This document shows, in pieces, positions 1 to 64,000 of a stretch of 64,000 bases of DNA. The notes under the pieces were generated by a model. That model searched no databases and was not told the origin of the DNA. It saw only the letters and a list, made by a program, of their open reading frames with translations. Origin of the DNA: Kiritimatiellia bacterium (GTDB lineage Bacteria; Verrucomicrobiota; Kiritimatiellia; JAAZAB01). Where the stretch lies: the NCBI GenBank assembly GCA_040767085.1, contig JAXGPF010000003.1, positions 192,001 through 256,000 of the forward strand, read 5' to 3'. The position numbers were made by a program, and so were the translations under genes. How positions within the stretch are numbered: the stretch's first letter is position 1; each line of letters starts with the position of its first letter.

Positions 1-1
1 C

Positions 2-367
2 GTGACACGGGGCTTGCTGCATTCAAAGAAATGTGGCGGGCAGCGGTTGAAGCGAGGGAGTGTGCGCGGCTGGCATTCCTTCCGTGTGACGTTTGTCACC
101 CGCGCGTTGTCAGCCGGCATGCCGGAAGAAATGGTTCGGCGCGTCACCGGCCACACCGCAGTGGACATAGTGCGGAAGCACTATTTCAAGCCCGGCCGCG
201 AAGAATTCCGGCGTGAATTCGAGAAAGTCTCGTCCAAACTGCTGATGAACGAGACAAAATCCCGCGACGATCAACTGCGCGAAATCATCCACGGCATGAC
301 CGCCAATACCTGGCGCCAGGATCAGAAACGCCTGCTGGCGGTTTTGGACGGGAAGGCATCATCGTGA
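2..367 (+). CDS. Tyrosine recombinase/integrase, C-terminal part (5' truncated by window)
   Basis: HSFRVTF (H-x-x-R), VTGHT and the downstream catalytic Y (RKHY). Confidence 0.9.
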   Translation: MTRGLLHSKKCGGQRLKRGSVRGWHSFRVTFVTRALSAGMPEEMVRRVTGHTAVDIVRKHYFKPGREEFRREFEKVSSKLLMNETKSRDDQLREIIHGMTANTWRQDQKRLLAVLDGKASS

Positions 368-422
368 TTTTAGAAGATGATTATGGATAGGGCTCCGGCC
401 TTTTGTCTGGTCTTTGTAGGCA

Positions 423-756
423 TGTTGTGATAACATTTTTTTACCGGGTTTCGGGGCGTCGGCCGGCGTGAAAGTTCCTGATTTCGCCGGTGAGAGTGTT
501 CCTCGCCGGTTCATTCATCTTTCTGGGATCGGAAGCTTTTGCCCTCGATGGTGACGGTCTCGCAGTGATGGACGAGTCGGTCGAGGATGGCGGTGGTGAG
601 CATGGTGTCATTGTTGAAGATGCGCGGCCAGTGCTTGTAGGCCATGTTGGTCATGAGGATGATCGCGCTGCGCTCGTAGCGGGCGCTGATGACTTGGAAG
701 AGCAGGTCCGCCCCTCGCTTGTCCATGGGAATGGAGCCCAGTTTAGTCAACGACAA
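423..756 (-). pseudogene. istB: IS21-family remnant: 3' fragment of istB ATPase (511-756) plus probable element end
   Basis: GADLLFQVISARYERSAIILMTN...AILDRLVHHCETVTIEGKSFR is the IstB C-terminus, truncated at Walker B. Repeated GCCGGyG-like motifs at ~460-510 resemble IS21 end repeats. Confidence 0.8.
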
Positions 757-1038
757 TTACTTTTTCCGCATGGGCAAGGGGCTTTATGCATGCTATTTCG
801 TGGCCAAGGGGAATCCGCAGAGATGCTGTCTTTCCCTTGTAGGATGAACCTGTTGCTTAATATTTAAATAAATACTGACTGACCCCAATTGCCCCTCTAA
901 GGATATTCATTGAGGATATTCCCTTGTCTTTACAGTCATTGATTGTTACATTTCTAAATATCTTGCGAGCAATGATCAGCGGACATCCTGACGCGCGCTA
1001 AAAATGGAGATTGTCTATGTGTCGAGAGGCAAAACCGA

Positions 1039-4000
1039 ATGGCGGTTGACCCATCCAGATTGCCGATCGGGCAGAAGGTACTGTTGCCGGGACATTTTGA
1101 CCAGGCGGTGACACTGGAAGGCGTTCGCCCTCTCGGGAATAGTTTCGAGTGCCGTGTCCGGTTGGCGTCCGGTGCGCTCGACGAGACCGTGATTTCACAG
1201 AAAGAAGCCAATGCCCTCGCCGACGAGACTGGTGGTGACGCAACGACGACTACGCCGGCCGCCGCCGAACAAGTCCGGTTGCTGATAGAGTCAACCCGTA
1301 TCCGTCTGGCCTACACCCACGACCCGCATTTCGCCGTCAGCCTCTCGGGCATCCGTACGCTGCCGCACCAGATCGAGGCCGTTTACATGAAGATGCTACC
1401 GCAACCCCGTTTGCGGTTCCTTTTGGCCGACGACCCCGGCGCGGGCAAGACGATCATGGCGGGACTGCTCATCAAGGAACTGAAACTTCGCGAGGCGATT
1501 GACCGCGTTCTCATCCTGTGCCCATCGCCATTGACTATTCAGTGGCAGGATGAAATGCAGCGGTGGTTCGGCGAAGAGTTCAGCATCATATTCTATGCTG
1601 TGGACCAGCAACAACTGACGAATCCCTGGCAACGCAGCAACCAGGTTGTCGCTTCGATTGACTATGCCAAGCAGGAGGACGTGCGGGAGCGCGTCTGGCA
1701 ACAGCGGTGGGACCTCATCATCATTGATGAAGCCCACAAGTGCAGCGCCTACACTAAGAAGTCCTCGACCCGTGGCGACGAGGCGGAGAAGACCAAGCGC
1801 TACCAATTGGCCGAAAAACTGACGGCCCAGGCCGACCATGTTGTTTTGCTGACGGCGACACCCCATCACGGCGACGATGACCGTTTTGCGCATTTCATTC
1901 GCCTGCTGGACCCGGACCTTTTCCCAGAACCGCATCGCCTGGCCGAAAAGGCAGGCGAGATTCGCCGCGACATTCTCAAACTCGGCCCGGACTGCCCCTG
2001 GGCGCTGCGGCGCCTGAAGGAAGATTTGAAGGACATGGAGGGGCGACGCCTCTTCCCCGACCGTTATGCCCATACCGTGACGTTCCGTCTCAACCGTGAG
2101 GAATACGACCTCTATAAGGCGGTCACGGCGTACATCAACGAGTTTCTGCCGCAGGCCAGCGGCAGCAAAAAGCAGAGCGTTGCCCTCGCCCGGACAGTCT
2201 TCCAGCGCCGGCTGGCCAGTTCGACGATGGCGATCTACCAGTCATTGAACCGCCGCTTGGGCAAACAGAAAGACCTGCTCCAGGAACTGGAGTCCCTGTC
2301 CCCGTCCCAGCGCGCCAAACGGCTGGCGCAACTGCAAGGCCGCCTGAGTGACAGCGAACAGGAAGAAGACGACCTCGACGACTCGCAGCGGGACTTGCTC
2401 GTTGACGAAACCACATCCGCTCTTGAACTGGATCAACTCCGAGCCGAAATCGCCGCCCTTGGAGAGATCACTGCGCGCGCAAGTCGTCTCAAGGACAAAG
2501 GCCCGGACGCCGATTCCAAACTGGCCGCCCTACAGGCGTGCCTCAAGAAGGCCGAGTTCCACGAACTCAAAGACGGACGCGGGAAATTGCTCCTTTTCAC
2601 AGAACACCGCGACACGATGACATACATCCGCGACCATCTGGACCGGTGGGGATATTCGACGTGCGAGATACACGGCGGTATGAATCCCCACGAGCGCAAG
2701 CGGGCGCAGGAGGACTTCCGGGTTTCACGGCAGATTTGCGTTGCCACCGAGGCCGCCGGCGAAGGTATCAACCTCCAGTTCTGTCATTTGATGATCAACT
2801 ACGACCTGCCCTGGAACCCGACCCGCCTGGAACAACGACTTGGCCGCATCCATCGTATCGGGCAGGATCGCGAGTGCCACGCCTACAACTTCGTTGCCGC
2901 CGAGTCCGTAGAGGGTCAACCGATCATCGAAGGCCGCATCCTTCAACGGCTCTTGGAAAAACTGGAGCAGATGCGAGTTGTGCTTGCTGATCGTGTCTTT
3001 GACGTTGTAGGCGAAGTGCTTTCGCTGAACGACGTAAACCTGCCCGAGATGCTGCGCGAGGCGGCCCACGATCCGCGCCGCCTCGACGAATACCTCGACA
3101 TCATCGAGAAGGTGGACCCCTCGCGCCTGCTGCGCTACGAGCAAGCGACCGGCATCGCCTTGGCCCGCGCCAACGTGGACTTCTCCGGCTTCCAAAAGGC
3201 GAACGTTGAGGCCGAGGAACGCCGCCTCATGCCGCGCTACGTGGAAGACCAGTTCGTCAAATCCGCCAAGGAAGTCGGACTCAAGGTCGAGCCCCGTGCC
3301 GACGGCCTCTGGCGGGTGGAACACGTCCTCGCCGACCTGCGGTCCGAGCGGCTGGACGCCGTCCGACGCATGGGCAAACCCGAGCCGACCTACCGCAAAC
3401 TCACCTTCCACAAGGGCCATCTGGAGCAGGACCAGCACGTTGACGCCGTCCTTCTTGGCCCCGGCCACGCCCTCTATGCCGCCGTAGACGAGAAACTCAA
3501 TGAACGTCTAGCTGCCCTCACCGGCGCAACCGCCATCTTTGTCGAGGCGGCTGCGGAAACCCCGTATCTGCTCCACTTCTTTGAACTCTCCGTCCGCGGC
3601 CAGAACACCAAAGGCGACTCCCAGGCGCTCTATGGCGAACTGGTTGCCGTCCGGGAAGAGACGGCCGGCGACGCCCCCGAGAAGTTCAGCGTGGTACCCG
3701 CCGACATCTTGCTGGACCTCCCGGTCCATCCCGCGCCGCCGGCCAGCGTGCGGCGATTCGACGCCGCCGGCGCGGCCGACTTCCTCAAGGCCACCTACCA
3801 GACCGAGCGGCGCGAGACCTGCCAGAAAGAGCGCCAACGCTTCGTCGCCGTCTGCCGGGACTACCTCGAACAATCCTTCACCGCCCGTATCCGCGCCGCG
3901 CAGAACCGCGTCATGGCCCTACGTGCCCGCGAAGCCGCGGCCCCAGAAATCGCCATTGCGCGTCAGCGTGCCGAGAACGACCTTGCCGATCTACAGCGGA

Positions 4001-4587
4001 CCAGACAGGAACGGCTCGACGGCCTGAAACGGCTGGAAGTGGCCCGACATGGCCCCTTGCGCCATTTGGCGACCGCCATCGTGCTTCCTGCCGCCGACGT
4101 GCCCGCAGACACGGAGGCGAAGACAGCGCTTCTCGACGATCTGGACCCCGAGACCAAGCGCAAAATCGAGCTGGCCGCCGAAGATGTAGTCATCGCCTAC
4201 GAGACCGGACGCGGATGGGAAACCGAGCGCGTGGGCCATCTCAAGATCGGCTTTGACATCCGCAGCCTCGGTCCAGCCGATGCGCAGACAGGTTACCGCG
4301 ATCCGGTCCACGGCGTCCGCCGCATCGAAGTCAAAGGCAGGAAGAAGGGGCAACCAATCCGGCTGACCACGAATGAATGGTACAAGGCCCAGCAACTCGG
4401 CGATTCCTTCTGGCTCTACGTCGTCTGGAATCCGCTACAGAACCCCGGCCCCGTGCCGGTCATGATCCAGAATCCGGCCAAGGTCCTGGAGCACGTCGCG
4501 AAGCCGGTGGTTTCGGCGAGGTTCTATGATGTTCCAGCATCTGCCATCGTCTCAGTAGGCACGAAACTCAGAGAGAGGGAAACATGA
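1039..4587 (+). CDS. SNF2-family helicase with C-terminal DUF3883 PD-(D/E)xK nuclease-like domain
   Basis: LLADDPGAGKT, DEAH, LTATPH, EGINLQ, QRLGRIHRIGQ; C-terminal GFDIRS...IEVKGR...LTTNEW. Confidence 0.92.
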   Translation: MAVDPSRLPIGQKVLLPGHFDQAVTLEGVRPLGNSFECRVRLASGALDETVISQKEANALADETGGDATTTTPAAAEQVRLLIESTRIRLAYTHDPHFAVSLSGIRTLPHQIEAVYMKMLPQPRLRFLLADDPGAGKTIMAGLLIKELKLREAIDRVLILCPSPLTIQWQDEMQRWFGEEFSIIFYAVDQQQLTNPWQRSNQVVASIDYAKQEDVRERVWQQRWDLIIIDEAHKCSAYTKKSSTRGDEAEKTKRYQLAEKLTAQADHVVLLTATPHHGDDDRFAHFIRLLDPDLFPEPHRLAEKAGEIRRDILKLGPDCPWALRRLKEDLKDMEGRRLFPDRYAHTVTFRLNREEYDLYKAVTAYINEFLPQASGSKKQSVALARTVFQRRLASSTMAIYQSLNRRLGKQKDLLQELESLSPSQRAKRLAQLQGRLSDSEQEEDDLDDSQRDLLVDETTSALELDQLRAEIAALGEITARASRLKDKGPDADSKLAALQACLKKAEFHELKDGRGKLLLFTEHRDTMTYIRDHLDRWGYSTCEIHGGMNPHERKRAQEDFRVSRQICVATEAAGEGINLQFCHLMINYDLPWNPTRLEQRLGRIHRIGQDRECHAYNFVAAESVEGQPIIEGRILQRLLEKLEQMRVVLADRVFDVVGEVLSLNDVNLPEMLREAAHDPRRLDEYLDIIEKVDPSRLLRYEQATGIALARANVDFSGFQKANVEAEERRLMPRYVEDQFVKSAKEVGLKVEPRADGLWRVEHVLADLRSERLDAVRRMGKPEPTYRKLTFHKGHLEQDQHVDAVLLGPGHALYAAVDEKLNERLAALTGATAIFVEAAAETPYLLHFFELSVRGQNTKGDSQALYGELVAVREETAGDAPEKFSVVPADILLDLPVHPAPPASVRRFDAAGAADFLKATYQTERRETCQKERQRFVAVCRDYLEQSFTARIRAAQNRVMALRAREAAAPEIAIARQRAENDLADLQRTRQERLDGLKRLEVARHGPLRHLATAIVLPAADVPADTEAKTALLDDLDPETKRKIELAAEDVVIAYETGRGWETERVGHLKIGFDIRSLGPADAQTGYRDPVHGVRRIEVKGRKKGQPIRLTTNEWYKAQQLGDSFWLYVVWNPLQNPGPVPVMIQNPAKVLEHVAKPVVSARFYDVPASAIVSVGTKLRERET

Positions 4588-6902
4588 ATCTGTCAGTCAT
4601 TGAGAGAATGGCACGTGAAGGAGATCTGAGTATTGATGCTGCAACGTACTTGCTCAACTGTCGTGGCGAATGTGAATGGCTGGACTACAAGCAACTACTC
4701 ACGCTGGAACATGACAAGCAGCTTTGTGACTTTGCCAAGGATGCATTGGCCATAAAGAATGTTGGAGGTGGATATATCCTCATCGGAATTGAAGACAAAA
4801 CGTGGAAGCCTGTCGGATTGACGGAACATCTCCCATATGACAGCAAGATGCTACGGGATCAGATACGTCGCGCCGCTGGGATCGAGCTCAGTGTTGATGT
4901 TGTTGCGCACCACATCAGGATTGCAGGTTCCACTGGACACTTCGCACTGATTCTTGTCCGTTCCAGTCGGAAGAGAACCAAGAGGCGGTCACCCACTGTT
5001 GTCAGCAAGGATTTTTGCGCATCGACTGGTTTTGGGCTGCGTCGTGGCGAGATCTACGTTCGCAAAGGTGACTCTACGGTGAAGGTTTCCTCTCAAGCAG
5101 AGTTGGAAGACCTGCTCGACGCGCTTGAGGCGCAAGCCGACGAAGTCGCATTGACTGGCTCGGGAGCATCTTCGCCGTTTGCAGTAGAAGATGGACTGTA
5201 TCGCCTCCTGGAGAAGGGGTTTGATCAGTTCGTCGGCCGTGAGAACCAGAGGCAGGAATTGCTGGAGGCCGTTACACGGGATCCGCGTATCTGGATCATC
5301 AATGTACACGGGCCGGGAGGAGTGGGAAAATCGGCTCTCGTTAACTGGGCTGTCTACGAGTTCTATGCTCGACGCACATTTGAGTGCATCGTCCAACTCA
5401 CAGCCAAGGAGACTGTTCTGACTCCGCAAGGTATCGTGCGCTATGGGCGCTCGCTGTACTCGCTGGAGAACCTATTGGATCACATCTTGATGACCTTTGG
5501 GGAAGATGTCCCTCTTGAGCTTGAAAAGAAACGCTCTCTCGCGAGAGAGATTCTTTCGGCATGGAGTACCTTACTTGTCCTTGACAACATGGAAACCGTG
5601 CAGGACTCCCGTATTGTGAGTTTCATCCAAGAACTTCCTGTTGACACGCGAGCCAAAGTGCTCATGACCAGCCGCGAAAAAAGCGGCGCATGGGAACTTC
5701 CGCTTTACGTTCATGAACTAACCTACGACGAGGTACGGGAGTTCATGAAGGTGCGCGTGGACGAACTCGGGATGGACTGTCCCACCGATGAGAAGACGGC
5801 CAAGCAGGTCCGCGACGCCAGCGGAGGTCTGCCGCTTGCAATTCAATGGATTCTCGGTCGCTACCGGGCCACGGGCAGTCTGGGTGCGGTGCTTCAGGCT
5901 GTCGGTGCAAAGGATTCACCCGTTCTTGAGTTCAGTTTCCGAAATATTTGGCAAGTTCTCTCACCGGACGGCAAGGCGGTACTTGCCATCATGACGATAT
6001 TCGACGACCCGCCAACCGTGCAGCAGATCTCCGTGGCTACAGGCTTCGCTGTTGACCGGGTTGAAACGGCCTGTGCTGAAATTTCTGATGTCACTTTGGT
6101 GGATCGGCGGATAGGTCGTGAGGACGGTATCGCCAGACACATCGCGCTTCCTATCACACTGTCGTTTGCCCGCCACCAACTTAGCGATATGGGGGACTTC
6201 GAGGTCATGGCGAGAAGACGCTTCATGCAGTTTTCGGAGCAGATGGAATTGCAGGAATCCGAACTGCACCGCTTTCGCAACAGATTTGAGACCTACGGGC
6301 TGGCCACCGACAATGAGAAGCGTGCGGCGATCCTGTGCCAACGCGGGGAATCAGAGGTGTTTGCAGGAAACGTCGATGCTGCCGATTCGCTTTTCAAGCA
6401 GGCACGCGAATTGGCTCCACAGTGCGCCTACGTGCATGCCATGAGCGCGAGTAACGACCTAAACAGAAACAGGATTGGAGCGGCGCTCGATCACATTGAA
6501 GAGGCGTGCCGGAGAGCGACAAGGGCCACCGGGGCGCTTTGCTTCACAATCAAGGCTCGCATCATGGATGCCCAACGGGATCGATACGGACGTGTCGATG
6601 CCCTATCCAAAGCGCTTGAGTACTCGGACGATCGGATTACAAGGCACCAATATGGCGTGGCTTTGAGTAGAGCCGGATGCACGGAGGAAGCGGTGAAGCA
6701 GTTCACGCTTATCATCGACGCTGAAAAGGGCAATACGCCCCCGTCCGATACATTGCTGATGGCGTTGCGAACTCGCGTCATCAACCTCAGGAGGCTGAAT
6801 AGACAATCCGAAGCGGCAGAGGATTTGGCGTTCGGCCAGCGACTTCTGGCTGACTATCCACATCTACGTCGCAACATACGATTCGATGACCTGGATGAGT
6901 AG
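4584..6902 (+). CDS. Schlafen/AlbA_2 - STAND (NB-ARC-like) NTPase - TPR protein
   Basis: N-terminal ECEWLDYK...AIKNVGGGYILIGIED (AlbA_2); Walker A GPGGVGKS, Walker B LLVLDNME, GGLPLAI motif; helical TPR-like C-terminus; ATGA overlap with the helicase stop. Confidence 0.85.
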   Translation: MNLSVIERMAREGDLSIDAATYLLNCRGECEWLDYKQLLTLEHDKQLCDFAKDALAIKNVGGGYILIGIEDKTWKPVGLTEHLPYDSKMLRDQIRRAAGIELSVDVVAHHIRIAGSTGHFALILVRSSRKRTKRRSPTVVSKDFCASTGFGLRRGEIYVRKGDSTVKVSSQAELEDLLDALEAQADEVALTGSGASSPFAVEDGLYRLLEKGFDQFVGRENQRQELLEAVTRDPRIWIINVHGPGGVGKSALVNWAVYEFYARRTFECIVQLTAKETVLTPQGIVRYGRSLYSLENLLDHILMTFGEDVPLELEKKRSLAREILSAWSTLLVLDNMETVQDSRIVSFIQELPVDTRAKVLMTSREKSGAWELPLYVHELTYDEVREFMKVRVDELGMDCPTDEKTAKQVRDASGGLPLAIQWILGRYRATGSLGAVLQAVGAKDSPVLEFSFRNIWQVLSPDGKAVLAIMTIFDDPPTVQQISVATGFAVDRVETACAEISDVTLVDRRIGREDGIARHIALPITLSFARHQLSDMGDFEVMARRRFMQFSEQMELQESELHRFRNRFETYGLATDNEKRAAILCQRGESEVFAGNVDAADSLFKQARELAPQCAYVHAMSASNDLNRNRIGAALDHIEEACRRATRATGALCFTIKARIMDAQRDRYGRVDALSKALEYSDDRITRHQYGVALSRAGCTEEAVKQFTLIIDAEKGNTPPSDTLLMALRTRVINLRRLNRQSEAAEDLAFGQRLLADYPHLRRNIRFDDLDE

Positions 6903-6911
6903 CCCACTGCA

Positions 6912-9900
6912 ATGCAAAAGAACAGCGACCGCAGATTAATCGAAGACTACCTGCCCATCGAGGCGATTTCCGCCGAGGCGAGCCGGGAGAAGTCCATCCG
7001 CAAGGGCCACATCTCGACGCTACACCTCTGGTGGGCGCGTATTCCCCTTGTAACCTGCCGCGCAGCCATATACAGCGCACTTGTGCCCGCCTCACGGTTC
7101 GTACCGAACAACGGCGCAGACAACAAGAAGAAGTCTCTGGGACGGGCCAATTCCGCGCGCTTTGTCAAAGGACTCTGCCGGTATCCAAGTGAGACCAAGC
7201 CAGAGGACAAGATTTCCATTGAAAGGGCAATTCAGGAAGCTCAGCGGCATGTCCTTGCCACCCATGCCGAGCGACTCACTGCCGAACTTGCCGACTGGAA
7301 GGCCGGACAGACCGGAAAGCCCGGCTGGGTGGACGAGTTCAAGTGGAAGCCTGCCTGCTGCGACACCGAATGCGGCGCAGGCAGGGGCGAAACCGTCACG
7401 ATCGAGGACATCGTCGCCGGCCGCGCCCCGCGCCCGCGTGTAATGGACATGTTCGCTGGCGGCGGGACGATCCCTTTGGAAGCCTTGCGGCTTGGTTGCG
7501 AAGCCTACGCCAACGACCTGAACCCCGTGGCGCACATCATCCAACTCTGCACACTGGTCTATCCGCAGAAATACGGCAAACCCGACCCGACGGCGCGTGG
7601 CATGACCGGTCCGAAGAACGAGAAGGGCGAGACCACTTGGGGCGGATTGGCGGACGAGGTGCGCTGTTGGGGCGACTGGGTGCTCAACAAAGTCAAGGCG
7701 GAGATCGGTGATCTATACCCGCTGATTCCCGACCCCGACTACAAAGGTAAGAAGCCTGCCCTTCAACCGGACTGGTTCAAGGAACATGACACCGAAGATG
7801 TGCCCGCCGGCTACCTGATGCCCGCCGCGTACTTTTGGACCAGGACCGTCAGATGCAAAAACCCATCCTGTCGGGCGACGGTCCCGCTGGTGAAACAGAC
7901 GTGGCTCTGCAAGAAGGACGGCAAGTACATCGCCATGCGAATGATCGCTCCGAAGGGCAAAAAGGAAGTCCGATTCGAGATAGTCGAAACTCCATCGGAA
8001 GCGAGACTGGGTTTCGATCCCACCGCTTTTTCCAAGGCCGGAAACGCTTCTTGCCCGTTCTGCAACACCGTCGCGGACAGCGACTACGTCAAGGTCGAAG
8101 GTTGCGAGAAGCGCATCGGCGAACAACTCATGGCAATCGCGTGTACACGGCCAGGCGCACGGGGAAAGGTCTATCTCTCCCTTGCGGATGCACCAACCGC
8201 TGACATCCACGAAGAGGCCATTGTGCAGCAACTCAAGGCCCTATGTGGCAAGACTGGCCTGACCGTCCCGAATGAACCCATCGTGACGGACGCAAAGAAC
8301 AGTTGCTGGACGCCCCTGTACGGATTCAGCACCTTCGGCGACATCTTCACCCCTCGTCAGAAACTGTGCCTCTTGCACTTCTGTTGCGCCGTGCGTAGCG
8401 CCGAACAGCACATGAAGAAGGATGGCATCTCGCAGGAGCACACACTAGCCATTGCCACGTCTTTGGGCATCTTGGTGGACCGCGTTGCTAGTCAGAGCAA
8501 CACCTGTTGTATCTACCACACAGGGGGAGAGAAGATTGAAAACTCCCTCGGAGCCCGTTCACTCCCGTTGACGTGGGACTTTGTCGAAGCTAATCCCCTG
8601 GGAAACGTCACCGGCAGTGCGGCAAACCAGATTGACTGGATTGTGGCGGTTTATGAGGAATTGCAGAAGGTGCGGAACACGGCGGCTTTGAACCGCGGGT
8701 CAGCGGTGGAACTGCCATATGCTGACGCCAGTATTGACGCAGTGATTACGGACCCGCCGTACTACGACAATGTTCCCTACGCCAATCTCTCGGACTTCTT
8801 CTTCGCGTGGATGAAACGTTCCATCGGCCATCTATATCCTGCGCATTTCGCGGGAACCGCTACGCCGAAAAAGTCAGAGGCAGTGGCGGACGCCACCCGA
8901 CACGGCGGTTCCAAGGATGCGGCACGCAAGGCATACGAGAAGATGATGGCCGCCGCATTCGCGGGCGCACACCGTGCGCTGAAACCCAGCGGCGAAATGG
9001 TCGTGGTCTACGCCCACAAGACGACACTCGGCTGGTCCACGCTCGTTGATGCTCTTCGCGGTTCAGGCTTCACCGTTGTTGAGGCTTGGCCCGTCATTAT
9101 CACCATTTCCGGCGGCAAGGTGAAGGTGGGGAAGGCAATGCTCGCAGACGCCATCTTCCTCGTCGCCCGCAAGCGCGATGCTACTTCCAAGGCTGGGAAC
9201 TACGAGGCGGACGTGGTTCCAGAGCTTGGAAACATCGTCCGCGAGCGGGTGGACACGCTCTGGGATATGGGAATTTCCGGCGCGGACCTCGTGATTGCCT
9301 GTGTCGGCGCGGGACTGCGGGCGTTCACGAAGTACCCCCGCGTCGAGTTCGCCAACGGCGAGGAAGTGCCGGCCGAGCGGTTCCTGATGGAAGTCGAGAC
9401 GGTGGTCCTCGAAGCGATCCTTGGAAAACTCTCGAAGACGGTCGGCGCGAAAGCGGGCCTGCCTGCCGCGTGGTCCGTGGCGCAGGCAGGAGCGACGCTG
9501 TCCGGCCTCGATCCCGCTACGCGTTTCTACGTTCTCTGGCGCTACACCTATGGCGGCGCGGAACTGGACGCCGGGGAGGCGATCATCTTCGCCAACGGCA
9601 CGCACGTCGAACTAGATGGCCCGCATGGGCTTAGCACGGGTGTACGCCGGTTGGTTGAGAAAAAGAAGGGAAAGTACAAATTGCTGGACTTCACAGAGCG
9701 GGGGCAAGACGAAAAGCTTGGAATATCGGAAGAATCACAGGCTGGGAGTCCTACCGTTGACGCCTTGCATCGGATCCTGTGGCTCGTGGCACACAAGCCG
9801 CCGAAGATTCCCGATTTTCTGAACGAGACAAAACCGAACGTCGAGCAACTCCGCCTCGTCGCGCAAGCCCTCGCCGGCCCGGCGCTGAAAGGCGGCGAAT

Positions 9901-10025
9901 TGGCCGACGTATCACCTTCCGCCGAACAGTCCGCCCTGGGAAAACTTCTCGCCAACTGGAACGCGGTCATGGTCGGCAAGGCCGCCATGGCCGACAAGCG
10001 GGCCGGACAGCAGCAACTGCTTTAG
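6912..10025 (+). CDS. DUF1156-family adenine DNA methyltransferase with Zn-ribbon
   Basis: N-terminal HISTLHLWWAR, SAM motif DMFAGGG, catalytic TDPPYYD, CKNPSC/CPFC. Confidence 0.92.
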   Translation: MQKNSDRRLIEDYLPIEAISAEASREKSIRKGHISTLHLWWARIPLVTCRAAIYSALVPASRFVPNNGADNKKKSLGRANSARFVKGLCRYPSETKPEDKISIERAIQEAQRHVLATHAERLTAELADWKAGQTGKPGWVDEFKWKPACCDTECGAGRGETVTIEDIVAGRAPRPRVMDMFAGGGTIPLEALRLGCEAYANDLNPVAHIIQLCTLVYPQKYGKPDPTARGMTGPKNEKGETTWGGLADEVRCWGDWVLNKVKAEIGDLYPLIPDPDYKGKKPALQPDWFKEHDTEDVPAGYLMPAAYFWTRTVRCKNPSCRATVPLVKQTWLCKKDGKYIAMRMIAPKGKKEVRFEIVETPSEARLGFDPTAFSKAGNASCPFCNTVADSDYVKVEGCEKRIGEQLMAIACTRPGARGKVYLSLADAPTADIHEEAIVQQLKALCGKTGLTVPNEPIVTDAKNSCWTPLYGFSTFGDIFTPRQKLCLLHFCCAVRSAEQHMKKDGISQEHTLAIATSLGILVDRVASQSNTCCIYHTGGEKIENSLGARSLPLTWDFVEANPLGNVTGSAANQIDWIVAVYEELQKVRNTAALNRGSAVELPYADASIDAVITDPPYYDNVPYANLSDFFFAWMKRSIGHLYPAHFAGTATPKKSEAVADATRHGGSKDAARKAYEKMMAAAFAGAHRALKPSGEMVVVYAHKTTLGWSTLVDALRGSGFTVVEAWPVIITISGGKVKVGKAMLADAIFLVARKRDATSKAGNYEADVVPELGNIVRERVDTLWDMGISGADLVIACVGAGLRAFTKYPRVEFANGEEVPAERFLMEVETVVLEAILGKLSKTVGAKAGLPAAWSVAQAGATLSGLDPATRFYVLWRYTYGGAELDAGEAIIFANGTHVELDGPHGLSTGVRRLVEKKKGKYKLLDFTERGQDEKLGISEESQAGSPTVDALHRILWLVAHKPPKIPDFLNETKPNVEQLRLVAQALAGPALKGGELADVSPSAEQSALGKLLANWNAVMVGKAAMADKRAGQQQLL
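7350..7385. repeat. In-frame palindromic mini-insertion CCTGCCTGC-N18-GCAGGCAGG
   Basis: Perfect 9-bp terminal inverted repeat, 36 bp long, inside the methylase CDS. Confidence 0.75.
9458..9490. repeat. In-frame palindromic mini-insertion CCTGCCTGC-N15-GCAGGCAGG
   Basis: Second copy, 33 bp, encodes LPAAWSVAQAG within the methylase. Confidence 0.75.
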
Positions 10026-10042
10026 AAACGACAGGTTTGGAC

Positions 10043-11608
10043 ATGGAACAAATATTCGTCAGTAGTGTGCAGAAAGAACTTCAGACGGAGCGGATTGCCG
10101 TGCGGGACTTCGTGCGTGGGAACGACTTGTTGCGGCAGTTCTTCAAGGTGTTTTTGTTCGAGGACCTGCCTCCTGCGGATCGGCGCGCGGATGACGTGTA
10201 CTTGGAGCAAGTCAAGGCAAGTCCGATCTACCTGGGGCTCTTCGGCCATGAGTATGGGCGTGCTAACACAGCGGGGATCTCCGCCACGGAGCAGGAGTTC
10301 GACTGCGCCACCCGGCTGCGCAAACGGCGGCTCATCCTGGTCGAGGGACGGGATGACAAAAATCGCGAGCCGAAGATGGCGGCGCTGATCCGGCGGGCGG
10401 GCGACGAGTTGGTCCGCCGGCGGTTCGAGAACACCGACGAACTGCTGCGCCTGCTGTACGGTAGCTTAATTCAATACCTGCAGGACCGCGGATTCGTGGC
10501 CGCGAAGGATTTTGACGCGGCGCCGTGCGAGAACGCGACCCTTAACGACATCTCGGTGGTGAACGTTCGTCGGTTCATCGAAAAGGCGCGGGCCGAACGC
10601 AAGTATGCTCTGCCGTTGGAGACCGCGCCCGAGCAGGCGCTGGCGCACCTGAACCTGCTCGCGGGTCGGATTCCGTCGAGGGGCGCGGTCCTGCTCTTCA
10701 GCGAGCGGCCTGAGCGGTTCATGCCGTCGGCGGAAGTTACCTGTCTGCATTTCCACGGCACCGAGGTGGCCAAGCCGATCCCGAGCCAGCAGGTGTATCG
10801 AGGTCCCTTGTTCGAGGTGGTGGACAAGGCGGTTGATTTCGTCATGGACCGCGTGGCGCGGCGTGTGGAGCCGGGCCAGGCGTCGGTGGCCAGCACCGTG
10901 ACCTATGAGGTGCCGCACGGCGTGATCCGCGAAGCAGTTGTGAACGCGGTGGCCCATCGCAACTATGCATCGAAGGCGGCGGTGCAGGTGATGGTGTTCG
11001 CTGACCGGATCGAGGTATGGAATCCGGGCGGCCTGCCCGAGAACCTAACGGTAGAGGAACTCCATCGCCCACACCATTCGGTTCCTCGCAACCGATTGAT
11101 CTGCGAGCCTCTCTATTTGGCACACTACATCGAGCGGGCGGGTACGGGCACGCTGGATATGATCCGGCTGTGTCGCGAGGCCGACCTGCCTGAACCGGAG
11201 TTCCGGCATGAAGGAGAACGATTCGTGGTCGTGCTCTGGCGGGACTGGCTGACGGATGCGGTTTTAGCGGGACTGGAGTTGAATGAGAGGCAACGGCAGG
11301 TACTTACCGTGATCAAGAGGGATGGCAGGATCACAAATGCCGTCTACCAGAGAGTCGCGAATGCCAGTCGGCCAACGGCGAAGCGCGACTTGGAGGATTT
11401 GGTTGCGAAGGGGGTTGTGGCACCGGCAGGGGCGGGACGCGGCGCCCGCTACGAGTTGCTCCGGAAACGGCTCACAAATGGCTCAAACGGCTCATCCGAG
11501 TTCAAAACAGGAAATGGCTCACAAATGGCTCACAGAGCAACAACGGGGACTCATCACAGACCCCTCAAAAAAGGGGACGCCAGAAGACCAAAAGAGGTAG
11601 AATCATGA
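10043..11608 (+). CDS. DUF4062 + RecG-C-like (HATPase_c_4) + C-terminal HTH protein
   Basis: IFVSSVQKEL...ISATEQEF (DUF4062); REAVVNAVAHRNY, DRIEVWNPGGL, IERAGTG; HTH ITNAVYQ...TAKRDLEDLV. Start taken at MEQIF (10043). Confidence 0.85.
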   Translation: MEQIFVSSVQKELQTERIAVRDFVRGNDLLRQFFKVFLFEDLPPADRRADDVYLEQVKASPIYLGLFGHEYGRANTAGISATEQEFDCATRLRKRRLILVEGRDDKNREPKMAALIRRAGDELVRRRFENTDELLRLLYGSLIQYLQDRGFVAAKDFDAAPCENATLNDISVVNVRRFIEKARAERKYALPLETAPEQALAHLNLLAGRIPSRGAVLLFSERPERFMPSAEVTCLHFHGTEVAKPIPSQQVYRGPLFEVVDKAVDFVMDRVARRVEPGQASVASTVTYEVPHGVIREAVVNAVAHRNYASKAAVQVMVFADRIEVWNPGGLPENLTVEELHRPHHSVPRNRLICEPLYLAHYIERAGTGTLDMIRLCREADLPEPEFRHEGERFVVVLWRDWLTDAVLAGLELNERQRQVLTVIKRDGRITNAVYQRVANASRPTAKRDLEDLVAKGVVAPAGAGRGARYELLRKRLTNGSNGSSEFKTGNGSQMAHRATTGTHHRPLKKGDARRPKEVES

Positions 11609-11896
11609 CCGATCTATCACCTTTCAATCACCCAACCGCCGGAATCCAGCACCCGTTCGCGCCACGCAAGTCCCCACAGTGTGAGCAATTGACTGATAAA
11701 CGACCGACATTCGGGCTGAATGGACCGATCCGGCATACCCCCTCATCCTTGTTTCCAATGAATCCACCGACAATCTATCGACGTTCCGGCCGAATCTACC
11801 GATCAGGCATAGGACTGCGCGGGCGAATCGAACGCGACCGGAAAGGGCGGAACCGGACATGAACTACTTTGTTATCAGCAAGAATGGAGACATGAA

Positions 11897-14746
11897 ATGA
11901 CTACACCCAAGCCCTGGATTGAATCGGTCCGCCTGCACCCCGACGTGCTCAAGGAAAACGCCGATACTGACATCTTCGCCCTGGATCTCGGCCCTCTGGC
12001 CGACGGGTCCGGCACGGTTGCGTCGGTGTACCGTGATGCCGAGTCCTTTTTCCGGGCGTCCTACGTGACAGCCGGGTTGAAGTCGCTCCTCGATGAGGTT
12101 CTTAAACGGCTGTCAGGCAAGGGCGGCGCGCCTGTGCTCAAACTCATGACGCCTTTCGGCGGCGGCAAGTCCCACACGATGGCAGCCCTGCTGCATGCGT
12201 CGCGCGACCGCAAGGCGCTCGACGTGCTGCCCGAAGCCAAGGGACTTGCCAGCCCGACCGACGTGCGTGTCGCTGTGGTGGACGGACAGTTCTTCAACGC
12301 CCAGCAAGGCAAAGAGGCCGATGGCGTCCGCGTGCAGACACTTTGGGGTTGGCTCGCGTTGAAACTTGGTGGGAAGGCCGGCTATGAAACCATGCGCGCC
12401 AATGACGAGGCGCGGGTGTCGCCCGGCGGCGACGACCTCTTGAAGCTCTTTGGGGACAAACCGAACCTGATTCTGCTCGACGAGGCGCTGGAGTATTTGA
12501 TCAACGCTGGCGGAGTGAAGGTTCTGAAGACCGATCTTCGGGAGCAGACGCTGAACTTCCTGAAGGAACTGTCTGTTGCCGTTGCCAATGCCCCTCGGAC
12601 TGCGCTGGTCATGGCGTTGCCATCGAGCAAACCAGGCGAGACTCTGCACCACTTCCAGTTGCTACAAACCCTGGACCACTTCATCGGACGCAAGGATTCT
12701 CTTCGCGAACCCGTGGAACAGGACGAGGTGTTCAGGGTTATTCAACGACGATTGCTGGAGAAGATGCCGGATGACGAGGTGGCGGGGCTGGCCGCGTCGG
12801 CTTACCAGGAGCTTTTCACGCAGATGCGGAAGGCATACGCGGCAAACCCGGCGGAAGAACAGCAAGCCGGTGAAGAGGGTATTCAACTCCGGGACCGGAT
12901 GCGGATGGCCTATCCGTTCCATCCGGCCATCCTCGACTTGATGCGCCAACGCTGGGCATCCTTGCCGGAATACCAGCGCACGCGGGGCGCCCTGCGCTTC
13001 CTGGCGGCCTGTCTGCGGGCGCACCACAAGGCGGGTAAGAGCGGCGTCGTTCTTGGCCCTGGTGACGTAATGCTTGCCGACCACGAGGTCCGGCGCGCCA
13101 TCATAAAGGAACTCGGCCTGATGAACCGGTTCGACGCCGTGTTCCAATCGGACCTTGTGGGCGCAAACTCGACTGCCGGGCGGATTGACAAACTCCGCGC
13201 CAAGTCCAACCCTGCCGAAATTGGCAAGAATGTTGCCCAGCGACTTGCGTCTGCGATCTTCCTCTACTCCTTCGGCGGGTTGCGGCGAGAGGGTGCGGGC
13301 TCAACGGAAGTCCTCCCTCCCGGCGTGTCGGAGGCCGATCTGCTTGCCGGATGTGTGGGACCCGATCTCGACAGTCTGACGGCGAAGGCGTGCCTGTCGG
13401 AACTCAAGCAGTCTTGTCTGTACCTGCACTTCGACGGCGTGCGCTACTGCTTCAAGCAGGACCCCAACGTCACGTTGCTGATCGAGCAGGAAGCCGATGC
13501 GGTGGCACGAGATGAGAGCCTCGTCACTACGCAAATCAGGACGATGCTCGAAGAGCGGCTGGCGGGGCATCATGGTGCCATCGCCTGGCCTGCGGCCTCA
13601 GGCGAGATCCCCGACGAGCAGCCACGTTTCCAAATCGCCTATCTTCCCCTCTCGTTCAGCGGGTTGTCGGCGAAGGCACGGGACGCCGCGGCGCTCGATC
13701 TGGTCGAGAAATACGGCGGCACCCCCCGCAAGTACCGGAATGGCCTCGCGCTGGCGATCCCGGCAACAGACCAAGCAGAAAGTCTGCGACGGGAAGTCCG
13801 ATACCTCAGCGCGGTGGAAAGGGTCAGCAAGGCGGCCAAGAAGCATAATCTGACCAAGGAACAGGCCGACGAACTACGGGAACGGAAGGCCACACATGGC
13901 AGTGCCGTCGAGTCCGCTTTCGGAAAACTGTACCCCGAGGTCTGGCTCCCGAAGCAGGAACAAGGGAATATCGGCTTCGAGAAGATCACGGTTGGCGGAC
14001 GCCCTCTTCAAACGACCGTGAACGCGCAGCACCTTGCGATGGTTTTCGAACGGAACATGGAACTGCTGACTCAAGTCCAACCTCGCGTCTTCTCCAAGTT
14101 GAACCCCGTCAAGGTTGTGGAACTCTTTAAACTGGGCGAAGAAGATCCGCCGAAGATGGGCATTCGATGCAGTGACATTGTGAGCGGGTTCTACTCGTTC
14201 CTTGGCTTTACCCGGCTCACGACCAAGGAGATCGTGCAGGCTGCCATTGCTCGCGGCGTTCAGGAAGGTGTTTTCGGGTACTTCACCGGTTCAGCCCCGA
14301 CGATGGACGCTGGTGGGAAGTACCAAGTCGCGCGGAGCAAGGTGCGGTTTGAGGTTCCACTTGCCGCGGATGAGGTTGACCTCGAGTCCGGTTTCATCAT
14401 GCTGCCAGCGGTAATCCCCGCCGATATGTCTGCCGGAGACCCCGCGCAGGCGGGGGCGGCCCCGATCTCAGGTACCACTCTACCGCCAGGACCGACTCCG
14501 CCTCCTGTACATGGAACCGGACCAGGCCCGATGCCGCCGCCACCGCCGACGGAGAACTACGTCCAGTTGGAATTTACCGCCAACCGGGACCAACTCTTCA
14601 CCGCATGGAACGCCATTGCCAACCTGGCCGACATGGCCGGCACGGTGAAAGTCAATATTACCGCCGAATCCAACAAAGGTTTTGACAAGAGCAAACTTCA
14701 AAACGGCGTCTTGGAACCGTTACGGGAGGCAGACCTGATCTCATAA
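11897..14746 (+). CDS. DUF499-family AAA+ ATPase
   Basis: LMTPFGGGKSH, ILLDE, AYPFHP, YQRTRGALR; GGAG RBS upstream. Confidence 0.92.
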   Translation: MTTPKPWIESVRLHPDVLKENADTDIFALDLGPLADGSGTVASVYRDAESFFRASYVTAGLKSLLDEVLKRLSGKGGAPVLKLMTPFGGGKSHTMAALLHASRDRKALDVLPEAKGLASPTDVRVAVVDGQFFNAQQGKEADGVRVQTLWGWLALKLGGKAGYETMRANDEARVSPGGDDLLKLFGDKPNLILLDEALEYLINAGGVKVLKTDLREQTLNFLKELSVAVANAPRTALVMALPSSKPGETLHHFQLLQTLDHFIGRKDSLREPVEQDEVFRVIQRRLLEKMPDDEVAGLAASAYQELFTQMRKAYAANPAEEQQAGEEGIQLRDRMRMAYPFHPAILDLMRQRWASLPEYQRTRGALRFLAACLRAHHKAGKSGVVLGPGDVMLADHEVRRAIIKELGLMNRFDAVFQSDLVGANSTAGRIDKLRAKSNPAEIGKNVAQRLASAIFLYSFGGLRREGAGSTEVLPPGVSEADLLAGCVGPDLDSLTAKACLSELKQSCLYLHFDGVRYCFKQDPNVTLLIEQEADAVARDESLVTTQIRTMLEERLAGHHGAIAWPAASGEIPDEQPRFQIAYLPLSFSGLSAKARDAAALDLVEKYGGTPRKYRNGLALAIPATDQAESLRREVRYLSAVERVSKAAKKHNLTKEQADELRERKATHGSAVESAFGKLYPEVWLPKQEQGNIGFEKITVGGRPLQTTVNAQHLAMVFERNMELLTQVQPRVFSKLNPVKVVELFKLGEEDPPKMGIRCSDIVSGFYSFLGFTRLTTKEIVQAAIARGVQEGVFGYFTGSAPTMDAGGKYQVARSKVRFEVPLAADEVDLESGFIMLPAVIPADMSAGDPAQAGAAPISGTTLPPGPTPPPVHGTGPGPMPPPPPTENYVQLEFTANRDQLFTAWNAIANLADMAGTVKVNITAESNKGFDKSKLQNGVLEPLREADLIS

Positions 14747-14810
14747 ACCTATATCCGGCAGTTGGCAAGTTTGCTGCAGATGCGCTTGCCTACGTTTCGC
14801 GCAAGCAGGC

Positions 14811-14868
14811 GGCGCGAAGGATGAAGCTGTATAAGCATACCGCGAATCCTTCGTCACAAAGCAGATGC
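14811..14868 (+). repeat. Dispersed hairpin repeat, copy 1
   Basis: 54/58 identical to the reverse complement of 39217-39274; internal CGAAGGAT/ATCCTTCG stem. Confidence 0.85.
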
Positions 14869-14990
14869 AGTAAAATCGCCACCCCCTTCCGTGTTTAAAA
14901 TTCAGGAAACTTTTTTTACACCCAATAGGCGCAGGGTTATTCAAGCATAATGTATTTATTCTCAACCTTTTATCACGTTTCCTGAATTTC

Positions 14991-15190
14991 ACATGCCGGA
15001 TATCCAACAAGCCCAAGAGTTGTCTGCAAAAATACCGCCTGACGGACAAAGGCTGGACAATCCTCAAGCAGGGAGGGCACCCATGAACTATCCGGCTGAA
15101 TCCCGAATTCAGTCCTATAGTTCTCAATACCGTGCAACTGGTGGATTTGCGTGAGATCGGGGAGTTGATTGAAGTATTGCGCAATTCATA
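14991..15190 (+). pseudogene. Small gene remnants (Fic-like C-terminal HTH tail; S24-peptidase-like tail)
   Basis: Frames read NKPKSCLQKYRLTDKG and IRLNPEFSPIVL...IGELIEVL, resembling C-termini of those families; no intact ORF. Confidence 0.4.
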
Positions 15191-15208
15191 GGCCAAGAAG
15201 GAGACATT

Positions 15209-16291
15209 ATGGCGCTTTGGAAAATTGGCGGCAACAAACCCCTAAAAGTAAAACAGACACACTTGCCTCAGGAAAAACTATTGGAGGAACATCTTGAAAA
15301 TTGGATTCAGATGGAACCAACCTTGTTGGGTGAGCCTCTTTTAATTATAGGCCGGCAAGTCATAATCCCCGATACCAAGGACAGATTGGACCTGCTCGCT
15401 CTGGACCCACAAGGTCAAGCCGTTATTATTGAGCTTAAACGCGGCAAGATTAAAGACCCGGTTGACATTCAAGCGCTTCGATACGCCAGCTACATTTCAA
15501 AATGGAAATTTGATCAATTTGAAAGCGTAGCACGTAACTTTTTCGGAAAATCGGGCGACTCGGAATTTAACTTTAACGAAGTTTTCGAAACTTTCTGCCA
15601 GGAATCCGGTTCTGATGAAGTCCCGGACTTAAACGAAGACCAACGGGTAATTATCGTTGGTTCTTCCGTGCGGGACAAGCTTGGTAGCGTCGCTTTATGG
15701 CTTAGAGATCATAATATTGACATCAAACTCATAGAGGTTACAGCCTATAAGGAAGGTGAAACAGTTTTTATCGAGCCCAATGTCATTGTTCCGCTTCCTG
15801 TCAGTAGATTTGCTAAAGTAGGGAAAGGGCCTACTAAAGGCACAGCGGCCTGGCAAACAGATGGGCAAACTTGGCATCTTGAAAAACGATGCAGCCCAAA
15901 AACAAAAGAGATGTTAATGGTGTTCGACAAAGACATCCGAGAAGCTCTTCCTGTTGATGGTCCACATTGGGATCAGAAACAATATGTTGCTTATCGCAAA
16001 AACAATTATAATTGGTTGTGTATCCATACTCTGCCAAAAACGCTGATTTTTGATTTTAATGTGAAAGCCGGCACGTTTAAGTCCGATATTCTTGCCAAGA
16101 CTTTGGGTGTCGTGAAATTCGATAAAGATGAAACTATGTCGGAAAAACTGAACCTGCCAAGTTCTGTTACTGTCCGCAACAGAAACGAAACGCGCGATCG
16201 TATTCGTCTTCGCGTGAAAGCTGATTTTGATCTCAAATCAAAAACATTTATCCAGTTTATGACCCAGGCATTTGAATTATGCCCGAAGTAA
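15209..16291 (+). CDS. NucS/DUF91-like PD-(D/E)xK endonuclease
   Basis: EEHLENWI...RLDLLALD...IIELKRG...QALRY; AGGAG RBS. Confidence 0.8.
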   Translation: MALWKIGGNKPLKVKQTHLPQEKLLEEHLENWIQMEPTLLGEPLLIIGRQVIIPDTKDRLDLLALDPQGQAVIIELKRGKIKDPVDIQALRYASYISKWKFDQFESVARNFFGKSGDSEFNFNEVFETFCQESGSDEVPDLNEDQRVIIVGSSVRDKLGSVALWLRDHNIDIKLIEVTAYKEGETVFIEPNVIVPLPVSRFAKVGKGPTKGTAAWQTDGQTWHLEKRCSPKTKEMLMVFDKDIREALPVDGPHWDQKQYVAYRKNNYNWLCIHTLPKTLIFDFNVKAGTFKSDILAKTLGVVKFDKDETMSEKLNLPSSVTVRNRNETRDRIRLRVKADFDLKSKTFIQFMTQAFELCPK

Positions 16292-16405
16292 TATTCTGCG
16301 TATTTGCTAAATACTGACACTCTGGAATATAAAACTGGAATAAAGATACATCAAACCGGTATTGCGTCTGCCGTATAGGAATATATTTTGATGGAGCAAT
16401 GAATC

Positions 16406-17317
16406 ATGTTCGAAAGACTATTCGCCAAGCGCGGGTTGTCGTTGGATCGGTTACGGGTTTTACTGGAAGTCCGCGAGGCGGGCAGCGTCGTCAAGGCGGC
16501 AGGGGGGGATCCGGTCCGGCAAAGCCAGTATAGCCGGCAATTAAAGGAACTGGATGAATATTTCAGTGTGGAATTGACCTGTCGCAAGGGGCGGCATCTG
16601 GTATTGACCGCCGCGGGCGAAGAATTAGCAAAATTGGTGCAAGAGCATTTTGTGGCACTTGGCAATTTCAACAGGCGCGTGGCAAACGAACCGGTGCCGG
16701 TCTTCATCGGCGCGGGTGAAAGCCTGATCCACTGGCTGTTGTTGCCGCTTGCCGGCAAACTACAGCGCGAATTGCCCGGGATCACCCTGCGAATGATCAA
16801 CCTGACTTCCACTATGATCAATCAAAAATTGGTTGATCGGGAGATAGACCTTGGCATTCTCCGCAAAGATGCCATTGCGCCCACCATTTTGCATCATGTG
16901 ATTGGTAAAATCGTTTACTCGCTATATGCCCCGAAAGCATTGTTCTCGGGCTCTGTCGCTAAAAAGACTGCTCTGTTGAATAAACTGCCGGTCGCAACAA
17001 TGCCCGGCAATTCATCGTTCGGACGGCATTTGCACCAGTTGGCTGAAAAAGCCAATATCCGTCTCAATGTCCGGCTTGAATGTGACACTTTTACCGGATT
17101 GGCACAGGCGGTCCAAACCGGAGAATACGCGGCCATCCTGCCCGATCTGGCCGCTTACGCCATGGATGAGCAAACCGACAAAATCACTTTGCCACTGCTT
17201 AAACCGTTGACGCGCGAAATAAGTCTGGCCTGGCTGCAACGCAAGGTTGATTTATGTCCCGAATGGGAAAAAACACGACAGTGGCTTACACAAAATCTTA
17301 ATATGACTATAAAGTAA
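16406..17317 (+). CDS. LysR-family transcriptional regulator
   Basis: N-terminal wHTH (SRQLKELDEYF...LTAAGEEL), 303 aa, substrate-binding domain (EIDLGI). Confidence 0.92.
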   Translation: MFERLFAKRGLSLDRLRVLLEVREAGSVVKAAGGDPVRQSQYSRQLKELDEYFSVELTCRKGRHLVLTAAGEELAKLVQEHFVALGNFNRRVANEPVPVFIGAGESLIHWLLLPLAGKLQRELPGITLRMINLTSTMINQKLVDREIDLGILRKDAIAPTILHHVIGKIVYSLYAPKALFSGSVAKKTALLNKLPVATMPGNSSFGRHLHQLAEKANIRLNVRLECDTFTGLAQAVQTGEYAAILPDLAAYAMDEQTDKITLPLLKPLTREISLAWLQRKVDLCPEWEKTRQWLTQNLNMTIK

Positions 17318-17327
17318 TGTGTTATGC

Positions 17328-17352
17328 GATATTAGCACTGGATAATAATATC
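17328..17352. promoter_or_regulatory. Palindromic operator candidate upstream of the Argonaute gene
   Basis: GATATTA-N11-TAATATC in the LysR-Ago intergenic region. Confidence 0.45.
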
Positions 17353-17418
17353 GGCAATTGATACATTGCCCGTGTTGAAACAAAAAAGCAGAAACAGTAT
17401 TAGCGGGCTTTATTATTT

Positions 17419-19023
17419 ATGGCCGCAGCAACAGATCAAAATATCGGCATGACAGTGTTCGAACTGCAATCGTTTGAATCCTGGCAAAATCGGATAGAAG
17501 CGGCCGCACAATCCGCCGGCGCCGGCATCACGCGCAAGGGGGCCGGTTGCCAGCTCTGGATGCCGAACCAGTTACTTCCCTTGCGCAAAACCAACTTGCA
17601 TTATGCCGATGGCGTTAAAATTTTCCGGGAATGGCTTGGCCCACGCCGCAACGCATTAGCCATTATCCCTCATCGCGTCTATTTTGAACCCGGCGCAAAT
17701 ACCCCCAGTATCAAGCCGGAACGGATTTTGATTGAAGGCGCACGTCCGGCATTGCCCAGCCCGGACAAACGAATCAGCTCATGTTTGGAATGGGCCGGGA
17801 TTTTATCAAAACATATTGATGGATTTGGTCCTGACCCTATCACGGTCGGACGAGTTCGGCATGATTTACACAAATCAACGCAATTGATTTTTGGCGGCGG
17901 CGCAGTTGTCACACCCGGTTCTAAAATCAGTTTGGCACTGATGAGCCACGGAGGCTATTCCACGCCTGCCCGGCTTCAGATTGAACTCGTGGCGCCCTCC
18001 GCCGCCGCCGGCAAAACAAAAACATATCAAACACTTTTGGCAAATGCCTTGAAGCGCTGTAAATGCCACGGCGTGATCTCGATGTTGACTTACGACAAAT
18101 TGCTGACACGCTTACAATCCGGAACGCCGGTAGCGACGCCCGGCACTTGTATTCTGCTCGCTGTAACCGGCAAAAAAGGCCTGCCGCTGGCCCCGGAATC
18201 CGAGACGCTGATAAATCTCATGGCTAATTTCAACATCCCGTTTCGCATGTTCTCCGTTGACAATCCGGCGCTGAACTGGTCGGCTTTGGATCAAGCCGGA
18301 TCGTTGATTACCGGTGCGGGCGGCATTCCATTCATCACCAAATTACCCTGGCCGGATGATATTGGGGAGCCATTCATTCTGGGAGTGGATGTTGGGCACC
18401 CGCCGACAGGCGAGGAAAGCCAGGTTGTCATTAGTTTAATGGATCATCAAGGTGTTTTGCTGGGGAGTTGGCGCCAATCCCAGCCGCGTGATGAGACAAT
18501 TCACACCGAAACGCTGCAAAATGGATTGACGTGGGCGCTTGAAAAAGCACGGTCAAATATTGCAAACGCAACCCCATCATTCCTGGTGCTGCGCGATGGC
18601 AGGTTGCATAAAGGCGAAAACCCCACATTTTACAGCCAGATACTGGGGCCAAAGACAACATTGATTGAATTTTCCAAACACAACACGCCTGAAATGTTCA
18701 TTATGGGTGCATGCCCGGCATCCGCCAAAGCCGGAACAGAGTGCCTTTTAACCGGTAGTTCCACACCATTTATCACTCCGGTGTCAGCGCGCATGAGCAG
18801 TGATTTATCCCGGACATTCAAAATCAACATGCCACCGGCATGGGATGGCCTGGGGCTTGGAATTGACAGAGTCAGCGAGATTGTGGTAGGATTATCTTAT
18901 ACTTCGGGACTCGGGTTAGCGCCACACGCATTACCCGGCCCAATTTACTGGGCGGACGGCATTGCCGCCATTTGCGAGCACAACCATCAATTTGCGGGGC
19001 AGAATATAATGGAGGGAAGATGA
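17419..19023 (+). CDS. Prokaryotic Argonaute (compact; MID-PIWI with intact DEDD tetrad)
   Basis: ILGVDVGH (D324), PRDETI (E359), VLRDGRL (D393), LPGPIYWADG (D513); L2/MID entry QLIFGGG...HGGYSTP; GAGGIPF before PIWI. Confidence 0.88.
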   Translation: MAAATDQNIGMTVFELQSFESWQNRIEAAAQSAGAGITRKGAGCQLWMPNQLLPLRKTNLHYADGVKIFREWLGPRRNALAIIPHRVYFEPGANTPSIKPERILIEGARPALPSPDKRISSCLEWAGILSKHIDGFGPDPITVGRVRHDLHKSTQLIFGGGAVVTPGSKISLALMSHGGYSTPARLQIELVAPSAAAGKTKTYQTLLANALKRCKCHGVISMLTYDKLLTRLQSGTPVATPGTCILLAVTGKKGLPLAPESETLINLMANFNIPFRMFSVDNPALNWSALDQAGSLITGAGGIPFITKLPWPDDIGEPFILGVDVGHPPTGEESQVVISLMDHQGVLLGSWRQSQPRDETIHTETLQNGLTWALEKARSNIANATPSFLVLRDGRLHKGENPTFYSQILGPKTTLIEFSKHNTPEMFIMGACPASAKAGTECLLTGSSTPFITPVSARMSSDLSRTFKINMPPAWDGLGLGIDRVSEIVVGLSYTSGLGLAPHALPGPIYWADGIAAICEHNHQFAGQNIMEGR

Positions 19024-19048
19024 GCGATACAGAGAAAAAACAATTTCA

Positions 19049-20557
19049 ATGACACAAGTGCGGATAAATAACTTTAAATGTTTTGAAGAGGCTATTGTGC
19101 CGTTGCGCCGCTTGACCTTTATTTATGGACAAAACAGTTCCGGTAAAAGCACGATTTTTCAGGCAATTAATCTGATCCGGCTGGTCATTATGCAACTTAA
19201 TAAAAAAGAGAGTAGATACAGCAAAAACAAGGAACAAGACAAGTCGCGCGAAGATGAAGATATCGGAATGGATGCTTGGAAACGGATCCCTTGGTTTCGC
19301 GGTGGCATTTCAGCCATGCAACGGGACAAAAACGATCCCATTAAAATTGGCTTTACATTGAAATTGGAAGGAGATGGCACAGAAGGAAGCACCTATATTA
19401 CCACAGATATGTCTGTTGGTAATAAGTGGGATTTAGGAAAACACGGCAATTCCCTGCCGGACAAAATTGTTTTTGGCTTTCAATATGGCAAACTTGATGC
19501 GTTCCGCGACAAGGATAACAAATATTTAGATTTAACGATCACGATAAACAATCGCGTGCCAGAAAACCAACAAAGCGTTTTTAGCCGGCAATTCGGCTTT
19601 GTGCAAGTGTCACCGACCCTGTTGGATTGGTTTTGCAGGGAATATAGTCCCGCAAGCGAGCAAATATTCCGGGATTATTTTAATAGCCCATTACCCTTGA
19701 ATTGGGGCGAGGTGCCCTTTTTTAAATCCTTTAACAAAAAGCCTAAATATCCCAATAATGATCATGCGTTTAATAAGGCCTACAAATGGGTTAATGGTTC
19801 GCTTGAACGCGCGTGGGGAGAAATAGAGGATTATCTTAAACCAGCACTCTTGATGGGGTTTTATTCCGGACATATATCCGCCGATGAACATTATATAGGG
19901 CACGATATTCGAAATACTAACGTAAGATTTCATTTAAAAAAAGAATTTGATGATTTCCTAAATAATGAAAAGGTTATAAACCAGGTAAACGAAGCTCTCA
20001 ACCTTCTGGATACTCCACATCGTCTGGATTCAAAGAAAGGCATTCTTGATCTGCGCAAGCAAACATCTGAAAAAGGGAGCGTTTTGACGGAAGTTGGTTA
20101 TGGTATCCAATACCTTGTCCCGAGGCTTTTGTTGCTTTTTGGCGGAGAGCATCCACTATGCATGATCGAGGAGCCAGAAGCACATGTGCATCCGCGTTTA
20201 CAAGCCAAGCTTGGTTCATTGTTTTTAAAACAATCAGCATCTGCTGATATGATGCGGCAACTTATAATAGAAAGTCATAGTGAAAATCTTATTTTGCAAA
20301 TTAAACGCAATATTCATGATATGGCTGAAGCGGATGCAGAAACAGCGAAAAAATGGGCTGATAACATTTTGGCGCTTTACGTTGATTACTCACAGGACAC
20401 TGCAACGCCAGATATTGAAGCCGACGCGGAAAAGCCACAGGCAAACGTTGAGGCAACTCCCCGGATATCATACATCCGAATTGACAGCGAGGGTAATTTT
20501 ATGGATTATTGGCCTAAAGGATTCTTCCCTGAACGTCAAGAAAACCTTTACTACTGA
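19049..20557 (+). CDS. ABC-type (AAA_21-like) ATPase with DUF3696 C-terminus
   Basis: INNFKCF, Walker A GQNSSGKST, VGYG signature, IEEPEAHVHP, IIESHSE, WPKGFF. Confidence 0.9.
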   Translation: MTQVRINNFKCFEEAIVPLRRLTFIYGQNSSGKSTIFQAINLIRLVIMQLNKKESRYSKNKEQDKSREDEDIGMDAWKRIPWFRGGISAMQRDKNDPIKIGFTLKLEGDGTEGSTYITTDMSVGNKWDLGKHGNSLPDKIVFGFQYGKLDAFRDKDNKYLDLTITINNRVPENQQSVFSRQFGFVQVSPTLLDWFCREYSPASEQIFRDYFNSPLPLNWGEVPFFKSFNKKPKYPNNDHAFNKAYKWVNGSLERAWGEIEDYLKPALLMGFYSGHISADEHYIGHDIRNTNVRFHLKKEFDDFLNNEKVINQVNEALNLLDTPHRLDSKKGILDLRKQTSEKGSVLTEVGYGIQYLVPRLLLLFGGEHPLCMIEEPEAHVHPRLQAKLGSLFLKQSASADMMRQLIIESHSENLILQIKRNIHDMAEADAETAKKWADNILALYVDYSQDTATPDIEADAEKPQANVEATPRISYIRIDSEGNFMDYWPKGFFPERQENLYY

Positions 20558-20564
20558 TTTTGCT

Positions 20565-21752
20565 ATGCTCAATTATTGCACCATAGACCCATTTCTCGTT
20601 ACGATGGCGAGAACACCAACAATCCCCTCATCGGGTAACAATATACAAATATCTACTACTTCGGAACCAGCTCCCTCGTCTACTGTCCCCAGACAGGTTG
20701 GTCACAGTTCAATCCGATATTTTCTGAAGAGAGTTGCCAGCCGGCACATTTTGTGCGACTTTTTCCTGGGAGTGAGTGGATCCGGAACGTGTAAATATCG
20801 AAAATATTTTGAGGACATAGTTTTTGCCGGTGAAAATCATTTTGCCGTCTACTGGCGGGAATTTTCTTTGGCTCGACATTTTGAGCGATTAAAAACAGAT
20901 TTTACGAATTTCCGTGATAAGGATCGCCTTGCGAAAATATGCCCGGATGTTTGCCCAAAATCATCTGCGGGTGCTGATGACTGGGGCAACTGGGCCATGA
21001 AAATGGGCTACCTGTTGGCAGGATGCGCCGCCGACGATATAACAATAATTATTGCGCACCATAAGACGGTTGAAATGCTGAATGCGCTACTTAACCATTT
21101 TAAATGTGCGCTTACCCCTGAAACAAGCGCTTATATTGAAAAGTATCGGCGAAACTGCGTAACCGTAGAGAACCAAGCTGAAGCAAGCGGCTTGAAGTTG
21201 AGCGGCAACTTGGAGGTCCTCGAAAATTCGTGGTTTTTGCTTTCAAGCGTGGAACGGTTTGACCGCCGGATAAATCTTTCAATAGGCCTAAATTTAGCGG
21301 GAATACCGGTGACCGAGTTTTTAAAATTGTTAAACCCTATTCGCCAATGCTTTCCGCATGTCTACGCAATACAATCCTCCAAGCCACCAAATAAAACCTT
21401 GGCTTTATGGAAACAAAACAATTTTAATATCAATATAATTACCACTGATAGTTTACCAAAAGAGCATAAAGGGCTTTGGCATGATCGGTTTATTGTATTT
21501 GCTTCACATCCTCGAGAGCAGGGCATGCGATCACCACACCGGTTTGTAGCGTTGGTATTTTCAGCGCCATTTGAGCAGATATTTTATGTGCCTGAACAAC
21601 ATTTTATGCGCCATAATACTTTTTATTTGCGCCAAGGTACTTGCCTTTTGCGCTGTGACAGTGATTGTTCTAATACTCCAGGGTCTCATGAAAATATAGC
21701 AAGCTTTCTTGCAAATACTTCAGCTACGCTCCCCCCTTTATCTGAACCATGA
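20565..21752 (+). CDS. Hypothetical protein with C-terminal HDRF motif (possible PLD-like nuclease)
   Basis: ATG 7 nt after the ATPase stop; GLWHDRFIVF; overlaps the next start (ATGA). Confidence 0.6.
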   Translation: MLNYCTIDPFLVTMARTPTIPSSGNNIQISTTSEPAPSSTVPRQVGHSSIRYFLKRVASRHILCDFFLGVSGSGTCKYRKYFEDIVFAGENHFAVYWREFSLARHFERLKTDFTNFRDKDRLAKICPDVCPKSSAGADDWGNWAMKMGYLLAGCAADDITIIIAHHKTVEMLNALLNHFKCALTPETSAYIEKYRRNCVTVENQAEASGLKLSGNLEVLENSWFLLSSVERFDRRINLSIGLNLAGIPVTEFLKLLNPIRQCFPHVYAIQSSKPPNKTLALWKQNNFNINIITTDSLPKEHKGLWHDRFIVFASHPREQGMRSPHRFVALVFSAPFEQIFYVPEQHFMRHNTFYLRQGTCLLRCDSDCSNTPGSHENIASFLANTSATLPPLSEP

Positions 21753-23233
21753 AGACAAACGCTATGCCTGTCTCAAACAAAGTATCGTGTGGCATCGGAA
21801 ACTATCCTGATGCTTTATTACGGCTATCTCAACAGCATCAGCCTTTTTGCGATTGGCTCTTGCTCGGACGTTACATTCTTCTGGGAGACGATGGAATTTC
21901 CAATGATGAGCGCAAGGATATCAAGCGGACGAAAGAATATCAACAATTTGCCAATATGTTTTTTGATTTAATCCAGAATATCGAGCGTAATACTCTTGTT
22001 ATTAACTCCGAAACCGCAGACATCCTGACTGGTCTTGCGGCATTTTATGTTTCTTTACGATGTGTTGTGTCGTACAAAAAGAATGTCATGATCAAGGCCA
22101 TGCAATACAACATATTGTTGTATAATTCTATAATATCGGCAATGAAGAGAAACAAAATACACTCATCTATATTTGCCGAAAACATAGTCGCTGGATGTGA
22201 AATTGTGCTCAAGGCAACCGCTAATGACAAGAAGAAAACCCCAGAAGCGCTGGATGCCGGCGTTGATCTGTTGGGTAAATTAATGGAAAGAGTTCCAGGT
22301 GCAACGCCGCTGGGTGACGCCATATTGCGTTATATACGTGATTGGCAGGCGCTGGGCTCCATTGAGGATTCCTGGCTTGAACAAAAACGTGATCAGGCTT
22401 TGTTGCGTTATGTAGGGATAGACGACAACTATTTAAGCAAATATGAAGAATTCAAGGCATGGACGAATTATCACCCTGATGATAATGGTGCAGCAAAAAG
22501 ACTTTTCTTTTTTGCTAAACCTTTAGTTGAAGTGTTTTGCCGGGAAAAACGTTATGAAGACGCCGCTAAAGTATGTGTTGATATTTATAATTTGCACATT
22601 CTTTCAGACACATACAAGCAAGCCATGTTTTGCTTGTTTTACGACTCTTTAACCTTGGATTTGTCTAACGCCAAATGTGAGATCAACCTCGCCCTAAATG
22701 CGCTTATAATTATTTTTGACAAACTAAAACCGGCGGATAATTTTGTTTCAGCCCATTTTGCTGAATTAAAATTATGGGCTGCTATTGGACATATTCAGGC
22801 AAGACGTTCAAAAGACAACGCATCCATTATTAAAGATTTGCCAGAACCCTTGCCCATATCTGAACATGCTCAAAATAAAATTGCCTGGGAAATTTATCGC
22901 CGTTGCAAGCTTTGTATAAAAACTGACCCAATAATGGTTATTGACATGCTTGAACTATATGCTCATTTATCGGAAATAGAAAAGCCGTCTTTGCTTCATT
23001 CCATGATGTTGCAATACGCAACACGTGTTGGTTCATCTTGGACTGGTTTTATTAAATTTATGCGTACACGAGATATGGCTACTTTCCGCCCGGAGGATTT
23101 CAAGACGACAGTTTATGGCAATCGCACATATAACAGTTTGGTTGATAACACTATAAAATGCCTATATCAAACAATAAAACATCAAAAATGGCGTATTATG
23201 GAATCGGCAAGACCCACCGTCAAGGCAATATAG
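21749..23233 (+). CDS. N-terminal part of a helical/TPR-OB-fold protein (DUF7017/TOTE-like), probably a split gene
   Basis: AWEIY...EKPSLLHSMMLQYA...FRPEDF...YNSLV resembles the N-half of TPR + S1/CSD proteins. Confidence 0.6.
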   Translation: MKTNAMPVSNKVSCGIGNYPDALLRLSQQHQPFCDWLLLGRYILLGDDGISNDERKDIKRTKEYQQFANMFFDLIQNIERNTLVINSETADILTGLAAFYVSLRCVVSYKKNVMIKAMQYNILLYNSIISAMKRNKIHSSIFAENIVAGCEIVLKATANDKKKTPEALDAGVDLLGKLMERVPGATPLGDAILRYIRDWQALGSIEDSWLEQKRDQALLRYVGIDDNYLSKYEEFKAWTNYHPDDNGAAKRLFFFAKPLVEVFCREKRYEDAAKVCVDIYNLHILSDTYKQAMFCLFYDSLTLDLSNAKCEINLALNALIIIFDKLKPADNFVSAHFAELKLWAAIGHIQARRSKDNASIIKDLPEPLPISEHAQNKIAWEIYRRCKLCIKTDPIMVIDMLELYAHLSEIEKPSLLHSMMLQYATRVGSSWTGFIKFMRTRDMATFRPEDFKTTVYGNRTYNSLVDNTIKCLYQTIKHQKWRIMESARPTVKAI

Positions 23234-23239
23234 GCCGTA

Positions 23240-24699
23240 TTGGACTATCCCCAAAATATCCTGTGGGATTTTGCGCGGATAGTGTTATTTTCTAAGAAAG
23301 TGAGTGAAAAACGGATTTTTCTGACCATCTGGAAAGTGAAATAGTGGTCTCCAACTGGAAATCCCGTATAATTGGGGTTGAACCAACCAAGAAGGAGACC
23401 ACCGGAATGAATAATAGTCAGACGGCATTCAAATTGCGATCTCAACTTTTAAAATATTTGGGGATATTTTCACCCCATTTTTCCAAACCAGCATTGGCTT
23501 TTCTTGGTGACATGCTCTATGGGATCCAGGCATCCAAAGATATCAAGCTGAGTTGCATTGGCAGGGGCCTGGACGAGGTGATTTCGCTCAAGAAAACCGA
23601 AGAGCGATTAAGCCGGAATCTGGGATGTGAGGGGCTGGCTCAGAGGGTATCGGATTGTTTGGCGTGTGAAGGCGCCAGGCACATAGGGAATGACACCTTG
23701 ATTGTGATAGATCCGACCGATATTCGGAAGCTCTACGCCCGGAAAATGCCATATTTGGCAAAAGTGCGAGACGGGAGCAGCGGCGAGATCGGCAACGGGT
23801 ATCATTGCGGTGTTGCAGTGGCTTGCGAAAGCGGCGGACGCAGTATAGTCCCTTTGCATCTGCGCCTATGGTCGAGCACCGCGCCTGATTTCAAAAGTGA
23901 AAACGATGAGATTGAACAAATCGTCAGCACTATCTGCGCGGGTGCAAAACGACGCGGGATTTACGTTGTGGACCGCGGCGGCGACCGTGACAAGCTGTTT
24001 AATGTGTTAATTGACAGACGCTTGCGATTCATTGTGCGTTTGATTGGCCACCGCCATCTGTTGTGGAGAAAACGCCCCATCCTGGCTGAAAAGCTAGTTG
24101 GTAAATGCCGGATTTCTCACGTTGAAACCATCCGTCGTGAAACTGCCGAAGGTGAAAAAATTTACCGGATTGAATACGGTGCAATTAATGTGTTTCTGCC
24201 GGAACATCCCGATAAACCATTGCGCATGGTCGTTGTGAAGGGATTTGGAGCAAAGCCCATGATGCTCCTGACGGACTTGGCCGGTGGAGATTCCCGGAAA
24301 GGTCTCTGGCAGGTCATTGAAGGATACCTGAGTCGCTGGCGGGTCGAAGATGCGATTCGCTACATCAAGCAAAGCTATCGCCTTGAGGACATCCGCCTGA
24401 TGGATTACACGCGGCTTCGCAACATGATGGCCATGCTGCTGGCCACTGTTTTCTTTGCTTCCGTGTGGCTCGGCAAATCTTTACGCAAAAGCATTCTGGT
24501 CGGCAACATCACCCGCGTTTCCAAGCGACTTTTCGGTGTAGTGGAGTTCCATTATTACGCTATCGCTGACGGCATTGCCGCCTTGTTGCGCCGTTTCGGA
24601 AAATGGCACGGCGCCTGGAATGGCCCCGCCCGAAACACTGTCTCACACCAATTGGAATTAGCCTTGTTTGATTCAGGATAAAAAATGGGGATAGTCCAA
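23240..24699 (+). mobile_element. IS4-family insertion sequence, 1460 bp
   Basis: 14-bp perfect IRs TTGGACTATCCCCA (23240-23253 and 24686-24699); 13-bp target duplication AATATAGGCCGTA (23227-23239, 24700-24712). Confidence 0.93.
23407..24681 (+). CDS. IS4-family DDE transposase
   Basis: IVIDPTD, VVDRGGD, YLSRWRVEDAIRYIK (Y-2-R-3-E-6-K). Confidence 0.92.
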   Translation: MNNSQTAFKLRSQLLKYLGIFSPHFSKPALAFLGDMLYGIQASKDIKLSCIGRGLDEVISLKKTEERLSRNLGCEGLAQRVSDCLACEGARHIGNDTLIVIDPTDIRKLYARKMPYLAKVRDGSSGEIGNGYHCGVAVACESGGRSIVPLHLRLWSSTAPDFKSENDEIEQIVSTICAGAKRRGIYVVDRGGDRDKLFNVLIDRRLRFIVRLIGHRHLLWRKRPILAEKLVGKCRISHVETIRRETAEGEKIYRIEYGAINVFLPEHPDKPLRMVVVKGFGAKPMMLLTDLAGGDSRKGLWQVIEGYLSRWRVEDAIRYIKQSYRLEDIRLMDYTRLRNMMAMLLATVFFASVWLGKSLRKSILVGNITRVSKRLFGVVEFHYYAIADGIAALLRRFGKWHGAWNGPARNTVSHQLELALFDSG

Positions 24700-24762
24700 A
24701 ATATAGGCCGTAAAGTATACGGAAGCACTTGATGAAGCATCCGTAGAGCTATAACCATAATA

Positions 24763-24798
24763 CACCCACTCCCGTATAGACGGGGGTGGGTGATTTTT
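24763..24798 (+). terminator. Strong hairpin followed by a T tract
   Basis: CACCCACTCCCGT-ATAG-ACGGGGGTGGGTG-ATTTTT. Confidence 0.55.
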
Positions 24799-24872
24799 AA
24801 AGAGATCTCTTTGCTTGCTCTTGTATAGTTTAGCCTTCGTAATTGGTATTGCCAAATATTCAGGATATTAAG

Positions 24873-26147
24873 ATGGATAATGAATCAAAAACCACTGCGA
24901 AGAAGGATGACGCAGAACATCGCCTTGCGGAGTTGCATAACACGCAAAAAGTAAAGAATACCGGTGACGCGCCTTCAAAAGCCGGAAATGATGACTTCGA
25001 TATAGAGATCAAAAAACAGACCGCCGATACTGAAGAAGATTACCAGGCGCTAATTGACGCATACGAAGACGAATGCGCCCCAGTTGATGAATTGGATTGC
25101 CCGGACGATAGCACAGACGATATTTCTGATTTGTCTTTCGCGCTCGATTTTGTCCAACGCTATTACAAGCAGTGTTCACAACAAACATACGCGGCATATT
25201 ACTACGCAAAACTGCTTTTATTCGCTGATCATAAAAATCAGGCACAAACAGTGTTGCTTGAAGACGCGATTAGTCTTTCCAACAAATATTGGTTTTGGAC
25301 AACGCTCGCTGATACTTTCCAAAACAATGACGACAAAAAACGCCAGGCATGTCTATGCAAGGCGATATTGACAGCCCGGCCCGAAGACGCAAAATATCTA
25401 AATCCTTTGCGCAGGGATTTGCGCGACATATTTAAAGACAACCCAGAATATAACACTGAATCCGACAATTTACCGCTTTATCAGAAATACGCTATTCCAG
25501 CCGATGCAATCGCGACTACAACTCTTAATTGGTTGCCGGCTGTTGTGTTGGGCGTCAAGGATGGAAGCAATATCCGCGTATTATTTCGACAAGATGATAT
25601 GTATTTGTGCGCGAAAGGCACACTAAACGACAACAAATGGTCACACCTTAAACGCGGCGCTTCTATTAGCGTAAAAATCACGGGGAACGCACCTGACATC
25701 ATGGTTCTTTGCATTAAAATACGACGTGCATCAGACTGGAGTATTTTGCCATGGGAGTTTGCAGTTGTTGTGCAAAAATATTCAGCTCGCAAAAGCGTAA
25801 TATTGGCTTTAGTAAAGGGGAAAACACTGATTGTGTCCTCGCGGATATGGCGGGAAGCGGTGAATTGGGAATTAGGCGACATACTGCAAATTAAAATCTT
25901 GCGCGCGGATGGCGAGGAAATAATTGTCGCCTCGAAAATATCACATAAAACCCCCGATTTTGTAAAAAAGACAACCAGTGTCGTTTTGCAAATTAATAAT
26001 GAAGGATGCGCTTGGGTTGATGATGATACTTTTCTGCCGCGCAGACTGACCGCATAGCTTGGTTTAATGAAAGGCGACAAGGTAAGCCTGACAGCGGTTG
26101 AAACCGCGCAAAACAAGTGGGAAACTATTCAAGCCGATAAAAATTGA
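24873..26147 (+). pseudogene. C-terminal part of the TPR-OB protein with an internal TAG at 26055-26057
   Basis: YYYAKLLL...YWFWTTLADTF...ACLCKAI (TPR-like), then beta-rich OB-like repeats; the frame continues past TAG as LGLMKGDKVSLTAVETAQNKWETIQADKN. Confidence 0.65.
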
Positions 26148-26151
26148 TTTT

Positions 26152-26260
26152 GAGACGCTGTAGAGGTGTGTTTGAGGCCGATGAATGCAATTGCTCGGCC
26201 GGTTATTACGGGTCAGTATGACCCAATGTCGATTCGATGTTAAATCCTCTGCAGCGTCTC
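26152..26260 (+). ncRNA. Candidate RT-associated structured ncRNA
   Basis: 15-bp closing stem GAGACGCTGTAGAGG/CCTCTGCAGCGTCTC (one G-U pair) enclosing hairpins GGCCGA/TCGGCC and GGGTCA/TGACCC; ends 8 nt before the RT ATG. Confidence 0.65.
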
Positions 26261-26268
26261 TTTATTTT

Positions 26269-27987
26269 ATGAGTGAATTGATCGCCAGCGTAACATTGCA
26301 TAAAGTTGCTAATATTCTGATAGGGTTGCGCCTAAAGGATATGCGCGCGCGCCATGATTGCCTTTTTTATTATCAAATCAGTGATGCGGCGCCTTCCGAA
26401 GAGGCCATGCGCGAGTCCGGCGCAGCGAATTATTTGCCGCCACGCCGGCAATGGATACGTCCTGCCCGAGCGGACAGAGCCGGTTTGAATCACGATGCTG
26501 TCGTGCGCAAAGGGATATGGAAAACAATAGCCACACATTTGCGTGGTGGCACGCTCGACAGCACCCTCTGGGGACAACAACTTCTTTCTTTACACGCTGA
26601 AATACAGGAAGCGTTTAATGCGCCTGAAAACACTGTGTTTACACCACCTGACGTTTTGTTAATAAAAAAAGCTGAAACCGGCAAGTATCGCATAATGGCG
26701 CCCTGCGCAAACATAAAGGAGCGTATAATCAGTGGTATTCTGGCGCGCTATTTTGAAGATTTAATTGAATCAGTATTGGATGATTCGTGTTATTCCTTCC
26801 GCATGAACGGCCAAACTCTCCACGACGCAATTTTGAATCTACAGACATATAGCCAAAACAACACCGACAAAATGCTGTATGTTGCAGAATGCGACTTGCG
26901 TGGGTTTTTTGACAGTCTATGCCATGATGTTGCCATTGATGCCGTAAAATATTTGGCTTCTATTCGCCACATAACCATTGATCCCGGAGCCATGGTTTTG
27001 CTGAATTCACTTTTGCGCTCATATTCTTTTCCGGGTTATGCGTTACCTAAAGCACTTGAAAAATTAAAAGATAATACGACAGGTTGCATTGACTGGTTGT
27101 CTCCACAAGAGCGCAATAAAATATATGGCAAAATTGCAGATACCGCCATAGGTATCCCGCAGGGAAATCCGATTTCTCCTGTTTTGGCAAATGCAGCATT
27201 AACTTTTGCGGACAAACAAGTTAAATCCGTATTGGGAACCGAAGGCTTTTACGCACGCTATTGTGATGATATAATTCTTTTACATCCTGACAGAAAAATA
27301 TGTGATTCAGGCTTGAAAGCTTATTATCACGCCATTACAAAACTTCGTCTGCCGGCACACCCAGCGGAGATTGTTGTAAAATACAGCAAATCTCATTACA
27401 ATAAAAAATCCCGCAAACCTTACCCTTGGGGTGACGATAAATCCATGGAAAAGGCTATGCCGTGGATACAATTTGTTGGGTATCAACTGCACAGGGACGG
27501 AATAATTAGAATTCGCAAACAAAGTATAAATAATCAAAAAATGGCAATAAACAAAGTCGTTGCTACAGCTCGGAAGATTGTTCACAAATCTAAAAAAAAC
27601 AATATTCCGTTGAAACTGGACCCGAAAAAAATATATTGCAAAGTGATAATGCGCCTTGTTCGCGCAGGGCTTGGCGACCGCCGGCCTAAAGCAGGCACAC
27701 ATCCGATCGCTGAGCCATGCTGGATTGACGCATTCCCTCTGATCGAAAGGAATCCATGGACAGAAAAGCAAATGCGGGAATTGGATCGCCATAGAGAGAT
27801 TGCATCGCGTAAATTTAAATATTGGCTCGTAAATAATGACAATTTTGTCGAAAACAATGAGTTTTCTGGCCGAAATAAAGAAAAACGCCCTGAACCATTT
27901 TATGGTGCCCCATACAGTTATTATTGCGCGTTGGATAGAGAAAAGAACAGAATCAGGGATTTTAATGCAAATTATGGCAATATTTAA
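26269..27987 (+). CDS. Reverse transcriptase (unknown-group/DRT-like)
   Basis: KKAETGKYR, DDSCYSFR, ECDLRGFFDSL, GIPQGNPISPVLAN, ARYCDDII, IQFVGY. Start placed at MSELI. Confidence 0.92.
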   Translation: MSELIASVTLHKVANILIGLRLKDMRARHDCLFYYQISDAAPSEEAMRESGAANYLPPRRQWIRPARADRAGLNHDAVVRKGIWKTIATHLRGGTLDSTLWGQQLLSLHAEIQEAFNAPENTVFTPPDVLLIKKAETGKYRIMAPCANIKERIISGILARYFEDLIESVLDDSCYSFRMNGQTLHDAILNLQTYSQNNTDKMLYVAECDLRGFFDSLCHDVAIDAVKYLASIRHITIDPGAMVLLNSLLRSYSFPGYALPKALEKLKDNTTGCIDWLSPQERNKIYGKIADTAIGIPQGNPISPVLANAALTFADKQVKSVLGTEGFYARYCDDIILLHPDRKICDSGLKAYYHAITKLRLPAHPAEIVVKYSKSHYNKKSRKPYPWGDDKSMEKAMPWIQFVGYQLHRDGIIRIRKQSINNQKMAINKVVATARKIVHKSKKNNIPLKLDPKKIYCKVIMRLVRAGLGDRRPKAGTHPIAEPCWIDAFPLIERNPWTEKQMRELDRHREIASRKFKYWLVNNDNFVENNEFSGRNKEKRPEPFYGAPYSYYCALDREKNRIRDFNANYGNI

Positions 27988-28748
27988 TTACCCGAAGATT
28001 TTTCCCATTCCCCGGCATCGGCAATATGCACGAAACACCGGCTGGTGTGGGTGGTGTCCCAGTCTGTTAAATCGTATGGATCCTGGGCATGTTTTTGCTT
28101 TTTCCGCCGGCCAGGCGCCAGCCCCATGCCATACGCTGGGCTGGGTTCGCCAACCATGTTGTATCTTGTCTTATTCCGGATCGGAAACCGCCGAATAAAT
28201 GCCGCGCTTTTCATGGGAAATACCATGATTTGCAGTCCGCCATAGACTGACTGCCCTGTTATTTGCTCTTCCACGGTTTGTCCGGATCCCATCGGCGCCG
28301 CCACAAATTGGCGAACGATTCCGGGGCCGGAACAATAGCCGTCTAATTTACGCTGTTCGGGAATCACCAGATAATTCTGGGGATGTCGACTGAGCGTGTT
28401 TTCCCATCGCTGACCGGTAACGGCATTGATTTTGCCGGCAGCCACCAGCACGGCAAACGGATACGCGGAACCACTATCCTCAATGTATGCCGAGTTAAAG
28501 GTCAAGCGCAGCGCTTCTGACTGAGCCATGGGCAGCATGACCCCGCCATGCTCCAGCCAGGCGGCGGAGATTTTTCCGGCAAAATCATCTACGTGGTATA
28601 AAGGGCAACGGTCCGTGGCATTTGGCAGGACATCGCCTTTTCTATCATCGCGCGAGCGCCGCGTGCGCTGAAATGCCACCCGCATTGCAGCGCTGGGATG
28701 GACTTCGGGAAACGAGAATACGAGTTGTTTATTTTCGATTAAAATCAC
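27984..28748 (-). CDS. Conserved hypothetical protein, possibly C-terminally truncated
   Basis: GGVMLPMAQSEAL, GKINAVTG, PQNYLVIPEQRKLDGY, VRQFVAAPMGSGQTVEEQ match a widespread uncharacterised family. Confidence 0.7.
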   Translation of the reverse strand: MILIENKQLVFSFPEVHPSAAMRVAFQRTRRSRDDRKGDVLPNATDRCPLYHVDDFAGKISAAWLEHGGVMLPMAQSEALRLTFNSAYIEDSGSAYPFAVLVAAGKINAVTGQRWENTLSRHPQNYLVIPEQRKLDGYCSGPGIVRQFVAAPMGSGQTVEEQITGQSVYGGLQIMVFPMKSAAFIRRFPIRNKTRYNMVGEPSPAYGMGLAPGRRKKQKHAQDPYDLTDWDTTHTSRCFVHIADAGEWEKSSGN

Positions 28749-28782
28749 GGCGGTTCCTTTCTACCCGGCAACTACGCCTGTA

Positions 28783-29133
28783 TCACCATTTTCCATCGCG
28801 GACCTCCCTGATCACACGCAAAACGGCGTGATCCGGCATGTCCTTCAATTCCCGGATGATTTCGGCAAACAGGCGCGGGCGTTTCGTTATGATTTCGCGG
28901 AGGTCGGATGACACCTTGCCGGCCATGGCCAGCAGGAAGTCGGGGTCCTCCTGAAGCGCCACCGCCAGGCGCCGGATTGTGGCCTCGGACGGTGGGGCAG
29001 CTATATTCCGTTCAATTTTGCTTAAATATGATGGTTCCAAGCCAATCCGGGCAGCCACTTTACGGACAGTGTAGGTCGGTCCGTTTTCCGACAATTTTTC
29101 TCTTTTATCACGAATATAGTTGCCAAAATTCAT
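28783..29133 (-). CDS. XRE-family HTH regulator
   Basis: FGNYIRDKRE...VRKVAARIGLEPSYLSKIER. Confidence 0.9.
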   Translation of the reverse strand: MNFGNYIRDKREKLSENGPTYTVRKVAARIGLEPSYLSKIERNIAAPPSEATIRRLAVALQEDPDFLLAMAGKVSSDLREIITKRPRLFAEIIRELKDMPDHAVLRVIREVRDGKW

Positions 29134-29221
29134 AGCAATGTGTAGTATGTCCTACACAGTCATTAATGTCAAGCATGTTTTCTTGTTGATCTAACATTTA
29201 ATCCATCATGGGTGCCGGAAC

Positions 29222-30676
29222 ATGACAACCAGGCTTGAAATATCGGATGATGACTTTGCAGCGGCCATGGCCGCTCAGCCCAAAAACGATTTGTTATTGG
29301 AGGGGAAGTACTGCGACTTACTTAGTGCTATGCAGGACGAAAATATTGAAGATGATGAAATATTTCGATTAGCTACACGGTATTGCATGCCGCTTTCGTT
29401 GTATCACCCGCCCAAATTTTACCTTTTTCCCGGAATAGTCGGCTTCGAATTATTGGTCAATTTGGTTATAGACGTGATGAAAAATATTGCGAAGCGTTCC
29501 GATCTTTCGCCCGACCAACGACAGACCTTGGAATTGTTTAAAAAGGATTTGGTGGGTTTACCTGAAAGTCGCCCGGCAACCGAAAGCAGTTTCAGTTTAA
29601 CCTACCGCCCCCAACCGAAGAATCAAGGAATGCTTAAACATTATTTTGCGTGTGAATTGTCGCCAAGCGAGTTGCATCTGTATGCGGGCGAGTTCGACGA
29701 GATGAATGACCATAACAGCACTTACTCATTTGAACTTGACGCGGACGGTAGATTTGAGGAGAGCGGATTACTGGGGGCATGGCTGGAGTGTATAGGTATT
29801 GCGGAGGATCTATCTTATAAGGTGCTTGTTTCCGCCGTGTTGCCGGTATCGTCTAGGCCGACGGCCACGACTGCCGCACCTGAACCCAAAGACGAAGATA
29901 GGCCGAGTCCGCCCCCGCCGCCGGTTTTGACCTGGGAAGAGATCGAACAAGGAAAGGCGGGGCAACTGGATTTTCCCGCACTTGTGACGGCACCGAGCAT
30001 GGCGGAACGCGCGTTTCTGTCGCTGTCCCGTGAATGGCTGGCGGAATATCAAGGTCAAACTCCGCCCAAGTGTCTAACAAGTCACATGGGGGATTTGGCA
30101 TTAGCGTGTTTGCTGTTGGCTGTTGAATGGGGGAAAGATTTTACGAGGGTTGCACACGCACAGATGGAGGAAAACAGGATCACCGCTGCCGGGCACGCGA
30201 AACCTTCATGGATGAATGAGCTCCCTTGGCAGCTTTGTCAATCCGTCGGCCTGAAGGCGGCTCCAAAGGATACAAAAGCCGTGGCAAATCTGACCGTCAA
30301 CCTGGATCATCATAATTCGTCAATCCGTTACTGGATGATGGAAATCGGTTGGTTCACGGTTCCCTGGCTTGACCGCGTAGAAGCAACCCTCCGCCTCTTT
30401 AAGAACCTAGCGGATACACTCTGCGGACCATTCATGGCGGCAGGACTGGCGTCACGGTTTTTTGACAAAGAGGAGGAATTTTTCAACATTGCCAAGAAGT
30501 TCAAGCCCCCCAAGGGGTTTGAGGATCAGTATCAAGACCGACTGAAGCACGTTGAAAAGCATGGCATTCTGACCATGCAAACGATTTTTTGGCAGGACGA
30601 AGCGATATGCCGGAGGGAAATTGAGCTGGCAGTCTTATCGTGGCGGGTGCGGAAGATGGCAAAACAAAAAACATGA
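29222..30676 (+). CDS. Hypothetical protein
   Basis: 484-aa ORF divergent from the XRE gene; no recognised motif. Confidence 0.7.
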   Translation: MTTRLEISDDDFAAAMAAQPKNDLLLEGKYCDLLSAMQDENIEDDEIFRLATRYCMPLSLYHPPKFYLFPGIVGFELLVNLVIDVMKNIAKRSDLSPDQRQTLELFKKDLVGLPESRPATESSFSLTYRPQPKNQGMLKHYFACELSPSELHLYAGEFDEMNDHNSTYSFELDADGRFEESGLLGAWLECIGIAEDLSYKVLVSAVLPVSSRPTATTAAPEPKDEDRPSPPPPPVLTWEEIEQGKAGQLDFPALVTAPSMAERAFLSLSREWLAEYQGQTPPKCLTSHMGDLALACLLLAVEWGKDFTRVAHAQMEENRITAAGHAKPSWMNELPWQLCQSVGLKAAPKDTKAVANLTVNLDHHNSSIRYWMMEIGWFTVPWLDRVEATLRLFKNLADTLCGPFMAAGLASRFFDKEEEFFNIAKKFKPPKGFEDQYQDRLKHVEKHGILTMQTIFWQDEAICRREIELAVLSWRVRKMAKQKT

Positions 30677-30981
30677 AGTTAATTAAACAGACCTTGCGCC
30701 CGAAATCCAGCCGGAGCCGGGTGGCAGGCGTGTCGCGGGTTTGCGCGGCGGCAATTGCACGGACGCGCGCGGCGCGGATGATGATCCGGTGCGAGGTATC
30801 GGATGATCTTTCGATGTGGAGTCTGCCGGGATATAGGCCGCGAAATCCACCGAAGAACTGCTGGTTTGTGAGTTGCGCTGGGTGTCTTCCCCCGGATACG
30901 CTGGGTGGCACAACAATCATGGTCTGCATATCAAAGCGATCTGGGCGTGTATTGCACGTTGAATTAGTAAACGGCGAGTGA
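30673..30981 (+). CDS. Small hypothetical protein
   Basis: ATGA overlap with the upstream gene. Confidence 0.5.
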   Translation: MKLIKQTLRPKSSRSRVAGVSRVCAAAIARTRAARMMIRCEVSDDLSMWSLPGYRPRNPPKNCWFVSCAGCLPPDTLGGTTIMVCISKRSGRVLHVELVNGE

Positions 30982-30988
30982 AGGTGGT

Positions 30989-31354
30989 ATGGGAGATATA
31001 TTTACAGCCAAATGCCAGTGCGGGTTCAAGTCGCGGGAACTTACCGTGGGGCGCGGGATGATGCACGCGCATCCATATTATCTGCCGGTCGCCTGTCCGG
31101 CTTGTCATGTAATATGGACCGTGGACTCGCGGCGTGGTTGCCGCACCTGCCGGAAGTGCCATACAGCTCTATATTATCTGCATGAGGGCGGAAGTTTCAT
31201 CCCGGCGGACGTGCTGAAACGGCTCAAGGTGGACTATCCCTGGAATTTGGACAATACGGAAGAGGAAGTCGAATCCATGCCCAAGGTTCGCTATCTATGT
31301 CCGCGGCGTGGAATATTTGAAATGGCGCTGTTAGACGCCGGATGTTGGGATTGA
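30989..31354 (+). CDS. Cys-rich (Zn-ribbon) hypothetical protein
   Basis: CQCG, CPAC, CRKC motifs; AAGGTGG upstream. Confidence 0.65.
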   Translation: MGDIFTAKCQCGFKSRELTVGRGMMHAHPYYLPVACPACHVIWTVDSRRGCRTCRKCHTALYYLHEGGSFIPADVLKRLKVDYPWNLDNTEEEVESMPKVRYLCPRRGIFEMALLDAGCWD

Positions 31355-31445
31355 TGCTTGCGGATGGGCCCTGTTTAGATAAAGAAAAAGGGGTTGAGAT
31401 ATTAATCGTTCCCCGCTGTAATCGCATCGGACGGGGATGAAACAT

Positions 31446-31898
31446 TTATTGTTGCGGAGATTGTTCCATAAGGCGGTGTAACCTCGCCACCCTTTCTCCA
31501 CCAGAAACAAAAGGTTCACGGCCTTCTTTTTCCGCTCGTTCCCCTAAAAACACTCCGAGATCGTGCACACGACGAAAGGCATCAAGCAATAGTCCGGTAG
31601 CAGGCCAAGATATTATGGGTTTTATTCGACCTTCGCCATCTGTCGGCATTATTCCTTTTGGCCCACGACCGAGACCAACGCCCAGCACCCACCGTCTATA
31701 GTTGGCAAATTCTGTGCCCCATGTGTTTGGTCTATCATTTTTAAAAGCAATCTGACAACGCTTAGAGCAGAACAGCACGCCCTTCGCCACCTGGTTTTCT
31801 GGAATATCTTTGCCGCATTGCGGGCACAGATAAAATGCGGTGTCTGTTGTGTCGTCATAAAAATGTTTTTTTCCGCTTGACAAATTATCGGCATTCAT
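31446..31898 (-). CDS. Hypothetical protein with Zn-finger-like motif
   Basis: CPQCGK...FCSKRC. Confidence 0.55.
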   Translation of the reverse strand: MNADNLSSGKKHFYDDTTDTAFYLCPQCGKDIPENQVAKGVLFCSKRCQIAFKNDRPNTWGTEFANYRRWVLGVGLGRGPKGIMPTDGEGRIKPIISWPATGLLLDAFRRVHDLGVFLGERAEKEGREPFVSGGERVARLHRLMEQSPQQ

Positions 31899-31976
31899 GC
31901 AAATATATTATCACTTTCGGGAACAAGTGTCAACGACGACCTGAAAGACAAATTGCACGTCCGGCGGTCTTTGACG

Positions 31977-32014
31977 GGGCGCGCGAGGAATAACCTCGTG
32001 CGCCCTTTTTGTTT
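31977..32014 (+). terminator. Terminator/attenuator-like hairpin in the leader of the replication genes
   Basis: GGGCGCGCGAGG-AATAA-CCTCGTGCGCCC followed by TTTTTGTTT. Confidence 0.6.
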
Positions 32015-32274
32015 GGGGTGCACGGCAACGCAGGAGCGTTTGTCGTGAACACAAAAAGACCGCATCAAAGACAGAATCAGGCCTTTCTATCAGAAAAGGC
32101 GCATCAGGGATTCAACTGGAATCCTCTTCCCAGCAGGACCGGTTGGATAACGGCCTTAATCAGCCCTCTTATCAACAACCGCGCCTGTCCCGCTTCAGAT
32201 ACACAACCGCGAATCGCTCACGCCTTGGGTGTCCACGCTTCTATCCTGTTCGTTTTAAAACAGGAGGTGGCGCA

Positions 32275-32628
32275 ATGAAAACTGATCCGCTGACTCTTGA
32301 TTATTTCATAGGTCGATACACTTCCGCCCCCTATAGCCGACAACAAGCGGCGCTTGCCGCCTCGATCCGAGTCTTAGATGAAGTCCCGGAAAGCAACACA
32401 AATGAGCCGCTTTTAACACTGGCGGAATTAACACAAGCTCTAGGTTTTAAACATTACACAGCTCTGCATAAGCTCAAAATTCAAAGAGCAGGTCAAGCTT
32501 GGGCTGGCGGTCGCCTTCGATACCGTCGAAGTGCGGCGGAGGAATATTTGAAATCCCCTGCCTGCATGGAAATCCGGGAAGAACTCAGACGTAAACGCCG
32601 GAAACTGGAGAAAGAGCGGTCGTTATGA
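32275..32628 (+). CDS. Small excisionase/HTH-like protein
   Basis: AGGAGG RBS; EPLLTLAELTQALGF...GGRLRYRRS. Confidence 0.6.
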   Translation: MKTDPLTLDYFIGRYTSAPYSRQQAALAASIRVLDEVPESNTNEPLLTLAELTQALGFKHYTALHKLKIQRAGQAWAGGRLRYRRSAAEEYLKSPACMEIREELRRKRRKLEKERSL

Positions 32629-33566
32629 ATGCACTTCAACGACGATTTCAAGACGCGCTGCGCTCCTTGCCTCAACCAGGCGGTAACGGATATCATACGA
32701 GTATTCTGGGAGTGGCCAATCTGGGTGCCATGGCCGGTGTGTCTGCGGATGAACTGAAAGCCCTGATCCGTCAGTATACTCCGCCAGGCGGGCGCCGCGT
32801 TCCCGATCAGGAAATCCAGGATGCGGTAATGAAAGCTGTGTCTGAATGCGGCCGGTGTGTAAATATTAAATCCTGGAGCCCAAGGACTTCGACTCAAGAC
32901 CGGAATGTTGACGCAGAAGGTTTTATGTCAACATGTCTGGCCAATGCGGAGGGGATCGGGGAAGGCGATATTCATGAGGCCTCGCCCGTGAAAATTGAGT
33001 GGCCTCCCGAGAATGACGCGCAGGAGTTGTTGTCATGGCTTTACTATCCCAGAGATATTCTTTTCATTGGCGATAGGTTTGGTACACAGGTCAAATATGC
33101 TTATGAGTGGTTGGCTGATTTCAAGGCTGGGCACACCATCCCTCCACATATCATTCCCAATCCGCTATCAGGCGCATTTGCGATGACCAAGGATGGTCGG
33201 CCCAGTAAAAGGGCGGATGCATGTGTGAAATCCTTCCGGTTTGCCGTGGCCGAGTTTGACCATCTAAGCCGGGAGGACCAGTTGCGTTTCTGGTGGTCAG
33301 TGAATTTGCCGGTATGTGCATTGATTGACAGTGGCGGTAAATCGTTGCATGCCTGGATCAAGATTACAGGTGTAAATTCGACGGATACCTGGACCTGCCT
33401 GGTCGAAGAAAAGCTTTTTAGGCTTTATTTGGTGCCGCTGGGGTGCGATTCAGCCTGCCGCAATGAGGCACGGCTATCTCGTATGCCGGGGCATTTTCGA
33501 TCTGAACGGGGGCGTTTTCAGCGGGTCTTGTATTTGTCTCCAGAAGGCCGGAGGATTGGCAAATGA
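32625..33566 (+). CDS. RepB-like/AEP DNA primase
   Basis: AVAEFD...IDSGGKSLHAWI...CRNEARLSRMPG; immediately upstream of an AAA_25 helicase. Confidence 0.75.
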   Translation: MNALQRRFQDALRSLPQPGGNGYHTSILGVANLGAMAGVSADELKALIRQYTPPGGRRVPDQEIQDAVMKAVSECGRCVNIKSWSPRTSTQDRNVDAEGFMSTCLANAEGIGEGDIHEASPVKIEWPPENDAQELLSWLYYPRDILFIGDRFGTQVKYAYEWLADFKAGHTIPPHIIPNPLSGAFAMTKDGRPSKRADACVKSFRFAVAEFDHLSREDQLRFWWSVNLPVCALIDSGGKSLHAWIKITGVNSTDTWTCLVEEKLFRLYLVPLGCDSACRNEARLSRMPGHFRSERGRFQRVLYLSPEGRRIGK

Positions 33567-33859
33567 ATGCTTTGGAGTGCCTGGAGGCCCAAGTTGCGGA
33601 TTTTAAGATAACACAGCTTAATGGTCGATCTTTAGCTGATTACGCTAAGATGGAGGTTGATGCTGGGGCGACGTGAGCAGGATCGGAGTAATTGATGTTT
33701 TTCCGGGTTGTTTGAGTCACGCTAAGTGATGGACGTGGGCAAGCGTCCATCAGATAAAGTGCTTCTTTTTGCTCCCCTTGATTTTTGAGCATGCGGTAGC
33801 CTGCTGCGTCAGCAGCGGGGGCGCTGCCTCCTTGCAGCGTGCCGTGGGCGATTTCGTTT

Positions 33860-34231
33860 TTATGGCAGCGACGCTTTTAAGACTCGGTCGAGGTCGGCTT
33901 GGATTGGTTGGAGCAGTTCTATATCCATGAATCCGTCTTGCACCTGTTTTTGCGCCTTGACCAGGGCTTCCCGGAAGAATGCCGCGGCGAGCGCCGGGTG
34001 ACCTTTTTTTTCGTAGACCATTCCCAGCCCGTTAAATCCGTCGGGCACATCGGGTTGCGCGAGCATAAGTTTGTTGAAAATTTCCTCGGCGTCGTTAAGC
34101 TTGCCGGCGTCAATCAGATCGAGTCCCTGATTCCACCATTCGATGTCGTCTTCTTCCTCGAGTGGCCGGATTTGCGGGTATTGTTTTCTGATATTTGCGA
34201 TATATTCCGCGATATTTATGGGAGCACGCAT
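33860..34231 (-). CDS. Small TPR protein (passenger)
   Basis: DAEEIFNKLMLAQPDVPDGFNGLGMVYEKKG. Confidence 0.7.
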   Translation of the reverse strand: MRAPINIAEYIANIRKQYPQIRPLEEEDDIEWWNQGLDLIDAGKLNDAEEIFNKLMLAQPDVPDGFNGLGMVYEKKGHPALAAAFFREALVKAQKQVQDGFMDIELLQPIQADLDRVLKASLP

Positions 34232-34786
34232 ATGCATAAGGTACTCAACAGCGGTCATTTTATCAAGTATTTAGAGCGATTTGATGGGAAGATTGCGCAG
34301 GCCGCCAAGGCGGAGATGTGCCGGTATTGCGGCGGCAAGCTGCATTGCGGCGATTATGCGCGCAAGCCGCGCGGTGTTGTCGGGTGGGATAAACGCCACA
34401 GTTTTAACTGTGCGCGGTGTCGGCGGCGCAAGACGCCGCCCAGCGTGCGTTTTCTTGGGCGCCGGGTTTATGCGGGCGTGGTGGTGGCGCTGGTGAGCGC
34501 GCTGATGCATGGTCTGAATGCTGGGCGCGCGCAGGTATTGGTTGAAAAACTGGGCATTGACCGGCGAACATTAAAGCGTTGGCTTGCATGGTGGCGCGCG
34601 GTGTTTGTGACGAGCGGGTTTTGGAAGGGCGCTCGGGCGAGTTTTATGCCACAGGTTGAGGCTACCCGGATGCCGTTGAGTTTATTGGAGGCGTTTGGCG
34701 CGGAGCGGCGCCGCGGGATGTTCAAGCTGTTACTTTTTATTGCGCCGATTACCACTGGTTCGTGTGAAATGGCGGTGGTTATGTGA
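34232..34786 (+). CDS. Zn-finger/HTH accessory protein of the transposon (DUF6431-like)
   Basis: CRYCGG...RKPRG...CARCRRRKTPPSVRFLGRRVY...IDRRTLKRW. Confidence 0.7.
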   Translation: MHKVLNSGHFIKYLERFDGKIAQAAKAEMCRYCGGKLHCGDYARKPRGVVGWDKRHSFNCARCRRRKTPPSVRFLGRRVYAGVVVALVSALMHGLNAGRAQVLVEKLGIDRRTLKRWLAWWRAVFVTSGFWKGARASFMPQVEATRMPLSLLEAFGAERRRGMFKLLLFIAPITTGSCEMAVVM

Positions 34787-34922
34787 TGGTTGTTTTTCTC
34801 CCGCAGAGCATGCCGCTGGAGCTTTGCGCGAGGGCGTTATACCTTGGGCGGCATTGCAACGGAATGGTCGGCGGAGCGGAATGGATTTCGCTTGGCGGCG
34901 GGCCAGACGGGAGGGGTGCGCA

Positions 34923-36419
34923 ATGCCAAAACAGGATGCGGATTATAGCGCGGGTGGCGGTGGTTCCGGGGGATGCGCGCGGTGGGCGCATTTTCGTTTC
35001 AGCGTAATTGGCCCATTATTGGCGGCGCCGCCGGGGCGGGGCGATTTGCAGGCGGAGATTGCGCTTCTGGCCGGCAAGCAATGGCGGCATCCGGTGACGG
35101 GGCAATGGGTGCGGTTTGGGTCTTCCACGATTGAGCGGTGGTATTACCGGGCTTTACATGGGGCCAAAGACCCGGTCGGCGTGTTGACGCGCAAGGTGCG
35201 CAACGATCATGGCGCCCATCGCAGTTTGAGCTTTGAGTTGCGCAATGCAATAAGCGTCCAGCACCAACAACACCCGGAGTGGAGTTGCCAACTGCATTAC
35301 GACAACCTGGCGGTGCGCGTGGCGGAGGATTCGCGACTGGGAGCGTTACCGTCTTATGTGTCGGTGCGCCGTTATATGCGTGCCGCGGGGATGTTCAAGC
35401 GCCGCCGTTTGGGCGGGCGCCGGGATACCGCCGGCGCCCGGGCCGCCGAAGCGCGGTTTGCGGCTTTAGAGGTGCGCTCCTACGAAAGCGAGTACGTCAA
35501 TGCGCTATGGCATTTGGACTTTCATCAGGGATCAATCCCGGTCTTGACCAAGCCCGGCGAGTGGTTGCGGCCGCAATTACTTGGAGTGTTGGACGATCAT
35601 TCCCGCATGTGCTGCCACTTGCAGTGGTACCTGGCGGAAACCGCCGAGAACCTGACGCATGGGTTAAGCCAAGCCATGCAAAAATGCGGTCTGCCAAGGG
35701 CGCTGATGACGGACAACGGCGGCGCCATGACGGCCGACGAAACCACGCAAGGACTCGCGCGTTTAGGTGTTTTACACGAGAAGACGCTGCCCTATAGCGC
35801 CTACCAGAACGGCAAACAGGAATCCTTCTGGGGGCAAATAGAAGGGCGGTTGCTGCCCATGCTCGGCGGCTGCCCTGATTTGACGCTGGCACAGCTCAAC
35901 CAGGCGACACAGGCCTGGGTCGAAATGGAATATAACCGCAAGGTGCATTCCGCGACCGCCCGATCGCCGGTTGATCGTTTTGTCAATGTCAAAGACGTGG
36001 GCAGAACTTGCCCATCCGCGGAAGTCTTGCGCCAGGCATTCACCGCCGGATGTTCGCGAACGCAACGCTTTAGTGATGGCACCATTAGCATTGACGGCGT
36101 ACGCTTCGAGGTGCCTTCCCGCTACCGCCATATCAAACGCATCGGCGTGCGATACGCCGCATGGGACTTGTCTTATGTTCATCTGGCCGACGCGCGTAGC
36201 GATCAAATCTTGACGCGGCTATTTCCGCAAGACAAACACAAAAACGCCGACGGCCACCGCCGCCAAAAGGAAACCATAGGCGACCATCCCGATCCAACAT
36301 CGCCGCCGCCGCGGTCAACCGGCATGGCGCCACTGTTGCGCAAATTCATCGCGGATTATGCCGCCACCGGGCTGCCGCCAGCTTATCTGCCAAAGGATGA
36401 ACTCAAAATACAGGAGTAA
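34923..36419 (+). CDS. DDE transposase (rve integrase core, Mu-like C-terminus)
   Basis: LWHLDF, LDDHSR, MTDNGG, QNGKQESF, YNRKVHS. Confidence 0.9.
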   Translation: MPKQDADYSAGGGGSGGCARWAHFRFSVIGPLLAAPPGRGDLQAEIALLAGKQWRHPVTGQWVRFGSSTIERWYYRALHGAKDPVGVLTRKVRNDHGAHRSLSFELRNAISVQHQQHPEWSCQLHYDNLAVRVAEDSRLGALPSYVSVRRYMRAAGMFKRRRLGGRRDTAGARAAEARFAALEVRSYESEYVNALWHLDFHQGSIPVLTKPGEWLRPQLLGVLDDHSRMCCHLQWYLAETAENLTHGLSQAMQKCGLPRALMTDNGGAMTADETTQGLARLGVLHEKTLPYSAYQNGKQESFWGQIEGRLLPMLGGCPDLTLAQLNQATQAWVEMEYNRKVHSATARSPVDRFVNVKDVGRTCPSAEVLRQAFTAGCSRTQRFSDGTISIDGVRFEVPSRYRHIKRIGVRYAAWDLSYVHLADARSDQILTRLFPQDKHKNADGHRRQKETIGDHPDPTSPPPRSTGMAPLLRKFIADYAATGLPPAYLPKDELKIQE

Positions 36420-36428
36420 TCAAACATC

Positions 36429-37259
36429 ATGAGTAAAAAACTACTTGCGCTATACAGCCTGAAGTACAACCCGTTCTGCCAGGAAGTGCCGACCGCCGCA
36501 CTATTCAGGACGCCGGCCGTCGAACATTTTTGCTGGCGGATTGAAAATCAGGTCGGCGAAGGCGGCTTCGCGTTGGTTACCGGCTCGCCCGGATCCGGCA
36601 AAAGCGTGGCGCTGCGTATTCTGGCCGACCGGCTGCGCGGCATCCCGGATATCACCGTCGGCATCATCACCCGACCACAAGCATCCGTGGCCGACTTCTA
36701 CCGCGAAATGGGCGATCTGTTCGCAACTACGCTGACGCCAAGCAACCGTTGGGGCGGCGCCAAGGCGTTGCGTCAAAAATGGCTGACCCATATTGACGCC
36801 TCGCTCTACCGCCCCGTCCTCCTCATCGATGAAGCCCAACTCATGACGCCGGGAACACTGGGTGAACTGCGCATGCTGGCAAGCGCCGAACTCGACTCGC
36901 GTAGCATCCTCACCGTGGTGCTCGCCGGGGATGAAAGACTGGTTAACAAACTGCGCAGCGACGACCTGTTGCCAATGGCCAGCCGTATCCGCTGCCGGCT
37001 GCCCTGTGACCCCGCCACCCCTCAACAACTACGCGAATGCCTCAACCATCAGCTAAAACAGGCCGGCAACACCAGATTGCTTTCAGACCCCGTAATCGCC
37101 GCGCTTTGCGAACATGCCGCCGGAAATTACCGGTCTTTAATGAACATGGCCAACGACCTCTTGGCCGCCGCATTACAACGTGAACTCGACCAAATTGATG
37201 AAAAACTCTTCTTCGATGTGTTCAATATCCGTGCCATATCAACGCAAAAATCCCAATAA
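36429..37259 (+). CDS. ExeA-like AAA ATPase (transposition helper)
   Basis: GSPGSGKS, LLIDEAQ; directly follows the transposase. Confidence 0.88.
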   Translation: MSKKLLALYSLKYNPFCQEVPTAALFRTPAVEHFCWRIENQVGEGGFALVTGSPGSGKSVALRILADRLRGIPDITVGIITRPQASVADFYREMGDLFATTLTPSNRWGGAKALRQKWLTHIDASLYRPVLLIDEAQLMTPGTLGELRMLASAELDSRSILTVVLAGDERLVNKLRSDDLLPMASRIRCRLPCDPATPQQLRECLNHQLKQAGNTRLLSDPVIAALCEHAAGNYRSLMNMANDLLAAALQRELDQIDEKLFFDVFNIRAISTQKSQ

Positions 37260-39216
37260 AGCAACAACACTTAAACACGACAAGTAAAGACGGGGCGCCT
37301 ACACGTCACGCCCAATTAAAAAGCGAATAGGCTCTCATTAAACAAGCCAGGCCAAACACATATCCATCAATTATCACGACAAATCATCCATCATTTTTTG
37401 TGATCGCTCTCAACGCTGTTGGGGAACCGGTTCCTGTGCCGAGGCGGTGGACTTTTGTTTGTTGGACCTTCCGGCATCGGTAAATCATCCGCGTCCGTGC
37501 AGCAGGATATCCTCTGGGCGCTTGGACGTCCCGCATTCGGGATTCAACCGGCAAGGCCGTTGAAAATCATTACGGTCCAAGCGGAAAATGACGACGGTGA
37601 CTTAGCAGAAATGGCCAGGGGCGTGATGCATGGTTTAGGCTTGAGCGACCATGAGCGTTCCAACGTTCATAAAAACACCTTGTATATTACCGAGCGGTTT
37701 AGAATAGGCGACAAGTTCATTAGTCTGCTTGGCGAGATTTTAGCAAACCGGCCGGTTGATCTTCTCCGCATTGATCCGCTACAATCATTTCTTGGCGGGG
37801 ATGTTTCAATGGTTGATGTCGTGACATCTTTTGTGCAAGCCGGCTTGAACCCTCTTTTGCAACAGTACAACTTTGGGTGCATTATTTGCCACCATACGCC
37901 CAAGACGCATCGCAGGGATACAACGGCGTGGAAGGCTTCGGATTGGCAGTATGCCGGTGCTGGATCGGCTGTTTTGACTAATTGGGCACGTGCGATTATG
38001 GTTGTCGATCCATGCGAGGGCGACCCCGGGTTATTCCGATTCATTGCCGCTAAACGTGGGGGGCGAATTGGCTGGACTGATAAACACGGTGCAGCAGCGA
38101 ACATCAGGCATTTTAAACACGCCCGGGAATCAGGTGTAATATTTTGGGAAGGCGCCACGGATGACGAGATTCAGTCCGGTACGCAAAAAGGTCTGTCAGA
38201 AAATGATATCCTTGCTTTGCTGCCGGAGAGCGAGTCGGTCTCGAAAACCGTTTTTATTTATGATTTGAATCAAAAGCACGGCGTGGGGATAAAGAAGGTA
38301 ACTTCACTCGTCAAGAAAATGCTGGATAAGAAAAAGATATTTCAGTCTTCGAGACCGCGGTCCGGCACGCGACCGGAAATGATGCTTTCCCGTTTTTCTG
38401 TCGGTGATAATGTGCCGGAATAAGATCTGGCTGTCGTCTTTCCGGTACGAGCGGGGAGATAGATACGCGCCCCCCCTTTAAGGGGCGCGTGCATCCATCT
38501 CGGGTTGTATGCGCTTTTGAACAAAATTCTGTCCGGAGTAAATCCATTTACTATTTTGGCGGGTATGGTGCGCGCGTGCCCCCCCCGCCCCCCATTTTGC
38601 CGGCTGATGGTGTAGCGCACGGCACAAAATTGATAGGTGGCTTTTCCCCGCTTTGAATGAAATTGACTCAGATACAGCGTGAAGCACCTTCGCGTTTTGA
38701 CGCTTGGTTAGATGCACGGCGACGGCGGAGGCACTCCTGGCGCCAGGAGCGGGCGTCTGCCGCCCTCATAGACACGTCAAGGCATTGTGGTCCTGCCGGG
38801 CCTCAAGACGCCTCTAAGATGGCGCTACGTGCCGTACGCCGGCCAACAGTTTCATCGCCACAGTCATCGATCAGTGCATTTGTCAGTATTGCTCAGCTTG
38901 CAACAAGGTCGCATAATCAACCAAGTGTCTAATTCGCCAAAGTCTTAACCATTTTAAATTGAACATGTTGCAGAAGACGTCAGGCCCGCGTAAATTATCA
39001 TCAAAATCGTTGAAATTTTAATGTCTTGAATATCAACTGTTTATCGAATCAGGTGGAGCGCCCTCCCTATTGGCTGCAACCTGAATCCGTGACGGGATTT
39101 TATGTTGTCAAGATAATGTGCGTACAAACAACAATTTATGGCATTTTAAAATATCACCAAAAACACACGGCGCTGTTTGGCGGAAAAGACCGCCCTGCGG
39201 GTGAGGCCATTATGCC

Positions 39217-39274
39217 GCATCTGCTTTGTTGCGAAGGATTCGCGGTATATTTATACAGCTTCATCCTTCGCGCC
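39217..39274 (-). repeat. Dispersed hairpin repeat, copy 2
   Basis: Matches 14811-14868; bounded by TATGCCGCA (39211-39219) and TGCGGCATA (39282-39290). Confidence 0.85.
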
Positions 39275-39666
39275 TCGCATCTGCGGCATACTGACGTCAT
39301 CACGGATTCAGGTGTAACGCCAGCGGCCGGCGTTAATGCCGGCCGCTCCGGATCACCTGGCGTCGTTTAATACCCAAAGATTTCCGCGGCACCACCATGT
39401 TACACCCGGCTGGCTCCAGCACTACTGCTGTCTCGCCCCTTTTGTCGCTCGTTTCCCGCCTCCGAACCGATTTGCCGGCATGCAAGCCCCATACTTCGAT
39501 GGCACCCTGCGCAGACACTCACTCTTTTTATCTATATCTACATTTTCACTTTAAGGCGTCTGGATAGCAGGCGCTGTACTGGTGACAGATTCTGATGGTC
39601 TATAAGCTGACAACGCTGAAGTTTCAGGGTGGCTAAAAAAAAGACGCGCGCCGGCGAACAAGGATT

Positions 39667-39981
39667 TTACGCCCTCCGCATCATCCATCTTGCAAGTTCG
39701 CCTTCAGTGATCCGGGCGTGTGCTCCTGCGTAGGGATAGAATGCTTTCAGCGCACCAGTGGAAAGCGCCCTATACAAAATGGTACGCGACAGGCCTGTCC
39801 GCTTGGCCGCTGTAGAGATATTCAAGGCTCGGCCTTCATTTACTTCTTTTGGTGGTTGTCCGCGGCGGATCGCTTCCACGGCGGCAATCTGGGCAGCATC
39901 TTCCGGCAAGGTCAGAATCCATGTTATAAGATTCAGCTTGCGGGTCTCCGGGGTTAATGGATTGATTTCGCTGCTGGTCAT
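39667..39981 (-). CDS. Excisionase-like HTH DNA-binding protein
   Basis: LNISTAAKRTGLSRTILYRAL...RITEGELARW; AAGGAG RBS. Confidence 0.75.
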   Translation of the reverse strand: MTSSEINPLTPETRKLNLITWILTLPEDAAQIAAVEAIRRGQPPKEVNEGRALNISTAAKRTGLSRTILYRALSTGALKAFYPYAGAHARITEGELARWMMRRA

Positions 39982-40056
39982 TGTATGTCTCCTTGTGCAT
40001 TATTTCCCTTCTAGTCGTCTGGCAGGACTTGATCAACCCAATTAGAGAATTAAATA

Positions 40057-40118
40057 TTGACAACACCTAACCATACGGTTTAATTTGCACAAAAAGACGT
40101 TTAAAGTCCTTTTACGCA
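40057..40118 (+). promoter_or_regulatory. Sigma70-like promoter and imperfect palindrome upstream of abiEi
   Basis: TTGACA at 40057, TTTAAT at about 40079, palindrome TGC..AAAAAGAC.TTTAAAGTCCTTTT..GCA. Confidence 0.5.
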
Positions 40119-40119
40119 T

Positions 40120-40908
40120 ATGAAACCGGTGGGCATAGTATATACCAGAAGCTTGCTGGCTGCAGGAAAATACACGTTTAGCCGCTCCGAGGCGGCCAAG
40201 GCGCTGAACCGACGCGGCGACCCCTTGAACAAGATTCTTGGGCGATTGAAGCACACCGGCTGGGTATTTCCGATAGGGAGCGATTTCTTTACGGTTGTGG
40301 ACCCTCAGAACAAAAGCCTGGGGCATATCCCGCCGGCATGGTTTATTGATGCATGGGCGCAGTTTAAAGGGATCGAGTATTACGTGGCGGGCTTGAGCGC
40401 CGCGGAACTTCATGGCGCGGCGCATCAACGGCCGCAGGTATTTCAAGTGGTTGTCAACCGCAGTATGCGTTCCTTCCGCTCGCCTTCCCTCTCGGTCCAA
40501 TTACTCTATCGCCAGAAGATAACTTCAGCGATGTGGGAACGTAAGAAAGTGCCCACCGGATATTTTCGCGTAAGCACTCCAGAGTTGACGGCATACGATC
40601 TTCTTTCATTGCGCAAGGCATGTCCGTCGCTTGATCATGCGGCAACGGTTTATGTCGAACTGGGAGAAGCCATGCGCGCCCGGCGGGTGGCAGAGCTATG
40701 CGAGGCCGGGTTTGAAACGCCGGTCCTGCAACGCCTGGGCTGGATGCTTGACCGTGCGGGTTGGAGCAAATTGACGGAGGGCTTGGCGCAAGGACTGAGC
40801 CGGCGCCGCCGCGACTGGGTACATTTGGCCACGCAACTGCCGGCGCATGGCAATCGCAATGCTAAATGGCGGATCATCGAAAATACGGATATCCAACCGG
40901 ATATCTAA
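40120..40908 (+). CDS. abiEi: Type IV TA antitoxin, AbiEi family (no toxin gene follows)
   Basis: YYVAGLSAAELHGAAHQRPQVFQV, VSTPELTAYDL, LQRLGW. Confidence 0.85.
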   Translation: MKPVGIVYTRSLLAAGKYTFSRSEAAKALNRRGDPLNKILGRLKHTGWVFPIGSDFFTVVDPQNKSLGHIPPAWFIDAWAQFKGIEYYVAGLSAAELHGAAHQRPQVFQVVVNRSMRSFRSPSLSVQLLYRQKITSAMWERKKVPTGYFRVSTPELTAYDLLSLRKACPSLDHAATVYVELGEAMRARRVAELCEAGFETPVLQRLGWMLDRAGWSKLTEGLAQGLSRRRRDWVHLATQLPAHGNRNAKWRIIENTDIQPDI

Positions 40909-41233
40909 AAATGAGAGTAAATTTCAAAAAACGTTTTGAAAGAATTCAGCAGTCAGGAGTCAGAATTTAGATAATTTTAACAGCGATCTTGCAGGGCTTC
41001 TGCCTGGCGACTTTCGGTACGCACAGGCTGATGGTTTTGAGGTTCTGGAACGTGAAATCATTCCGCGCCTCTAACCAGTTTAGGGTACAATTAGGGGAAT
41101 TTATAGCCCGTAAACGCCCGAAATTGCCCGGTGTGGCGCAGACGGTATAATACAGCATAACTTGCTTAATATAAACATATTACAATGCAGTTGGCGGGCA
41201 CTTTAGAGGTGGGCGAACAAGCTGCTGGTTCGA

Positions 41234-41277
41234 CTTCCAAGCTGGCTGCGAGGGTTCGATTCCCTTCACCCGCTCCA
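41234..41277 (+). other. att site: 3' half of tRNA-Gly(TCC)
   Basis: CTTCCAA anticodon loop, GGTTCGATTCC T-arm, CCCGCTCCA end; the 5' half cannot form acceptor or anticodon stems. Confidence 0.85.
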
Positions 41278-42180
41278 CCCTTGCTCCCTCTGATTTGCGT
41301 CAAGTCGCGGTTCCTGCTGTGCCCAGGCAAATCACGAGCTGATCCGATTGACCGGAATGACGAAGCGGGGATGGTTGGCCGGGGATGATCTTGTTGTCCG
41401 AAATTTTTGTGTTGTCAACAAGTTGTATCCTGAACATGCTCAAGAGCCAGACCGAGGCGCAAGGCAAGGCCTTTAAAGAGACCGGCGGGTTAAGCGAGCG
41501 GCTCATGGCCAGGCGCATCGAGGCGCGGGAAAAACGATGCCCCCGTCGCCCGCCTGCCCTTTGTGCGGCCAGCCCATACGCCGGCGCAAGTCGGCCAAAG
41601 GAGATTTCTGGAGGTGCTCTGTATTCCCCGCGTGCAAATGAACCAGGCCGGCATGAAAGCAATGGAGAGAACGAACTGCCAGCGCCCCGGGCAGCAGCAC
41701 AATGCTTACGTTCGGAGGCTACATTCCTCCATAAGCCGCAATGCGTCAGGGCTTGATGGTGACGGGCTCGCTGCGGCCGGCCGCCCCATAGCCCTCGGAG
41801 AGAAAAATCCGGAAATTGTACTGGTCGCCCGATCCGCAAGGTCTATCGGCTGCCGGCCAAAGTTGACGACGCCCTTGTCAGCACCCGCCACCAGGTGGAA
41901 CGAACCGCTACTGGTTCCGGTAATGCTCACCTCGCAACGACTGTCCGGCAGGGAGATGTAATTGATAAGAAATCGCTTTTCAGGGTGACCGGGCACACAA
42001 ACCCGCCCGCCGGTGTGTGACCGTACTCATGCAGACAGGCTGACACCGGACTGCAACGCACTTTGATGAAGAAAAATATGCCAAGACGTAATCATACATA
42101 ATGTCAAGTTCGGACTAAAATATTACGAACTAAAAAACAGCTTCAGGCTCATCCATTGCGGGTGGGACTTTTTTTATCTG

Positions 42181-42396
42181 CCGGCGGGCGCATCTGCGAT
42201 TCAGTTTATTCGGCTAAGTGCAACTTTTTGGAGTGCGGCCGGCTACGCCGGATTTTGCGGGTTACATGCAAGCCTATAAACGCGCAGTCGAGCCTGCGCA
42301 CTCCCAAGCCGCTGCGCGGCAGAAGACTGTGCGAAAGGTACGAAAGCGTGCCTGGGCCGGCTTGATTGTACCTGATCGCAGATGCGCCCCTGCCGG
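42181..42396. repeat. MITE/REP-like element
   Basis: ~24-bp terminal IR (42181-42204 and 42372-42396) and inner GGAGTGCG/CGCACTCC; 42188-42230 recurs at 59620-59662. Confidence 0.6.
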
Positions 42397-42447
42397 GTGG
42401 ATGAGGGATTCAGAACTTGACAAAGAAATAACAGGGGCGTATTAAAA

Positions 42448-45168
42448 ATGGAGTTTCAAGGATATAAAATGGATGCCGGGTCCGCTGTTTGTAATTTATA
42501 CAAATCTAGAGCTACGGAGGCACTCATGCAGTTCATGAAATTATTGTCCCCCGCGATTGTAGTCAGCCTGGTTGGATTGATGGCGCATACATCTAACGCC
42601 GCCACATGGCACGTCAGCCCCACCGGCAATGATGCCAACGATGGGGCGAGTTGGGCAACGGCAAAACAGACCATCCAGGCAGGCGTGGATGCGGCGGCAT
42701 CTAGCGACACGGTTCTTGTTAACGATGGCACTTACGTCTTGACGGAGCAAATCAACGCCTATGCGCCAATCATTATCCGCAGCGTCAATGGACCGGGAAC
42801 AACAATTGTGGATGGGAATGGACCGGTAACATCCAACCGATGTTTTTACCTGGAAGCAGATTGCACGCTTGATGGTTTTACCGTAACAAACGGACATTCT
42901 CCACAAGGCCAAGCCGGAGGCGGGGTATATTGCGTCAATGAAACTGTTACCATTACCAACTGCATTATCTCGGGAAATACCGCAGAAGAAGGCGGCGGCG
43001 GAACGGTTGGCGGCACGCTGTACAACTGCACGATCTCCGGGAACACAGCTTGGACTGCCGGCGGGGCTTCCGGCGGCGTATTGCACAATTGTACAATTAT
43101 TGAAAACACGGCAAATTACGGCGGCGGAGTTTTCAATGCGACACTGGAAAACTGCACGATCTCCCGAAACTCAGGAGAGTACGGCGGCGGCGCGTCTTAC
43201 TGCACCTTGAACAACTGCACGCTCTCCGGAAACTCAGCCACAATGTGCGGCGGGGGAGCGTATTCTCTGGAGCATGCCTATACCTTGAACAACTGTACGC
43301 TTTCCGGGAATACAGCGGGGGAGAGCGGCGGCGGCGCGTATTACTGTGCCTTGAACAACTGCACGCTCTCCGGAAACTCGGCCGCAGTCAACGGCGGCGG
43401 GGCTTGTTACAGTTCATTGAACAACTGCATTGTGTATCATAATCCAGGGAGCGACATTCATGCGTCCACAGTGAAATACACCTGTTCGCCTGATGCAGCG
43501 GCGGGCTCCGATGGCAATATAACCAATGCGCCGCTGTTCATTGATGCCAACAACGGAAATTACAGGCTGTCGGCCGGTTCGCCATGCATTAACGCCGGAC
43601 ATAACTCCATGGCGCCTACAAATATCACCCCGCGGGATCTGGACGGGAATTTGCGAATTTGGGATGGCACAGTTGATATGGGGGCATACGAATACGGATC
43701 TTTATCCGGCCCGCTGGGCGTTTCCGCATCCGATGGCGCCTGCGCCGACAAGGTACGCTTGACGTGGAATGCTCACCCTAACGCCACCGGCTATGAGGTA
43801 TGGCGCAACAGCAACGACAACGCTGGCGCAGCCAGCCAGCTTGCGGCGGAAACCGGCACAATCCATGATGATACCGCCGCGGATGCGGGAGTTATATATT
43901 ATTACTGGGTCAAAGCGACAAATACCGCCGGCATCAGCGAGTTTAGCGTATCGGACAGCGGCTGGCGCAGCCAGGCCGCCGAGATTACCGCGCAACCCCA
44001 ATCCCTGATCAGAAATGAAGGCGAACCCGCGAGTTTTTCAATAACGGCCACTGGCTCTGAACCGCTTTATTTCCAATGGCAGAAGGATGGTTCAAATATT
44101 TCGGCTGCGAATGCCGCCACGCATGATATTGCCGCACTGACATTAGGTGATGCCGGGGAATTTCGTTGCATAGTGAGCAATCTCGCCAGTGCCGTTACCA
44201 GCACAATTGCTTCTCTTACTGTAATCCCTATGGAAACTGCAGCCGCGCCGGCATTCAATCCTGACGGCGGGGCGCATCCCGGCTTCAGCGTAAACGTAAC
44301 GATAACCTGTGCGACCGACGGCGCCACAATTCACTACACAAACAACGGCAATGAACCCACAACCAACAGCGCGACAGTGGCCTCCGGCGGTTCCGTGTCG
44401 TTATCGCTTCCCGGCACGCTCAAGGCGAAAGCGTGGAAGACAGGCATGCATCCGAGCGCAGTGAAATCTGCAAGATACACAGCAGCGCCCCAGCCGCCAG
44501 CCGCACCCGTGAACGTATCCGCATCCGATGGCGTATTCACAAATAAACTCACCGTTGAATGGACTGTAGCGGATGGCGCAACTGGCTACCGGATATTCCG
44601 GCATACCTCCAACCACTACGCCGCTGCCGAAGAGATTGGAACGTCTTCCAGAACAACATACGACGATATGACTGCCAGGGCGAATAAAACATATTATTAC
44701 TGGGTCAAGGCGGTCAATGCCGCCGGAGCCAGCGCCTTCAGCACCCCCGACACCGGCTATCTTGGTGTAATCGGTCCGTTAGTTACGGCAAATGGCATGG
44801 CGGGCGACAACATCCGTATCCGCACGACGGATCCCGTTACCATAGCCGTGGAAATGATGAATCTACCTGTTGAATACCTTGGCTTAAACATTGACTGGTG
44901 GGTAGCGGCATACGTCCAGAATGGCGGGTTATGGTTTTATTTTGACAGCGCCTTTAATCTGACGCCATTCGATGGGAATCCGGCTAATTGCCATCCCGCC
45001 TACCAGGGGCCGCTGTATGAAGTGCCGTCGCAAACGCTGGTTGAAAACATGCTCCTGCCGCCCGGGACGTACAACGTCTGGTTTGCCGTGGATTATCCCA
45101 TGGATGGGGTGTTGAATTTGACTCCGGGATATTACTTGATGGATTCCGTGACCGTGGTGGTGGAATAA
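42448..45168 (+). CDS. Secreted parallel beta-helix protein with choice-of-anchor Q-like, FN3, Ig and chitobiase-C-like domains (true start may be ~42526-42535)
   Basis: Signal peptide, WHVSPTGND, repeated LNNCTLSGN.A..GGGA, SPCINAG...VDMGAYE, YYYWVKA. Confidence 0.85.
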   Translation: MEFQGYKMDAGSAVCNLYKSRATEALMQFMKLLSPAIVVSLVGLMAHTSNAATWHVSPTGNDANDGASWATAKQTIQAGVDAAASSDTVLVNDGTYVLTEQINAYAPIIIRSVNGPGTTIVDGNGPVTSNRCFYLEADCTLDGFTVTNGHSPQGQAGGGVYCVNETVTITNCIISGNTAEEGGGGTVGGTLYNCTISGNTAWTAGGASGGVLHNCTIIENTANYGGGVFNATLENCTISRNSGEYGGGASYCTLNNCTLSGNSATMCGGGAYSLEHAYTLNNCTLSGNTAGESGGGAYYCALNNCTLSGNSAAVNGGGACYSSLNNCIVYHNPGSDIHASTVKYTCSPDAAAGSDGNITNAPLFIDANNGNYRLSAGSPCINAGHNSMAPTNITPRDLDGNLRIWDGTVDMGAYEYGSLSGPLGVSASDGACADKVRLTWNAHPNATGYEVWRNSNDNAGAASQLAAETGTIHDDTAADAGVIYYYWVKATNTAGISEFSVSDSGWRSQAAEITAQPQSLIRNEGEPASFSITATGSEPLYFQWQKDGSNISAANAATHDIAALTLGDAGEFRCIVSNLASAVTSTIASLTVIPMETAAAPAFNPDGGAHPGFSVNVTITCATDGATIHYTNNGNEPTTNSATVASGGSVSLSLPGTLKAKAWKTGMHPSAVKSARYTAAPQPPAAPVNVSASDGVFTNKLTVEWTVADGATGYRIFRHTSNHYAAAEEIGTSSRTTYDDMTARANKTYYYWVKAVNAAGASAFSTPDTGYLGVIGPLVTANGMAGDNIRIRTTDPVTIAVEMMNLPVEYLGLNIDWWVAAYVQNGGLWFYFDSAFNLTPFDGNPANCHPAYQGPLYEVPSQTLVENMLLPPGTYNVWFAVDYPMDGVLNLTPGYYLMDSVTVVVE

Positions 45169-45269
45169 CACGTTAGGGGTCCTGTATTATCAGGGCTGCC
45201 CCTACTCTTTCTTGAATTTTGCCGCATTGTATTCTATATTAAACGCATTCATTACCAACAGGAGCAACC

Positions 45270-45629
45270 ATGGCTTACGAACTGACTGGAAAAATAAAAC
45301 TGATTAATGACGTCCAGACCTTTGAGTCCGGGTTCACCAAACGCGAATTCGTCGTGACCGTGGAGGACGGTAAATATCCGCAGGAGATTGCCCTGGAATG
45401 CATCAAGGATAAAACGCAATTACTTGACAATTTCAAAGCAGGTCAGGCGGTGAACGTGACTTTCGATATTCGCGGACGGGAATACAATGGGCGCTATTTT
45501 AACAACCTGCAGGCCTGGCGTATAGAAGCGGCCGGGGATGCCGCGCCCGATGCGGATGACGGGGACCGCCCGCCAATCCGCGAAGAGCTTGCCCCCCACG
45601 ACAATCTTAACGGTGTTCCGCCGTTCTAA
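45270..45629 (+). CDS. DUF3127 family (SSB-like) protein
   Basis: GFTKREFVV...KYPQEI...FDIRGREYNGRYFNNLQAWRI; acidic tail ending PPF. Confidence 0.88.
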   Translation: MAYELTGKIKLINDVQTFESGFTKREFVVTVEDGKYPQEIALECIKDKTQLLDNFKAGQAVNVTFDIRGREYNGRYFNNLQAWRIEAAGDAAPDADDGDRPPIREELAPHDNLNGVPPF

Positions 45630-45710
45630 GGCGCGCATGCTGAGCCGGCTTAACGGCCGGCCGGCATCCTCCAGCTACGCCGTATTTCCACCGCTGCCAG
45701 TTTGGCCATT

Positions 45711-46757
45711 TCACCCTGGAATCTGTTGGGCAGGCCGCGTGGTGCCGCGCAACAACAAACGGGCCGGACAGGGCATCACACGCGGCGGCGCCTTGTTTTC
45801 CATCATTTCCATCAGCAGTCCTATGCCCTGTTCCGCCATTTCCACCGTCGGCAACTGCACACACGACAAGGGTGGAACGCACAAATCCGCCAGCGGCCGG
45901 TCGCCATAGGCAATGATTTCGACATCGCGGGGCACCTGCACGCCGTTTCCCCGCAGCACATGCACCATGCCCATGGCGCAGACGGTATCGGAACAAAACA
46001 CCGCCATGGGGCGCGGGTTCGTCCGCAGCAGCCGCTCGGCCGCCGCATATCCCCGGGCCATCGGCGTAAGATCGGGATCATTAATCACCGCCACCGACGT
46101 CCATGGGATGCCGCGCCGCTGCAGCGCCTTGCGGGCAATCGCCATCTTGATTTGAAAACGTTCGGACTGGGTTTCACCCCGCACAAAGGCGATGTTGCGG
46201 TGTCCATTGCCGACAAAATGTTCCATGGCTTGCACAACTCCCGGCCCGGGATCAACCACGATGGATGCCGCCAAAGCCGGGCTGGCTTTACAATCCAGCG
46301 CCATCACGGGGACCGGAGCCGACCAACCGCGCAGCATCCGGCGCAGGTCCCGCTCGGTCCAGCCGAGAAACACCAGCGCGTCATTTTCATTGGAAGCCGC
46401 ATGCAGCGCGCGGCGGCAATCCTTCGGATTCAGCGTCACCACATTCATGGCGTAACGTTGCTGGCCCAGCCGTCCGGCCAATTCGGCCAGCAATGCGTGA
46501 TAACTGAACGCGCCGATCACGGGGCGGCTGATGAAAGCCTGGGAAATGCACAGCGCGACCCGGAAATGCCGGCGCAATACCAGGCTGCGCGCCGCCGGAT
46601 TGCCGGTGTAACCATGCCGGGCCGCGAGCGCCTGAATGTTTATGGCTATGTCCGGCCGTACCTTTTTGCGCCACTTGCCGTTAAGCACCAGCGAAACCGT
46701 CGCCGGCGACATGCCAACTTCCCGGGCGATATCGCATATTCCATAGCGCTTGTTCAT
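45711..46757 (-). CDS. LacI-family transcriptional regulator
   Basis: ICDIAREVGMSPATVSLVLNG, VPRDVEIIAYG. Confidence 0.92.
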   Translation of the reverse strand: MNKRYGICDIAREVGMSPATVSLVLNGKWRKKVRPDIAINIQALAARHGYTGNPAARSLVLRRHFRVALCISQAFISRPVIGAFSYHALLAELAGRLGQQRYAMNVVTLNPKDCRRALHAASNENDALVFLGWTERDLRRMLRGWSAPVPVMALDCKASPALAASIVVDPGPGVVQAMEHFVGNGHRNIAFVRGETQSERFQIKMAIARKALQRRGIPWTSVAVINDPDLTPMARGYAAAERLLRTNPRPMAVFCSDTVCAMGMVHVLRGNGVQVPRDVEIIAYGDRPLADLCVPPLSCVQLPTVEMAEQGIGLLMEMMENKAPPRVMPCPARLLLRGTTRPAQQIPG

Positions 46758-46772
46758 GTAGTTTTGCTTTCA

Positions 46773-48332
46773 TCACTGCAGGCGCAGCAATCCGGCGGCG
46801 TTGCCGTATAAAACGCGCTGCTGCTCATCCGCCTCCAGTGCAGCGCAATCCACCCGTCCGCGCTCGTAACCGAAATCGAATATCGGGTAATCCGATCCGT
46901 AAATTACCCGGTCAATCCCGGCCGTTTTAACCAGCCATTCCACCACACCCGGCACCATCCGGCTGGAGCCGAGATCCAGAAACAGATTGGGATGATCGCG
47001 GCAGGCGTCGGCCAGCTCGCGTCCGACGCCATCGCGCAGATTTATTCCCCCGGCATGCGCCGCCAGAAATTTCGCGTTGGGATAACGCACGCACATATTC
47101 CGCCAGACAGCCGGCTTGTCGCCGGCATGGATCAAGATCGGCCAGCCGCGCCGGTCGGCGTATTCCAGGGCCGCGGCATAACCTTCATCCGCCAAAGTGG
47201 TATTGTGAACATCGGCATGGAATTTGAAGCCGCGAAATGACGGATTTTCGCCGTACAACTTGATTTCGTCCCGTATTTCCGCCTGGTGCTTGGGGTCAAC
47301 GGTAATATAGCCGAACAGGCGTTCCGGATAACGCCGGCACGCCGCGGCCACTTCGGCATTGCCCGCGCGGGCCGCGCCGTAACAGGCGTCAATGGAAGTC
47401 AGTACCGCCTTGTCAATCCCGCAACGATTCATTTCGCCGATCATGCCGTCGGCATCGCCCGGGCCGCAATATGAATGCTGCCAGCGGCCGTAATGCACAT
47501 GCATGTCAATGGCGGGATATGCCGTGAAAAAGGCTTGGGTGGACTTTGAGGAAACCGGCTTTAACCCGAGCAACCGGCGCAGATTGGCGCCCAGAATGTT
47601 TTGGCGATCGGCGTCCGACAAAGCGGCCAAAGCCGTCTGCGACAAGACGCCGCCGGCGAAGACCACGGGGCTGTTGCTGCCGAACAACAGGCGCGTGCCG
47701 AATCCGCGCCGGCACAGCCGTTCCAATTCGCCCGGCACATTCAACCGGCTGATTTCCAGGTTAAGATTAGGGCATTCCTCAAGCAACCGGACATACAGGC
47801 GCGGCGCGATGGCGGCGGGCCCGACCACCGCCACCGGCAGCGCGGGATACGCCTGGCACAAGTCGCGGATGCCTTCCCAGTCAATGGATTCATCGCTCCA
47901 ATGGGTGGTTTCATAATCCACGAACAAAAGCGGGTGCGGCTGCTGGAGAAGGCTTTCAGCGATGCCGGCCAGGCACCATGGGCGGACGGGAAAATGCCCG
48001 GCGCGCGGGAAAACGCGCCCGCATGAAATGTTTTCGCGGCGCATGATTACAAGCGCGGCATCCAGCGATAGTGCTTCTGGAACCAAGGTCAGGCACGGAT
48101 GCAGCCGGGGCCTGCCGGCGATGTCGGCCCGCAGCAGGCGGTTGCCCAGGTCGGGCCCGCATTCGCGCGCCAGCACACTGTAAACCAGCGCTTCCCCGAT
48201 GCCCGCGCGGTCCAGGTAACCCAGCAATTCATCCGCGGTTTGAAGAGCCGGATACATTCCGGCTGCAAATCGGCCCAGCCCGATATTGGCGTCAAACACC
48301 GCGCTTTTATTCCATTCCATTTGTTGCTTCAT
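46773..48332 (-). CDS. Tandem amidohydrolase_2-domain protein
   Basis: IDMHVH, GFKFH, LAAHAGG, IYGSDYP; degenerate N-terminal copy (LLFGSNSP). Confidence 0.85.
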   Translation of the reverse strand: MKQQMEWNKSAVFDANIGLGRFAAGMYPALQTADELLGYLDRAGIGEALVYSVLARECGPDLGNRLLRADIAGRPRLHPCLTLVPEALSLDAALVIMRRENISCGRVFPRAGHFPVRPWCLAGIAESLLQQPHPLLFVDYETTHWSDESIDWEGIRDLCQAYPALPVAVVGPAAIAPRLYVRLLEECPNLNLEISRLNVPGELERLCRRGFGTRLLFGSNSPVVFAGGVLSQTALAALSDADRQNILGANLRRLLGLKPVSSKSTQAFFTAYPAIDMHVHYGRWQHSYCGPGDADGMIGEMNRCGIDKAVLTSIDACYGAARAGNAEVAAACRRYPERLFGYITVDPKHQAEIRDEIKLYGENPSFRGFKFHADVHNTTLADEGYAAALEYADRRGWPILIHAGDKPAVWRNMCVRYPNAKFLAAHAGGINLRDGVGRELADACRDHPNLFLDLGSSRMVPGVVEWLVKTAGIDRVIYGSDYPIFDFGYERGRVDCAALEADEQQRVLYGNAAGLLRLQ

Positions 48333-48421
48333 GCTGGCGTTTTCCGGGCTGTCATTTGTAAAAATCTTTGCGCCTTGCCCCGCGTCAAACTTGAGCGGGG
48401 TAAAATTCGGGTAATATCAGG

Positions 48422-49564
48422 TCAAAATCTGATTTCCCACAAATACCCGCTGCGGTACGGGTTGTCGTTTTCCCCGGCGTAAATCACGCCGTCGGGCGTG
48501 ATGGCCACGTCATGCACCTGCCAGCAGACATCTTCACCGGCGCGCACTGCGCCCAGCAGTTCGTATTTTTCGGCGCGCGGATCGAATTTTATCGCCTGAC
48601 AGGCGCCATCGCGGCCCACTACCCCATACGCCATGCCATCCGGCCCCAGGCGCAGCGACGCCAGCCGGCTGCGCCGATCCGTGATCGGGGTTCCGATCAG
48701 CTTGCCCATGCCGCTATCCGGGTCAACGCGGTAGATGGACCCATTCCCGCCGCTGGCGAACAGTTTGCCCGGCCCGAGATTGAAGATTCCTTCCACCTTG
48801 GCGTATCCGTAAGCGCCGTCCGGGCGCGGCAGGCCGGCGTTGAAATATATGATTTTATCCTGGCGGACGTCATACCGGCACAGCCGGTGCGAATCGGCGC
48901 CGGGCTGCATTTGCCAGGCGCGGGTTAGCGACCATCCGCTCCACGCATTGCCGGCATCATCCAATTCGATGTTTTCCCCCTGCCCCATAGCCATGCCGCT
49001 GCCGATCGGTCCGAGATCCCGCGACTCGCCCGTTGCCAGGTCATACCGAAACATGCGTTCGGGGGTAAAAGTGTTGCCGTAAATCGCATTGCGTTTCTGA
49101 TCCAGGCATATGGCCTGGATGTAATGGTGCGGCAGGGGAATCGCCAGTTTTTGAATAGCGCCGCTGGCGGGATCGTAGCGCACAACCGAGCCGCCCGGGG
49201 CTTCCCAGTAGCGGTCAATGTCATGCAACAACGCCGTGGCGGCATACAGGCAGCCGTCCTTGTCGCGCAATTCAAGCGACCGGTGGAATTTGGCGTCAAA
49301 CGGGTTGCGGATGCGCGCGTAGCCGCAATCCACGAATTTTTGCGAACTGCGGTCGTAGGCGTAAAAGATATCCGCCGCGAAGGATGTTATGCCGCAATAC
49401 ACCCGGTCGGTTGCGGGAACATGGCGGCAGCAGTCGAAACTGATCCAGCCTTTGCGCCATTTTTCGTTTGTAATAAAATCGTCGTAATTCCAGCGATCCA
49501 GAACTTCCGTGTTCCACTGATCGCCAAACCGTTCATCCAACAATTTTAACGCTTGTATTTGCAT
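48422..49564 (-). CDS. Beta-propeller-like hypothetical protein
   Basis: Repeated RYDP/YD..G blades; AGGAGA RBS. Confidence 0.75.
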   Translation of the reverse strand: MQIQALKLLDERFGDQWNTEVLDRWNYDDFITNEKWRKGWISFDCCRHVPATDRVYCGITSFAADIFYAYDRSSQKFVDCGYARIRNPFDAKFHRSLELRDKDGCLYAATALLHDIDRYWEAPGGSVVRYDPASGAIQKLAIPLPHHYIQAICLDQKRNAIYGNTFTPERMFRYDLATGESRDLGPIGSGMAMGQGENIELDDAGNAWSGWSLTRAWQMQPGADSHRLCRYDVRQDKIIYFNAGLPRPDGAYGYAKVEGIFNLGPGKLFASGGNGSIYRVDPDSGMGKLIGTPITDRRSRLASLRLGPDGMAYGVVGRDGACQAIKFDPRAEKYELLGAVRAGEDVCWQVHDVAITPDGVIYAGENDNPYRSGYLWEIRF

Positions 49565-50046
49565 TACATTTCTCCTCGTTACTGAATCCGGAATATTATC
49601 CACAACAGAAAGCAAAGATCACAAAGACCGAATTATTTTCTTAGTTTTCCTTGTGATCTTTCGTGGTGAATTTTTCCGAACACCTCATCGCCACGCTCCA
49701 GATCACTGCTGATAGCGTCCAAGGCGCCGAAAAAATCGTCAAACACATCCGCCAGGGCCAACGCGGCGGCACACTCGTCATGCGGTAATTGGATCCGATG
49801 AGACCACGCGCAATGCCGGCCCGCCGTATACATACTCGAAAGTCTTCTGTTGGCGCATTTGCATACGGCCCCTTTTGAAAACTAAGGTTAAAACGTTTTA
49901 ACTAAAAGTAAAAAGTAGCAGTTTTTCTGCATTCGTCAAGCATTTATTTTATGGGCCGGCTAAAGGGATGGCCGGAGCGGCTGGATTCACGCGCGACGTA
50001 ACTGGGGACGGTCGGGGTTCCGGCGGTCAGCCGCGGCGCCGCCGGC

Positions 50047-52620
50047 TCAGGATTCCGGCGGAGGGGGAGCGGACGGATCTTCCGCGGGCGCATCCGGCGC
50101 GGCGGCCGGCTCGCTGTTTGCCGGGGCCGGGGCGGCGCCTTCCGCGCCATTGACGCCGTTTTCACCGGCGGCTTCTGCCTGGTCGTCTTCCGGCTCAACC
50201 TTGGTGGCGGAGACCAGGGAATCGCCTTCGTCCAGGTTGATCAGGCGCACGCCCTGGGTCACCCGGCTGATGACGCGCATGCCGGCGACATTGATGCGGA
50301 TCATCTTGCCGCCCGCGGTAATCAGCATCAAGGCGTCATTTTCCATGACCGCGTGGGCGCCGACTACCAGGCCGTTGCGGTCGGAGGTGCGGATGGCGAA
50401 AATGCCCTTGCCGCCCCGGTGTTGGCCGCGATACTCGTCAAATGCCGTGCGTTTGCCGTAGCCGTGCTCGGTGCAGATGAAAAACGTGGCGCGCGGGTCC
50501 ACGATTTCGATGGTCTCCAGGCAGTCGCCCTCGCCCAGGCGGATGCCGAGCACACCGCGGGTGGCGCGGCCCATGATGCGCAATTCGGATTCCTGGAACC
50601 GGAGGCTCATGCCCTGGCGGGTGGCCAGCATGATGTCGTCCTTGCCGGAAGTTTGCTTGACGCCGATCAGGCGGTCGCCTTCGTCAATGTTGATGGCGAT
50701 GATGCCGGCGCGGCGCGGGTTGCCGAAATCGCTCAAGCGGGTTTTCTTGATGATGCCCCGCGCGGTGGCCATGGCCAGGAATTCCGTTTCCGGGAAATCC
50801 CGCACGCGCACCATCGCCGCGATTTTCTCGCCGGACTGCAGTTCCAGCAGGTTGACAATCGCCTTGCCGCGGGCGGCGCGGCCGGCTTCGGGAATCTCGT
50901 AGACTTTCTCCCAATACAACCGGCCGTTCTCGGTGAAAAACAGGATGTAGTCGTGCGTACTGGCCACGAAAACGTGCTCGACGTAATCCTCCTCGCGCGT
51001 TTCCATGCCCGCCACGCCCTTGCCGCCCCGTCGCTGCGCGCGGTAGGTGCTGACCGGCACGCGTTTGATATAGCCGGAATGGCTGATGGTGATGACGCAA
51101 CTGCGGTCGGCAATGAGGTCCTCGATCTGCATCTCGCCCTCATCGGGGACGATATCCGTCCGGCGCGCGTCGCCGTAAAGCTCCTTGATTTCCAGGAGGT
51201 CTTCCCGGATCACCGCCAGAATTTTGGCGCGGCTGGCCAGCAATTCACGCAGCCAGGAAATGTGCTTGATCAGCGCCAGGTACTCGTCCTCCAGCTTGCT
51301 GCGTTCCAGGCCCGTCAACTGGTACAACCGCATGTCCAGGATGGCGTTGGTCTGGATTTCCGTCAGGCCGAACCGGCGCATCAGTTCCGCCCGGGCTTCG
51401 TCGCGGTTTTTGGCGCCGCGGATGATTTTTACCACGGCATCCAGGTTGTCAATGGCGATCTTCAGCCCTTCGAGAATGTGCGCCCGGGCTTCGGCCTTTT
51501 CCAGTTCAAACTTGGTGCGGCGGGTGATCACTTCCACGCGGTGGGCCAGGAAGGCTTCCAGTATCTGCTTTAAATTCATGATCCGCGGCCGGCCCTTGTC
51601 GATCGCCAGCATGATGGCGCCGAAAGTGGTCTGAAGCTGGGTGTGCTTGTAGAGGTTGTTCAGAATAACCTTGGGCACCACGCCGCGCTTGAGTTCGATC
51701 ACGATGCGGATGCCGCTCTTGTCGGATTCGTCGCGCACATCGCTGATGCCTTCCAGTATCTTGTTCTGCACCAGTTCGGCGATGCTCTTGACCAGCGTTG
51801 ACTTGTTGACCACATAGGGGATTTCCGTGATGACGATGCTTTCCTTGCCCTGGCGGCCTTCTTCGACGCCGGCCCGGCCGCGGACGCGCAACTGGCCGCG
51901 GCCGGTCCGATACATGCTCTGGATCGGCTTGATGCCGCAAATCAACGCGCCGGTGGGAAAATCCGGGCCCTTGACATGCCGCATCAGGTCCGTCACCTCG
52001 GCCTGGGGATCGTCAATCAGCGCCACCACCGCGTCCACGACTTCGCCGAGATTATGCGGGGGGATGTTGGTAGCCATGCCCACGGCGATGCCGGTGCTGC
52101 CGTTGAGCAGCAGGTTCGGCAGGCGGGCGGGCAGGACGGACGGCTCATCCAGTTCGCCATTATAATTTTTGACCATCGGCACGGTCTGCTTGTCAATGTC
52201 CGCCAGCATTTCCTCGGCCAACTGGCGCAGGCGGGTTTCGGTGTAGCGGTAGGCGGCGGCGCTGTCGCCGTCAATGCTGCCGAAATTGCCCTGGCCGTCC
52301 ACCAGGGGGTAGCGCATGGCAAACGGCTGGGCCATGCGCACGAGGGTGTCATAGACGGCGGAATCGCCGTGCGGATGATATTTGCCGAGCACTTCACCCA
52401 CGACGTAGGCTGATTTCTTGAAAGCCCGGTTATGCAGCAGTCCGAGCTGGCGCATGGCGAAGAGGATGCGGCGCGCGCCCGGCTTCAACCCGTCGCGCAC
52501 GTCCGGCAGCGCGCGGCCGATAATGACGCTCATGGAGTAGTCAATGTAGGCGCGCTGCATCTCGTCTTCGATATTGATGGCGCCGACAATGTCATTTCTG
52601 GCAAACATCTTGATCTCCAA
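50047..52620 (-). CDS. gyrA: DNA gyrase subunit A
   Basis: [20 protein letters not shown], GyrA-box QRRGGKG. Confidence 0.97.
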
Positions 52621-52635
52621 GGGTCCGGACCGCGG

Positions 52636-55152
<2,517 letters not shown>

Positions 55153-55251
55153 TCAAATCAGGATAGTGTAGCATGCCACAAGCTTAAAAGCAAACATTAT
55201 CCGCGCGATTTCCGCAAAATAATCAGCGCCGGGAGGGGGATGGATGCCGCT

Positions 55252-56874
55252 TCAAAATGGGATTTCGGACAGCCGGACAGCCGGGTTGCGCTCCTGGAAA
55301 TAGCGCAGGTTCCATTCGTCGGGGAAGAGGATGGCCGGGCGTTCCCGGCTGTCGCGCGCCAGCCGGGCGGCGGTGGGCAATTGCATTCCCTCGAGGTCCG
55401 TCCCGGGCCCAACCCAGCGGGTGACGGTCCACGGGGCCGGCTCCAGCCGCGAAGCGGCGCCGTATTCGCTTTCAAGGCGGGACTGGACGATTTCCAACTG
55501 CAATGGGCCGACCGCGCCCAGCACCGCCTTACGGAACTGGCCATCCAATTGGTAGGACTGCACCACGCCTTCCTGCAGTAACTGGGCCAATCCTTCGCGG
55601 AAGCGCTTGAAATTGGCCGGCTCCGGGTTTTCCAGGTACGCAAAACATTCCGGCGCAAACCAGGGAATTTCCTCGTACGCAATGGCAGGATCCTCGGTCA
55701 AAGTGTCGCCGATGGCGAATTGGGCGCTGCCGACGATCCCCACAACATCGCCCGGGAACGCTTCATCTACCGTCTCGCGCTCGCGGCCGAAGAGCTTGGC
55801 GGCATTCGACAGGCGCACGGTTTTATTGGCGCGCGCGAGCGTGACATTCATATCGCGCTCGAATTTGCCCGACACCACCCGTACAAAGGCGATTCGATCG
55901 CGGTGCCGCGGGTCCATGTTGGCCTGTATTTTGAAGACAAAGCCTGAAAATGCCGGATGCTCCGGCTGCACCACCCCGTGCCGGGAACGACGCCCAGCCG
56001 GCGCCGCGGAGAGGTCCAGGAATCCGTCCAGCAGCAATTGGACGCCGAAATTATTCAAAGCGCTCCCGAAATAAACCGGGGTCGTCTTCCCGGCCAGCAC
56101 ATCCGCCGGATGCAACTGCGCCCCGGCGGCCTCCAGCATGGCCACCTCCTCGCAAACGGCCCGGTGGGTCGTTGCGTCCAGTTGTTCGCGCACCAGCCGG
56201 TCGTTCAGGCCGGCGGTGGCTACCGGCGCCCGGCGGGCGCCGCCAGTGGTGCGTTCGTACAAATGCGCCATTTGGGTCTGCCGGTCCCATACCCCCTTGA
56301 AATCGAAGCCCGTGCCCAGCGGCCAGTTCATCGGGTAGGCAGCGATGCCCAGGACGCTTTCCAGTTCATCCAGCAGCGCCAACGGCTCCAGGGTGGGCCG
56401 GTCGAGTTTATTGATGAAGGTGAAAATAGGCACGCCGCGGCGGCGGCAGACTTCGAACAACTTGCGGGTTTGGACTTCAATGCCCTTGCCCGCATCAATC
56501 ACCATCACCGCCGCGTCCACCGCGGTTAGCACGCGGTAGGTGTCCTCGGAAAAATCCTTGTGCCCCGGGGTGTCCAGCAAGTTGATGCGGAAATTGTCGT
56601 AATCAAACTGAAGCACCGTCGAACTGATCGAGATACCGCGTTTTTTCTCCAATTCCATCCAGTCGGAGGTGGTGGCGCGCTGGTTCTTGCGGGCCTTGAC
56701 GGACCCGGCCAGGTGCAGCGCGCCGCCGTACAGCAGGAATTTCTCCGTCAGCGTGGTCTTCCCGGCGTCCGGATGCGACACGATGGCAAAAGTGCGCCGG
56801 CGGGCGATCTCCCGGCGCATCGTCCGTTGATCGCCCGCCGCGGCGGCGGCAATTGTGATATCATCGTCTTCCAT
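55252..56874 (-). CDS. prfC: Peptide chain release factor 3
   Basis: RRTFAIVSHPDAGKTTLTEK, DTPGHKDFSEDTYR, GAVGPLQ. Confidence 0.96.
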   Translation of the reverse strand: MEDDDITIAAAAAGDQRTMRREIARRRTFAIVSHPDAGKTTLTEKFLLYGGALHLAGSVKARKNQRATTSDWMELEKKRGISISSTVLQFDYDNFRINLLDTPGHKDFSEDTYRVLTAVDAAVMVIDAGKGIEVQTRKLFEVCRRRGVPIFTFINKLDRPTLEPLALLDELESVLGIAAYPMNWPLGTGFDFKGVWDRQTQMAHLYERTTGGARRAPVATAGLNDRLVREQLDATTHRAVCEEVAMLEAAGAQLHPADVLAGKTTPVYFGSALNNFGVQLLLDGFLDLSAAPAGRRSRHGVVQPEHPAFSGFVFKIQANMDPRHRDRIAFVRVVSGKFERDMNVTLARANKTVRLSNAAKLFGRERETVDEAFPGDVVGIVGSAQFAIGDTLTEDPAIAYEEIPWFAPECFAYLENPEPANFKRFREGLAQLLQEGVVQSYQLDGQFRKAVLGAVGPLQLEIVQSRLESEYGAASRLEPAPWTVTRWVGPGTDLEGMQLPTAARLARDSRERPAILFPDEWNLRYFQERNPAVRLSEIPF

Positions 56875-56958
56875 ATTTCCGCGCCCTGATGATTGCGGGC
56901 CGGAAGTATGTAAGCAGCCACGCCGTCATGTCAATCCTGAATTTTATTTGCGCAACTT

Positions 56959-59505
56959 TCACCAATTCAAGCTGGACACACTATAATTCGAGCCGGACAA
57001 CATGACCGAAAAAGTTCGCGTTGCCGGATCGTATACGGCCGGATCGGCCTGTCCGTCATTGTCGTAGTCCCCGCCGGCGCACGCCGCCGCCGTCGGGCCG
57101 CCGAATCCAGCCGCGCTCTCGGTGACGGTATAGCCCTGCGCCGAAAACGTACACTGCCAGAATCCGCCGGCCGGCTGATAGACCATGATATCGGCCAGGC
57201 CATCCCCATCGTAATCGCCGGGAACCGGCACGCAACCCACGCCTCCCATCGTCATCAGCGAAGCCGGCGCATAGGCGCTGGCGGACAACAAGACCATCCA
57301 GGCGCCGGCGGCAGGATTGTACACGCCCGGATCGGTTTTGCCATCGCCGTCATAATCGGCGCTGGCATTGAGCCAGCCGGCGCCGCCCAGCGGCGTGCTC
57401 GCAAAGGCATACCCGGAATCCGAAAGCCAGACGGCCATCTGGCCGGCCGCCGCGGAGTACAACGCCGGATCGGCCTTGCCGTCACTGTCAAAATCGCCGC
57501 TGACCGGGACGCAACTGGAGTCGCCGATCATCCGCGTTTGCAGGGCGTAGGCCTGCGAGGAATACAGCGCCTGCCACTTGCCGGCGAGCGGGTCGTACAC
57601 GGCCGGGTCGGCCTTGCCATCGCCGTCAAAGTCGCCGGGAATCGGCTGAACGCCGATCGCCGCGGGGTGAACGCTCAAGGGGCGGGGCGCTATGGTCCGG
57701 GCATAATTATCGCCGGACTGGAACAGGGAAAAAACGCCACATTCGGCGCTGAATACGGTCAGATCGGACTTGCCATCCCCATCGTAGTCATGGCCGCCAA
57801 GTTGCAGCGGCGTTCCGTATTGCGCGATTTTCGCCTGCATGGCGGGGGTCAATTTTTTGACCAGTTCCGCGTTATACGTATGCGACGAAGTGTCGGTTAA
57901 GGACAGATTGCCGAATACCCGGCTGGCGCCGATGCCATACCCCAGCGACTTCCACGCGCACGAGTTGGACTCGACCTGCGGATCAACACAGGTCGTCAGG
58001 ATGGAGATGCTGTTGTCGTGGTTGCGGCGGATATCCCAAGTGCGAAACTGACGGGGGAAGTCCCGCAACGAAGGGGTTTCAACCTGCCAGAAGCCGTATT
58101 CCGGGTGGGCCGGGTCCGGCGACGGAAAAGGGGTCACCACGCCCATATGGCGATGCCCCGCCATCACCATGAGGAGATTCGGATAATTGTGCAGCGTGGC
58201 GATCAAGTTCGATTCGACTTGCGCATCGTAAAATGCTCCCGGCGGACGGTTGGTGTCGGTCAGGCTCGCTTGCGGACTTATGGGTATATGGCATGCAATG
58301 AGCATGAGTTGATCCGCATCCTGCCCCATCTGCAACTCGTTGGTGAGCCAGGCGTTGCGCACCGCGTCCATCCAGCCGGCCCCATAGAAGAATGGGCTTT
58401 GCCCCGGTTCGTTCGACTTGCAGGTATTGTCCAGCACGATCACTTTGATCGGCATGTTTGCCACCGGCTCGAACGCATAACAGGCCGTCAAACTGCCCGT
58501 GTGCGCCGGATTGAAGCCGTGCCCCAGCGGGGAAGATGTGCTGTTAAAGAACTCGTTGACAAAGTTCGTGGGCGTGGCAATATCCGTCGTGAGGCTGCGG
58601 CGGTCCGGATCGGCGGCGACGGTCGGGGGTGAATCGTAAAGGTTGGTCACACCCCATTTAACCACAGCGCCGTAGGGGGTGGTCCCGTCTACCACGCCCA
58701 CATACATGCCGGTCCCCTCGGAGCCCGGGGGAAACAGGGGGCCGTTGACTGAAATATTGAGCACATTGGATCCCACCAAGGCCTGTTTGATTTTGTCGGT
58801 CGGCATGCCCACTCCCATCCACATCTGATCATGGTTGCCGATCACCCCATACCAGGGAATGGCGGGATCGAGTCCGGCGGCCTGGAAGGGCATCTGGTAG
58901 TCAATGGTGTCGGCGCCGCGGTGATCGCCGGAGCTGGGCGTAATATACTGGCCGTCCATGACCTGCATGAACCAGCGGAGCTCGTTGAATTGCGAAGCGT
59001 TGCACAGATCGCCGAGCGCCAGCCCGAAATTGAACGGGGTCTGCCGATGCAAGGCGTTGATGGTCCTGACGGCGGTGTCGAGGTGGTGGGTCGTATCGAA
59101 AATGATCGGGGAATACGCCGACATATTCAGGCCGCCCGGTCCGGGATCGGTAAAGGACGCGCTCCAACCGAGGTAGGGCACCTGGGCCGGGGATTCCTTG
59201 TCGGTGATATGAATGTCGCTGATGGAGAAGAACGATAAAAGCCGCGCCGCATTGCCGGAACCCATGTAGCCATCCGGCATCAGGGTGAACTTCCGGCCCT
59301 CATTCGTGCCGACGCCCACATTCCAGGCGCTGTAGCCCAGGACCGCGTATTGGGCTACGTTGGACGGGGCAATCGGCGGCGTGTTCGGCGGCAGGAGCCG
59401 CGGCAAAATCGTCTGTTGACGTGTCGTCGGCACGGCCCCGCTGCCGGAACCGGCAAACCATAGCAGCGTTGACATACCGGCGATTGAGACCAGCGCTTTC
59501 TTCAT
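56959..59505 (-). CDS. Secreted TIGR03768-like metallophosphoesterase with FG-GAP/VCBS repeats
   Basis: ISDIHITDKESPAQ, LGD, GNHD, AGHRH, VETPSLRDFP; repeated GDYDGDGKxD. Confidence 0.85.
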   Translation of the reverse strand: MKKALVSIAGMSTLLWFAGSGSGAVPTTRQQTILPRLLPPNTPPIAPSNVAQYAVLGYSAWNVGVGTNEGRKFTLMPDGYMGSGNAARLLSFFSISDIHITDKESPAQVPYLGWSASFTDPGPGGLNMSAYSPIIFDTTHHLDTAVRTINALHRQTPFNFGLALGDLCNASQFNELRWFMQVMDGQYITPSSGDHRGADTIDYQMPFQAAGLDPAIPWYGVIGNHDQMWMGVGMPTDKIKQALVGSNVLNISVNGPLFPPGSEGTGMYVGVVDGTTPYGAVVKWGVTNLYDSPPTVAADPDRRSLTTDIATPTNFVNEFFNSTSSPLGHGFNPAHTGSLTACYAFEPVANMPIKVIVLDNTCKSNEPGQSPFFYGAGWMDAVRNAWLTNELQMGQDADQLMLIACHIPISPQASLTDTNRPPGAFYDAQVESNLIATLHNYPNLLMVMAGHRHMGVVTPFPSPDPAHPEYGFWQVETPSLRDFPRQFRTWDIRRNHDNSISILTTCVDPQVESNSCAWKSLGYGIGASRVFGNLSLTDTSSHTYNAELVKKLTPAMQAKIAQYGTPLQLGGHDYDGDGKSDLTVFSAECGVFSLFQSGDNYARTIAPRPLSVHPAAIGVQPIPGDFDGDGKADPAVYDPLAGKWQALYSSQAYALQTRMIGDSSCVPVSGDFDSDGKADPALYSAAAGQMAVWLSDSGYAFASTPLGGAGWLNASADYDGDGKTDPGVYNPAAGAWMVLLSASAYAPASLMTMGGVGCVPVPGDYDGDGLADIMVYQPAGGFWQCTFSAQGYTVTESAAGFGGPTAAACAGGDYDNDGQADPAVYDPATRTFSVMLSGSNYSVSSLNW

Positions 59506-59619
59506 AACCCGCGTTCCTTTAATCCATATGATAAAGAATTTGACTCCATATAATTGCCGCGGAGTATAGGAGGCAGACAAAAGTTGTCAAGCGACATTGC
59601 GCATCAATCCGGAGCGGCC

Positions 59620-59662
59620 GCGCATCTGCGATTCGGGGTATTCGGCGAAGCGCAATTTTTTG
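59620..59662 (+). repeat. Second copy of the 43-bp intergenic repeat
   Basis: 37/43 identical to 42188-42230. Confidence 0.75.
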
Positions 59663-59742
59663 AACCGAATTCAAAACACTGCGACGGCGAGGAAGCAAAG
59701 CAAAATTGGGTTGCGGGCATACACCCTTGGGCAAAAATATGA

Positions 59743-59776
59743 TTGACCACTAAATCTTATTATCATATTCTATGAT
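59743..59776 (+). promoter_or_regulatory. Promoter and operator of the TA operon
   Basis: TTGACC-17-TATTCT, overlapped by the palindrome ATCATA-TTC-TATGAT. Confidence 0.6.
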
Positions 59777-59795
59777 TATCTGATTGGAGATATAT

Positions 59796-60077
59796 ATGCA
59801 TGCTAAAGTTCTGAGTGTTACGGAGGCGGTTAGACACTTCTCTGACTATGTGAACAGGGTGGCCTACCGCAGGGAGGCATTCGTATTGCGGCGGGGCAAG
59901 CTGGCACTTGCGGAACTGCGCCCTGTGCCGAGCGCCCGCCGCTTGGGAGATTTGCCGGGAATCATCGCGTCGCTGCCGGCCCTTTCCGAGTCAGACGCGA
60001 AGGCTTTCGCCGATGACGTTTGCAACGCCCGCATGGGCATGCGGCGTGAAGGATGGCGAGACCCATGGGACTCTTGA
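59796..60077 (+). CDS. vapB: Phd/YefM-like antitoxin
   Basis: LSVTEAVRHFSDYVNRV...LRRGKLALAEL; overlaps the PIN gene. Confidence 0.8.
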   Translation: MHAKVLSVTEAVRHFSDYVNRVAYRREAFVLRRGKLALAELRPVPSARRLGDLPGIIASLPALSESDAKAFADDVCNARMGMRREGWRDPWDS

Positions 60078-60469
60078 TTGACAGTAACGTGTTGATCGCG
60101 CTGGAGCGGAAGGGCTTGGAACTTTCCTCCCGAATCGCCGGACGAGAGCAAGAAGAAGTATTCCTCTCCGTCATCTCGGCCAGCGAGTTGCTGCATGGTG
60201 TCCATCGTGCCGCCACCCCCAAGTTGCGCGCAAATCGCCTCGCGTTCGTCGAGGCCGTTCTCGCGTCTTTCCCGCTGCTGGAGATTGATCTTGCGACGGC
60301 CCGTTCTCACGCTCTATTGTGGAGCCAACTTACCCAGCGCGGAGAGATGATTGGGGTTCACGACTCATGGCTTGCGGCCACATGTCTTGCGCATGGACTG
60401 AAGCTTGCCACGGCAAACGTCCGCGAGTTCATGCGAGTGCCAGGCCTCAAGGTCGAAGAATGGAAATAA
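60065..60469 (+). CDS. vapC: PIN-domain toxin
   Basis: LIDSNVLI, SASELLHG, HDSWLAA, TANVREF. Confidence 0.92.
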   Translation: MGLLIDSNVLIALERKGLELSSRIAGREQEEVFLSVISASELLHGVHRAATPKLRANRLAFVEAVLASFPLLEIDLATARSHALLWSQLTQRGEMIGVHDSWLAATCLAHGLKLATANVREFMRVPGLKVEEWK

Positions 60470-60494
60470 TTTCAGCGAAGAATCGTGTTCCCGG

Positions 60495-62468
60495 TCATTC
60501 CAGCGCCAGCAGCTCGTAGCCGCAAACCCGCGGCACCAGCACGCCGTCATATTCCCCGCGCGTCCGCACCGGCAGCGGCGCGCCGGATAACGCCAGGCGC
60601 GCCGACCGGACCGGCCGCCCGTCGCGGCGCAGCCAGACGGTCACATCGCGCACATCCAGCGGCTCCTCGATCACCTGCGTGGCGCGCCCGCGCAGTTCGG
60701 GCATGTAGGCCAGCAGATGAATCAGCCGACGCCGGCCCTGACGCATGACCGTGGCCTGGGCGCAAGCCGGCATGTTTTCCACTCGCACCAGCGGGTCGGG
60801 CAGACCAAGTTCCACGCAATTGCGGAACAGGTATTTGTAGGCCGGCACGGCGAATTCATAATACGCCGTAAAGACCGGGAAGCTGAAATGCAAAATGTTG
60901 CCCATCCGCACCGCCGCCGGCCGGCCGGCCGGCTTCTCGGGCGGGATGTAAAGATTTTCATGGTAGCCGTCCCAGGACTGCTGATTAAAATACGGCCGGT
61001 AAAGCGCCGCCAGCGTTTCCACCCTGCCGCGCGGCCGCACGGCCGCACCGGGCTGGTAGATCGTGGTCAGCATGTCCGGCACATCGGCCGCCACTTTTCT
61101 GGCGGCCTTGAAAAACGAAAAATGGTGTGGCTCCGGCCCGAGATAATCCAACTTGTATTCCGGCAGGGCGAACCGGGTCTTTTCCGGGTTCAAGCCGGCA
61201 GTGGCGGACGACACCAGCAGCCCGCCCCGGCGTAAATGCGCCTGCAGTTTGCGGCGCAACCCAGGATCCACGGTGACATTGTCCGGCAGGATCAATACCC
61301 GGTAACCGGACAAGTCCCCCAACCCATCGCAAAGGTCGAATTGATACTTCAACTCATTCAGCAGGCGCGCGGCGCCGCGCAGGTGCTGTATGCTGTAAAA
61401 ATTCCGCGGGAATTCCGCCAGGTCCGGACAGACCACCGCCATTTCCGAGACGGGCGCGGCGCCCGCCACCCACGGCTCGATCTTTTTAACCTCGTCATAC
61501 ACCTCGCCAATCCGGCGGTACACCGCCGGCTCCAGCCGCGCCCGGGGATGGGCGTGATCGCCCACGCTGCAGGCACTGCCCAGCGACAGCGCCTGCTGGC
61601 AATCGAACAGCAGCGATGGTTTGGAGCGCAGCCCGCCGAAATCGCGCCAACTGCGGTGGAACCGGCCGGTCATGGTCAGGCACGGCTTCTTCAGCGACCG
61701 CGCGTACCGCACCATGAAGGGAATGGCGTCATAGCCGTATTCCGGCGCCGTGGGAATGACTTCGACCTCGATATGCGTGGGCTGTTCCCGCCAGGGCATG
61801 CCGTTGAAAAACAGCAGCAAATCCGGCTTGCCCTGCGCGCGCGCCAGTTGTTCCACATCGCGCTGGAACTTACGCATTACCTCCAGCGAAAATCGTTTTA
61901 CCTGCGCCTCGTCATCAATGTTCAAACCCGCGGCCCGCATGCCGTCCAGGCATTCCACCCCGTAACAAGGCGCGGGGCCCAGGCCGTCGAAAAACAAGCC
62001 GTCCACCGGATAGCGCGCGAGCACTTCCCGCACCATGCCCAGCAGGTAATCGCGGTAGCCGGTATTCAGGCAGGGCCGGCGGAACCAGTGATTCATCTTC
62101 GCCATGTCGTAGATCTTGCCATCCCGGTCCACCTTGCACCATTCCCGCCGCCGCAGGACATGTTCGTGGTCCAAGCCGGCCTGGAAATAGGCCGCCGCCC
62201 GGATGCCGCGCGCATGGCAGACGCGCACCATACCGCCCAGCAGGTCGGGGTGCTTCAAGCCCGGATGCGGCCGGCCGATTTTGGTGGGATAATAGGCGAA
62301 ACCCAGGTTGCACTTGGCAAACACCGTGATGTAATCCACCCCGGCATCGGCCAAAGTCTTCCCGAAAGCCGTAGGATCGAATTCCGCGCCGACGTCATAC
62401 ACGCCGGGCATGGTATGGAAATCCATGTGGACCGCGCGGCGAGGGCATTGTTTGATGGCAGGCATCAT
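60495..62468 (-). CDS. GHL6-like glycoside hydrolase with beta-galactosidase trimerisation-type domain
   Basis: VHMDFHT, TVFAKC..G..YYPT, DGLFFD, MTGRFHRSWRDFGG. Confidence 0.8.
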   Translation of the reverse strand: MMPAIKQCPRRAVHMDFHTMPGVYDVGAEFDPTAFGKTLADAGVDYITVFAKCNLGFAYYPTKIGRPHPGLKHPDLLGGMVRVCHARGIRAAAYFQAGLDHEHVLRRREWCKVDRDGKIYDMAKMNHWFRRPCLNTGYRDYLLGMVREVLARYPVDGLFFDGLGPAPCYGVECLDGMRAAGLNIDDEAQVKRFSLEVMRKFQRDVEQLARAQGKPDLLLFFNGMPWREQPTHIEVEVIPTAPEYGYDAIPFMVRYARSLKKPCLTMTGRFHRSWRDFGGLRSKPSLLFDCQQALSLGSACSVGDHAHPRARLEPAVYRRIGEVYDEVKKIEPWVAGAAPVSEMAVVCPDLAEFPRNFYSIQHLRGAARLLNELKYQFDLCDGLGDLSGYRVLILPDNVTVDPGLRRKLQAHLRRGGLLVSSATAGLNPEKTRFALPEYKLDYLGPEPHHFSFFKAARKVAADVPDMLTTIYQPGAAVRPRGRVETLAALYRPYFNQQSWDGYHENLYIPPEKPAGRPAAVRMGNILHFSFPVFTAYYEFAVPAYKYLFRNCVELGLPDPLVRVENMPACAQATVMRQGRRRLIHLLAYMPELRGRATQVIEEPLDVRDVTVWLRRDGRPVRSARLALSGAPLPVRTRGEYDGVLVPRVCGYELLALE

Positions 62469-62523
62469 GTTTGGCCTCTCAGGCCGGGATTGCGGCAGGA
62501 TAGCCAACCAAACCTCTTCATCA

Positions 62524-63999
62524 CTATTCCTCAAACACCGCCACGGCCCAGCCGGTCACCCGCGGGATCGTCACGCACACATAATTGCCTTCCACCGTAA
62601 AGGGCAGCGGCGTCCGGGACGGCGCCAGGTAGACCGTTTTGGGCGGGCGCCCGTCCAGGCGCAGGCGCACTTCGAAGTCGCGCAGCTCCAGCGGCTCCTC
62701 GATCATGTTGATTCCCGCGCCGCGGGCTTCGGGCAGGTAGGCCGTGACGTACACCATGCGCCGGCCCGGCTGCGACGTCACTGTCACCCGGCTGTAGGAT
62801 GGCGCGCCCGGCGCGCGGATCAACGGCTCCGGCAGGAACCGCGCCAACAGGTTGGCGATAATCTGGCGCATGGGCAGCGCGCCGCTGGTGTAATAGGCGT
62901 TGAAGATCGGATGGCTGATATAGGCCACGCGGTCTTTGACGACAATCGCCGGCCGGCCGGCGGGCTTGTCGGGCGGAGTATACCGGAATCCATGGCTGCC
63001 GTCCCATTCGTTGTTGTAATAGGGCGCGATGATTGTGGCCATGGCCTCCGCACCGGGGCGGGCGGCGACGGCCAGGCCGCGCTCGTAAAGCGTCACCGGC
63101 ATCTCCGGCATGCCGGCCGCGAATTCCGGCGCGAATTCGATATAGGCCGGATCATACGGGTCTTCCCCCCGATATTCTACGCCCAACTCTTCCAGCGCGA
63201 ATCCGGTCTGCTCCGGGTTCAGCCCGGATTGATACGACGCGATCAGCGCGCCGCCCTGGCGCAGGTGTTTTTTGAGCCGGGCATGTATTTCCGGGGTAAT
63301 CGCCACATCATCCGGCAGCACCAGGACTTTGTACTTGCCCCAGTCCGCCGCCAGGGTCACGTTATCAAACTGCATTTTCAGTTCGGAAAGCATGCGGGTG
63401 GCGGATTTAATCACCTGGCGGTTGCGGTTTTTAAAATCCTGGCGCGCGCCGCCGATATCTTGGTATCCCGGATAGCCGCACGACATGACATTGGCCATCT
63501 CCACCACCGGCACGGCGCCGTCAATCCACGGTTGCAGCGGCTGTAGTTTTTGGTAGACGGTCCGGTCGAGTTTCATCACCGCCCGGTTCAGATCGCCGCG
63601 TGGATGGAAATGATCGCCGATGCTGGGCGGCAGACCGTTGGCGATACCGAGGATGCAATCGTATTCCACGCTGGCCGGCGTGCGTACGCCGCCGAAATCG
63701 CCCCAGCTCTTCTGAAACCGGCCGGTCATGTTCAGCGCCGGCTTGCCCAGGGTGCGCATGTAACGCCCGATGGTCGGCAGCAATTCGTACCCCCACCCGC
63801 CCTGCGGCAGGCATTCCAACTCGAGGTAATTGCCGAAATCCGCCTGCGCCTCGTAATCAATCCCGTTGAAATACAGCAGCACTTCCGGATTAACCGCGCG
63901 CGCGGCTTCCGACAGCCGCCGGCCCATGGCCAGCATTTTGCGGTAGTTGAAATCGTTGAGCTGTACCGGGTCGTTCCAGTCCACGCCTTCGGCTTTCAT
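62524..63999 (-). CDS. Paralogous GHL6-like hydrolase (5' truncated by window)
   Basis: MTGRFQKSWGDFGG, SIGDHFHPRG, VLVLPDD; co-linear with the downstream paralog. Confidence 0.8.
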   Translation of the reverse strand: MKAEGVDWNDPVQLNDFNYRKMLAMGRRLSEAARAVNPEVLLYFNGIDYEAQADFGNYLELECLPQGGWGYELLPTIGRYMRTLGKPALNMTGRFQKSWGDFGGVRTPASVEYDCILGIANGLPPSIGDHFHPRGDLNRAVMKLDRTVYQKLQPLQPWIDGAVPVVEMANVMSCGYPGYQDIGGARQDFKNRNRQVIKSATRMLSELKMQFDNVTLAADWGKYKVLVLPDDVAITPEIHARLKKHLRQGGALIASYQSGLNPEQTGFALEELGVEYRGEDPYDPAYIEFAPEFAAGMPEMPVTLYERGLAVAARPGAEAMATIIAPYYNNEWDGSHGFRYTPPDKPAGRPAIVVKDRVAYISHPIFNAYYTSGALPMRQIIANLLARFLPEPLIRAPGAPSYSRVTVTSQPGRRMVYVTAYLPEARGAGINMIEEPLELRDFEVRLRLDGRPPKTVYLAPSRTPLPFTVEGNYVCVTIPRVTGWAVAVFEE

Positions 64000-64000
64000 C

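Follow-up and report, generated by a model that had tools for sequence, protein, structure and literature searches.

The window, by which we mean the whole stretch of 64 000 nucleotides analysed here, encodes a compact prokaryotic Argonaute (pAgo) made up of a small N-terminal domain, an L2-like linker, a MID-like domain and a PIWI domain. The chain is modelled with high confidence in an Argonaute fold, and the four residues of its DEDX tetrad are equivalent to those of TtAgo and conserved throughout its family. The interpretation that we favour, and regard as probable with some reserve, is that of a guide-directed slicer working in a defence island, to which an ABC ATPase and a third protein encoded alongside are accessory (Table 1).

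Identification and domain layout

The pAgo gene has a possible alternative start at an in-frame ATG at codon 11 (17449), where one homolog begins. PADLOC pAgo models matched the 534-aa protein with an E value of 4.6e-13. A search with a Piwi HMM, suggested as a check in an earlier note on this DNA, did return Pfam Piwi (E 9.2e-4), but at 19 bits the match did not reach the curated cut-off of 28.9 bits. A search of PDB with the single sequence resulted in MpAgo only (E 1.2), a match so weak that a profile was needed; in the profile search the best sequence match was MpAgo (E 0.0016). Alignment of the family profile by hhalign with five reference pAgos, all long forms and including TtAgo (taken from plasmid pTT27, L016:1543-3600), gave probabilities of 95-98%, the five being about equally distant from the compact family (E 2e-14 to 2e-8); the derivation from long-A put forward in the earlier note is one possible origin. 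At the sequence level, similarity to long pAgos and eukaryotic slicers is at the limit of detection. The assignment to proteins with the MID-PIWI core of pAgos and an RNase H fold is based on hhalign and Foldseek, with Pfam Piwi below its cut-off.

AF2 modelling with an alignment of 103 full-length family sequences (alignment A2) gave a pLDDT of 96.1 and a pTM of 0.94, replacing a run with 10 sequences only that had a pLDDT of 68 and an unmodelled C-terminus. Comparison of the model against PDB using Foldseek yielded 274 matches at E<=0.001; the top matches listed were all full-length Argonaute or PIWI proteins and included many known slicers, with TM scores of 0.66-0.74 (for example, Siwi with E 1.3e-22, and TMq of 0.70 for hAgo2, 0.70 for KmAgo and 0.66 for MpAgo). 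The structure prediction that the earlier note had proposed as a check therefore agrees with full-length Argonautes.

The claim that only some 110 aa precede the L2-like segment was supported by BLASTP against a Halobaculum long pAgo, in which residues 106-400 of the query aligned with 398-697 of the subject (E 1e-12); the MID-like alignment begins at query 176-177, corresponding to TtAgo 335. The protein thus departs from the N-L1-PAZ-L2-MID-PIWI architecture of long-A pAgos in having about 105 aa before L2; in TtAgo and the Halobaculum pAgo, the long forms used for this comparison, N, L1 and PAZ together occupy ~270 to 400 residues. That this leaves no room for N, L1 and PAZ, as had been suggested, is consistent with a Pfam scan of 90 of the 103 members, none of which matched PAZ, ArgoN or ArgoL1 at E<=0.001. 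The N-terminal domain was modelled confidently, with strands at 9-16, a helix at 22-32, strands at 36-47 and a hairpin at 61-89, and contains conserved residues (W22 in 93/103, W47 in 84/103 and R86 in 85/103 members). When the first 110 or 178 residues, or the L2 piece, were compared with the five long pAgos by hhalign, no similarity was found (all probabilities <=1.4%). Atlas look-alikes with PAZ or ArgoL1 for residues 1-150 had scores of 0.86-0.88 and, being below 0.9, provide leads only to the identity of this domain.

Table 1. Features of the compact pAgo locus, in window coordinates
Feature	Position	Strand	Basis
LysR-family regulator, 102 nt upstream of pAgo	16406..17317	+	Pfam HTH_1 and LysR_substrate
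Compact pAgo gene, 534 aa	17419..19023	+	ORF; ATG start, TGA stop
N-terminal domain, aa 1-105, small alpha/beta, in place of N-L1-PAZ	17419..17733	+	AF2 model, conservation
L2-like linker, aa 106-175	17734..17943	+	BLASTP to Halobaculum long pAgo
MID-like domain, aa 176-300, 5'-end pocket non-canonical	17944..18318	+	hhalign to TtAgo 335-458
PIWI domain, aa 301-534, DEDD codons at 18388, 18493, 18595, 18955	18319..19020	+	Pfam, PDB profile search, hhalign
NsnB-like ABC ATPase, AAA_15/AAA_21, WPxGFFPER tail	19049..20557	+	Pfam; PADLOC NsnB 1.1e-36
Orphan gene X', 395 aa, NsnC position, 8 nt past ATPase stop	20565..21752	+	ORF and start

Catalytic tetrad, MID pocket and family

The tetrad is encoded by GAT (D324, 18388-18390), GAG (E359, 18493-18495), GAT (D393, 18595-18597) and GAC (D513, 18955-18957), in the contexts GVDVGH, RDET, LRDGR and YWADG, respectively, with a spacing of 35/34/120. 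Its equation with TtAgo D478, E512, D546 and D660 in the earlier note was recovered exactly when the A2 profile was aligned with TtAgo (probability 95%, E 2.8e-8), the residue pairs being read by counting along the printed profile-profile alignment. In the 837-aa Halobaculum pAgo, the residues opposite the four tetrad columns are D/E/D/D (probability 98.2%, E 5e-14). In the PDB profile search the alignment with MpAgo takes in the first three tetrad residues, and a PDB entry carrying RAG in place of RDG was aligned at D393. Across the 103 full-length members the columns hold D, E and D without exception (103/103 each), followed by D in 90, N in 11 and H in two, a conservation that in these aligned sequences is far above chance. 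In the AF2 model D324 ends strand 319-326, E359 lies in the loop after strand 347-356, D393 ends strand 388-393 and D513 is within helix 507-516; these modelled positions fit an RNase H-like PIWI domain. The family therefore has the DEDX tetrad of long-A pAgos and not the DEDX-less PIWI domain of short pAgos, and the initial view of a genuine short Argonaute with a full tetrad is borne out by the open reading frame, the alignment to TtAgo and the conservation in the 103 members. On this basis the compact pAgo is predicted to be catalytically active.

The MID-like domain differs from TtAgo at the positions of the pocket for the 5'-end of the guide, which in TtAgo involves R418, K422, S432, Q433 and K457. 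The counterparts in hhalign were S261, I265, F275, R276 and G299, such that S, I and G stand where TtAgo has R418, K422 and K457, and R276 takes the place of Q433. Conserved residues in this domain are R276 (92/103), S288 (86/103) and Q292 (86/103). The family does not conserve the basic residues typical of a 5'-phosphate pocket, so it may load guides differently or only weakly.

When 1.84 billion representatives were searched with a profile, 237 relatives were obtained at E<=1e-3, including 136 at E<=1e-30. Among the 150 relatives listed (of the 237), 93 are 495-600 aa in length and two exceed 600 aa, and a close homolog of 532 aa is 88% identical. The members, at ~510-560 aa, make up a sizeable prokaryotic Argonaute family that is so far unnamed. 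The earlier note had asked whether homologs are full-length, making this copy a truncation; as they are mostly 495-600 aa, the gene is complete. The idea that an ordinary long pAgo gene has been truncated here or is decaying, which would account for the short length and the weak Pfam Piwi match, is scarcely credible: it is contradicted by the lengths of the relatives, the 88%-identical homolog among them, by the conservation of the N-terminal domain itself and by the confident fold of the whole chain (pLDDT 96), and was rejected.

Pfam Piwi was matched at E<=0.001 by 17 of the 90 members scanned, PADLOC pAgo models recognised family members with E values of only 1e-5 to 1e-13, and no NCBIfam model was found for the family, which is therefore probably absent from pAgo censuses. 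With the 103-sequence profile, a word-indexed search retrieved 11 proteins, all already known, and tblastn of plasmids detected a single distant long pAgo but none of the family.

Gene neighbourhood and the NsnB-like ATPase

The window (W) was compared with 14 other loci. At six of the 15 loci (W and L001-L005) a homolog of the LysR regulator (39-60% identity) lies next to the pAgo gene or the operon containing it, and the island around the window gene contains Hma, PDC-S11 and a UG39 reverse transcriptase (Pfam, PADLOC). The earlier remark that no APAZ, TIR or Sir2 gene is recognisable nearby was borne out, in that Pfam and PADLOC identified no APAZ, TIR, Sir2, Mrr/DUF4365 or Aga partner among the neighbours in the window and the 14 other loci, but the picture of a lone gene was incomplete, given the LysR regulator, the NsnB-like ATPase and the third gene. 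The only 'Aga' match, in the ORF at 9779-11608, was discarded; it is 5.8 kb away, has no counterpart at the other loci and coincides with a HATPase_c_4 region.

This survey bears on the proposal of a conventional short pAgo, that is, a dead sensor with an unrecognised APAZ-effector, for which X' or the 300-aa proteins encoded upstream at other loci would be candidates. The size of the protein is near that of short pAgos and there are unannotated neighbours, including X', a 300-aa coiled-coil protein (L008, L011, L012 and L014) and proteins of 317-377 aa (L001, L002, L003 and L005). We nevertheless consider this very improbable. Pfam and PADLOC identified no APAZ-effector (Sir2, TIR, Mrr/DREN) fused or adjacent to the gene in the window and the 14 other loci, and no neighbour is common to all 15 loci; PADLOC Class I pAgo models matched none of six family members (the window protein and five representatives); the chain already contains L2-like and N-terminal parts of its own; and DEDX, invariant in the compact family, is missing from the short clade according to the accessible text of PMC6299218.

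A PIWI-RE or DdmE-like, helicase-coupled PIWI protein is another reading that the neighbourhood makes hardly probable. A divergent PIWI domain, a non-PAZ N-terminus and a ParE-UvrD helicase fusion immediately upstream of the gene at two distant loci (L006 and L007) would be in keeping with it. PIWI-RE are characterised by an operon with a DinG helicase and a restriction-fold nuclease and by conserved R and E residues in PIWI. Against this reading, DinG helicase was found at none of the 15 loci, no conserved DinG-type helicase or restriction-fold nuclease is found beside the family, and the window gene is without a helicase partner. PIWI-RE is here set apart by its description and its neighbours, not by sequence: PsPIWI-RE has ~780 aa, and the tetrad is missing in most PIWI-RE (accessible text of PMC10991935).

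The ATPase gene begins 26 nt past the pAgo stop codon, and a terminator scan showed no terminator-like site in the intervening DNA. A related ATPase is encoded near pAgo at 7 of the 15 loci, the other eight being without one; it is directly beside pAgo in W, L001 and L003, and L005 has the rearranged order ATPase-X-pAgo, preceded by a divergent LysR gene. NsnB was the best PADLOC match for six of the seven pAgo-linked ATPases and the second best for the remaining one, and alignment of the window ATPase with the six others (A4) revealed a common GxG motif and WPxGFFPER tail. Pfam DUF3696 was matched in the ATPases of L001 and L003 and was not reported at E<=0.01 for that of the window, which corresponds to NsnB of Menshen (an ABC ATPase with a DUF3696 tail) on the basis of PADLOC and its aligned tail. 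The ATPase gene is followed by a downstream gene (~320-395 aa) in constant order, on either side of pAgo.

The downstream gene of the window, X', had no match in Pfam, PADLOC, NCBIfam or PDB, and in a set of 5.8 billion proteins only X' itself was retrieved, with no homolog at near length. It was unrelated to the X proteins of L001, L003 and L005 by hhalign (probability 0.3%), and a PDB sequence search with the X alignment gave zero matches. Complex prediction for the ATPase (A4) and X' resulted in a score of 0.00 with an uncertain fold of X' itself, and is evidence neither way. The G+C content is 41-43% for the ATPase gene and X' versus 51-52% for the pAgo and LysR genes; given this difference and the absence of the ATPase from eight loci, the genes could be merely juxtaposed in the island. 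DUF262, the domain of NsnA, was detected by Pfam in 0 of 16 ORFs of the window and 0 of 35 neighbour ORFs of the loci, and a DUF262-type NsnA is thus missing. The recurrent link with an NsnB-like ATPase suggests a new coupling of Argonautes to ATPase-controlled effectors.

The same genes could represent a three-gene, Menshen-like abortive-infection system in which the pAgo would stand for NsnA and act mainly as nucleic-acid sensor, the NsnB-like ATPase as transducer and the variable third protein as effector, the tetrad serving guide generation or being secondary. The NsnB matches with their common motifs, the constant order of ATPase and following gene, and the missing DUF262 gene among the 16 window ORFs are in line with this, as is the orphan nature of X', since NsnC of Menshen is hypervariable (accessible text of PMC12065111). 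We regard it as unlikely, although a serious contender, because eight loci have no such ATPase, because an invariant DEDX suggests that the pAgo itself is catalytic, because X' has no detectable similarity to NsnC models or the X proteins of the other three loci, and because the G+C difference leaves room for chance adjacency.

Relation to known systems and proposed function

Active long-A pAgos (TtAgo, KmAgo, CpAgo and halobacterial ones) and the eukaryotic proteins hAgo2 and Siwi share with the compact pAgo the L2-MID-PIWI body and a homologous DEDX, and active long-A pAgos and eukaryotic slicers are its best fold matches; long-A genes, like that of the compact pAgo, are found among defence genes. 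In contrast to them, the compact family is without N, L1 and PAZ, with ~105 aa instead, and without the canonical basic MID pocket. MpAgo from Marinitoga piezophila has a DEDN tetrad, uses 5'-OH guides, contains N and PAZ domains and is associated with CRISPR loci. DEDN is also present in 11 of the 103 compact members, and each of the two MID pockets is non-canonical; MpAgo is longer (642 aa).

Short pAgos (SPARTA, SPARSA, SPARDA) are of similar size and equally PAZ-less, but are described in the accessible parts of PMC6299218 and 10.1101/2025.04.08.647717 as being without DEDX and reliant on an APAZ-effector partner, whereas the compact family has the former and not the latter. The truncated long-B protein AfAgo/fAfAgo ('pseudo-short') is likewise a PAZ-less derivative of a long architecture; it has no catalytic activity, and an upstream gene restores N-L1-L2 to it (PMC10954474), unlike the compact pAgo with its intact tetrad and with L2 and a small N-terminal domain in the same chain. 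The isolated MID-PIWI lobe of human AGO2 (mini-AGO2), which shares the absence of the N-PAZ lobe, still cleaves, although at a far lower rate than full-length AGO2 (accessible text of PMC13486602), indicating, as far as that text goes, that catalysis can persist when N-PAZ is lost. In contrast to this slow, artificial protein, the compact family is natural and its tetrad is under long-term selection. Menshen (NsnA-NsnB-NsnC) resembles the window operon in that a hypervariable gene comes after the gene for an NsnB-like ABC ATPase, whose tail is of the DUF3696 type, but in the window an Argonaute takes the position of the absent DUF262 protein NsnA. NsnC consists of an inPIN domain and an effector domain and is encoded downstream of NsnB, a position that X' shares.

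As a slicer, the compact pAgo would take up a short guide of nucleic acid, bound by a MID pocket unlike the canonical R/Y-K-Q-K type, the guide would pair with invader nucleic acid, and the target would be cut via two metal ions held by D324, E359, D393 and D513, all within the defence island. In the window clade, the pAgo beside its LysR-type regulator would be co-transcribed with the NsnB-like ABC ATPase and the variable downstream protein, which most likely assist the pAgo, either as transducer and effector or by supplying guides; these are taken to be accessory and not obligatory subunits, as they are missing in other branches of the family. Alternatively, the conserved tetrad could act in the processing of guides or in some other reaction, and not in slicing of the target. 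A bolder and less probable reading is that of a natural mini-Argonaute lineage able to slice in the absence of N, L1 and PAZ and binding its guide through a new kind of MID pocket; in one clade it would have been joined to a Menshen-type ABC ATPase and a hypervariable effector, with LysR as the switch, and the Argonaute would replace the DUF262 DNA sensor in a hybrid Argonaute/Menshen defence.

The compact pAgo is apparently an undescribed new variant that has lost the PAZ domain and kept the DEDX site. No description of such compact pAgos and no link between Argonautes and DUF3696 were found in the literature searched; the 31 truncated long pAgos of PMC6299218 may include relatives, and none were found in the readable part of its supplementary files. 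In the current classification, as given in the accessible parts of PMC6299218, PMC10954474 and 10.1101/2025.04.08.647717, PAZ-less pAgos (the short clade and PAZ-reduced long-B) are catalytically dead, and PIWI inactivation precedes PAZ loss. A large family without N-L1-PAZ in which DEDX is strictly selected would be a natural counter-example to the rule that PAZ-less means dead, and would make the role of the N-PAZ lobe testable, which gives the compact pAgo real mechanistic interest. With its front half absent yet the four cutting residues kept, the protein may be a naturally miniaturised programmable nuclease, which, if active, would have a size of about 530 aa.

The compact pAgo and its family

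The 534-aa Argonaute of the window (pAgo) is encoded by a single ORF with an ATG start and a TGA stop, and all four residues of the PIWI catalytic tetrad, D324, E359, D393 and D513, are present as the earlier note had described. Standard libraries barely detected it: the Pfam Piwi model matched at E 9.2e-4 (score 19 bits, cut-off 28.9), NCBIfam gave no match, the best PADLOC pAgo model (E 4.6e-13) covered residues 135-398 only, and a PDB search with the single sequence reached MpAgo at E 1.2. A word-indexed search identified 10 relatives (43-88% identity), nine of 502-592 aa and one a 374-aa piece. A profile built from these (A1), run without a length limit against 1.84 billion cluster representatives, detected 237 proteins at E<=1e-3, of which 182 reached E<=1e-10 and 136 E<=1e-30. 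Among the 150 matches listed, 93 had 495-600 aa, two were longer (701 and 818 aa) and the 55 shorter ones are taken to be contig-end fragments; these lengths therefore indicate that short length is the native state of the family. A truncated copy of a full-length Argonaute, the alternative raised earlier, is contradicted by this family-wide shortness.

In an alignment of 103 full-length family members (A2), columns 324, 359 and 393 were D, E and D, respectively, in all sequences, and column 513 contained D in 90, N in 11 and H in 2. The tetrad of MpAgo is DEDN. Variation like that at 513 is tolerated in active Argonautes: the available text of Ryazansky et al. (PMC6299218) gives the catalytic motif as DEDX, where X is D, H or K.

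Active site, fold and missing domains

Comparison of A2 with TtAgo, taken from plasmid pTT27, using hhalign (probability 95%, E 2.8e-8) extended over MID and PIWI, and the residue pairs counted on the printed alignment, D324-D478, E359-E512, D393-D546 and D513-D660, were exactly those proposed previously. An 837-aa Halobaculum plasmid pAgo (probability 98.2%, E 5e-14) likewise had D/E/D/D in the tetrad columns. Among PDB entries, the A1 profile matched MpAgo at E 0.0016 and AaAgo at E 0.0053, with an MpAgo entry carrying RAG in place of RDG aligned at D393. The structure prediction suggested in the earlier note gave a confident AlphaFold2 model from the 103-sequence alignment (mean pLDDT 96.1, pTM 0.94; only residues 1-5 uncertain). 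Foldseek returned 274 PDB matches at E<=0.001, and those listed at the top were all full-length Argonaute or PIWI proteins, many of them known slicers, including Siwi (E 1.3e-22, TMq 0.69-0.74), hAgo2 (E 1.0e-20, TMq 0.70), KmAgo (E 8.8e-20, TMq 0.70) and MpAgo (E 2.3e-18, TMq 0.66). Judged by secondary structure, the modelled tetrad lies on two strand ends, the equivalent of the glutamate-finger loop and the C-terminal helix, positions predicted to fit the PIWI fold.

The 5'-phosphate pocket of TtAgo, which we take to consist of R418, K422, S432, Q433 and K457, corresponded to S261, I265, F275, R276 and G299 of pAgo in a region of modest alignment confidence. In A2, column 261 is variable, 265 hydrophobic, 275 aromatic, 276 R in 92 of 103 and 299 A or G. 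Since these residues differ from TtAgo, the MID pocket is, on this modest-confidence alignment, probably non-canonical and the guide type not predictable.

BLASTP against the Halobaculum pAgo aligned from residue 106 (subject 398) and the MID alignment from residue 176 (TtAgo 335), so residues 106-175 would represent L2, preceded by only about 105 residues, close to the earlier estimate of about 110. Residues 1-105 were confidently modelled as a small alpha/beta domain, in which W22, W47 and R86 are conserved, and comparison with five long pAgos detected nothing similar in any of their regions; language-model look-alikes of the N-terminal part were PAZ/ArgoL1 proteins, with scores below 0.9 and as leads only. 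A Pfam scan of 90 of the 103 members identified Piwi in 17, and no other family, at E<=0.001.

In architecture the compact pAgo is similar to short pAgos, but these are defined by an APAZ partner and by the absence of DEDX, whereas it has DEDX and no APAZ partner; in active site and fold it is similar to long-A pAgos, but without their N-L1-PAZ half. PIWI inactivation has been proposed to precede PAZ loss (PMC10954474), and a canonical PAZ is present in active long-A pAgos (10.1101/2025.04.08.647717). The available text of PMC6299218 describes the tetrad as missing from all short and long-B pAgos, and 31 long pAgos without PAZ as scattered over the tree; relatives may be among these 31, and literature searches found no natural PAZ-less family described as active. 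The compact, PAZ-less family retaining DEDX appears to be an undescribed variant of pAgo.

The best-supported reading is that the compact pAgo would be a guide-dependent endonuclease working without an N-PAZ lobe. Such slicing is plausible in principle because the isolated MID-PIWI lobe of human AGO2 still cleaves, at a markedly reduced rate, according to the available text of PMC13486602. Without catalysis, a tetrad invariant, apart from its fourth position, in >100 divergent sequences would be hard to explain. The earlier interpretation stands in part: pAgo is short by family design and keeps DEDX, but it is not alone.

The cassette and its conservation

In the clade of the window, pAgo is embedded in a cassette of a LysR regulator, pAgo, an NsnB-like ATPase and a variable gene, here the orphan X'. 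A scan of the gap between pAgo and ATPase found no terminator-like site. The best PADLOC match of the window ATPase was NsnB (1.1e-36) of the defence system Menshen, in which NsnA is a DUF262 sensor, NsnB an ABC ATPase with DUF3696 acting as transducer and NsnC a hypervariable effector; the available text of the Menshen paper has no occurrence of PIWI or Argonaute (PMC12065111). No Argonaute-DUF3696 link was found in the literature. The genes adjoining the window pAgo include no Mrr gene and, as the earlier note had observed, none for APAZ, TIR or Sir2. The sole 'Aga'-named PADLOC match of the window ('Aga_SIR2-PNTD', with a fused pAgo model) fell on the HATPase_c_4 region of a gene inside the cluster of the Hma defence system, and this gene matched no APAZ chain in the PDB.

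Scanning GTDB species genomes with two peptide patterns, which is no census, gave 14 loci (L001-L014) from Verrucomicrobiota, Patescibacteria, Actinomycetota, Alteromonas, Alcanivorax, Porticoccaceae and unclassified MAGs. When ORFs within 9 kb were clustered across 15 loci including the window, the NsnB-like ATPase was present in seven (the window, L001, L002, L003, L005, L010 and L012), LysR in six (the window and L001-L005) and a 317-377-aa protein directly 3' of the ATPase, designated X, in four (L001, L002, L003 and L005). NsnB was the best PADLOC match of six of the seven ATPases and second best of the other; they have in common Walker A, a GxG motif and a C-terminal WPxGFFPER tail, which is Pfam DUF3696 in L001 and L003.

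The window ATPase and X' may adjoin pAgo by chance or through a module swap that kept the architecture. The ATPase is absent from eight of 15 loci, and that of the window is ~30% identical to those elsewhere, while the pAgos are ~53-55% identical; G+C is 41-43% in ATPase and X' against 51-52% in LysR and pAgo, a gap which suggests different histories of the two halves. However, the cassette is retained although permuted: a divergent LysR is followed in L001 by pAgo, ATPase and X, and in L005 by ATPase, X and pAgo, whose ends overlap. This retention argues for a functional link. As a pair, the ATPase and X may supply guides or serve as a second-line effector, or pAgo may control them.

Surrounding genes

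G+C falls to 0.43-0.50 at about 14-28 kb, against 0.55-0.63, and the pAgo gene lies inside this dip, in a chromosomal defence and mobile island. No tRNA genes were found in the window. An insertion sequence appears to interrupt the PDC-M16B/DUF7017-like gene. Between the island and the housekeeping genes are a transposon-like pair and an AbiEi gene.

ParE-UvrD fusions (39% mutual identity) are an alternative partner of the family, found in two distant loci of the 15; a conserved ~300-aa protein directly upstream of the pAgo homolog, with weak coiled-coil-like matches to crescentin, SMC and PbeC, occurs in four. The pAgo homolog of L007, an Actinomycetota MAG, is likely a pseudogene or assembly error.

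Features of the window and of loci with pAgo homologs
Feature	Position	Remarks
Hma system (PADLOC)	1039-14746	HmaA 1039-4587 (2e-192), HmaB 6912-10025 (6e-122), HmaC 11897-14746 (5e-107)
AlbA_2-STAND NTPase	4584-6902	embedded in Hma cluster
DUF4062-HATPase_c_4-wHTH	9779-11608	embedded in Hma cluster
PDC-S11 candidate defence gene	15209-16291	NucS-like domain; PADLOC E 3e-42
LysR regulator	16406-17317	102 nt upstream of pAgo
pAgo	17419-19023	+ strand
D324 codon	18388	GVDVGH
E359 codon	18493	RDET
D393 codon	18595	LRDGR
D513 codon	18955	YWADG
ABC ATPase, AAA_15/AAA_21 type	19049-20557	26 nt downstream of pAgo
X'	20565-21752	395 aa; 8 nt after ATPase
PDC-M16B/DUF7017-like gene	21749-26057	pieces 21749-23233 (overlaps X' stop by 4 nt) and 24843-26057
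DDE_Tnp_1 transposase	23344-24681	between the two pieces
UG39-class defence-associated reverse transcriptase	26185-27987	PADLOC E 7e-114
rve-integrase, then AAA_22 ATPase	34695-37259	transposon-like pair
AbiEi antitoxin-domain gene	40120-40908	
gyrB, gyrA, prfC	50-57 kb	housekeeping
L002, two genes after pAgo	11614-16121	1077-1159-aa (TPR-rich) and 333-362-aa proteins, between pAgo and ATPase pair
L004, two genes after pAgo	11397-15660	same size ranges; C-terminal 300 aa of larger protein in common with L002
L003, PDC-M16B/DUF7017-like homolog	15226-16533	downstream of pAgo cassette
L006, ParE-toxin-like domain + UvrD-type helicase	7881-10010	directly 5' of pAgo homolog
L007, ParE-toxin-like domain + UvrD-type helicase	7718-9835	directly 5' of pAgo homolog
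L007, pAgo homolog	9842-11403	two ORFs, 286 + 225 aa
L008, ~300-aa protein	8340-9251	
L011, ~300-aa protein	8959-9960	split
L012, ~300-aa protein	9026-9925	
L014, ~300-aa protein	8260-9243

Follow-up and report, generated by a model that had tools for sequence, protein, structure and literature searches.

A structured RNA element of 109 nt was found on the plus strand at positions 26152-26260 of the window (the whole 64-kb stretch of DNA that was analysed), in front of a reverse transcriptase (RT) of the UG39 group. Together with its flanking junction and U-rich tail, the element is probably the cognate non-coding RNA (ncRNA) of this RT, which starts 8 nt downstream. As a comparable folded RNA occupies this position in relatives from many phyla, the element most likely represents the RT's own scaffold or template RNA, a role suggested by the comparative evidence and by analogy with known systems, and the RNA and the RT probably make up an anti-phage system. 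The template or scaffold role had been put forward in an earlier note on this DNA, and both the conserved upstream structure and the analogy with DRT2, DRT9 and DRT10 lend it support.

UG39 was split from UG28 (PMC9226505, PMC8934634) and placed under Class 2 (PMC9226505). The Class 2 UG RTs of DRT2, DRT9 and DRT10 all proved to use a small RNA for DNA synthesis, each with its own unexpected product. Their adjacent ncRNA is reported to serve as both scaffold and template (PMC12483538, PMC12632851); it adjoins the RT gene in all three systems and lies directly upstream in DRT2 and DRT9 (PMC9226505, PMC12483538, PMC12632851). Priming is described as occurring from C-tail tyrosines in DRT9 and from a serine in DRT10 (PMC12483538, PMC12632851). 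Mestre et al. 2022 (PMC9226505) predicted ncRNAs for UG2, UG3+UG8, UG27 and UG28 and gave the defence prediction for UG39 as inconclusive; the text of that paper, supplements aside, names no ncRNA for UG39, and none was found in the literature searched. According to the DRT10 authors, most UG systems still lack a characterised template and product (PMC12632851). As the field expects an upstream ncRNA for Class 2 RTs, the present finding is not very surprising to specialists; the RNA coordinates, the covarying core (P1, junction motif, P3 and joiner), the candidate priming motif and the three partner-gene architectures supplied here make UG39 directly testable.

The RNA element adopts a multi-branch fold in which three hairpins lie inside a closing helix, P1 (Table 1). 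P1 consists of 15 consecutive base pairs, 14 Watson-Crick and one U-G, and encloses 79 nt, the internal hairpins having stems of 6-7 bp only. Folding of positions 26140-26275 as RNA returned a minimum free energy (MFE) of -53.0 kcal/mol against a mean of -31.5 +/- 3.2 for dinucleotide shuffles (z = -6.67), and none of the 200 shuffles folded equally well, while the minus strand reached only -44.1 kcal/mol. The 15-bp closing stem and the hairpins P3 and P4 had all been described in the earlier note and were recovered with high pair probability, as was a third hairpin, P5, that the note had not listed. The proposed extension of the stem by GUUUGA/UUAAAU can form, with six pairs of which two are G-U, but it showed a mean probability of 0.13 and an energy of -51.4 instead of -53.0 kcal/mol and is not favoured. 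According to the earlier note, the element also fills almost all of the space separating the upstream gene's natural stop from the RT start codon; it does occupy the interval from TGA 26145-26147 to ATG 26269, beginning 4 nt past the TGA, but this TGA is in frame with the upstream ORF (24843-26057) and ends that gene only when TAG 26055-26057 is read through.

The 136-nt stretch carrying the element gave a single match in the 4.08-Mb assembly, so that the element is not a dispersed repeat. Rfam 15 returned no match in the 64-kb window at gathering scores, and the sole match within 26100-26300 was a chance lncRNA with an E value of 9.6. A search of positions 25700-26500 found no sigma-70-like promoter on the plus strand and no intrinsic terminator, defined as a short G+C-rich hairpin with a 3-8 nt loop and a T run. 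The stretch was present in 20 DNA sequencing runs from 14 studies, with no RNA run among them, and contigs from other metagenomes (four runs) carried pieces corresponding to 26092-26448, 26101-26364 and 26208-26358 that were identical over the RNA element.

Table 1. Coordinates of the RNA element parts, the RT gene and the upstream partner gene in the window.
Feature	Positions	Strand	Basis
Partner gene, N-terminal piece (TPR-DUF7017-S1/CSD, PADLOC PDC-M16B-like)	21749..23233	+	PDC-M16B, E 1.8e-16
IS4/IS701-like insertion sequence splitting the partner gene	23240..24699	+	inverted and direct repeats
Partner gene, C-terminal piece, with in-frame TAG 26055-26057	24843..26147	+	DUF7017, E 3.9e-15
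P1 closing helix, 5' arm, GAGACGCTGTAGAGG	26152..26166	+	15 bp with 26246-26260, pair probability 0.998
Junction motif UUUGA before P3 (family consensus CUUugA)	26171..26175	+	MAFFT alignment A6; R3 consensus and its match
P3 hairpin, stem GGCCGA/UCGGCC, loop starting AUGAAUG	26176..26200	+	pair probability 0.997; covariation, 18 loci
A/U-rich single-stranded joiner GGUUAUUAC, P3 to P4; candidate template	26201..26209	+	unpaired in the MFE fold bar three weak pairs
P4 hairpin, GGGUCA-GUA-UGACCC	26210..26224	+	pair probability 0.936
P5 weak hairpin, two G-U pairs	26225..26241	+	pair probability 0.901; not seen conserved (MAFFT could not align the P4 region)
P1 closing helix, 3' arm, CCTCTGCAGCGTCTC	26246..26260	+	sequence, fold and pair list
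U-rich linker UUUAUUUU, P1 to RT start codon, without Shine-Dalgarno-like core	26261..26268	+	sequence
RT gene, 572 aa, UG39 (former UG28b), Class 2 UG/Abi	26269..27987	+	PADLOC RT_UG39, Pfam RVT_1
Catalytic YCDD, residues 331-334	27259..27270	+	C332, D333 and D334 invariant, Y331 nearly so (36 sequences)
C-terminal tail motif GAPYSY, residues 546-551; candidate protein-priming Ser/Tyr	27904..27921	+	conservation in 36 sequences

The occurrence of an equivalent structure in the family was evaluated on 97 non-identical homologous loci, including members of the Kiritimatiellae, Bacteroidota, Cyanobacteria, Myxococcota, Acidobacteriota and Proteobacteria. These relatives were compared as DNA at about 30% RT identity; the DNA of four RT relatives with 44-53% identity was not among the genome-contig matches listed, the metagenome contigs or the 60 related genomes. 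RT start codons were picked by rule and by eye, and a long closing helix ending at most 35 nt from the RT start was scored by a z-score for each locus, within a search window that was fixed after the folds had been inspected. Gene-internal windows (193) and other gene starts taken from the same loci (189) were used as controls. A helix with z of at least 2 was found at 55 of the 97 RT starts, compared with 4 gene-internal windows and 12 other gene starts; at z of at least 3 the corresponding figures were 42, 2 and 2, and at least 12 uninterrupted base pairs occurred in 33, 2 and 6 cases respectively. The difference between the loci and the gene-internal windows gave a Mann-Whitney p of 4e-24, although the loci share ancestry and p-values therefore overstate the evidence. 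The per-locus z-scores replaced an earlier duplexfold test of 5' against 3' flanks, in which the pooled tails resembled the controls despite a Mann-Whitney p of 3e-9.

The overall stability of the upstream regions pointed in the same direction, with a median MFE z of -1.49 for the 180 nt preceding the RT against +0.23 inside the gene, and values of -2 or lower in 35/97 upstream regions against 3/97 inside the gene. None of the three criteria gave a signal in 35 of the 97 loci. The sequences of the P1 helices vary among lineages, and the helix occurs whatever gene is located upstream, including 8 of the 16 loci with a divergent VirE-like gene, indicating that it is linked to the RT and not to the upstream gene. 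Of the 97 loci, 49 were better described by a model allowing G-U pairs and 24 by one allowing A-C pairs, the other 24 being ties (p 0.006); this result and the weaker minus-strand fold agree with the plus-strand RNA proposed earlier. In the 49 loci with a clear P1, the tail between P1 and the RT start had a median length of 10 nt and a U fraction of 0.50 against a background of 0.27, contained UUU in 34 cases and showed a Shine-Dalgarno-like core in only three.

Covariation in the regions upstream of the RT homologs, proposed beforehand as a check, was observed for one subfamily and for hairpin P3. In the subfamily alignment, A3, 90.5% of the cells were paired against 29-50% with the partners slid, and 14 of the 26 pairs showed double changes, a figure reached by none of 500 shuffles; we regard this covariation as real for that subfamily. 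A covariance model derived from it, R1, retrieved 26 loci at E <= 5e-6, ten of them outside the seed and all ending at the RT start, with scores of 30-144 bits on the plus strand and 9-23 bits on the minus strand. R1 did not match the RNA element in the 64-kb window, which marks the latter as a divergent sub-type sharing only P3 and its flanks, at marginal significance.

For P3, the window and 17 other loci were compared, and 84% of the cells were paired against 25-56% when slid, and double changes affected 24 cells compared with 9.4 in shuffles, none of 500 shuffles attaining this number; the count retains five rows (L002, L030, L085, L127 and L024) whose 3' strand is misplaced in alignment A6. 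A MAFFT alignment of the P3 segment prepared without the window sequence misaligned three rows and was set aside. Model R3, also built without the window sequence, produced a single match when both strands of the 64 kb were searched, at 26170-26209 (+), with 16.9 bits and an E value of 0.041 under a rough calibration; its input sequences had been picked by model R2, whose 18 seeds included the window sequence. Relatives have comparable G(G)U and A/U-rich joiners after P3, and single-sequence folds place a hairpin after the joiner in them as well. RNAalifold applied to the MAFFT alignments returned P1 only, and it left the P4 region blank because MAFFT could not align that region.

The RT itself is a full-length member of UG39. 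It matched PADLOC RT_UG39 with an E value of 5.7e-114 over profile positions 9-538 of 541, and RT_UG39 was the only PADLOC match of its N- and C-terminal thirds. In the alignment, the four closest relatives of the RT all begin at the residue encoded by ATG 26269. The AF2 model (pLDDT 88.9) found its best solved structure in DRT9 (9vma_A; E 8e-14, TM 0.54/0.61), while the RT sequence reached only E 6.7e-4 with the DRT9 chains. In the C-terminal tail, the motif G-x-P-F-S-Y is conserved among 36 sequences (G 35/36, P 28/36, F/Y 33/36, S 33/36, Y 31/36) and its version GAPYSY lies between two disordered segments, 527-541 and 558-572 (pLDDT <50), residues 541-560 showing block-mean pLDDT values of 67-68. 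By analogy with DRT9 and DRT10, the Ser or Tyr of this motif is a candidate protein primer. UG39 is not a very small group: a profile of 36 members, searched against 1.84 billion representatives, collected 594 clusters (50% identity) at E <= 1e-30. The phage collection contained no match to the RT, and plasmids contained a single one at 30% identity. PDC-M16A was considered as the RT and rejected.

The closest known systems include DRT9 (UG28), whose RNA was compared by its published description only. In both, the RT is immediately preceded by an ncRNA that is encoded on its own strand and has a U-rich 3' end, and the RT has a flexible C-terminal tail with conserved hydroxyl residues, Y496/Y498 in DRT9 (PMC12483538). 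However, the RT reached 69.7 bits with the Drt9 profile and 380 with RT_UG39, no NCBIfam match at the Drt9 level was obtained and the partner genes differ. In addition, the DRT9 RNA is described as 150-188 nt long, with six stem-loops and an irregular loop holding a universally conserved U tract (PMC12483538, PMC12489045), whereas the RNA described here combines 109 nt, a long P1 and three hairpins. The only run of at least three U within it is UUU at 26171, UUUU being confined to the 3' tail; since no run of four or more occurs inside the element, there is no evident template of the DRT9 type. Across 301 genomes of the phylum, the Drt9 profile gave only partial RT-core matches, some of them multi-copy and probably group II introns.

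DRT2 (UG2) shares with the present system a Class 2 UG RT and an upstream structured ncRNA, and Drt2 was the second-best PADLOC match (87.8 bits), but DRT2 ranked only 11th among the structural matches. DRT2 is reported to prime from the ncRNA 3' end and to make a concatemeric gene (PMC12632851), and nothing here suggests such a mechanism. DRT10 (UG17) is a Class 2 UG RT system composed of RT, ncRNA and SLATT, in which a stem-loop just 5' of the template loop is reported to set the template boundary, priming involves an RT serine and an accessory protein is required (PMC12632851). A joiner placed after P3 would fit this layout, but the RT scored 62.9 bits on RT_UG17 and has no SLATT neighbour.

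On these analogies, the RNA would be made from the plus strand, most likely as part of a transcript that also covers the RT and its upstream partner gene, would fold into the multi-branch structure closed by P1 and would be bound by the RT as a scaffold. The RT may then copy a short internal single-stranded segment repeatedly into DNA, for which we infer the joiner as a candidate, and copying would probably begin at the Ser or Tyr of its own flexible tail, as in DRT9 and DRT10. The DNA product might be detected by the neighbouring partner protein or exert its effect through it, this protein being TPR-DUF7017-S1/CSD in this lineage and a VirE/PriCT-2 primase-like protein in Bacteroidota relatives. 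A bolder and rather unlikely proposal is that UG39 is a distinct, undescribed DRT type whose P1-closed RNA resembles a miniature telomerase RNA. P3 would there be the template boundary, and the joiner, in which UUA occurs twice, would be copied over and over from the Ser or Tyr of the tail motif into A/T-rich tandem-repeat single-stranded DNA. This DNA would be read by the S1/CSD OB-fold of the TPR-DUF7017 protein or, in Bacteroidota, by the VirE/PriCT-2 partner, and the position of P1 at a start codon devoid of a Shine-Dalgarno sequence would couple RT translation to RNA folding.

Other explanations of the element were weighed against the cognate ncRNA. It is unlikely that it is solely a cis-acting leader of the RT mRNA, controlling RT translation or transcription, for instance by holding the start region near P1, and devoid of any action in trans. 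Such a leader would agree with the P1 3' arm ending 8 nt before the ATG, with the linker lacking a Shine-Dalgarno-like core in the window as in 46 of the 49 loci with a clear P1, and with the lack of a separate promoter or terminator prediction in 25700-26500. Yet the ncRNAs of DRT2, DRT9 and DRT10 also adjoin their RT genes and are nonetheless scaffold and template (PMC9226505, PMC12483538, PMC12632851), and the conserved internal motifs (UGGUCGCG...CCGCAACCA and the start of the P3 loop) exceed the needs of a simple occluding stem; the leader and scaffold/template roles are, moreover, compatible with each other. That the element is a terminator or another 3' element of the upstream gene, unrelated to the RT, is very unlikely: no terminator-like site was called, the stem encloses 79 nt, and equivalent helices occur whatever the upstream gene, even in 8 of the 16 loci with this gene on the opposite strand, and at 55/97 RT starts against 12/189 other gene starts. 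This outweighs its beginning right after the upstream TGA and the U-rich run that follows its G+C-rich stem.

A retron msr-msd gene with a1/a2 repeats is extremely improbable. The inverted repeat bracketing a structured RNA just 5' of the RT is indeed retron-like, as the earlier note had remarked while pointing out the lack of a long msd hairpin, and both of these features were found; the likeness goes no further, as the RT belongs to another clade (39.8 bits on the best retron model, whose cutoff is 235, against 380 on RT_UG39), retron RTs rank 17th or lower among its structural matches, and neither an Rfam family match nor a retron effector accompanies the element. Finally, it is hardly credible at all that the inverted repeat arose by chance or marks the ends of a MITE or other mobile element, even with an insertion sequence (IS) 1.5 kb upstream: the terminal repeats of the IS are different ones, the inverted repeat has one copy in the genome, which excludes the dispersed MITE family considered beforehand, and neither the shuffling results nor the family-wide conservation of the upstream helix would be expected.

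The partner gene in front of the RNA element is interrupted by this IS, which has perfect 14-bp terminal inverted repeats (23240-23253 and 24686-24699), is flanked by a 13-bp direct repeat, AATATAGGCCGTA (23227-23239 and 24700-24712), and encodes a DDE transposase at 23344-24681. Intact relatives of the partner gene, of 870-927 aa, are located upstream of the RT in three loci (L002, L004 and L015). The C-terminal piece, read with X at the TAG, gave a weak S1CSD-TOTE-2 match across the stop, and one contig from another metagenome has TTG in place of this TAG. Because both the IS and the nonsense codon disrupt the gene, this strain may have an inactive system. The VirE and PriCT-2 neighbour reported for UG39 by Mestre et al. 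2022 was seen in 23 of the loci examined; the partner in the window is TPR-DUF7017-S1/CSD instead. The literature search found no work joining reverse transcriptase, noncoding RNA, PriCT-2 and VirE, or RT and TOTE conflict systems. As context for a possible role in phage defence, neighbours match Hma, STAND-Schlafen, pAgo-like, AAA_15/21 and PDC families.

Folding of nucleotides 26140-26275 returned -53.0 kcal/mol, against -31.5 +/- 3.2 for dinucleotide shuffles (z = -6.67; 0/200 shuffles as low), while the reverse strand gave a weaker fold (-44.1 kcal/mol). The closing stem described in the earlier note was recovered as helix P1, with 15 consecutive pairs including one U-G (GAGACGCTGTAGAGG with CCTCTGCAGCGTCTC), and the two hairpins placed inside it, P3 and P4, were both present, together with a third, weak hairpin (P5) that was absent from the original list. 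The extension of the stem by GUUUGA/UUAAAU did not stand: its mean pair probability was 0.13 and forcing it carried a penalty of 1.6 kcal/mol. The features of the window are collected in the table.

Features of the window around the UG39 reverse transcriptase (RT) gene
Feature	Position	Strand	Remarks
RNA structure	from 4 nt past TGA 26145-26147 to 8 nt ahead of ATG 26269	+	
P1	26152-26166 with 26246-26260		mean pair probability 0.998
P3	26176-26200		0.997
P4	26210-26224		0.936
P5	26225-26241		0.901
UG39 RT gene	26269-27987	+	572 aa
RT tail motif G-x-P-[FY]-S-Y	27904-27921	+	from 36-homologue alignment
Partner gene, two pieces	21749-23233; 24843-26147		
In-frame TAG	26055-26057		
IS4/IS701-like element, 1460 bp	23240-24699		perfect 14-bp terminal inverted repeats, 13-bp target-site duplication
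IS transposase ORF	23344-24681		
Element plus duplication	23227-24712		
SNF2 + NOV_C helicase	1039-4587		
STAND NTPase	4584-6902		Schlafen AlbA_2 domain
DUF1156 protein	6912-10025		
DUF4062/HATPase_c_4 protein	9779-11608		
DUF499/HmaC-like ATPase	11897-14746		
PDC-S11	15209-16291		
pAgo/PIWI-like protein	17419-19023		
AAA_15/AAA_21 ATPase	19049-20557		
254-aa ORF	27984-28748	-	
HTH_3 regulator, small	28783-29133	-	
484-aa ORF	29222-30676	+	
rve integrase	34695-36419		
AAA_22 protein	36429-37259		
AAA_25 protein	37419-38423		

Homologous RTs were collected by a word-index search, which returned 41 clusters, four at 45-54% identity by BLASTP (44-53% in the RT alignment A2) and the others at about 30%, and by a profile search of 1.84 billion representatives, with 594 matches at E <= 1e-30. 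DNA was obtained for at least 80 loci of species-representative genomes (titles include Kiritimatiellae, Bacteroidota, Cyanobacteria, Myxococcota, Acidobacteriota, Planctomycetia and Gammaproteobacteria), 65 metagenome loci and 2 loci of related genomes. RT matches scored 100 bits or more at 122 loci, and the start codon was set in 113 as the one nearest the alignment-expected position, ATG being preferred, with manual choice for the first 62 loci. At least 200 nt upstream were available for 108 of the 113, leaving 97 once identical upstream regions were dropped.

The comparison of regions upstream of RT homologs, proposed in the earlier note, revealed a conserved long helix at RT starts. In MFE folds of the 220 nt upstream, a long helix recurred that was unrelated in sequence between loci, ended a few bases short of the RT start and enclosed a branched structure of 80-200 nt. 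Each locus was scored for its best uninterrupted long-range helix (span 45-230 nt, G-U allowed, 3' arm ending at most 35 nt from the start) against its own dinucleotide shuffles. With this search window, which was fixed after the folds were viewed, 55 of 97 RT starts reached z >= 2, 42 reached z >= 3 and 33 had at least 12 uninterrupted bp, compared with 4, 2 and 2 of 193 gene-internal windows and with 12, 2 and 6 of 189 starts of other ORFs of at least 200 aa in the same loci; some of these 12 belong to divergent genes using the same intergenic region. RT starts and gene-internal windows differed with MWU p = 4e-24, calculated over related loci. Bulged helices escape the score, and the homologous locus L015 shows an evident interrupted 16-bp stem, yet a z of 0.7. 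As an independent measure, the MFE z of the upstream 180 nt had a median of -1.49 versus +0.23 inside the gene, with z <= -2 in 35/97 upstream regions versus 3/97 gene-internal ones.

The covariation analysis, also suggested beforehand, gave a positive result in one subfamily (L091-L136, L009, L019, L092), for which 16 elements, mostly from peat metagenomes with a Chitinophaga MAG and one other, were aligned with MAFFT. In P1 and two inner helices (26 pairs), 90.5% of cells were paired versus 29-50% with partners slid, and 14 of the 26 pairs had changed on both sides; 0/500 shuffles reached the observed values. The inner end of P1 carries invariant UGGUCGCG and CCGCAACCA in this subfamily, which also displays a conserved C-A mismatch and a strongly conserved hairpin loop of the GAAUCAAGUUGCUACGGCAC type; the two invariant segments and the loop probably contact the RT or belong to the template. 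The covariance model R1, built from this alignment, found 26 loci at E <= 5e-6, 10 of them outside the seed (one near-identical to a seed sequence), and all matches ended at the RT start, scoring 30-144 bits on the + strand and 9-23 bits on the - strand; the window gave no match to R1. The earlier argument that G-U pairs favour a + strand RNA was borne out across the 97 loci, where a G-U model (+ strand RNA) beat an A-C model (- strand RNA) at 49 loci versus 24, with 24 ties (Wilcoxon p = 0.006), G-U accounting for 55/644 pairs in clear helices.

A common core emerged from MAFFT alignment: first a junction motif, which reads UUUGA in the window, next a hairpin of 5-7 bp with a loop beginning A-U/A...A-A-G, and last an A/U-rich joiner, the single-stranded segment between P3 and P4, starting G(G)U. 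Eighteen segments including the window were aligned without reference to structure, and with five visibly misaligned rows counted, P3 (26176-26181 with 26195-26200) had 84% of cells paired versus 25-56% with partners slid; its 24 double-change cells compare with 9.4 +/- 2.0 in shuffles, 0/500 of which reached 24. When 98 loci, the window not among them, were scanned with model R2 of the common core, 25 + strand matches lay upstream of RTs and 2 lay at other places. Model R3, built solely from R2 matches, was searched over both strands of the 64 kb, where 26170-26209 (+) was its single match at E <= 10 (16.9 bits, E 0.041); this match is supportive and not decisive because model E-values are rough and the window was among the R2 seeds. 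Of the 97 loci, 62 showed the element by at least one of three signs (clear helix, R1 match, R2 match) and 35 by none of them.

The 572-aa product matched PADLOC RT_UG39 (E 5.7e-114, 380 bits, profile positions 9-538 of 541), followed by Drt2 (87.8 bits) and Drt9 (69.7 bits), and RT_UG39 was the sole PADLOC match of its N- and C-terminal thirds. Retron and group II intron RT models scored far under their cutoffs. UG39, a Class 2 UG/Abi RT group, is described as the former UG28b, split off UG28 (DRT9), with an associated VirE + PriCT-2 neighbour and an 'inconclusive' defence prediction (PMC9226505, PMC8934634). An AlphaFold2 model from a 36-sequence alignment (pLDDT 88.9, pTM 0.87) found DRT9 as its best solved match (9vma_A, E 8e-14, TM 0.54/0.61, 554 columns), above group II intron RTs and DRT2, whereas by sequence alone DRT9 chains match at E 6.7e-4 only. 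Residues 331-334 form the catalytic YCDD. The tail motif (G 35/36, P 28/36, F/Y 33/36, S 33/36, Y 31/36) is flanked by disordered segments 527-541 and 558-572 (pLDDT <50 in the model). DNA synthesis is reported to be primed from two C-tail tyrosines in DRT9 and from a serine in DRT10 (PMC12483538, PMC12632851), and by analogy with these residues the tail motif is a candidate protein-priming site.

Taken with these data, the structured RNA is probably the cognate ncRNA of the UG39 RT. By analogy with DRT2, DRT9 and DRT10, it may act as a scaffold and probably as a template. It would be co-transcribed with the upstream partner gene, bound by the RT and copied in a protein-primed reaction serving defence; no + strand promoter or terminator was predicted in 25700-26500. 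The template may lie in the start of the P3 loop, which is conserved, or in the joiner that follows P3 (GGUUAUUAC). A U tract of the DRT9 type is not present within the structure.

Among the alternatives, a purely cis-regulatory leader of the RT mRNA is unlikely as the full account, and it is compatible with a cognate ncRNA. At 49 loci with a clear helix, the linker from P1 to the RT start, which is 26261-26268 in the window, has a median length of 10 nt, a U fraction of 0.50 versus 0.27 background and UUU in 34/49, with a Shine-Dalgarno-like core in 3/49 only; RT translation may depend on the RNA fold or on a non-SD initiation mode. An in-frame ATG at 26185, inside the structure, opens a 600-aa ORF through the RNA, and the protein collection has the RT as this 600-aa product; the call is probably an artefact, since the alignment with the four closest relatives starts at the Met encoded at 26269. 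That a structure lying so close behind the partner gene is its terminator is very improbable: a clear P1 occurs in 8/16 loci with a divergent VirE-like gene, so it is the RT that the helix tracks, rather than the 3' end of an upstream gene. Even less credible is a retron, the neighbouring enzyme being of the UG39 class. Chance or a MITE can practically be set aside, the 136-nt stretch having one copy in the 4.08-Mb assembly, where the earlier note had considered a dispersed repeat as a refutation.

As a Class 2 UG RT with an upstream ncRNA, the system is of a known and expected kind. The main texts of PMC9226505 and PMC8934634, which name UG39, give ncRNAs for UG2, UG3+UG8, UG27 and UG28 and none for UG39; full-text literature naming UG39 or UG28b described no RNA for the group, a full-text search on the partner domains found nothing, and Rfam 15 contains no matching family. 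The RNA family with its P1-closed architecture appears undescribed so far, as do the conserved tail motif and the partner sets.

Three architectures were observed upstream. A 327-aa BT4734-like_N (VirE-like) + PriCT_2 protein occurs at 23 loci, 16 of which have it on the opposite strand. In the peat subfamily, 14 loci have AAA_25 proteins and 6 have NYN-type RNase-like proteins; at L094, L098, L118, L126 and L135 a Zc3h12a-like NYN ribonuclease-domain protein adjoins the RNA upstream, with an AAA_25 protein beyond. The window, L002, L004, L010, L015 and L083 carry, 127-191 nt ahead of the RT and in its orientation, a TPR-DUF7017-S1CSD-TOTE-2 gene that is PDC-M16B-like in PADLOC and, in loci with a complete ORF, encodes 711-927 aa. 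In the window this partner gene is broken twice, being divided by the IS and truncated by the last 30 codons at the in-frame TAG, inside a weak S1/CSD match. As a contig from another metagenome (X13) has TTG there (single contig, depth 2.9), the TAG appears to be a nonsense allele of this strain or, possibly, an error.

Downstream of the RT, the 254- and 484-aa ORFs had no Pfam, NCBIfam or PADLOC match, and neither they nor the HTH_3 regulator were conserved beside the RT in other loci. With a series of defence-type genes at 1039-20557, from the SNF2 + NOV_C helicase to the AAA_15/AAA_21 ATPase, the neighbourhood resembles a defence island. The island may be on a mobile element, since 34695-38423 resembles a Mu/Tn7-like transposition module.

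What the first reader, a model, noticed from the sequence alone, without database searches (positions are those of the whole stretch)
26269..27987. Stand-alone YCDD reverse transcriptase that fits none of the common classes
Seen: all core RT motifs, a ~120-aa N-terminal extension, an insert after YCDD (KSRKPYPWG) and a ~160-aa basic C-terminus. It has no retron VTG motif, no DGR-type GxxxSQ, no recognisable maturase/HNH domain and no cas1. Inference: an unknown-group/DRT-like RT whose DNA product is uncharacterised. The ORF is intact while its upstream neighbour has decayed, suggesting it can act with only its RNA.
Basis: partly seen in the sequence, partly recalled or inferred. Interest (0 to 1): 0.75.

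Follow-up and report, generated by a model that had tools for sequence, protein, structure and literature searches.

The report
Defence reverse transcriptase and its RNA
An intact reverse transcriptase of a catalogued but never tested bacterial family (UG39) sits directly behind its own conserved structured RNA, as the last gene of a cassette from a little-known conflict system, so it is not a lone enzyme and has a partner set not described for this family.

Summary
The ORF is real, intact and catalytically complete. It does belong to a catalogued class: PADLOC RT_UG39 matches end to end (E 6.8e-114). UG39 is a Class 2 UG/Abi group, formerly UG28b, with no experimental work (Mestre 2022).

It is not stand-alone. 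A 119-nt structured RNA (26147-26265) lies just upstream of the true start (26269). A covariance model built from relatives finds it (33.4 bits). The model's structure is 95% paired across 22 relatives, with 29 of 35 pairs showing compensatory changes. It hits 37 more times in 58 metagenome loci, always on the RT strand.

The RT closes a cassette conserved in its clade: AAA_15 ATPase, unknown gene, TPR-DUF7017-OB protein (PADLOC PDC-M16B, Pfam TOTE domains), ncRNA, RT. In the window the TPR-DUF7017 gene is in two ORFs with an IS4-type element between them. The TOTE helicase-TBP gene was not found in 18-36 kb.

The closest full-length solved fold is DRT9. The likely mechanism, by analogy only, is ncRNA-templated, protein-primed DNA synthesis for phage defence.

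Earlier notes of this scan recorded a UG39 RNA on other DNA. I found no mention of the TOTE link in the notes or papers searched.

The parts
26269..27987 (+). UG39-type (Class 2 UG/Abi) reverse transcriptase, 572 aa from the likely start. The longest ORF starts at 26185. YCDD box at 27259-27270. Tyr/Ser-rich conserved C-terminal tail at about 27901-27924.
   Evidence: PADLOC RT_UG39 E 6.8e-114, profile positions 9-538 of 541. Pfam RVT_1. Invariant catalytic residues in 38 homologues. AF2 pLDDT 87.1. DRT9 is the longest structural match.
26147..26265 (+). Structured non-coding RNA. A 15-bp closing stem (26152-26166 with 26246-26260) encloses three hairpins. It ends 3-8 nt before the RT start and is followed by a U-rich run.
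   Evidence: MFE z-score -4.77, 0 of 200 shuffles as stable. Covariance model R2, built from relatives only, gives 33.4 bits, E 1.1e-6, against 11.9 bits for the next hit in 3.6 kb. Family covariation. No Rfam match.
24843..26057 (+). C-terminal half of the TOTE-type TPR-DUF7017-OB protein (PADLOC PDC-M16B-like). Likely start is the ATG at 24873. It has an acidic disordered N-terminus, then helical repeats, then a beta-rich tandem OB-like region.
   Evidence: Pfam DUF7017 E 3.9e-15. PDC-M16B hits. Residues 90-403 match family HMM positions 402-759. AF2 model pLDDT 78. Weak Foldseek matches to tandem-OB proteins such as HIN-200, Unr CSD1-2 and SSB, best E 1.5e-4.
24763..24792 (+). Terminator-like hairpin (13 pairs, then a T run) between the two halves of the TPR-DUF7017 gene.
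   Evidence: Consensus scan. A pattern match only.
23240..24700 (+). IS4-family insertion sequence with a DDE transposase ORF (23344-24681), 14-nt terminal inverted repeats and a 12-13-bp target duplication (23227-23239 and 24700-24712).
   Evidence: Pfam DDE_Tnp_1. Repeats read. Contigs of three other metagenome runs cover exactly 23240-24700 at about 50x with different flanks. Single copy in this assembly.
21749..23233 (+). N-terminal half of the TPR-DUF7017 protein, helical, 494 aa. Its start overlaps the stop of the gene before it by 4 nt.
   Evidence: PDC-M16B N-terminal parts matched. Residues 359-479 match family HMM positions 267-398, E 8e-15.
20565..21752 (+). Unknown 395-aa protein in the position of the conserved roughly 389-aa cassette gene. 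Start chosen 8 nt after the ATPase stop; the longest ORF starts at 20280.
   Evidence: Position and size only. No Pfam or PADLOC family. Profile comparison finds only one short shared motif, probability 1.9%. Start candidates.
19049..20557 (+). AAA_15/AAA_21 ABC-type ATPase (best PADLOC match NsnB), first gene of the cassette.
   Evidence: Pfam and PADLOC. Clusters with the ATPases that head the cassette in L001, L002, L020, L035 and L051.

Best explanation
The ORF is an intact UG39-type (Class 2 UG/Abi) reverse transcriptase that works as a ribonucleoprotein with the structured RNA encoded directly upstream of it. The pair is the terminal module of a horizontally acquired cassette: ABC-type ATPase, unknown protein, TPR-DUF7017-OB protein of the TOTE/PDC-M16 kind, ncRNA, RT. 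The cassette sits in a dense defence island.

Shown here: the class of the RT, its intactness, the conserved covarying RNA, and the conserved gene order in its clade.

Inferred from the characterised Class 2 relatives DRT9, DRT10 and DRT2: the RNA is both scaffold and template; DNA synthesis is primed by a hydroxyl residue in the conserved Tyr/Ser-rich C-terminal tail; the product is a repetitive or homopolymeric single-stranded DNA made on phage infection.

More speculative: the tandem OB-like domains of the TPR-DUF7017 partner read that nucleic acid and couple it to the ATPase, and in fuller loci to a helicase-TBP protein.

In this genome the cassette is perturbed. An IS separates the two halves of the partner gene, and no helicase-TBP gene was found in 18-36 kb.
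For: Class: RT_UG39 E 6.8e-114 full length, against Drt2 2.2e-25 and Drt9 6.1e-20.

Intactness: invariant catalytic residues and a confident fold.

RNA:
- z -4.77.
- Model R2 hits 22 of 82 sources, all on the RT strand just upstream of the RT, and the window at 33.4 bits with filters off.
- 95.2% of cells paired, 29 of 35 pairs with double changes, 0 of 500 shuffles as high, slid controls 46-53%.
- 37 hits in 58 metagenome loci that were not used to build the model, all on the + strand.

Cassette:
- TPR-DUF7017 gene next to the RT in 9 of 80 genome loci plus the window and in 7 of 58 metagenome loci.
- Pfam DUF7017, S1CSD-TOTE-2 and TBP-TOTE domains, and PADLOC PDC-M16A/B, in those loci.
- All TOTE-linked RTs and the window RT fall on one side of a branch with SH-aLRT 98.

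Horizontal transfer and defence context: GC 0.39-0.48 across 19-28 kb against about 0.6 in the flanks. No UG39 homologue in 4 same-genus and 28 other same-family genomes; only weak hits, best E 3.7e-6. HmaABC, PDC-S11, a pAgo-like gene and AbiEi lie in the window.

Mechanistic analogy: DRT9 is the top Foldseek match, with 550 columns, and the longest VIA alignment, 439 residues, Z 22.9. DRT9 and DRT10 prime from C-terminal Tyr or Ser and use an upstream ncRNA as template (passages read). G574 is invariant, and S578 and Y579 nearly invariant, in the UG39 tail.
Against: - No expression or product data. The one RNA run laid covered only the IS.
- Defence enrichment for UG39 was inconclusive in Mestre 2022.
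- Partner genes differ between clades: VirE-PriCT-2 in 24 of 80 loci; SF1 helicases, DprA-like, DUF1848 or SSB in others. The RT-RNA pair may therefore be autonomous.
- In the window the partner gene is split. A terminator-like hairpin and an IS lie between the halves. No helicase-TBP was found in 18-36 kb. The middle gene shows no significant similarity to the conserved 389-aa gene.
- The window RNA lacks the model's first hairpin.
- Structural Z-scores for DRT9, a group II intron RT and a DGR RT are tied.
- The alignment used for pair counts was fitted to the model's structure, which favours pairing.
- The tree has no outgroup and used the quick method.
Confidence: 0.6

Rival explanations
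1. The RT and its RNA form a self-sufficient two-part defence module, as DRT2 and DRT9 do. The TOTE-type genes, like VirE-PriCT-2 elsewhere, are accessory or merely neighbours in defence islands. This is.
For: The RT plus upstream RNA is the only feature seen in both tested sets, in the RT's own clade. Partner genes change between clades. RT plus ncRNA is sufficient for DRT2, where associated clusters were judged accessory, and DRT9 is a two-component system. In the window a terminator-like hairpin precedes the DUF7017 half, RNA and RT.
Against: Within the clade the TPR-DUF7017 gene is co-oriented and directly adjacent to the RNA-RT in 16 loci from different lineages. Its OB-type domains suit a nucleic-acid product. 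DRT10 needs its SLATT partner, so Class 2 RTs are not always autonomous.
Confidence: 0.25
2. The cassette in this genome is a disabled remnant. The IS insertion, the split partner gene and the missing helicase-TBP have inactivated it, and the RT is open only because the damage is recent.
For: An IS with a perfect target duplication and an intact transposase lies between the halves. The partner is in two ORFs where 8 of 9 related genome loci have one gene of 646-927 aa. Helicase-TBP was not found in 18-36 kb. No RNA evidence for the locus.
Against: The first ORF's stop lies within the duplicated target, so the split predates the IS. Short DUF7017 forms occur naturally, for example 521 aa in L066 and 630 aa in L002 and L020. 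L001, L046 and L051 also show no helicase-TBP in the flanks held. All five cassette ORFs and the RNA are intact.
Confidence: 0.2
3. It serves a non-defence job, such as priming or replicating a mobile element. This echoes the primase partner (VirE-PriCT-2) of the sister clade.
For: UG39 defence enrichment was inconclusive, and its named partner is a primase-polymerase type protein. SSB or DprA-like genes lie beside the RT in L018, L084, L007, L011, L013, L020, L056 and L070.
Against: The window is packed with defence genes. The TOTE and PDC-M16 partners are conflict-system components. No replication or integration genes adjoin the cassette between 19 and 28 kb.
Confidence: 0.08
4. It is the RT of a mobile retroelement, either a group II intron or a retron.
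For: A group II intron RT has the nominally highest VIA Z-score (23.4), tied with DRT9 at 22.9. PDB sequence hits to the RT core of intron and retron RTs reach about E 1e-22.
Against: No Rfam intron or retron RNA in 23-30 kb at E up to 1. No maturase or endonuclease domain. One copy in the genome. UG39 model E 6.8e-114 against 1e-9 or weaker for the retron and CRISPR-associated RT models shown.
Confidence: 0.02

Closest known systems
UG39 (formerly UG28b), Class 2 UG/Abi reverse transcriptases (Mestre et al. 2022, PMC9226505; passages read)
   Same: Full-length match to the PADLOC RT_UG39 profile. About 570-600 aa with no added known domain. Same family-wide N-terminal and C-terminal conserved motifs.
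   Different: The group was named partly for its link to a VirE + PriCT-2 protein. The window RT lies on the other side of the family's main split, where that partner was not found and TOTE-type or helicase genes take its place. The passages of that paper that I read mention no ncRNA for UG39.
DRT9 (UG28): RT plus upstream ncRNA, protein-primed poly-dA synthesis (PMC12483538, passages read; PDB 9vma, 9nlv, 9ioa)
   Same: Best full-length structural match. A structured ncRNA is encoded directly upstream of the RT. The C-terminal tail has conserved tyrosines. A U-rich run follows the RNA's closing stem in 14 of 23 elements examined (no control).
   Different: 14-17% identity. The Drt9 profile scores only E 6.1e-20. 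The RNA matches no Rfam family and has a different architecture: one long closing stem with three or four hairpins. The U run is not universal. No SLATT gene. The product is unknown.
DRT10 (UG17): RT, ncRNA and SLATT, telomerase-like tandem-repeat synthesis (bioRxiv 10.1101/2025.10.16.682844, passages read)
   Same: Class 2 UG RT that needs both an ncRNA and a partner protein. Primes from a C-terminal Ser or Tyr. Its template lies in an unpaired stretch after a stable stem-loop, a layout that the UG39 RNA's conserved unpaired stretch before the 3' strand of the closing stem could match.
   Different: The RT_UG17 profile scores only E 7.1e-18. The partner is TPR-DUF7017-OB, not SLATT. I could not complete a test for the template repeat pattern.
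TOTE conflict systems (TPR, OB, TBP, Effector; Aravind, Iyer and Burroughs 2022, known to me only through its citation in PMC12458937) and PADLOC candidate PDC-M16
   Same: The neighbour carries DUF7017 and matches PDC-M16B. Homologous neighbours in related loci carry the Pfam S1CSD-TOTE-2 domain, and nearby helicases carry TBP-TOTE and match PDC-M16A.
   Different: The window lacks a detectable helicase-TBP gene in 18-36 kb, and its TPR-OB gene is split. An RT-ncRNA module is not part of the PDC-M16 model pair. Whether the 2022 review lists RTs among TOTE effectors I could not check, because the paper is not held.

Membership tests
UG39 (Class 2 UG/Abi RT) | Full-length match to the group's RT profile, better than to any other UG/DRT group | tested here: met
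   RT_UG39 E 6.8e-114, profile 9-538 of 541. Next best Drt2 2.2e-25 and Drt9 6.1e-20.
UG39 (Class 2 UG/Abi RT) | Association with a VirE + PriCT-2 protein (cluster 64 of Mestre 2022) | tested here: not met
   An HMM of the VirE-PriCT-2 neighbours hit 24 of 80 related loci but nothing in window 18-36 kb. All VirE-linked RTs lie on the other side of the family's main split. I therefore file it as UG39-like by sequence, in a subgroup with different partners.
UG39 (Class 2 UG/Abi RT) | No additional known protein domain fused to the RT (the Class 2 trait) | tested here: met
   Pfam finds RVT_1 only.
UG39 (Class 2 UG/Abi RT) | Phylogenetic placement inside UG39 relative to UG28 and other UG groups | not tested
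   My tree holds only UG39-like sequences. The Mestre reference alignment (their Supplementary File S1) was not used.
DRT9 (UG28) | RT best matched by the DRT9/UG28 profile | tested here: not met
   Drt9 E 6.1e-20 against UG39 6.8e-114.
DRT9 (UG28) | Structured ncRNA encoded upstream of the RT and needed by it | tested here: inconclusive
   A covarying RNA is present upstream. It is not the DRT9 RNA by any test made here, and Rfam gives no match. Whether the RT needs it is not testable with these tools.
DRT9 (UG28) | Universally conserved poly-U template tract | tested here: inconclusive
   A run of four or more U within 10 nt after the closing stem in 14 of 23 elements. One was unreadable and no control was computed.
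DRT9 (UG28) | Priming from conserved C-terminal tyrosines; hexameric RNP | not testable with these tools
   A conserved Tyr/Ser-rich tail exists, but in the model its pLDDT is only 43-72.
TOTE conflict system / PADLOC PDC-M16 | TPR-type repeat protein with DUF7017 (PDC-M16B) | tested here: met
   DUF7017 E 3.9e-15. PDC-M16B models hit both ORFs. They are colinear with the family HMM, but the gene is in two ORFs.
TOTE conflict system / PADLOC PDC-M16 | OB-fold (S1/CSD) domains on that protein | tested here: inconclusive
   Pfam S1CSD-TOTE-2 is found in homologues L001, L007, L018, L035, L046 and L051 but not in the window protein. The window protein's beta-rich C-terminal half gives weak tandem-OB matches, best E 1.5e-4 with low TM.
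TOTE conflict system / PADLOC PDC-M16 | SF1 helicase with a TBP-like domain (PDC-M16A) | tested here: not met
   No hit of the helicase-TBP HMM in window 18-36 kb. It is present in related loci L002, L007, L018 (fragment), L020, L035, L094, L097 and L105. The rest of the genome was not searched.
Group II intron RT / retron RT | Cognate intron or msr-msd RNA; maturase/En domains or a retron RT profile as best match | tested here: not met
   No Rfam hit. Pfam finds RVT_1 only. Retron and intron-type models are much weaker than UG39.

The most novel reading that the evidence does not exclude
UG39-type RT-ncRNA pairs are the nucleic-acid-writing arm of a subset of TOTE conflict systems. On infection the RT makes a protein-primed, RNA-templated single-stranded DNA. 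The tandem OB domains of the TPR-DUF7017 protein read that DNA, which switches on the ATPase and helicase components. That would be a defence system in which a self-made cDNA is the internal signal passed to a separate sensor protein. It would also give the first function for both UG39 and TOTE.
Probability: 0.2. Interest if true: 0.8.

Novelty: new variant of a known kind. Interest (0 to 1): 0.6.

Why it matters
Class 2 UG reverse transcriptases have each turned out to write an unexpected DNA product: a de novo gene (DRT2), poly-dA (DRT9), telomere-like repeats (DRT10). UG39 is one of the groups for which I found no experimental study. This locus and its relatives supply three things needed to test it:
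- a defined covarying RNA partner;
- a candidate priming tail;
- a conserved protein partner set (ATPase, unknown gene, TPR-DUF7017-OB, sometimes a helicase-TBP) that ties an RT to the uncharacterised TOTE/PDC-M16 systems.

It also shows that one RT-RNA core is combined with at least three different partner sets. That bears on how these systems sense phage and pass on the signal.

Tried and rejected
- **Rfam.** A scan of 23-30 kb at E up to 1 gave nothing.
- **RNA alignment.** A plain MAFFT alignment of ten RNA elements put the window out of register, so I used covariance models instead. Model R1 did not find the window. R2 found it only with filters off.
- **Third model.** A longest-stem-versus-shuffle test was uninformative: background about 9 pairs, only 11 of 78 loci beyond all 60 shuffles. 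Pair counts on 14 rows that I had picked because they showed the stem gave 90% paired and 7 of 11 pairs with double changes. The percentage paired is circular there.
- **Complex prediction.** RT with the DUF7017-OB half gave no verdict: score 0.00, controls not run.
- **Middle cassette gene.** A profile comparison against the conserved 389-aa family found one short motif only, probability 1.9%.
- **Closer relatives.** The metagenome scan found none above 34% identity, so the contexts of P0002 and P0003 (54% and 47% identity) remain unseen.
- **Read laying.** No contig joined across an IS-free site, and there was no RNA cover of the RT or RNA element. Neither is evidence of absence.
- **Papers.** The Aravind 2022 TOTE review is not held. 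Full-text searches for 'PDC-M16', 'DUF7017' and 'TOTE systems' found nothing further that was relevant.
Full report
**Observation**

The window holds one open frame from 26185 to 27987 on the + strand.
- Homologues begin to align about 28 residues in.
- The first 28 residues of the long ORF are modelled with pLDDT under 50.
- The two upstream in-frame ATGs lie inside a structured RNA.

Pfam finds only RVT_1, at residues 160-394 of the 600-aa ORF. In an alignment of 38 family members the motif A aspartate, the YCDD box and several residues of the insert after it are invariant. So are a basic Pro/Arg/Trp motif in the N-terminal extension and a Gly/Ser/Tyr motif near the C-terminus.

**Class**

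Against PADLOC the protein matches RT_UG39 over the whole profile, E 6.8e-114. The next groups are Drt2 (2.2e-25), Drt9 (6.1e-20) and UG17 (7.1e-18).

Passages of Mestre et al. 2022 that I read give this account of UG39:
- It is a Class 2 UG/Abi group split from UG28.
- It was named partly for its association with a VirE + PriCT-2 protein.
- Its defence prediction was inconclusive.

A full-text search for 'UG39' found 4 papers holding both terms. Three were listed, and Mestre 2022 was the only relevant one.

The family is small but widespread:
- 48 protein clusters at E up to 1e-5.
- 284 confirmed relatives among 349 pattern matches in one-genome-per-species contigs.
- 74 loci in metagenome contigs. 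I used the first 58; most of the remaining 16 are short partial matches of E 2e-12 or weaker.

The organism's class appears to be Kiritimatiellia. A same-class genome's contig is the record behind L018.

No UG39 homologue was found in 4 same-genus genomes. In the 28 other same-family genomes there were only weak matches, best E 3.7e-6. The 19-28 kb stretch has GC 0.39-0.48 against about 0.6 in the flanks. The cassette was therefore probably acquired horizontally.

**The RNA**

The 212 nt between the upstream gene and the RT start fold far better than shuffles: z -4.77, 0 of 200 as stable. A 15-bp stem (26152-26166 with 26246-26260) encloses three hairpins.

The same layout appeared upstream of the RT in related loci.
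- A covariance model seeded with five of them found 12 elements.
- The rebuilt model found 22 in 82 sources, every one on the RT strand just upstream of the RT.

On that alignment:
- 95.2% of cells pair.
- 29 of 35 pairs show changes on both sides.
- No shuffle of 500 reaches the observed values.
- Sliding the partners drops pairing to 46-53%.

The alignment is fitted to the model, which favours pairing, but the margin is large.

With filters off the model finds the window element at 26147-26265 (33.4 bits, E 1.1e-6). The next hit in 3.6 kb scores 11.9 bits. The window copy lacks the model's first hairpin.

In 58 metagenome loci that played no part in building the model it gives 37 hits at E up to 0.1, all on the RT strand. 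Rfam has no match.

In the VirE-linked clade the evidence is weaker. A closing stem at the homologous position covaries in 14 rows, but I chose those rows because they showed it. A cruder stem test was uninformative.

Two earlier notes of this scan had already reported a UG39-associated RNA on other DNA. My result agrees with them and was obtained independently.

**Neighbours**

I clustered all ORFs of the 80 genome loci and searched with HMMs of the main clusters. This gave two partner sets:
- A roughly 330-aa VirE-PriCT-2 protein beside the RT in 24 of 80 loci (PADLOC RTasVirE-PriCT2).
- A TPR-DUF7017 protein directly upstream of, and co-oriented with, the RT in 9 of 80 loci plus the window.

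The TPR-DUF7017 proteins are 521-927 aa. They carry DUF7017, and in six of the nine also the Pfam S1/CSD domain of TOTE conflict systems. They match PADLOC PDC-M16B.

Other genes recur around them:
- Further upstream, an AAA_15 ATPase in 5 of the 9 and an unknown gene of about 389 aa in 6 of the 9.
- In four of the nine, an SF1 helicase with a TBP-TOTE domain (PDC-M16A), either whole or as a fragment at the contig edge.

Seven of the 58 metagenome loci repeat the TPR-DUF7017 adjacency. Two pairs of these may be duplicates.

In a tree of 79 RTs, one branch (SH-aLRT 98) separates two sides (quick method, midpoint root, no outgroup):
- A 26-row side holds the window RT, its two closest relatives, all TOTE-linked RTs and every RNA-model hit.
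- A 53-row side holds all the VirE-linked RTs.

Other members of the 26-row side sit beside SF1 helicases, DprA-like, DUF1848, ADP-ribosylglycohydrolase or SSB genes.

**The cassette in the window**

| Coordinates | Feature |
|---|---|
| 19049-20557 | ATPase |
| 20565-21752 | Unknown 395-aa gene |
| 21749-23233 | TPR half |
| 23240-24700 | IS |
| 24763-24792 | Terminator-like hairpin |
| 24873-26057 | DUF7017-OB half |
| 26147-26265 | RNA |
| 26269-27987 | RT |

The two halves align colinearly to one family profile, at positions 267-398 and 402-759. They therefore descend from one gene.

The stop of the first half lies inside the 12-13-bp target duplication of the IS, so it was there before the insertion.

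Contigs of three other runs cover exactly 23240-24700 at about 50x, with unrelated flanks. This confirms the IS boundaries and shows the element is common elsewhere. It is single-copy in this assembly.

The DUF7017 half models as helical repeats followed by a beta-rich region. That region gives weak matches to tandem-OB nucleic-acid binders.

No helicase-TBP was found between 18 and 36 kb. The middle gene shows no significant similarity to the conserved 389-aa family.

**Mechanism**

The RT model is confident: pLDDT 87.1, pTM 0.86.
- Foldseek ranks DRT9 first, E 3.3e-15 over 550 columns.
- VIA gives DRT9 the longest alignment: 439 residues, model 28-595, Z 22.9.
- That Z is tied with a group II intron RT (23.4, 377 residues) and a DGR RT (22.9, 319 residues).
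- No UG39 structure is solved.

From passages read in the DRT9 and DRT10 papers, Class 2 RTs have three traits:
- They use an upstream ncRNA as scaffold and template.
- They reverse-transcribe it repetitively.
- They prime from a Tyr or Ser in the C-terminal tail.

UG39 has the RNA, a conserved Tyr/Ser-rich tail and a conserved unpaired stretch just before the 3' strand of the closing stem. In 14 of 23 elements there is also a U run right after the stem (no control).

I therefore think ncRNA-templated, protein-primed synthesis of a repetitive or homopolymeric DNA is the most likely activity. That the OB domains of the partner read the product is speculation. None of this is shown. The complex prediction gave no verdict, and no RNA data cover the locus.

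**Novelty**

The RT class is known. I found no mention of an RNA partner for UG39 in the passages of Mestre 2022 that I read, nor in the other papers listed by my searches.

I also found no mention of a link between UG39 RTs and TOTE/PDC-M16 genes or in the scan's notes. The 2022 review that defines TOTE is not held and may list RTs among its effectors. Supplements of Mestre 2022 were not opened and could hold neighbour tables that bear on this.

**Verdict**

This is a genuine, intact UG39-type RT, but it is not stand-alone. It is a new partner variant of a known kind, in a perturbed copy of its cassette.

Noticed in passing
window 1039-14746: A Hma-type system: HmaA SNF2 helicase 1039-4587, HmaB DUF1156 methylase 6912-10025, HmaC DUF499 ATPase 11897-14746. 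Two other defence-type genes are lodged between its genes: a Schlafen/AlbA_2 + NB-ARC STAND protein (4584-6902) and a DUF4062 + HATPase_c_4 protein (9779-11608).
   Followed up: no
window 15209-19023: A PDC-S11-like protein (15209-16291), a LysR regulator (16406-17317) and a 534-aa pAgo-like protein (17419-19023; PADLOC pAgo E 4.6e-13, Pfam Piwi below cut-off). The pAgo-like gene ends only 26 nt before the cassette's ATPase. LysR genes also flank the cassette in L001 and L002. Whether the pAgo-like gene belongs to the same operon is open.
   Followed up: partly
window 23240-24700: The IS4-type element is at about 50x in contigs of three unrelated metagenome runs, with different flanks. One contig joins its end back to its start with nine other letters between, which suggests a tandem or circular form or an assembly cycle.
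   Followed up: partly
L023 6834-6995; L062 383-459; L009 109-205; also L008, L073, L080, L027: Purine-rich short tandem repeats fill the gap between the RNA element and the RT start in several Kiritimatiellia-type loci. The window has none. This matches the earlier scan note e1-4832542.
   Followed up: no
L018 5904-6398; L084 3307-3879 (-); L007 906-2393; L011 16-954; L013 5524-6489; L020 532-1602: Single-strand-DNA-handling genes (SSB, DprA-like) lie beside the RT-RNA module in several relatives. This fits a single-stranded DNA product.
   Followed up: partly
window 27984-28748 (-): A 254-aa ORF with no Pfam or PADLOC family converges on the RT and overlaps its stop by 4 nt. GC rises from 0.40 to 0.56 here, which probably marks the right edge of the acquired segment.
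   Followed up: no
window 34695-38423 and 40120-40908: An rve-type integrase with AAA_22 and AAA_25 ATPases, looking like a transposition module, and an AbiEi antitoxin-type gene lie downstream.
   Followed up: no
window 28037-28126 (+): A second, weak hit of the RNA model (11.9 bits, E 0.059), matching only the closing stem. Probably chance.
   Followed up: no
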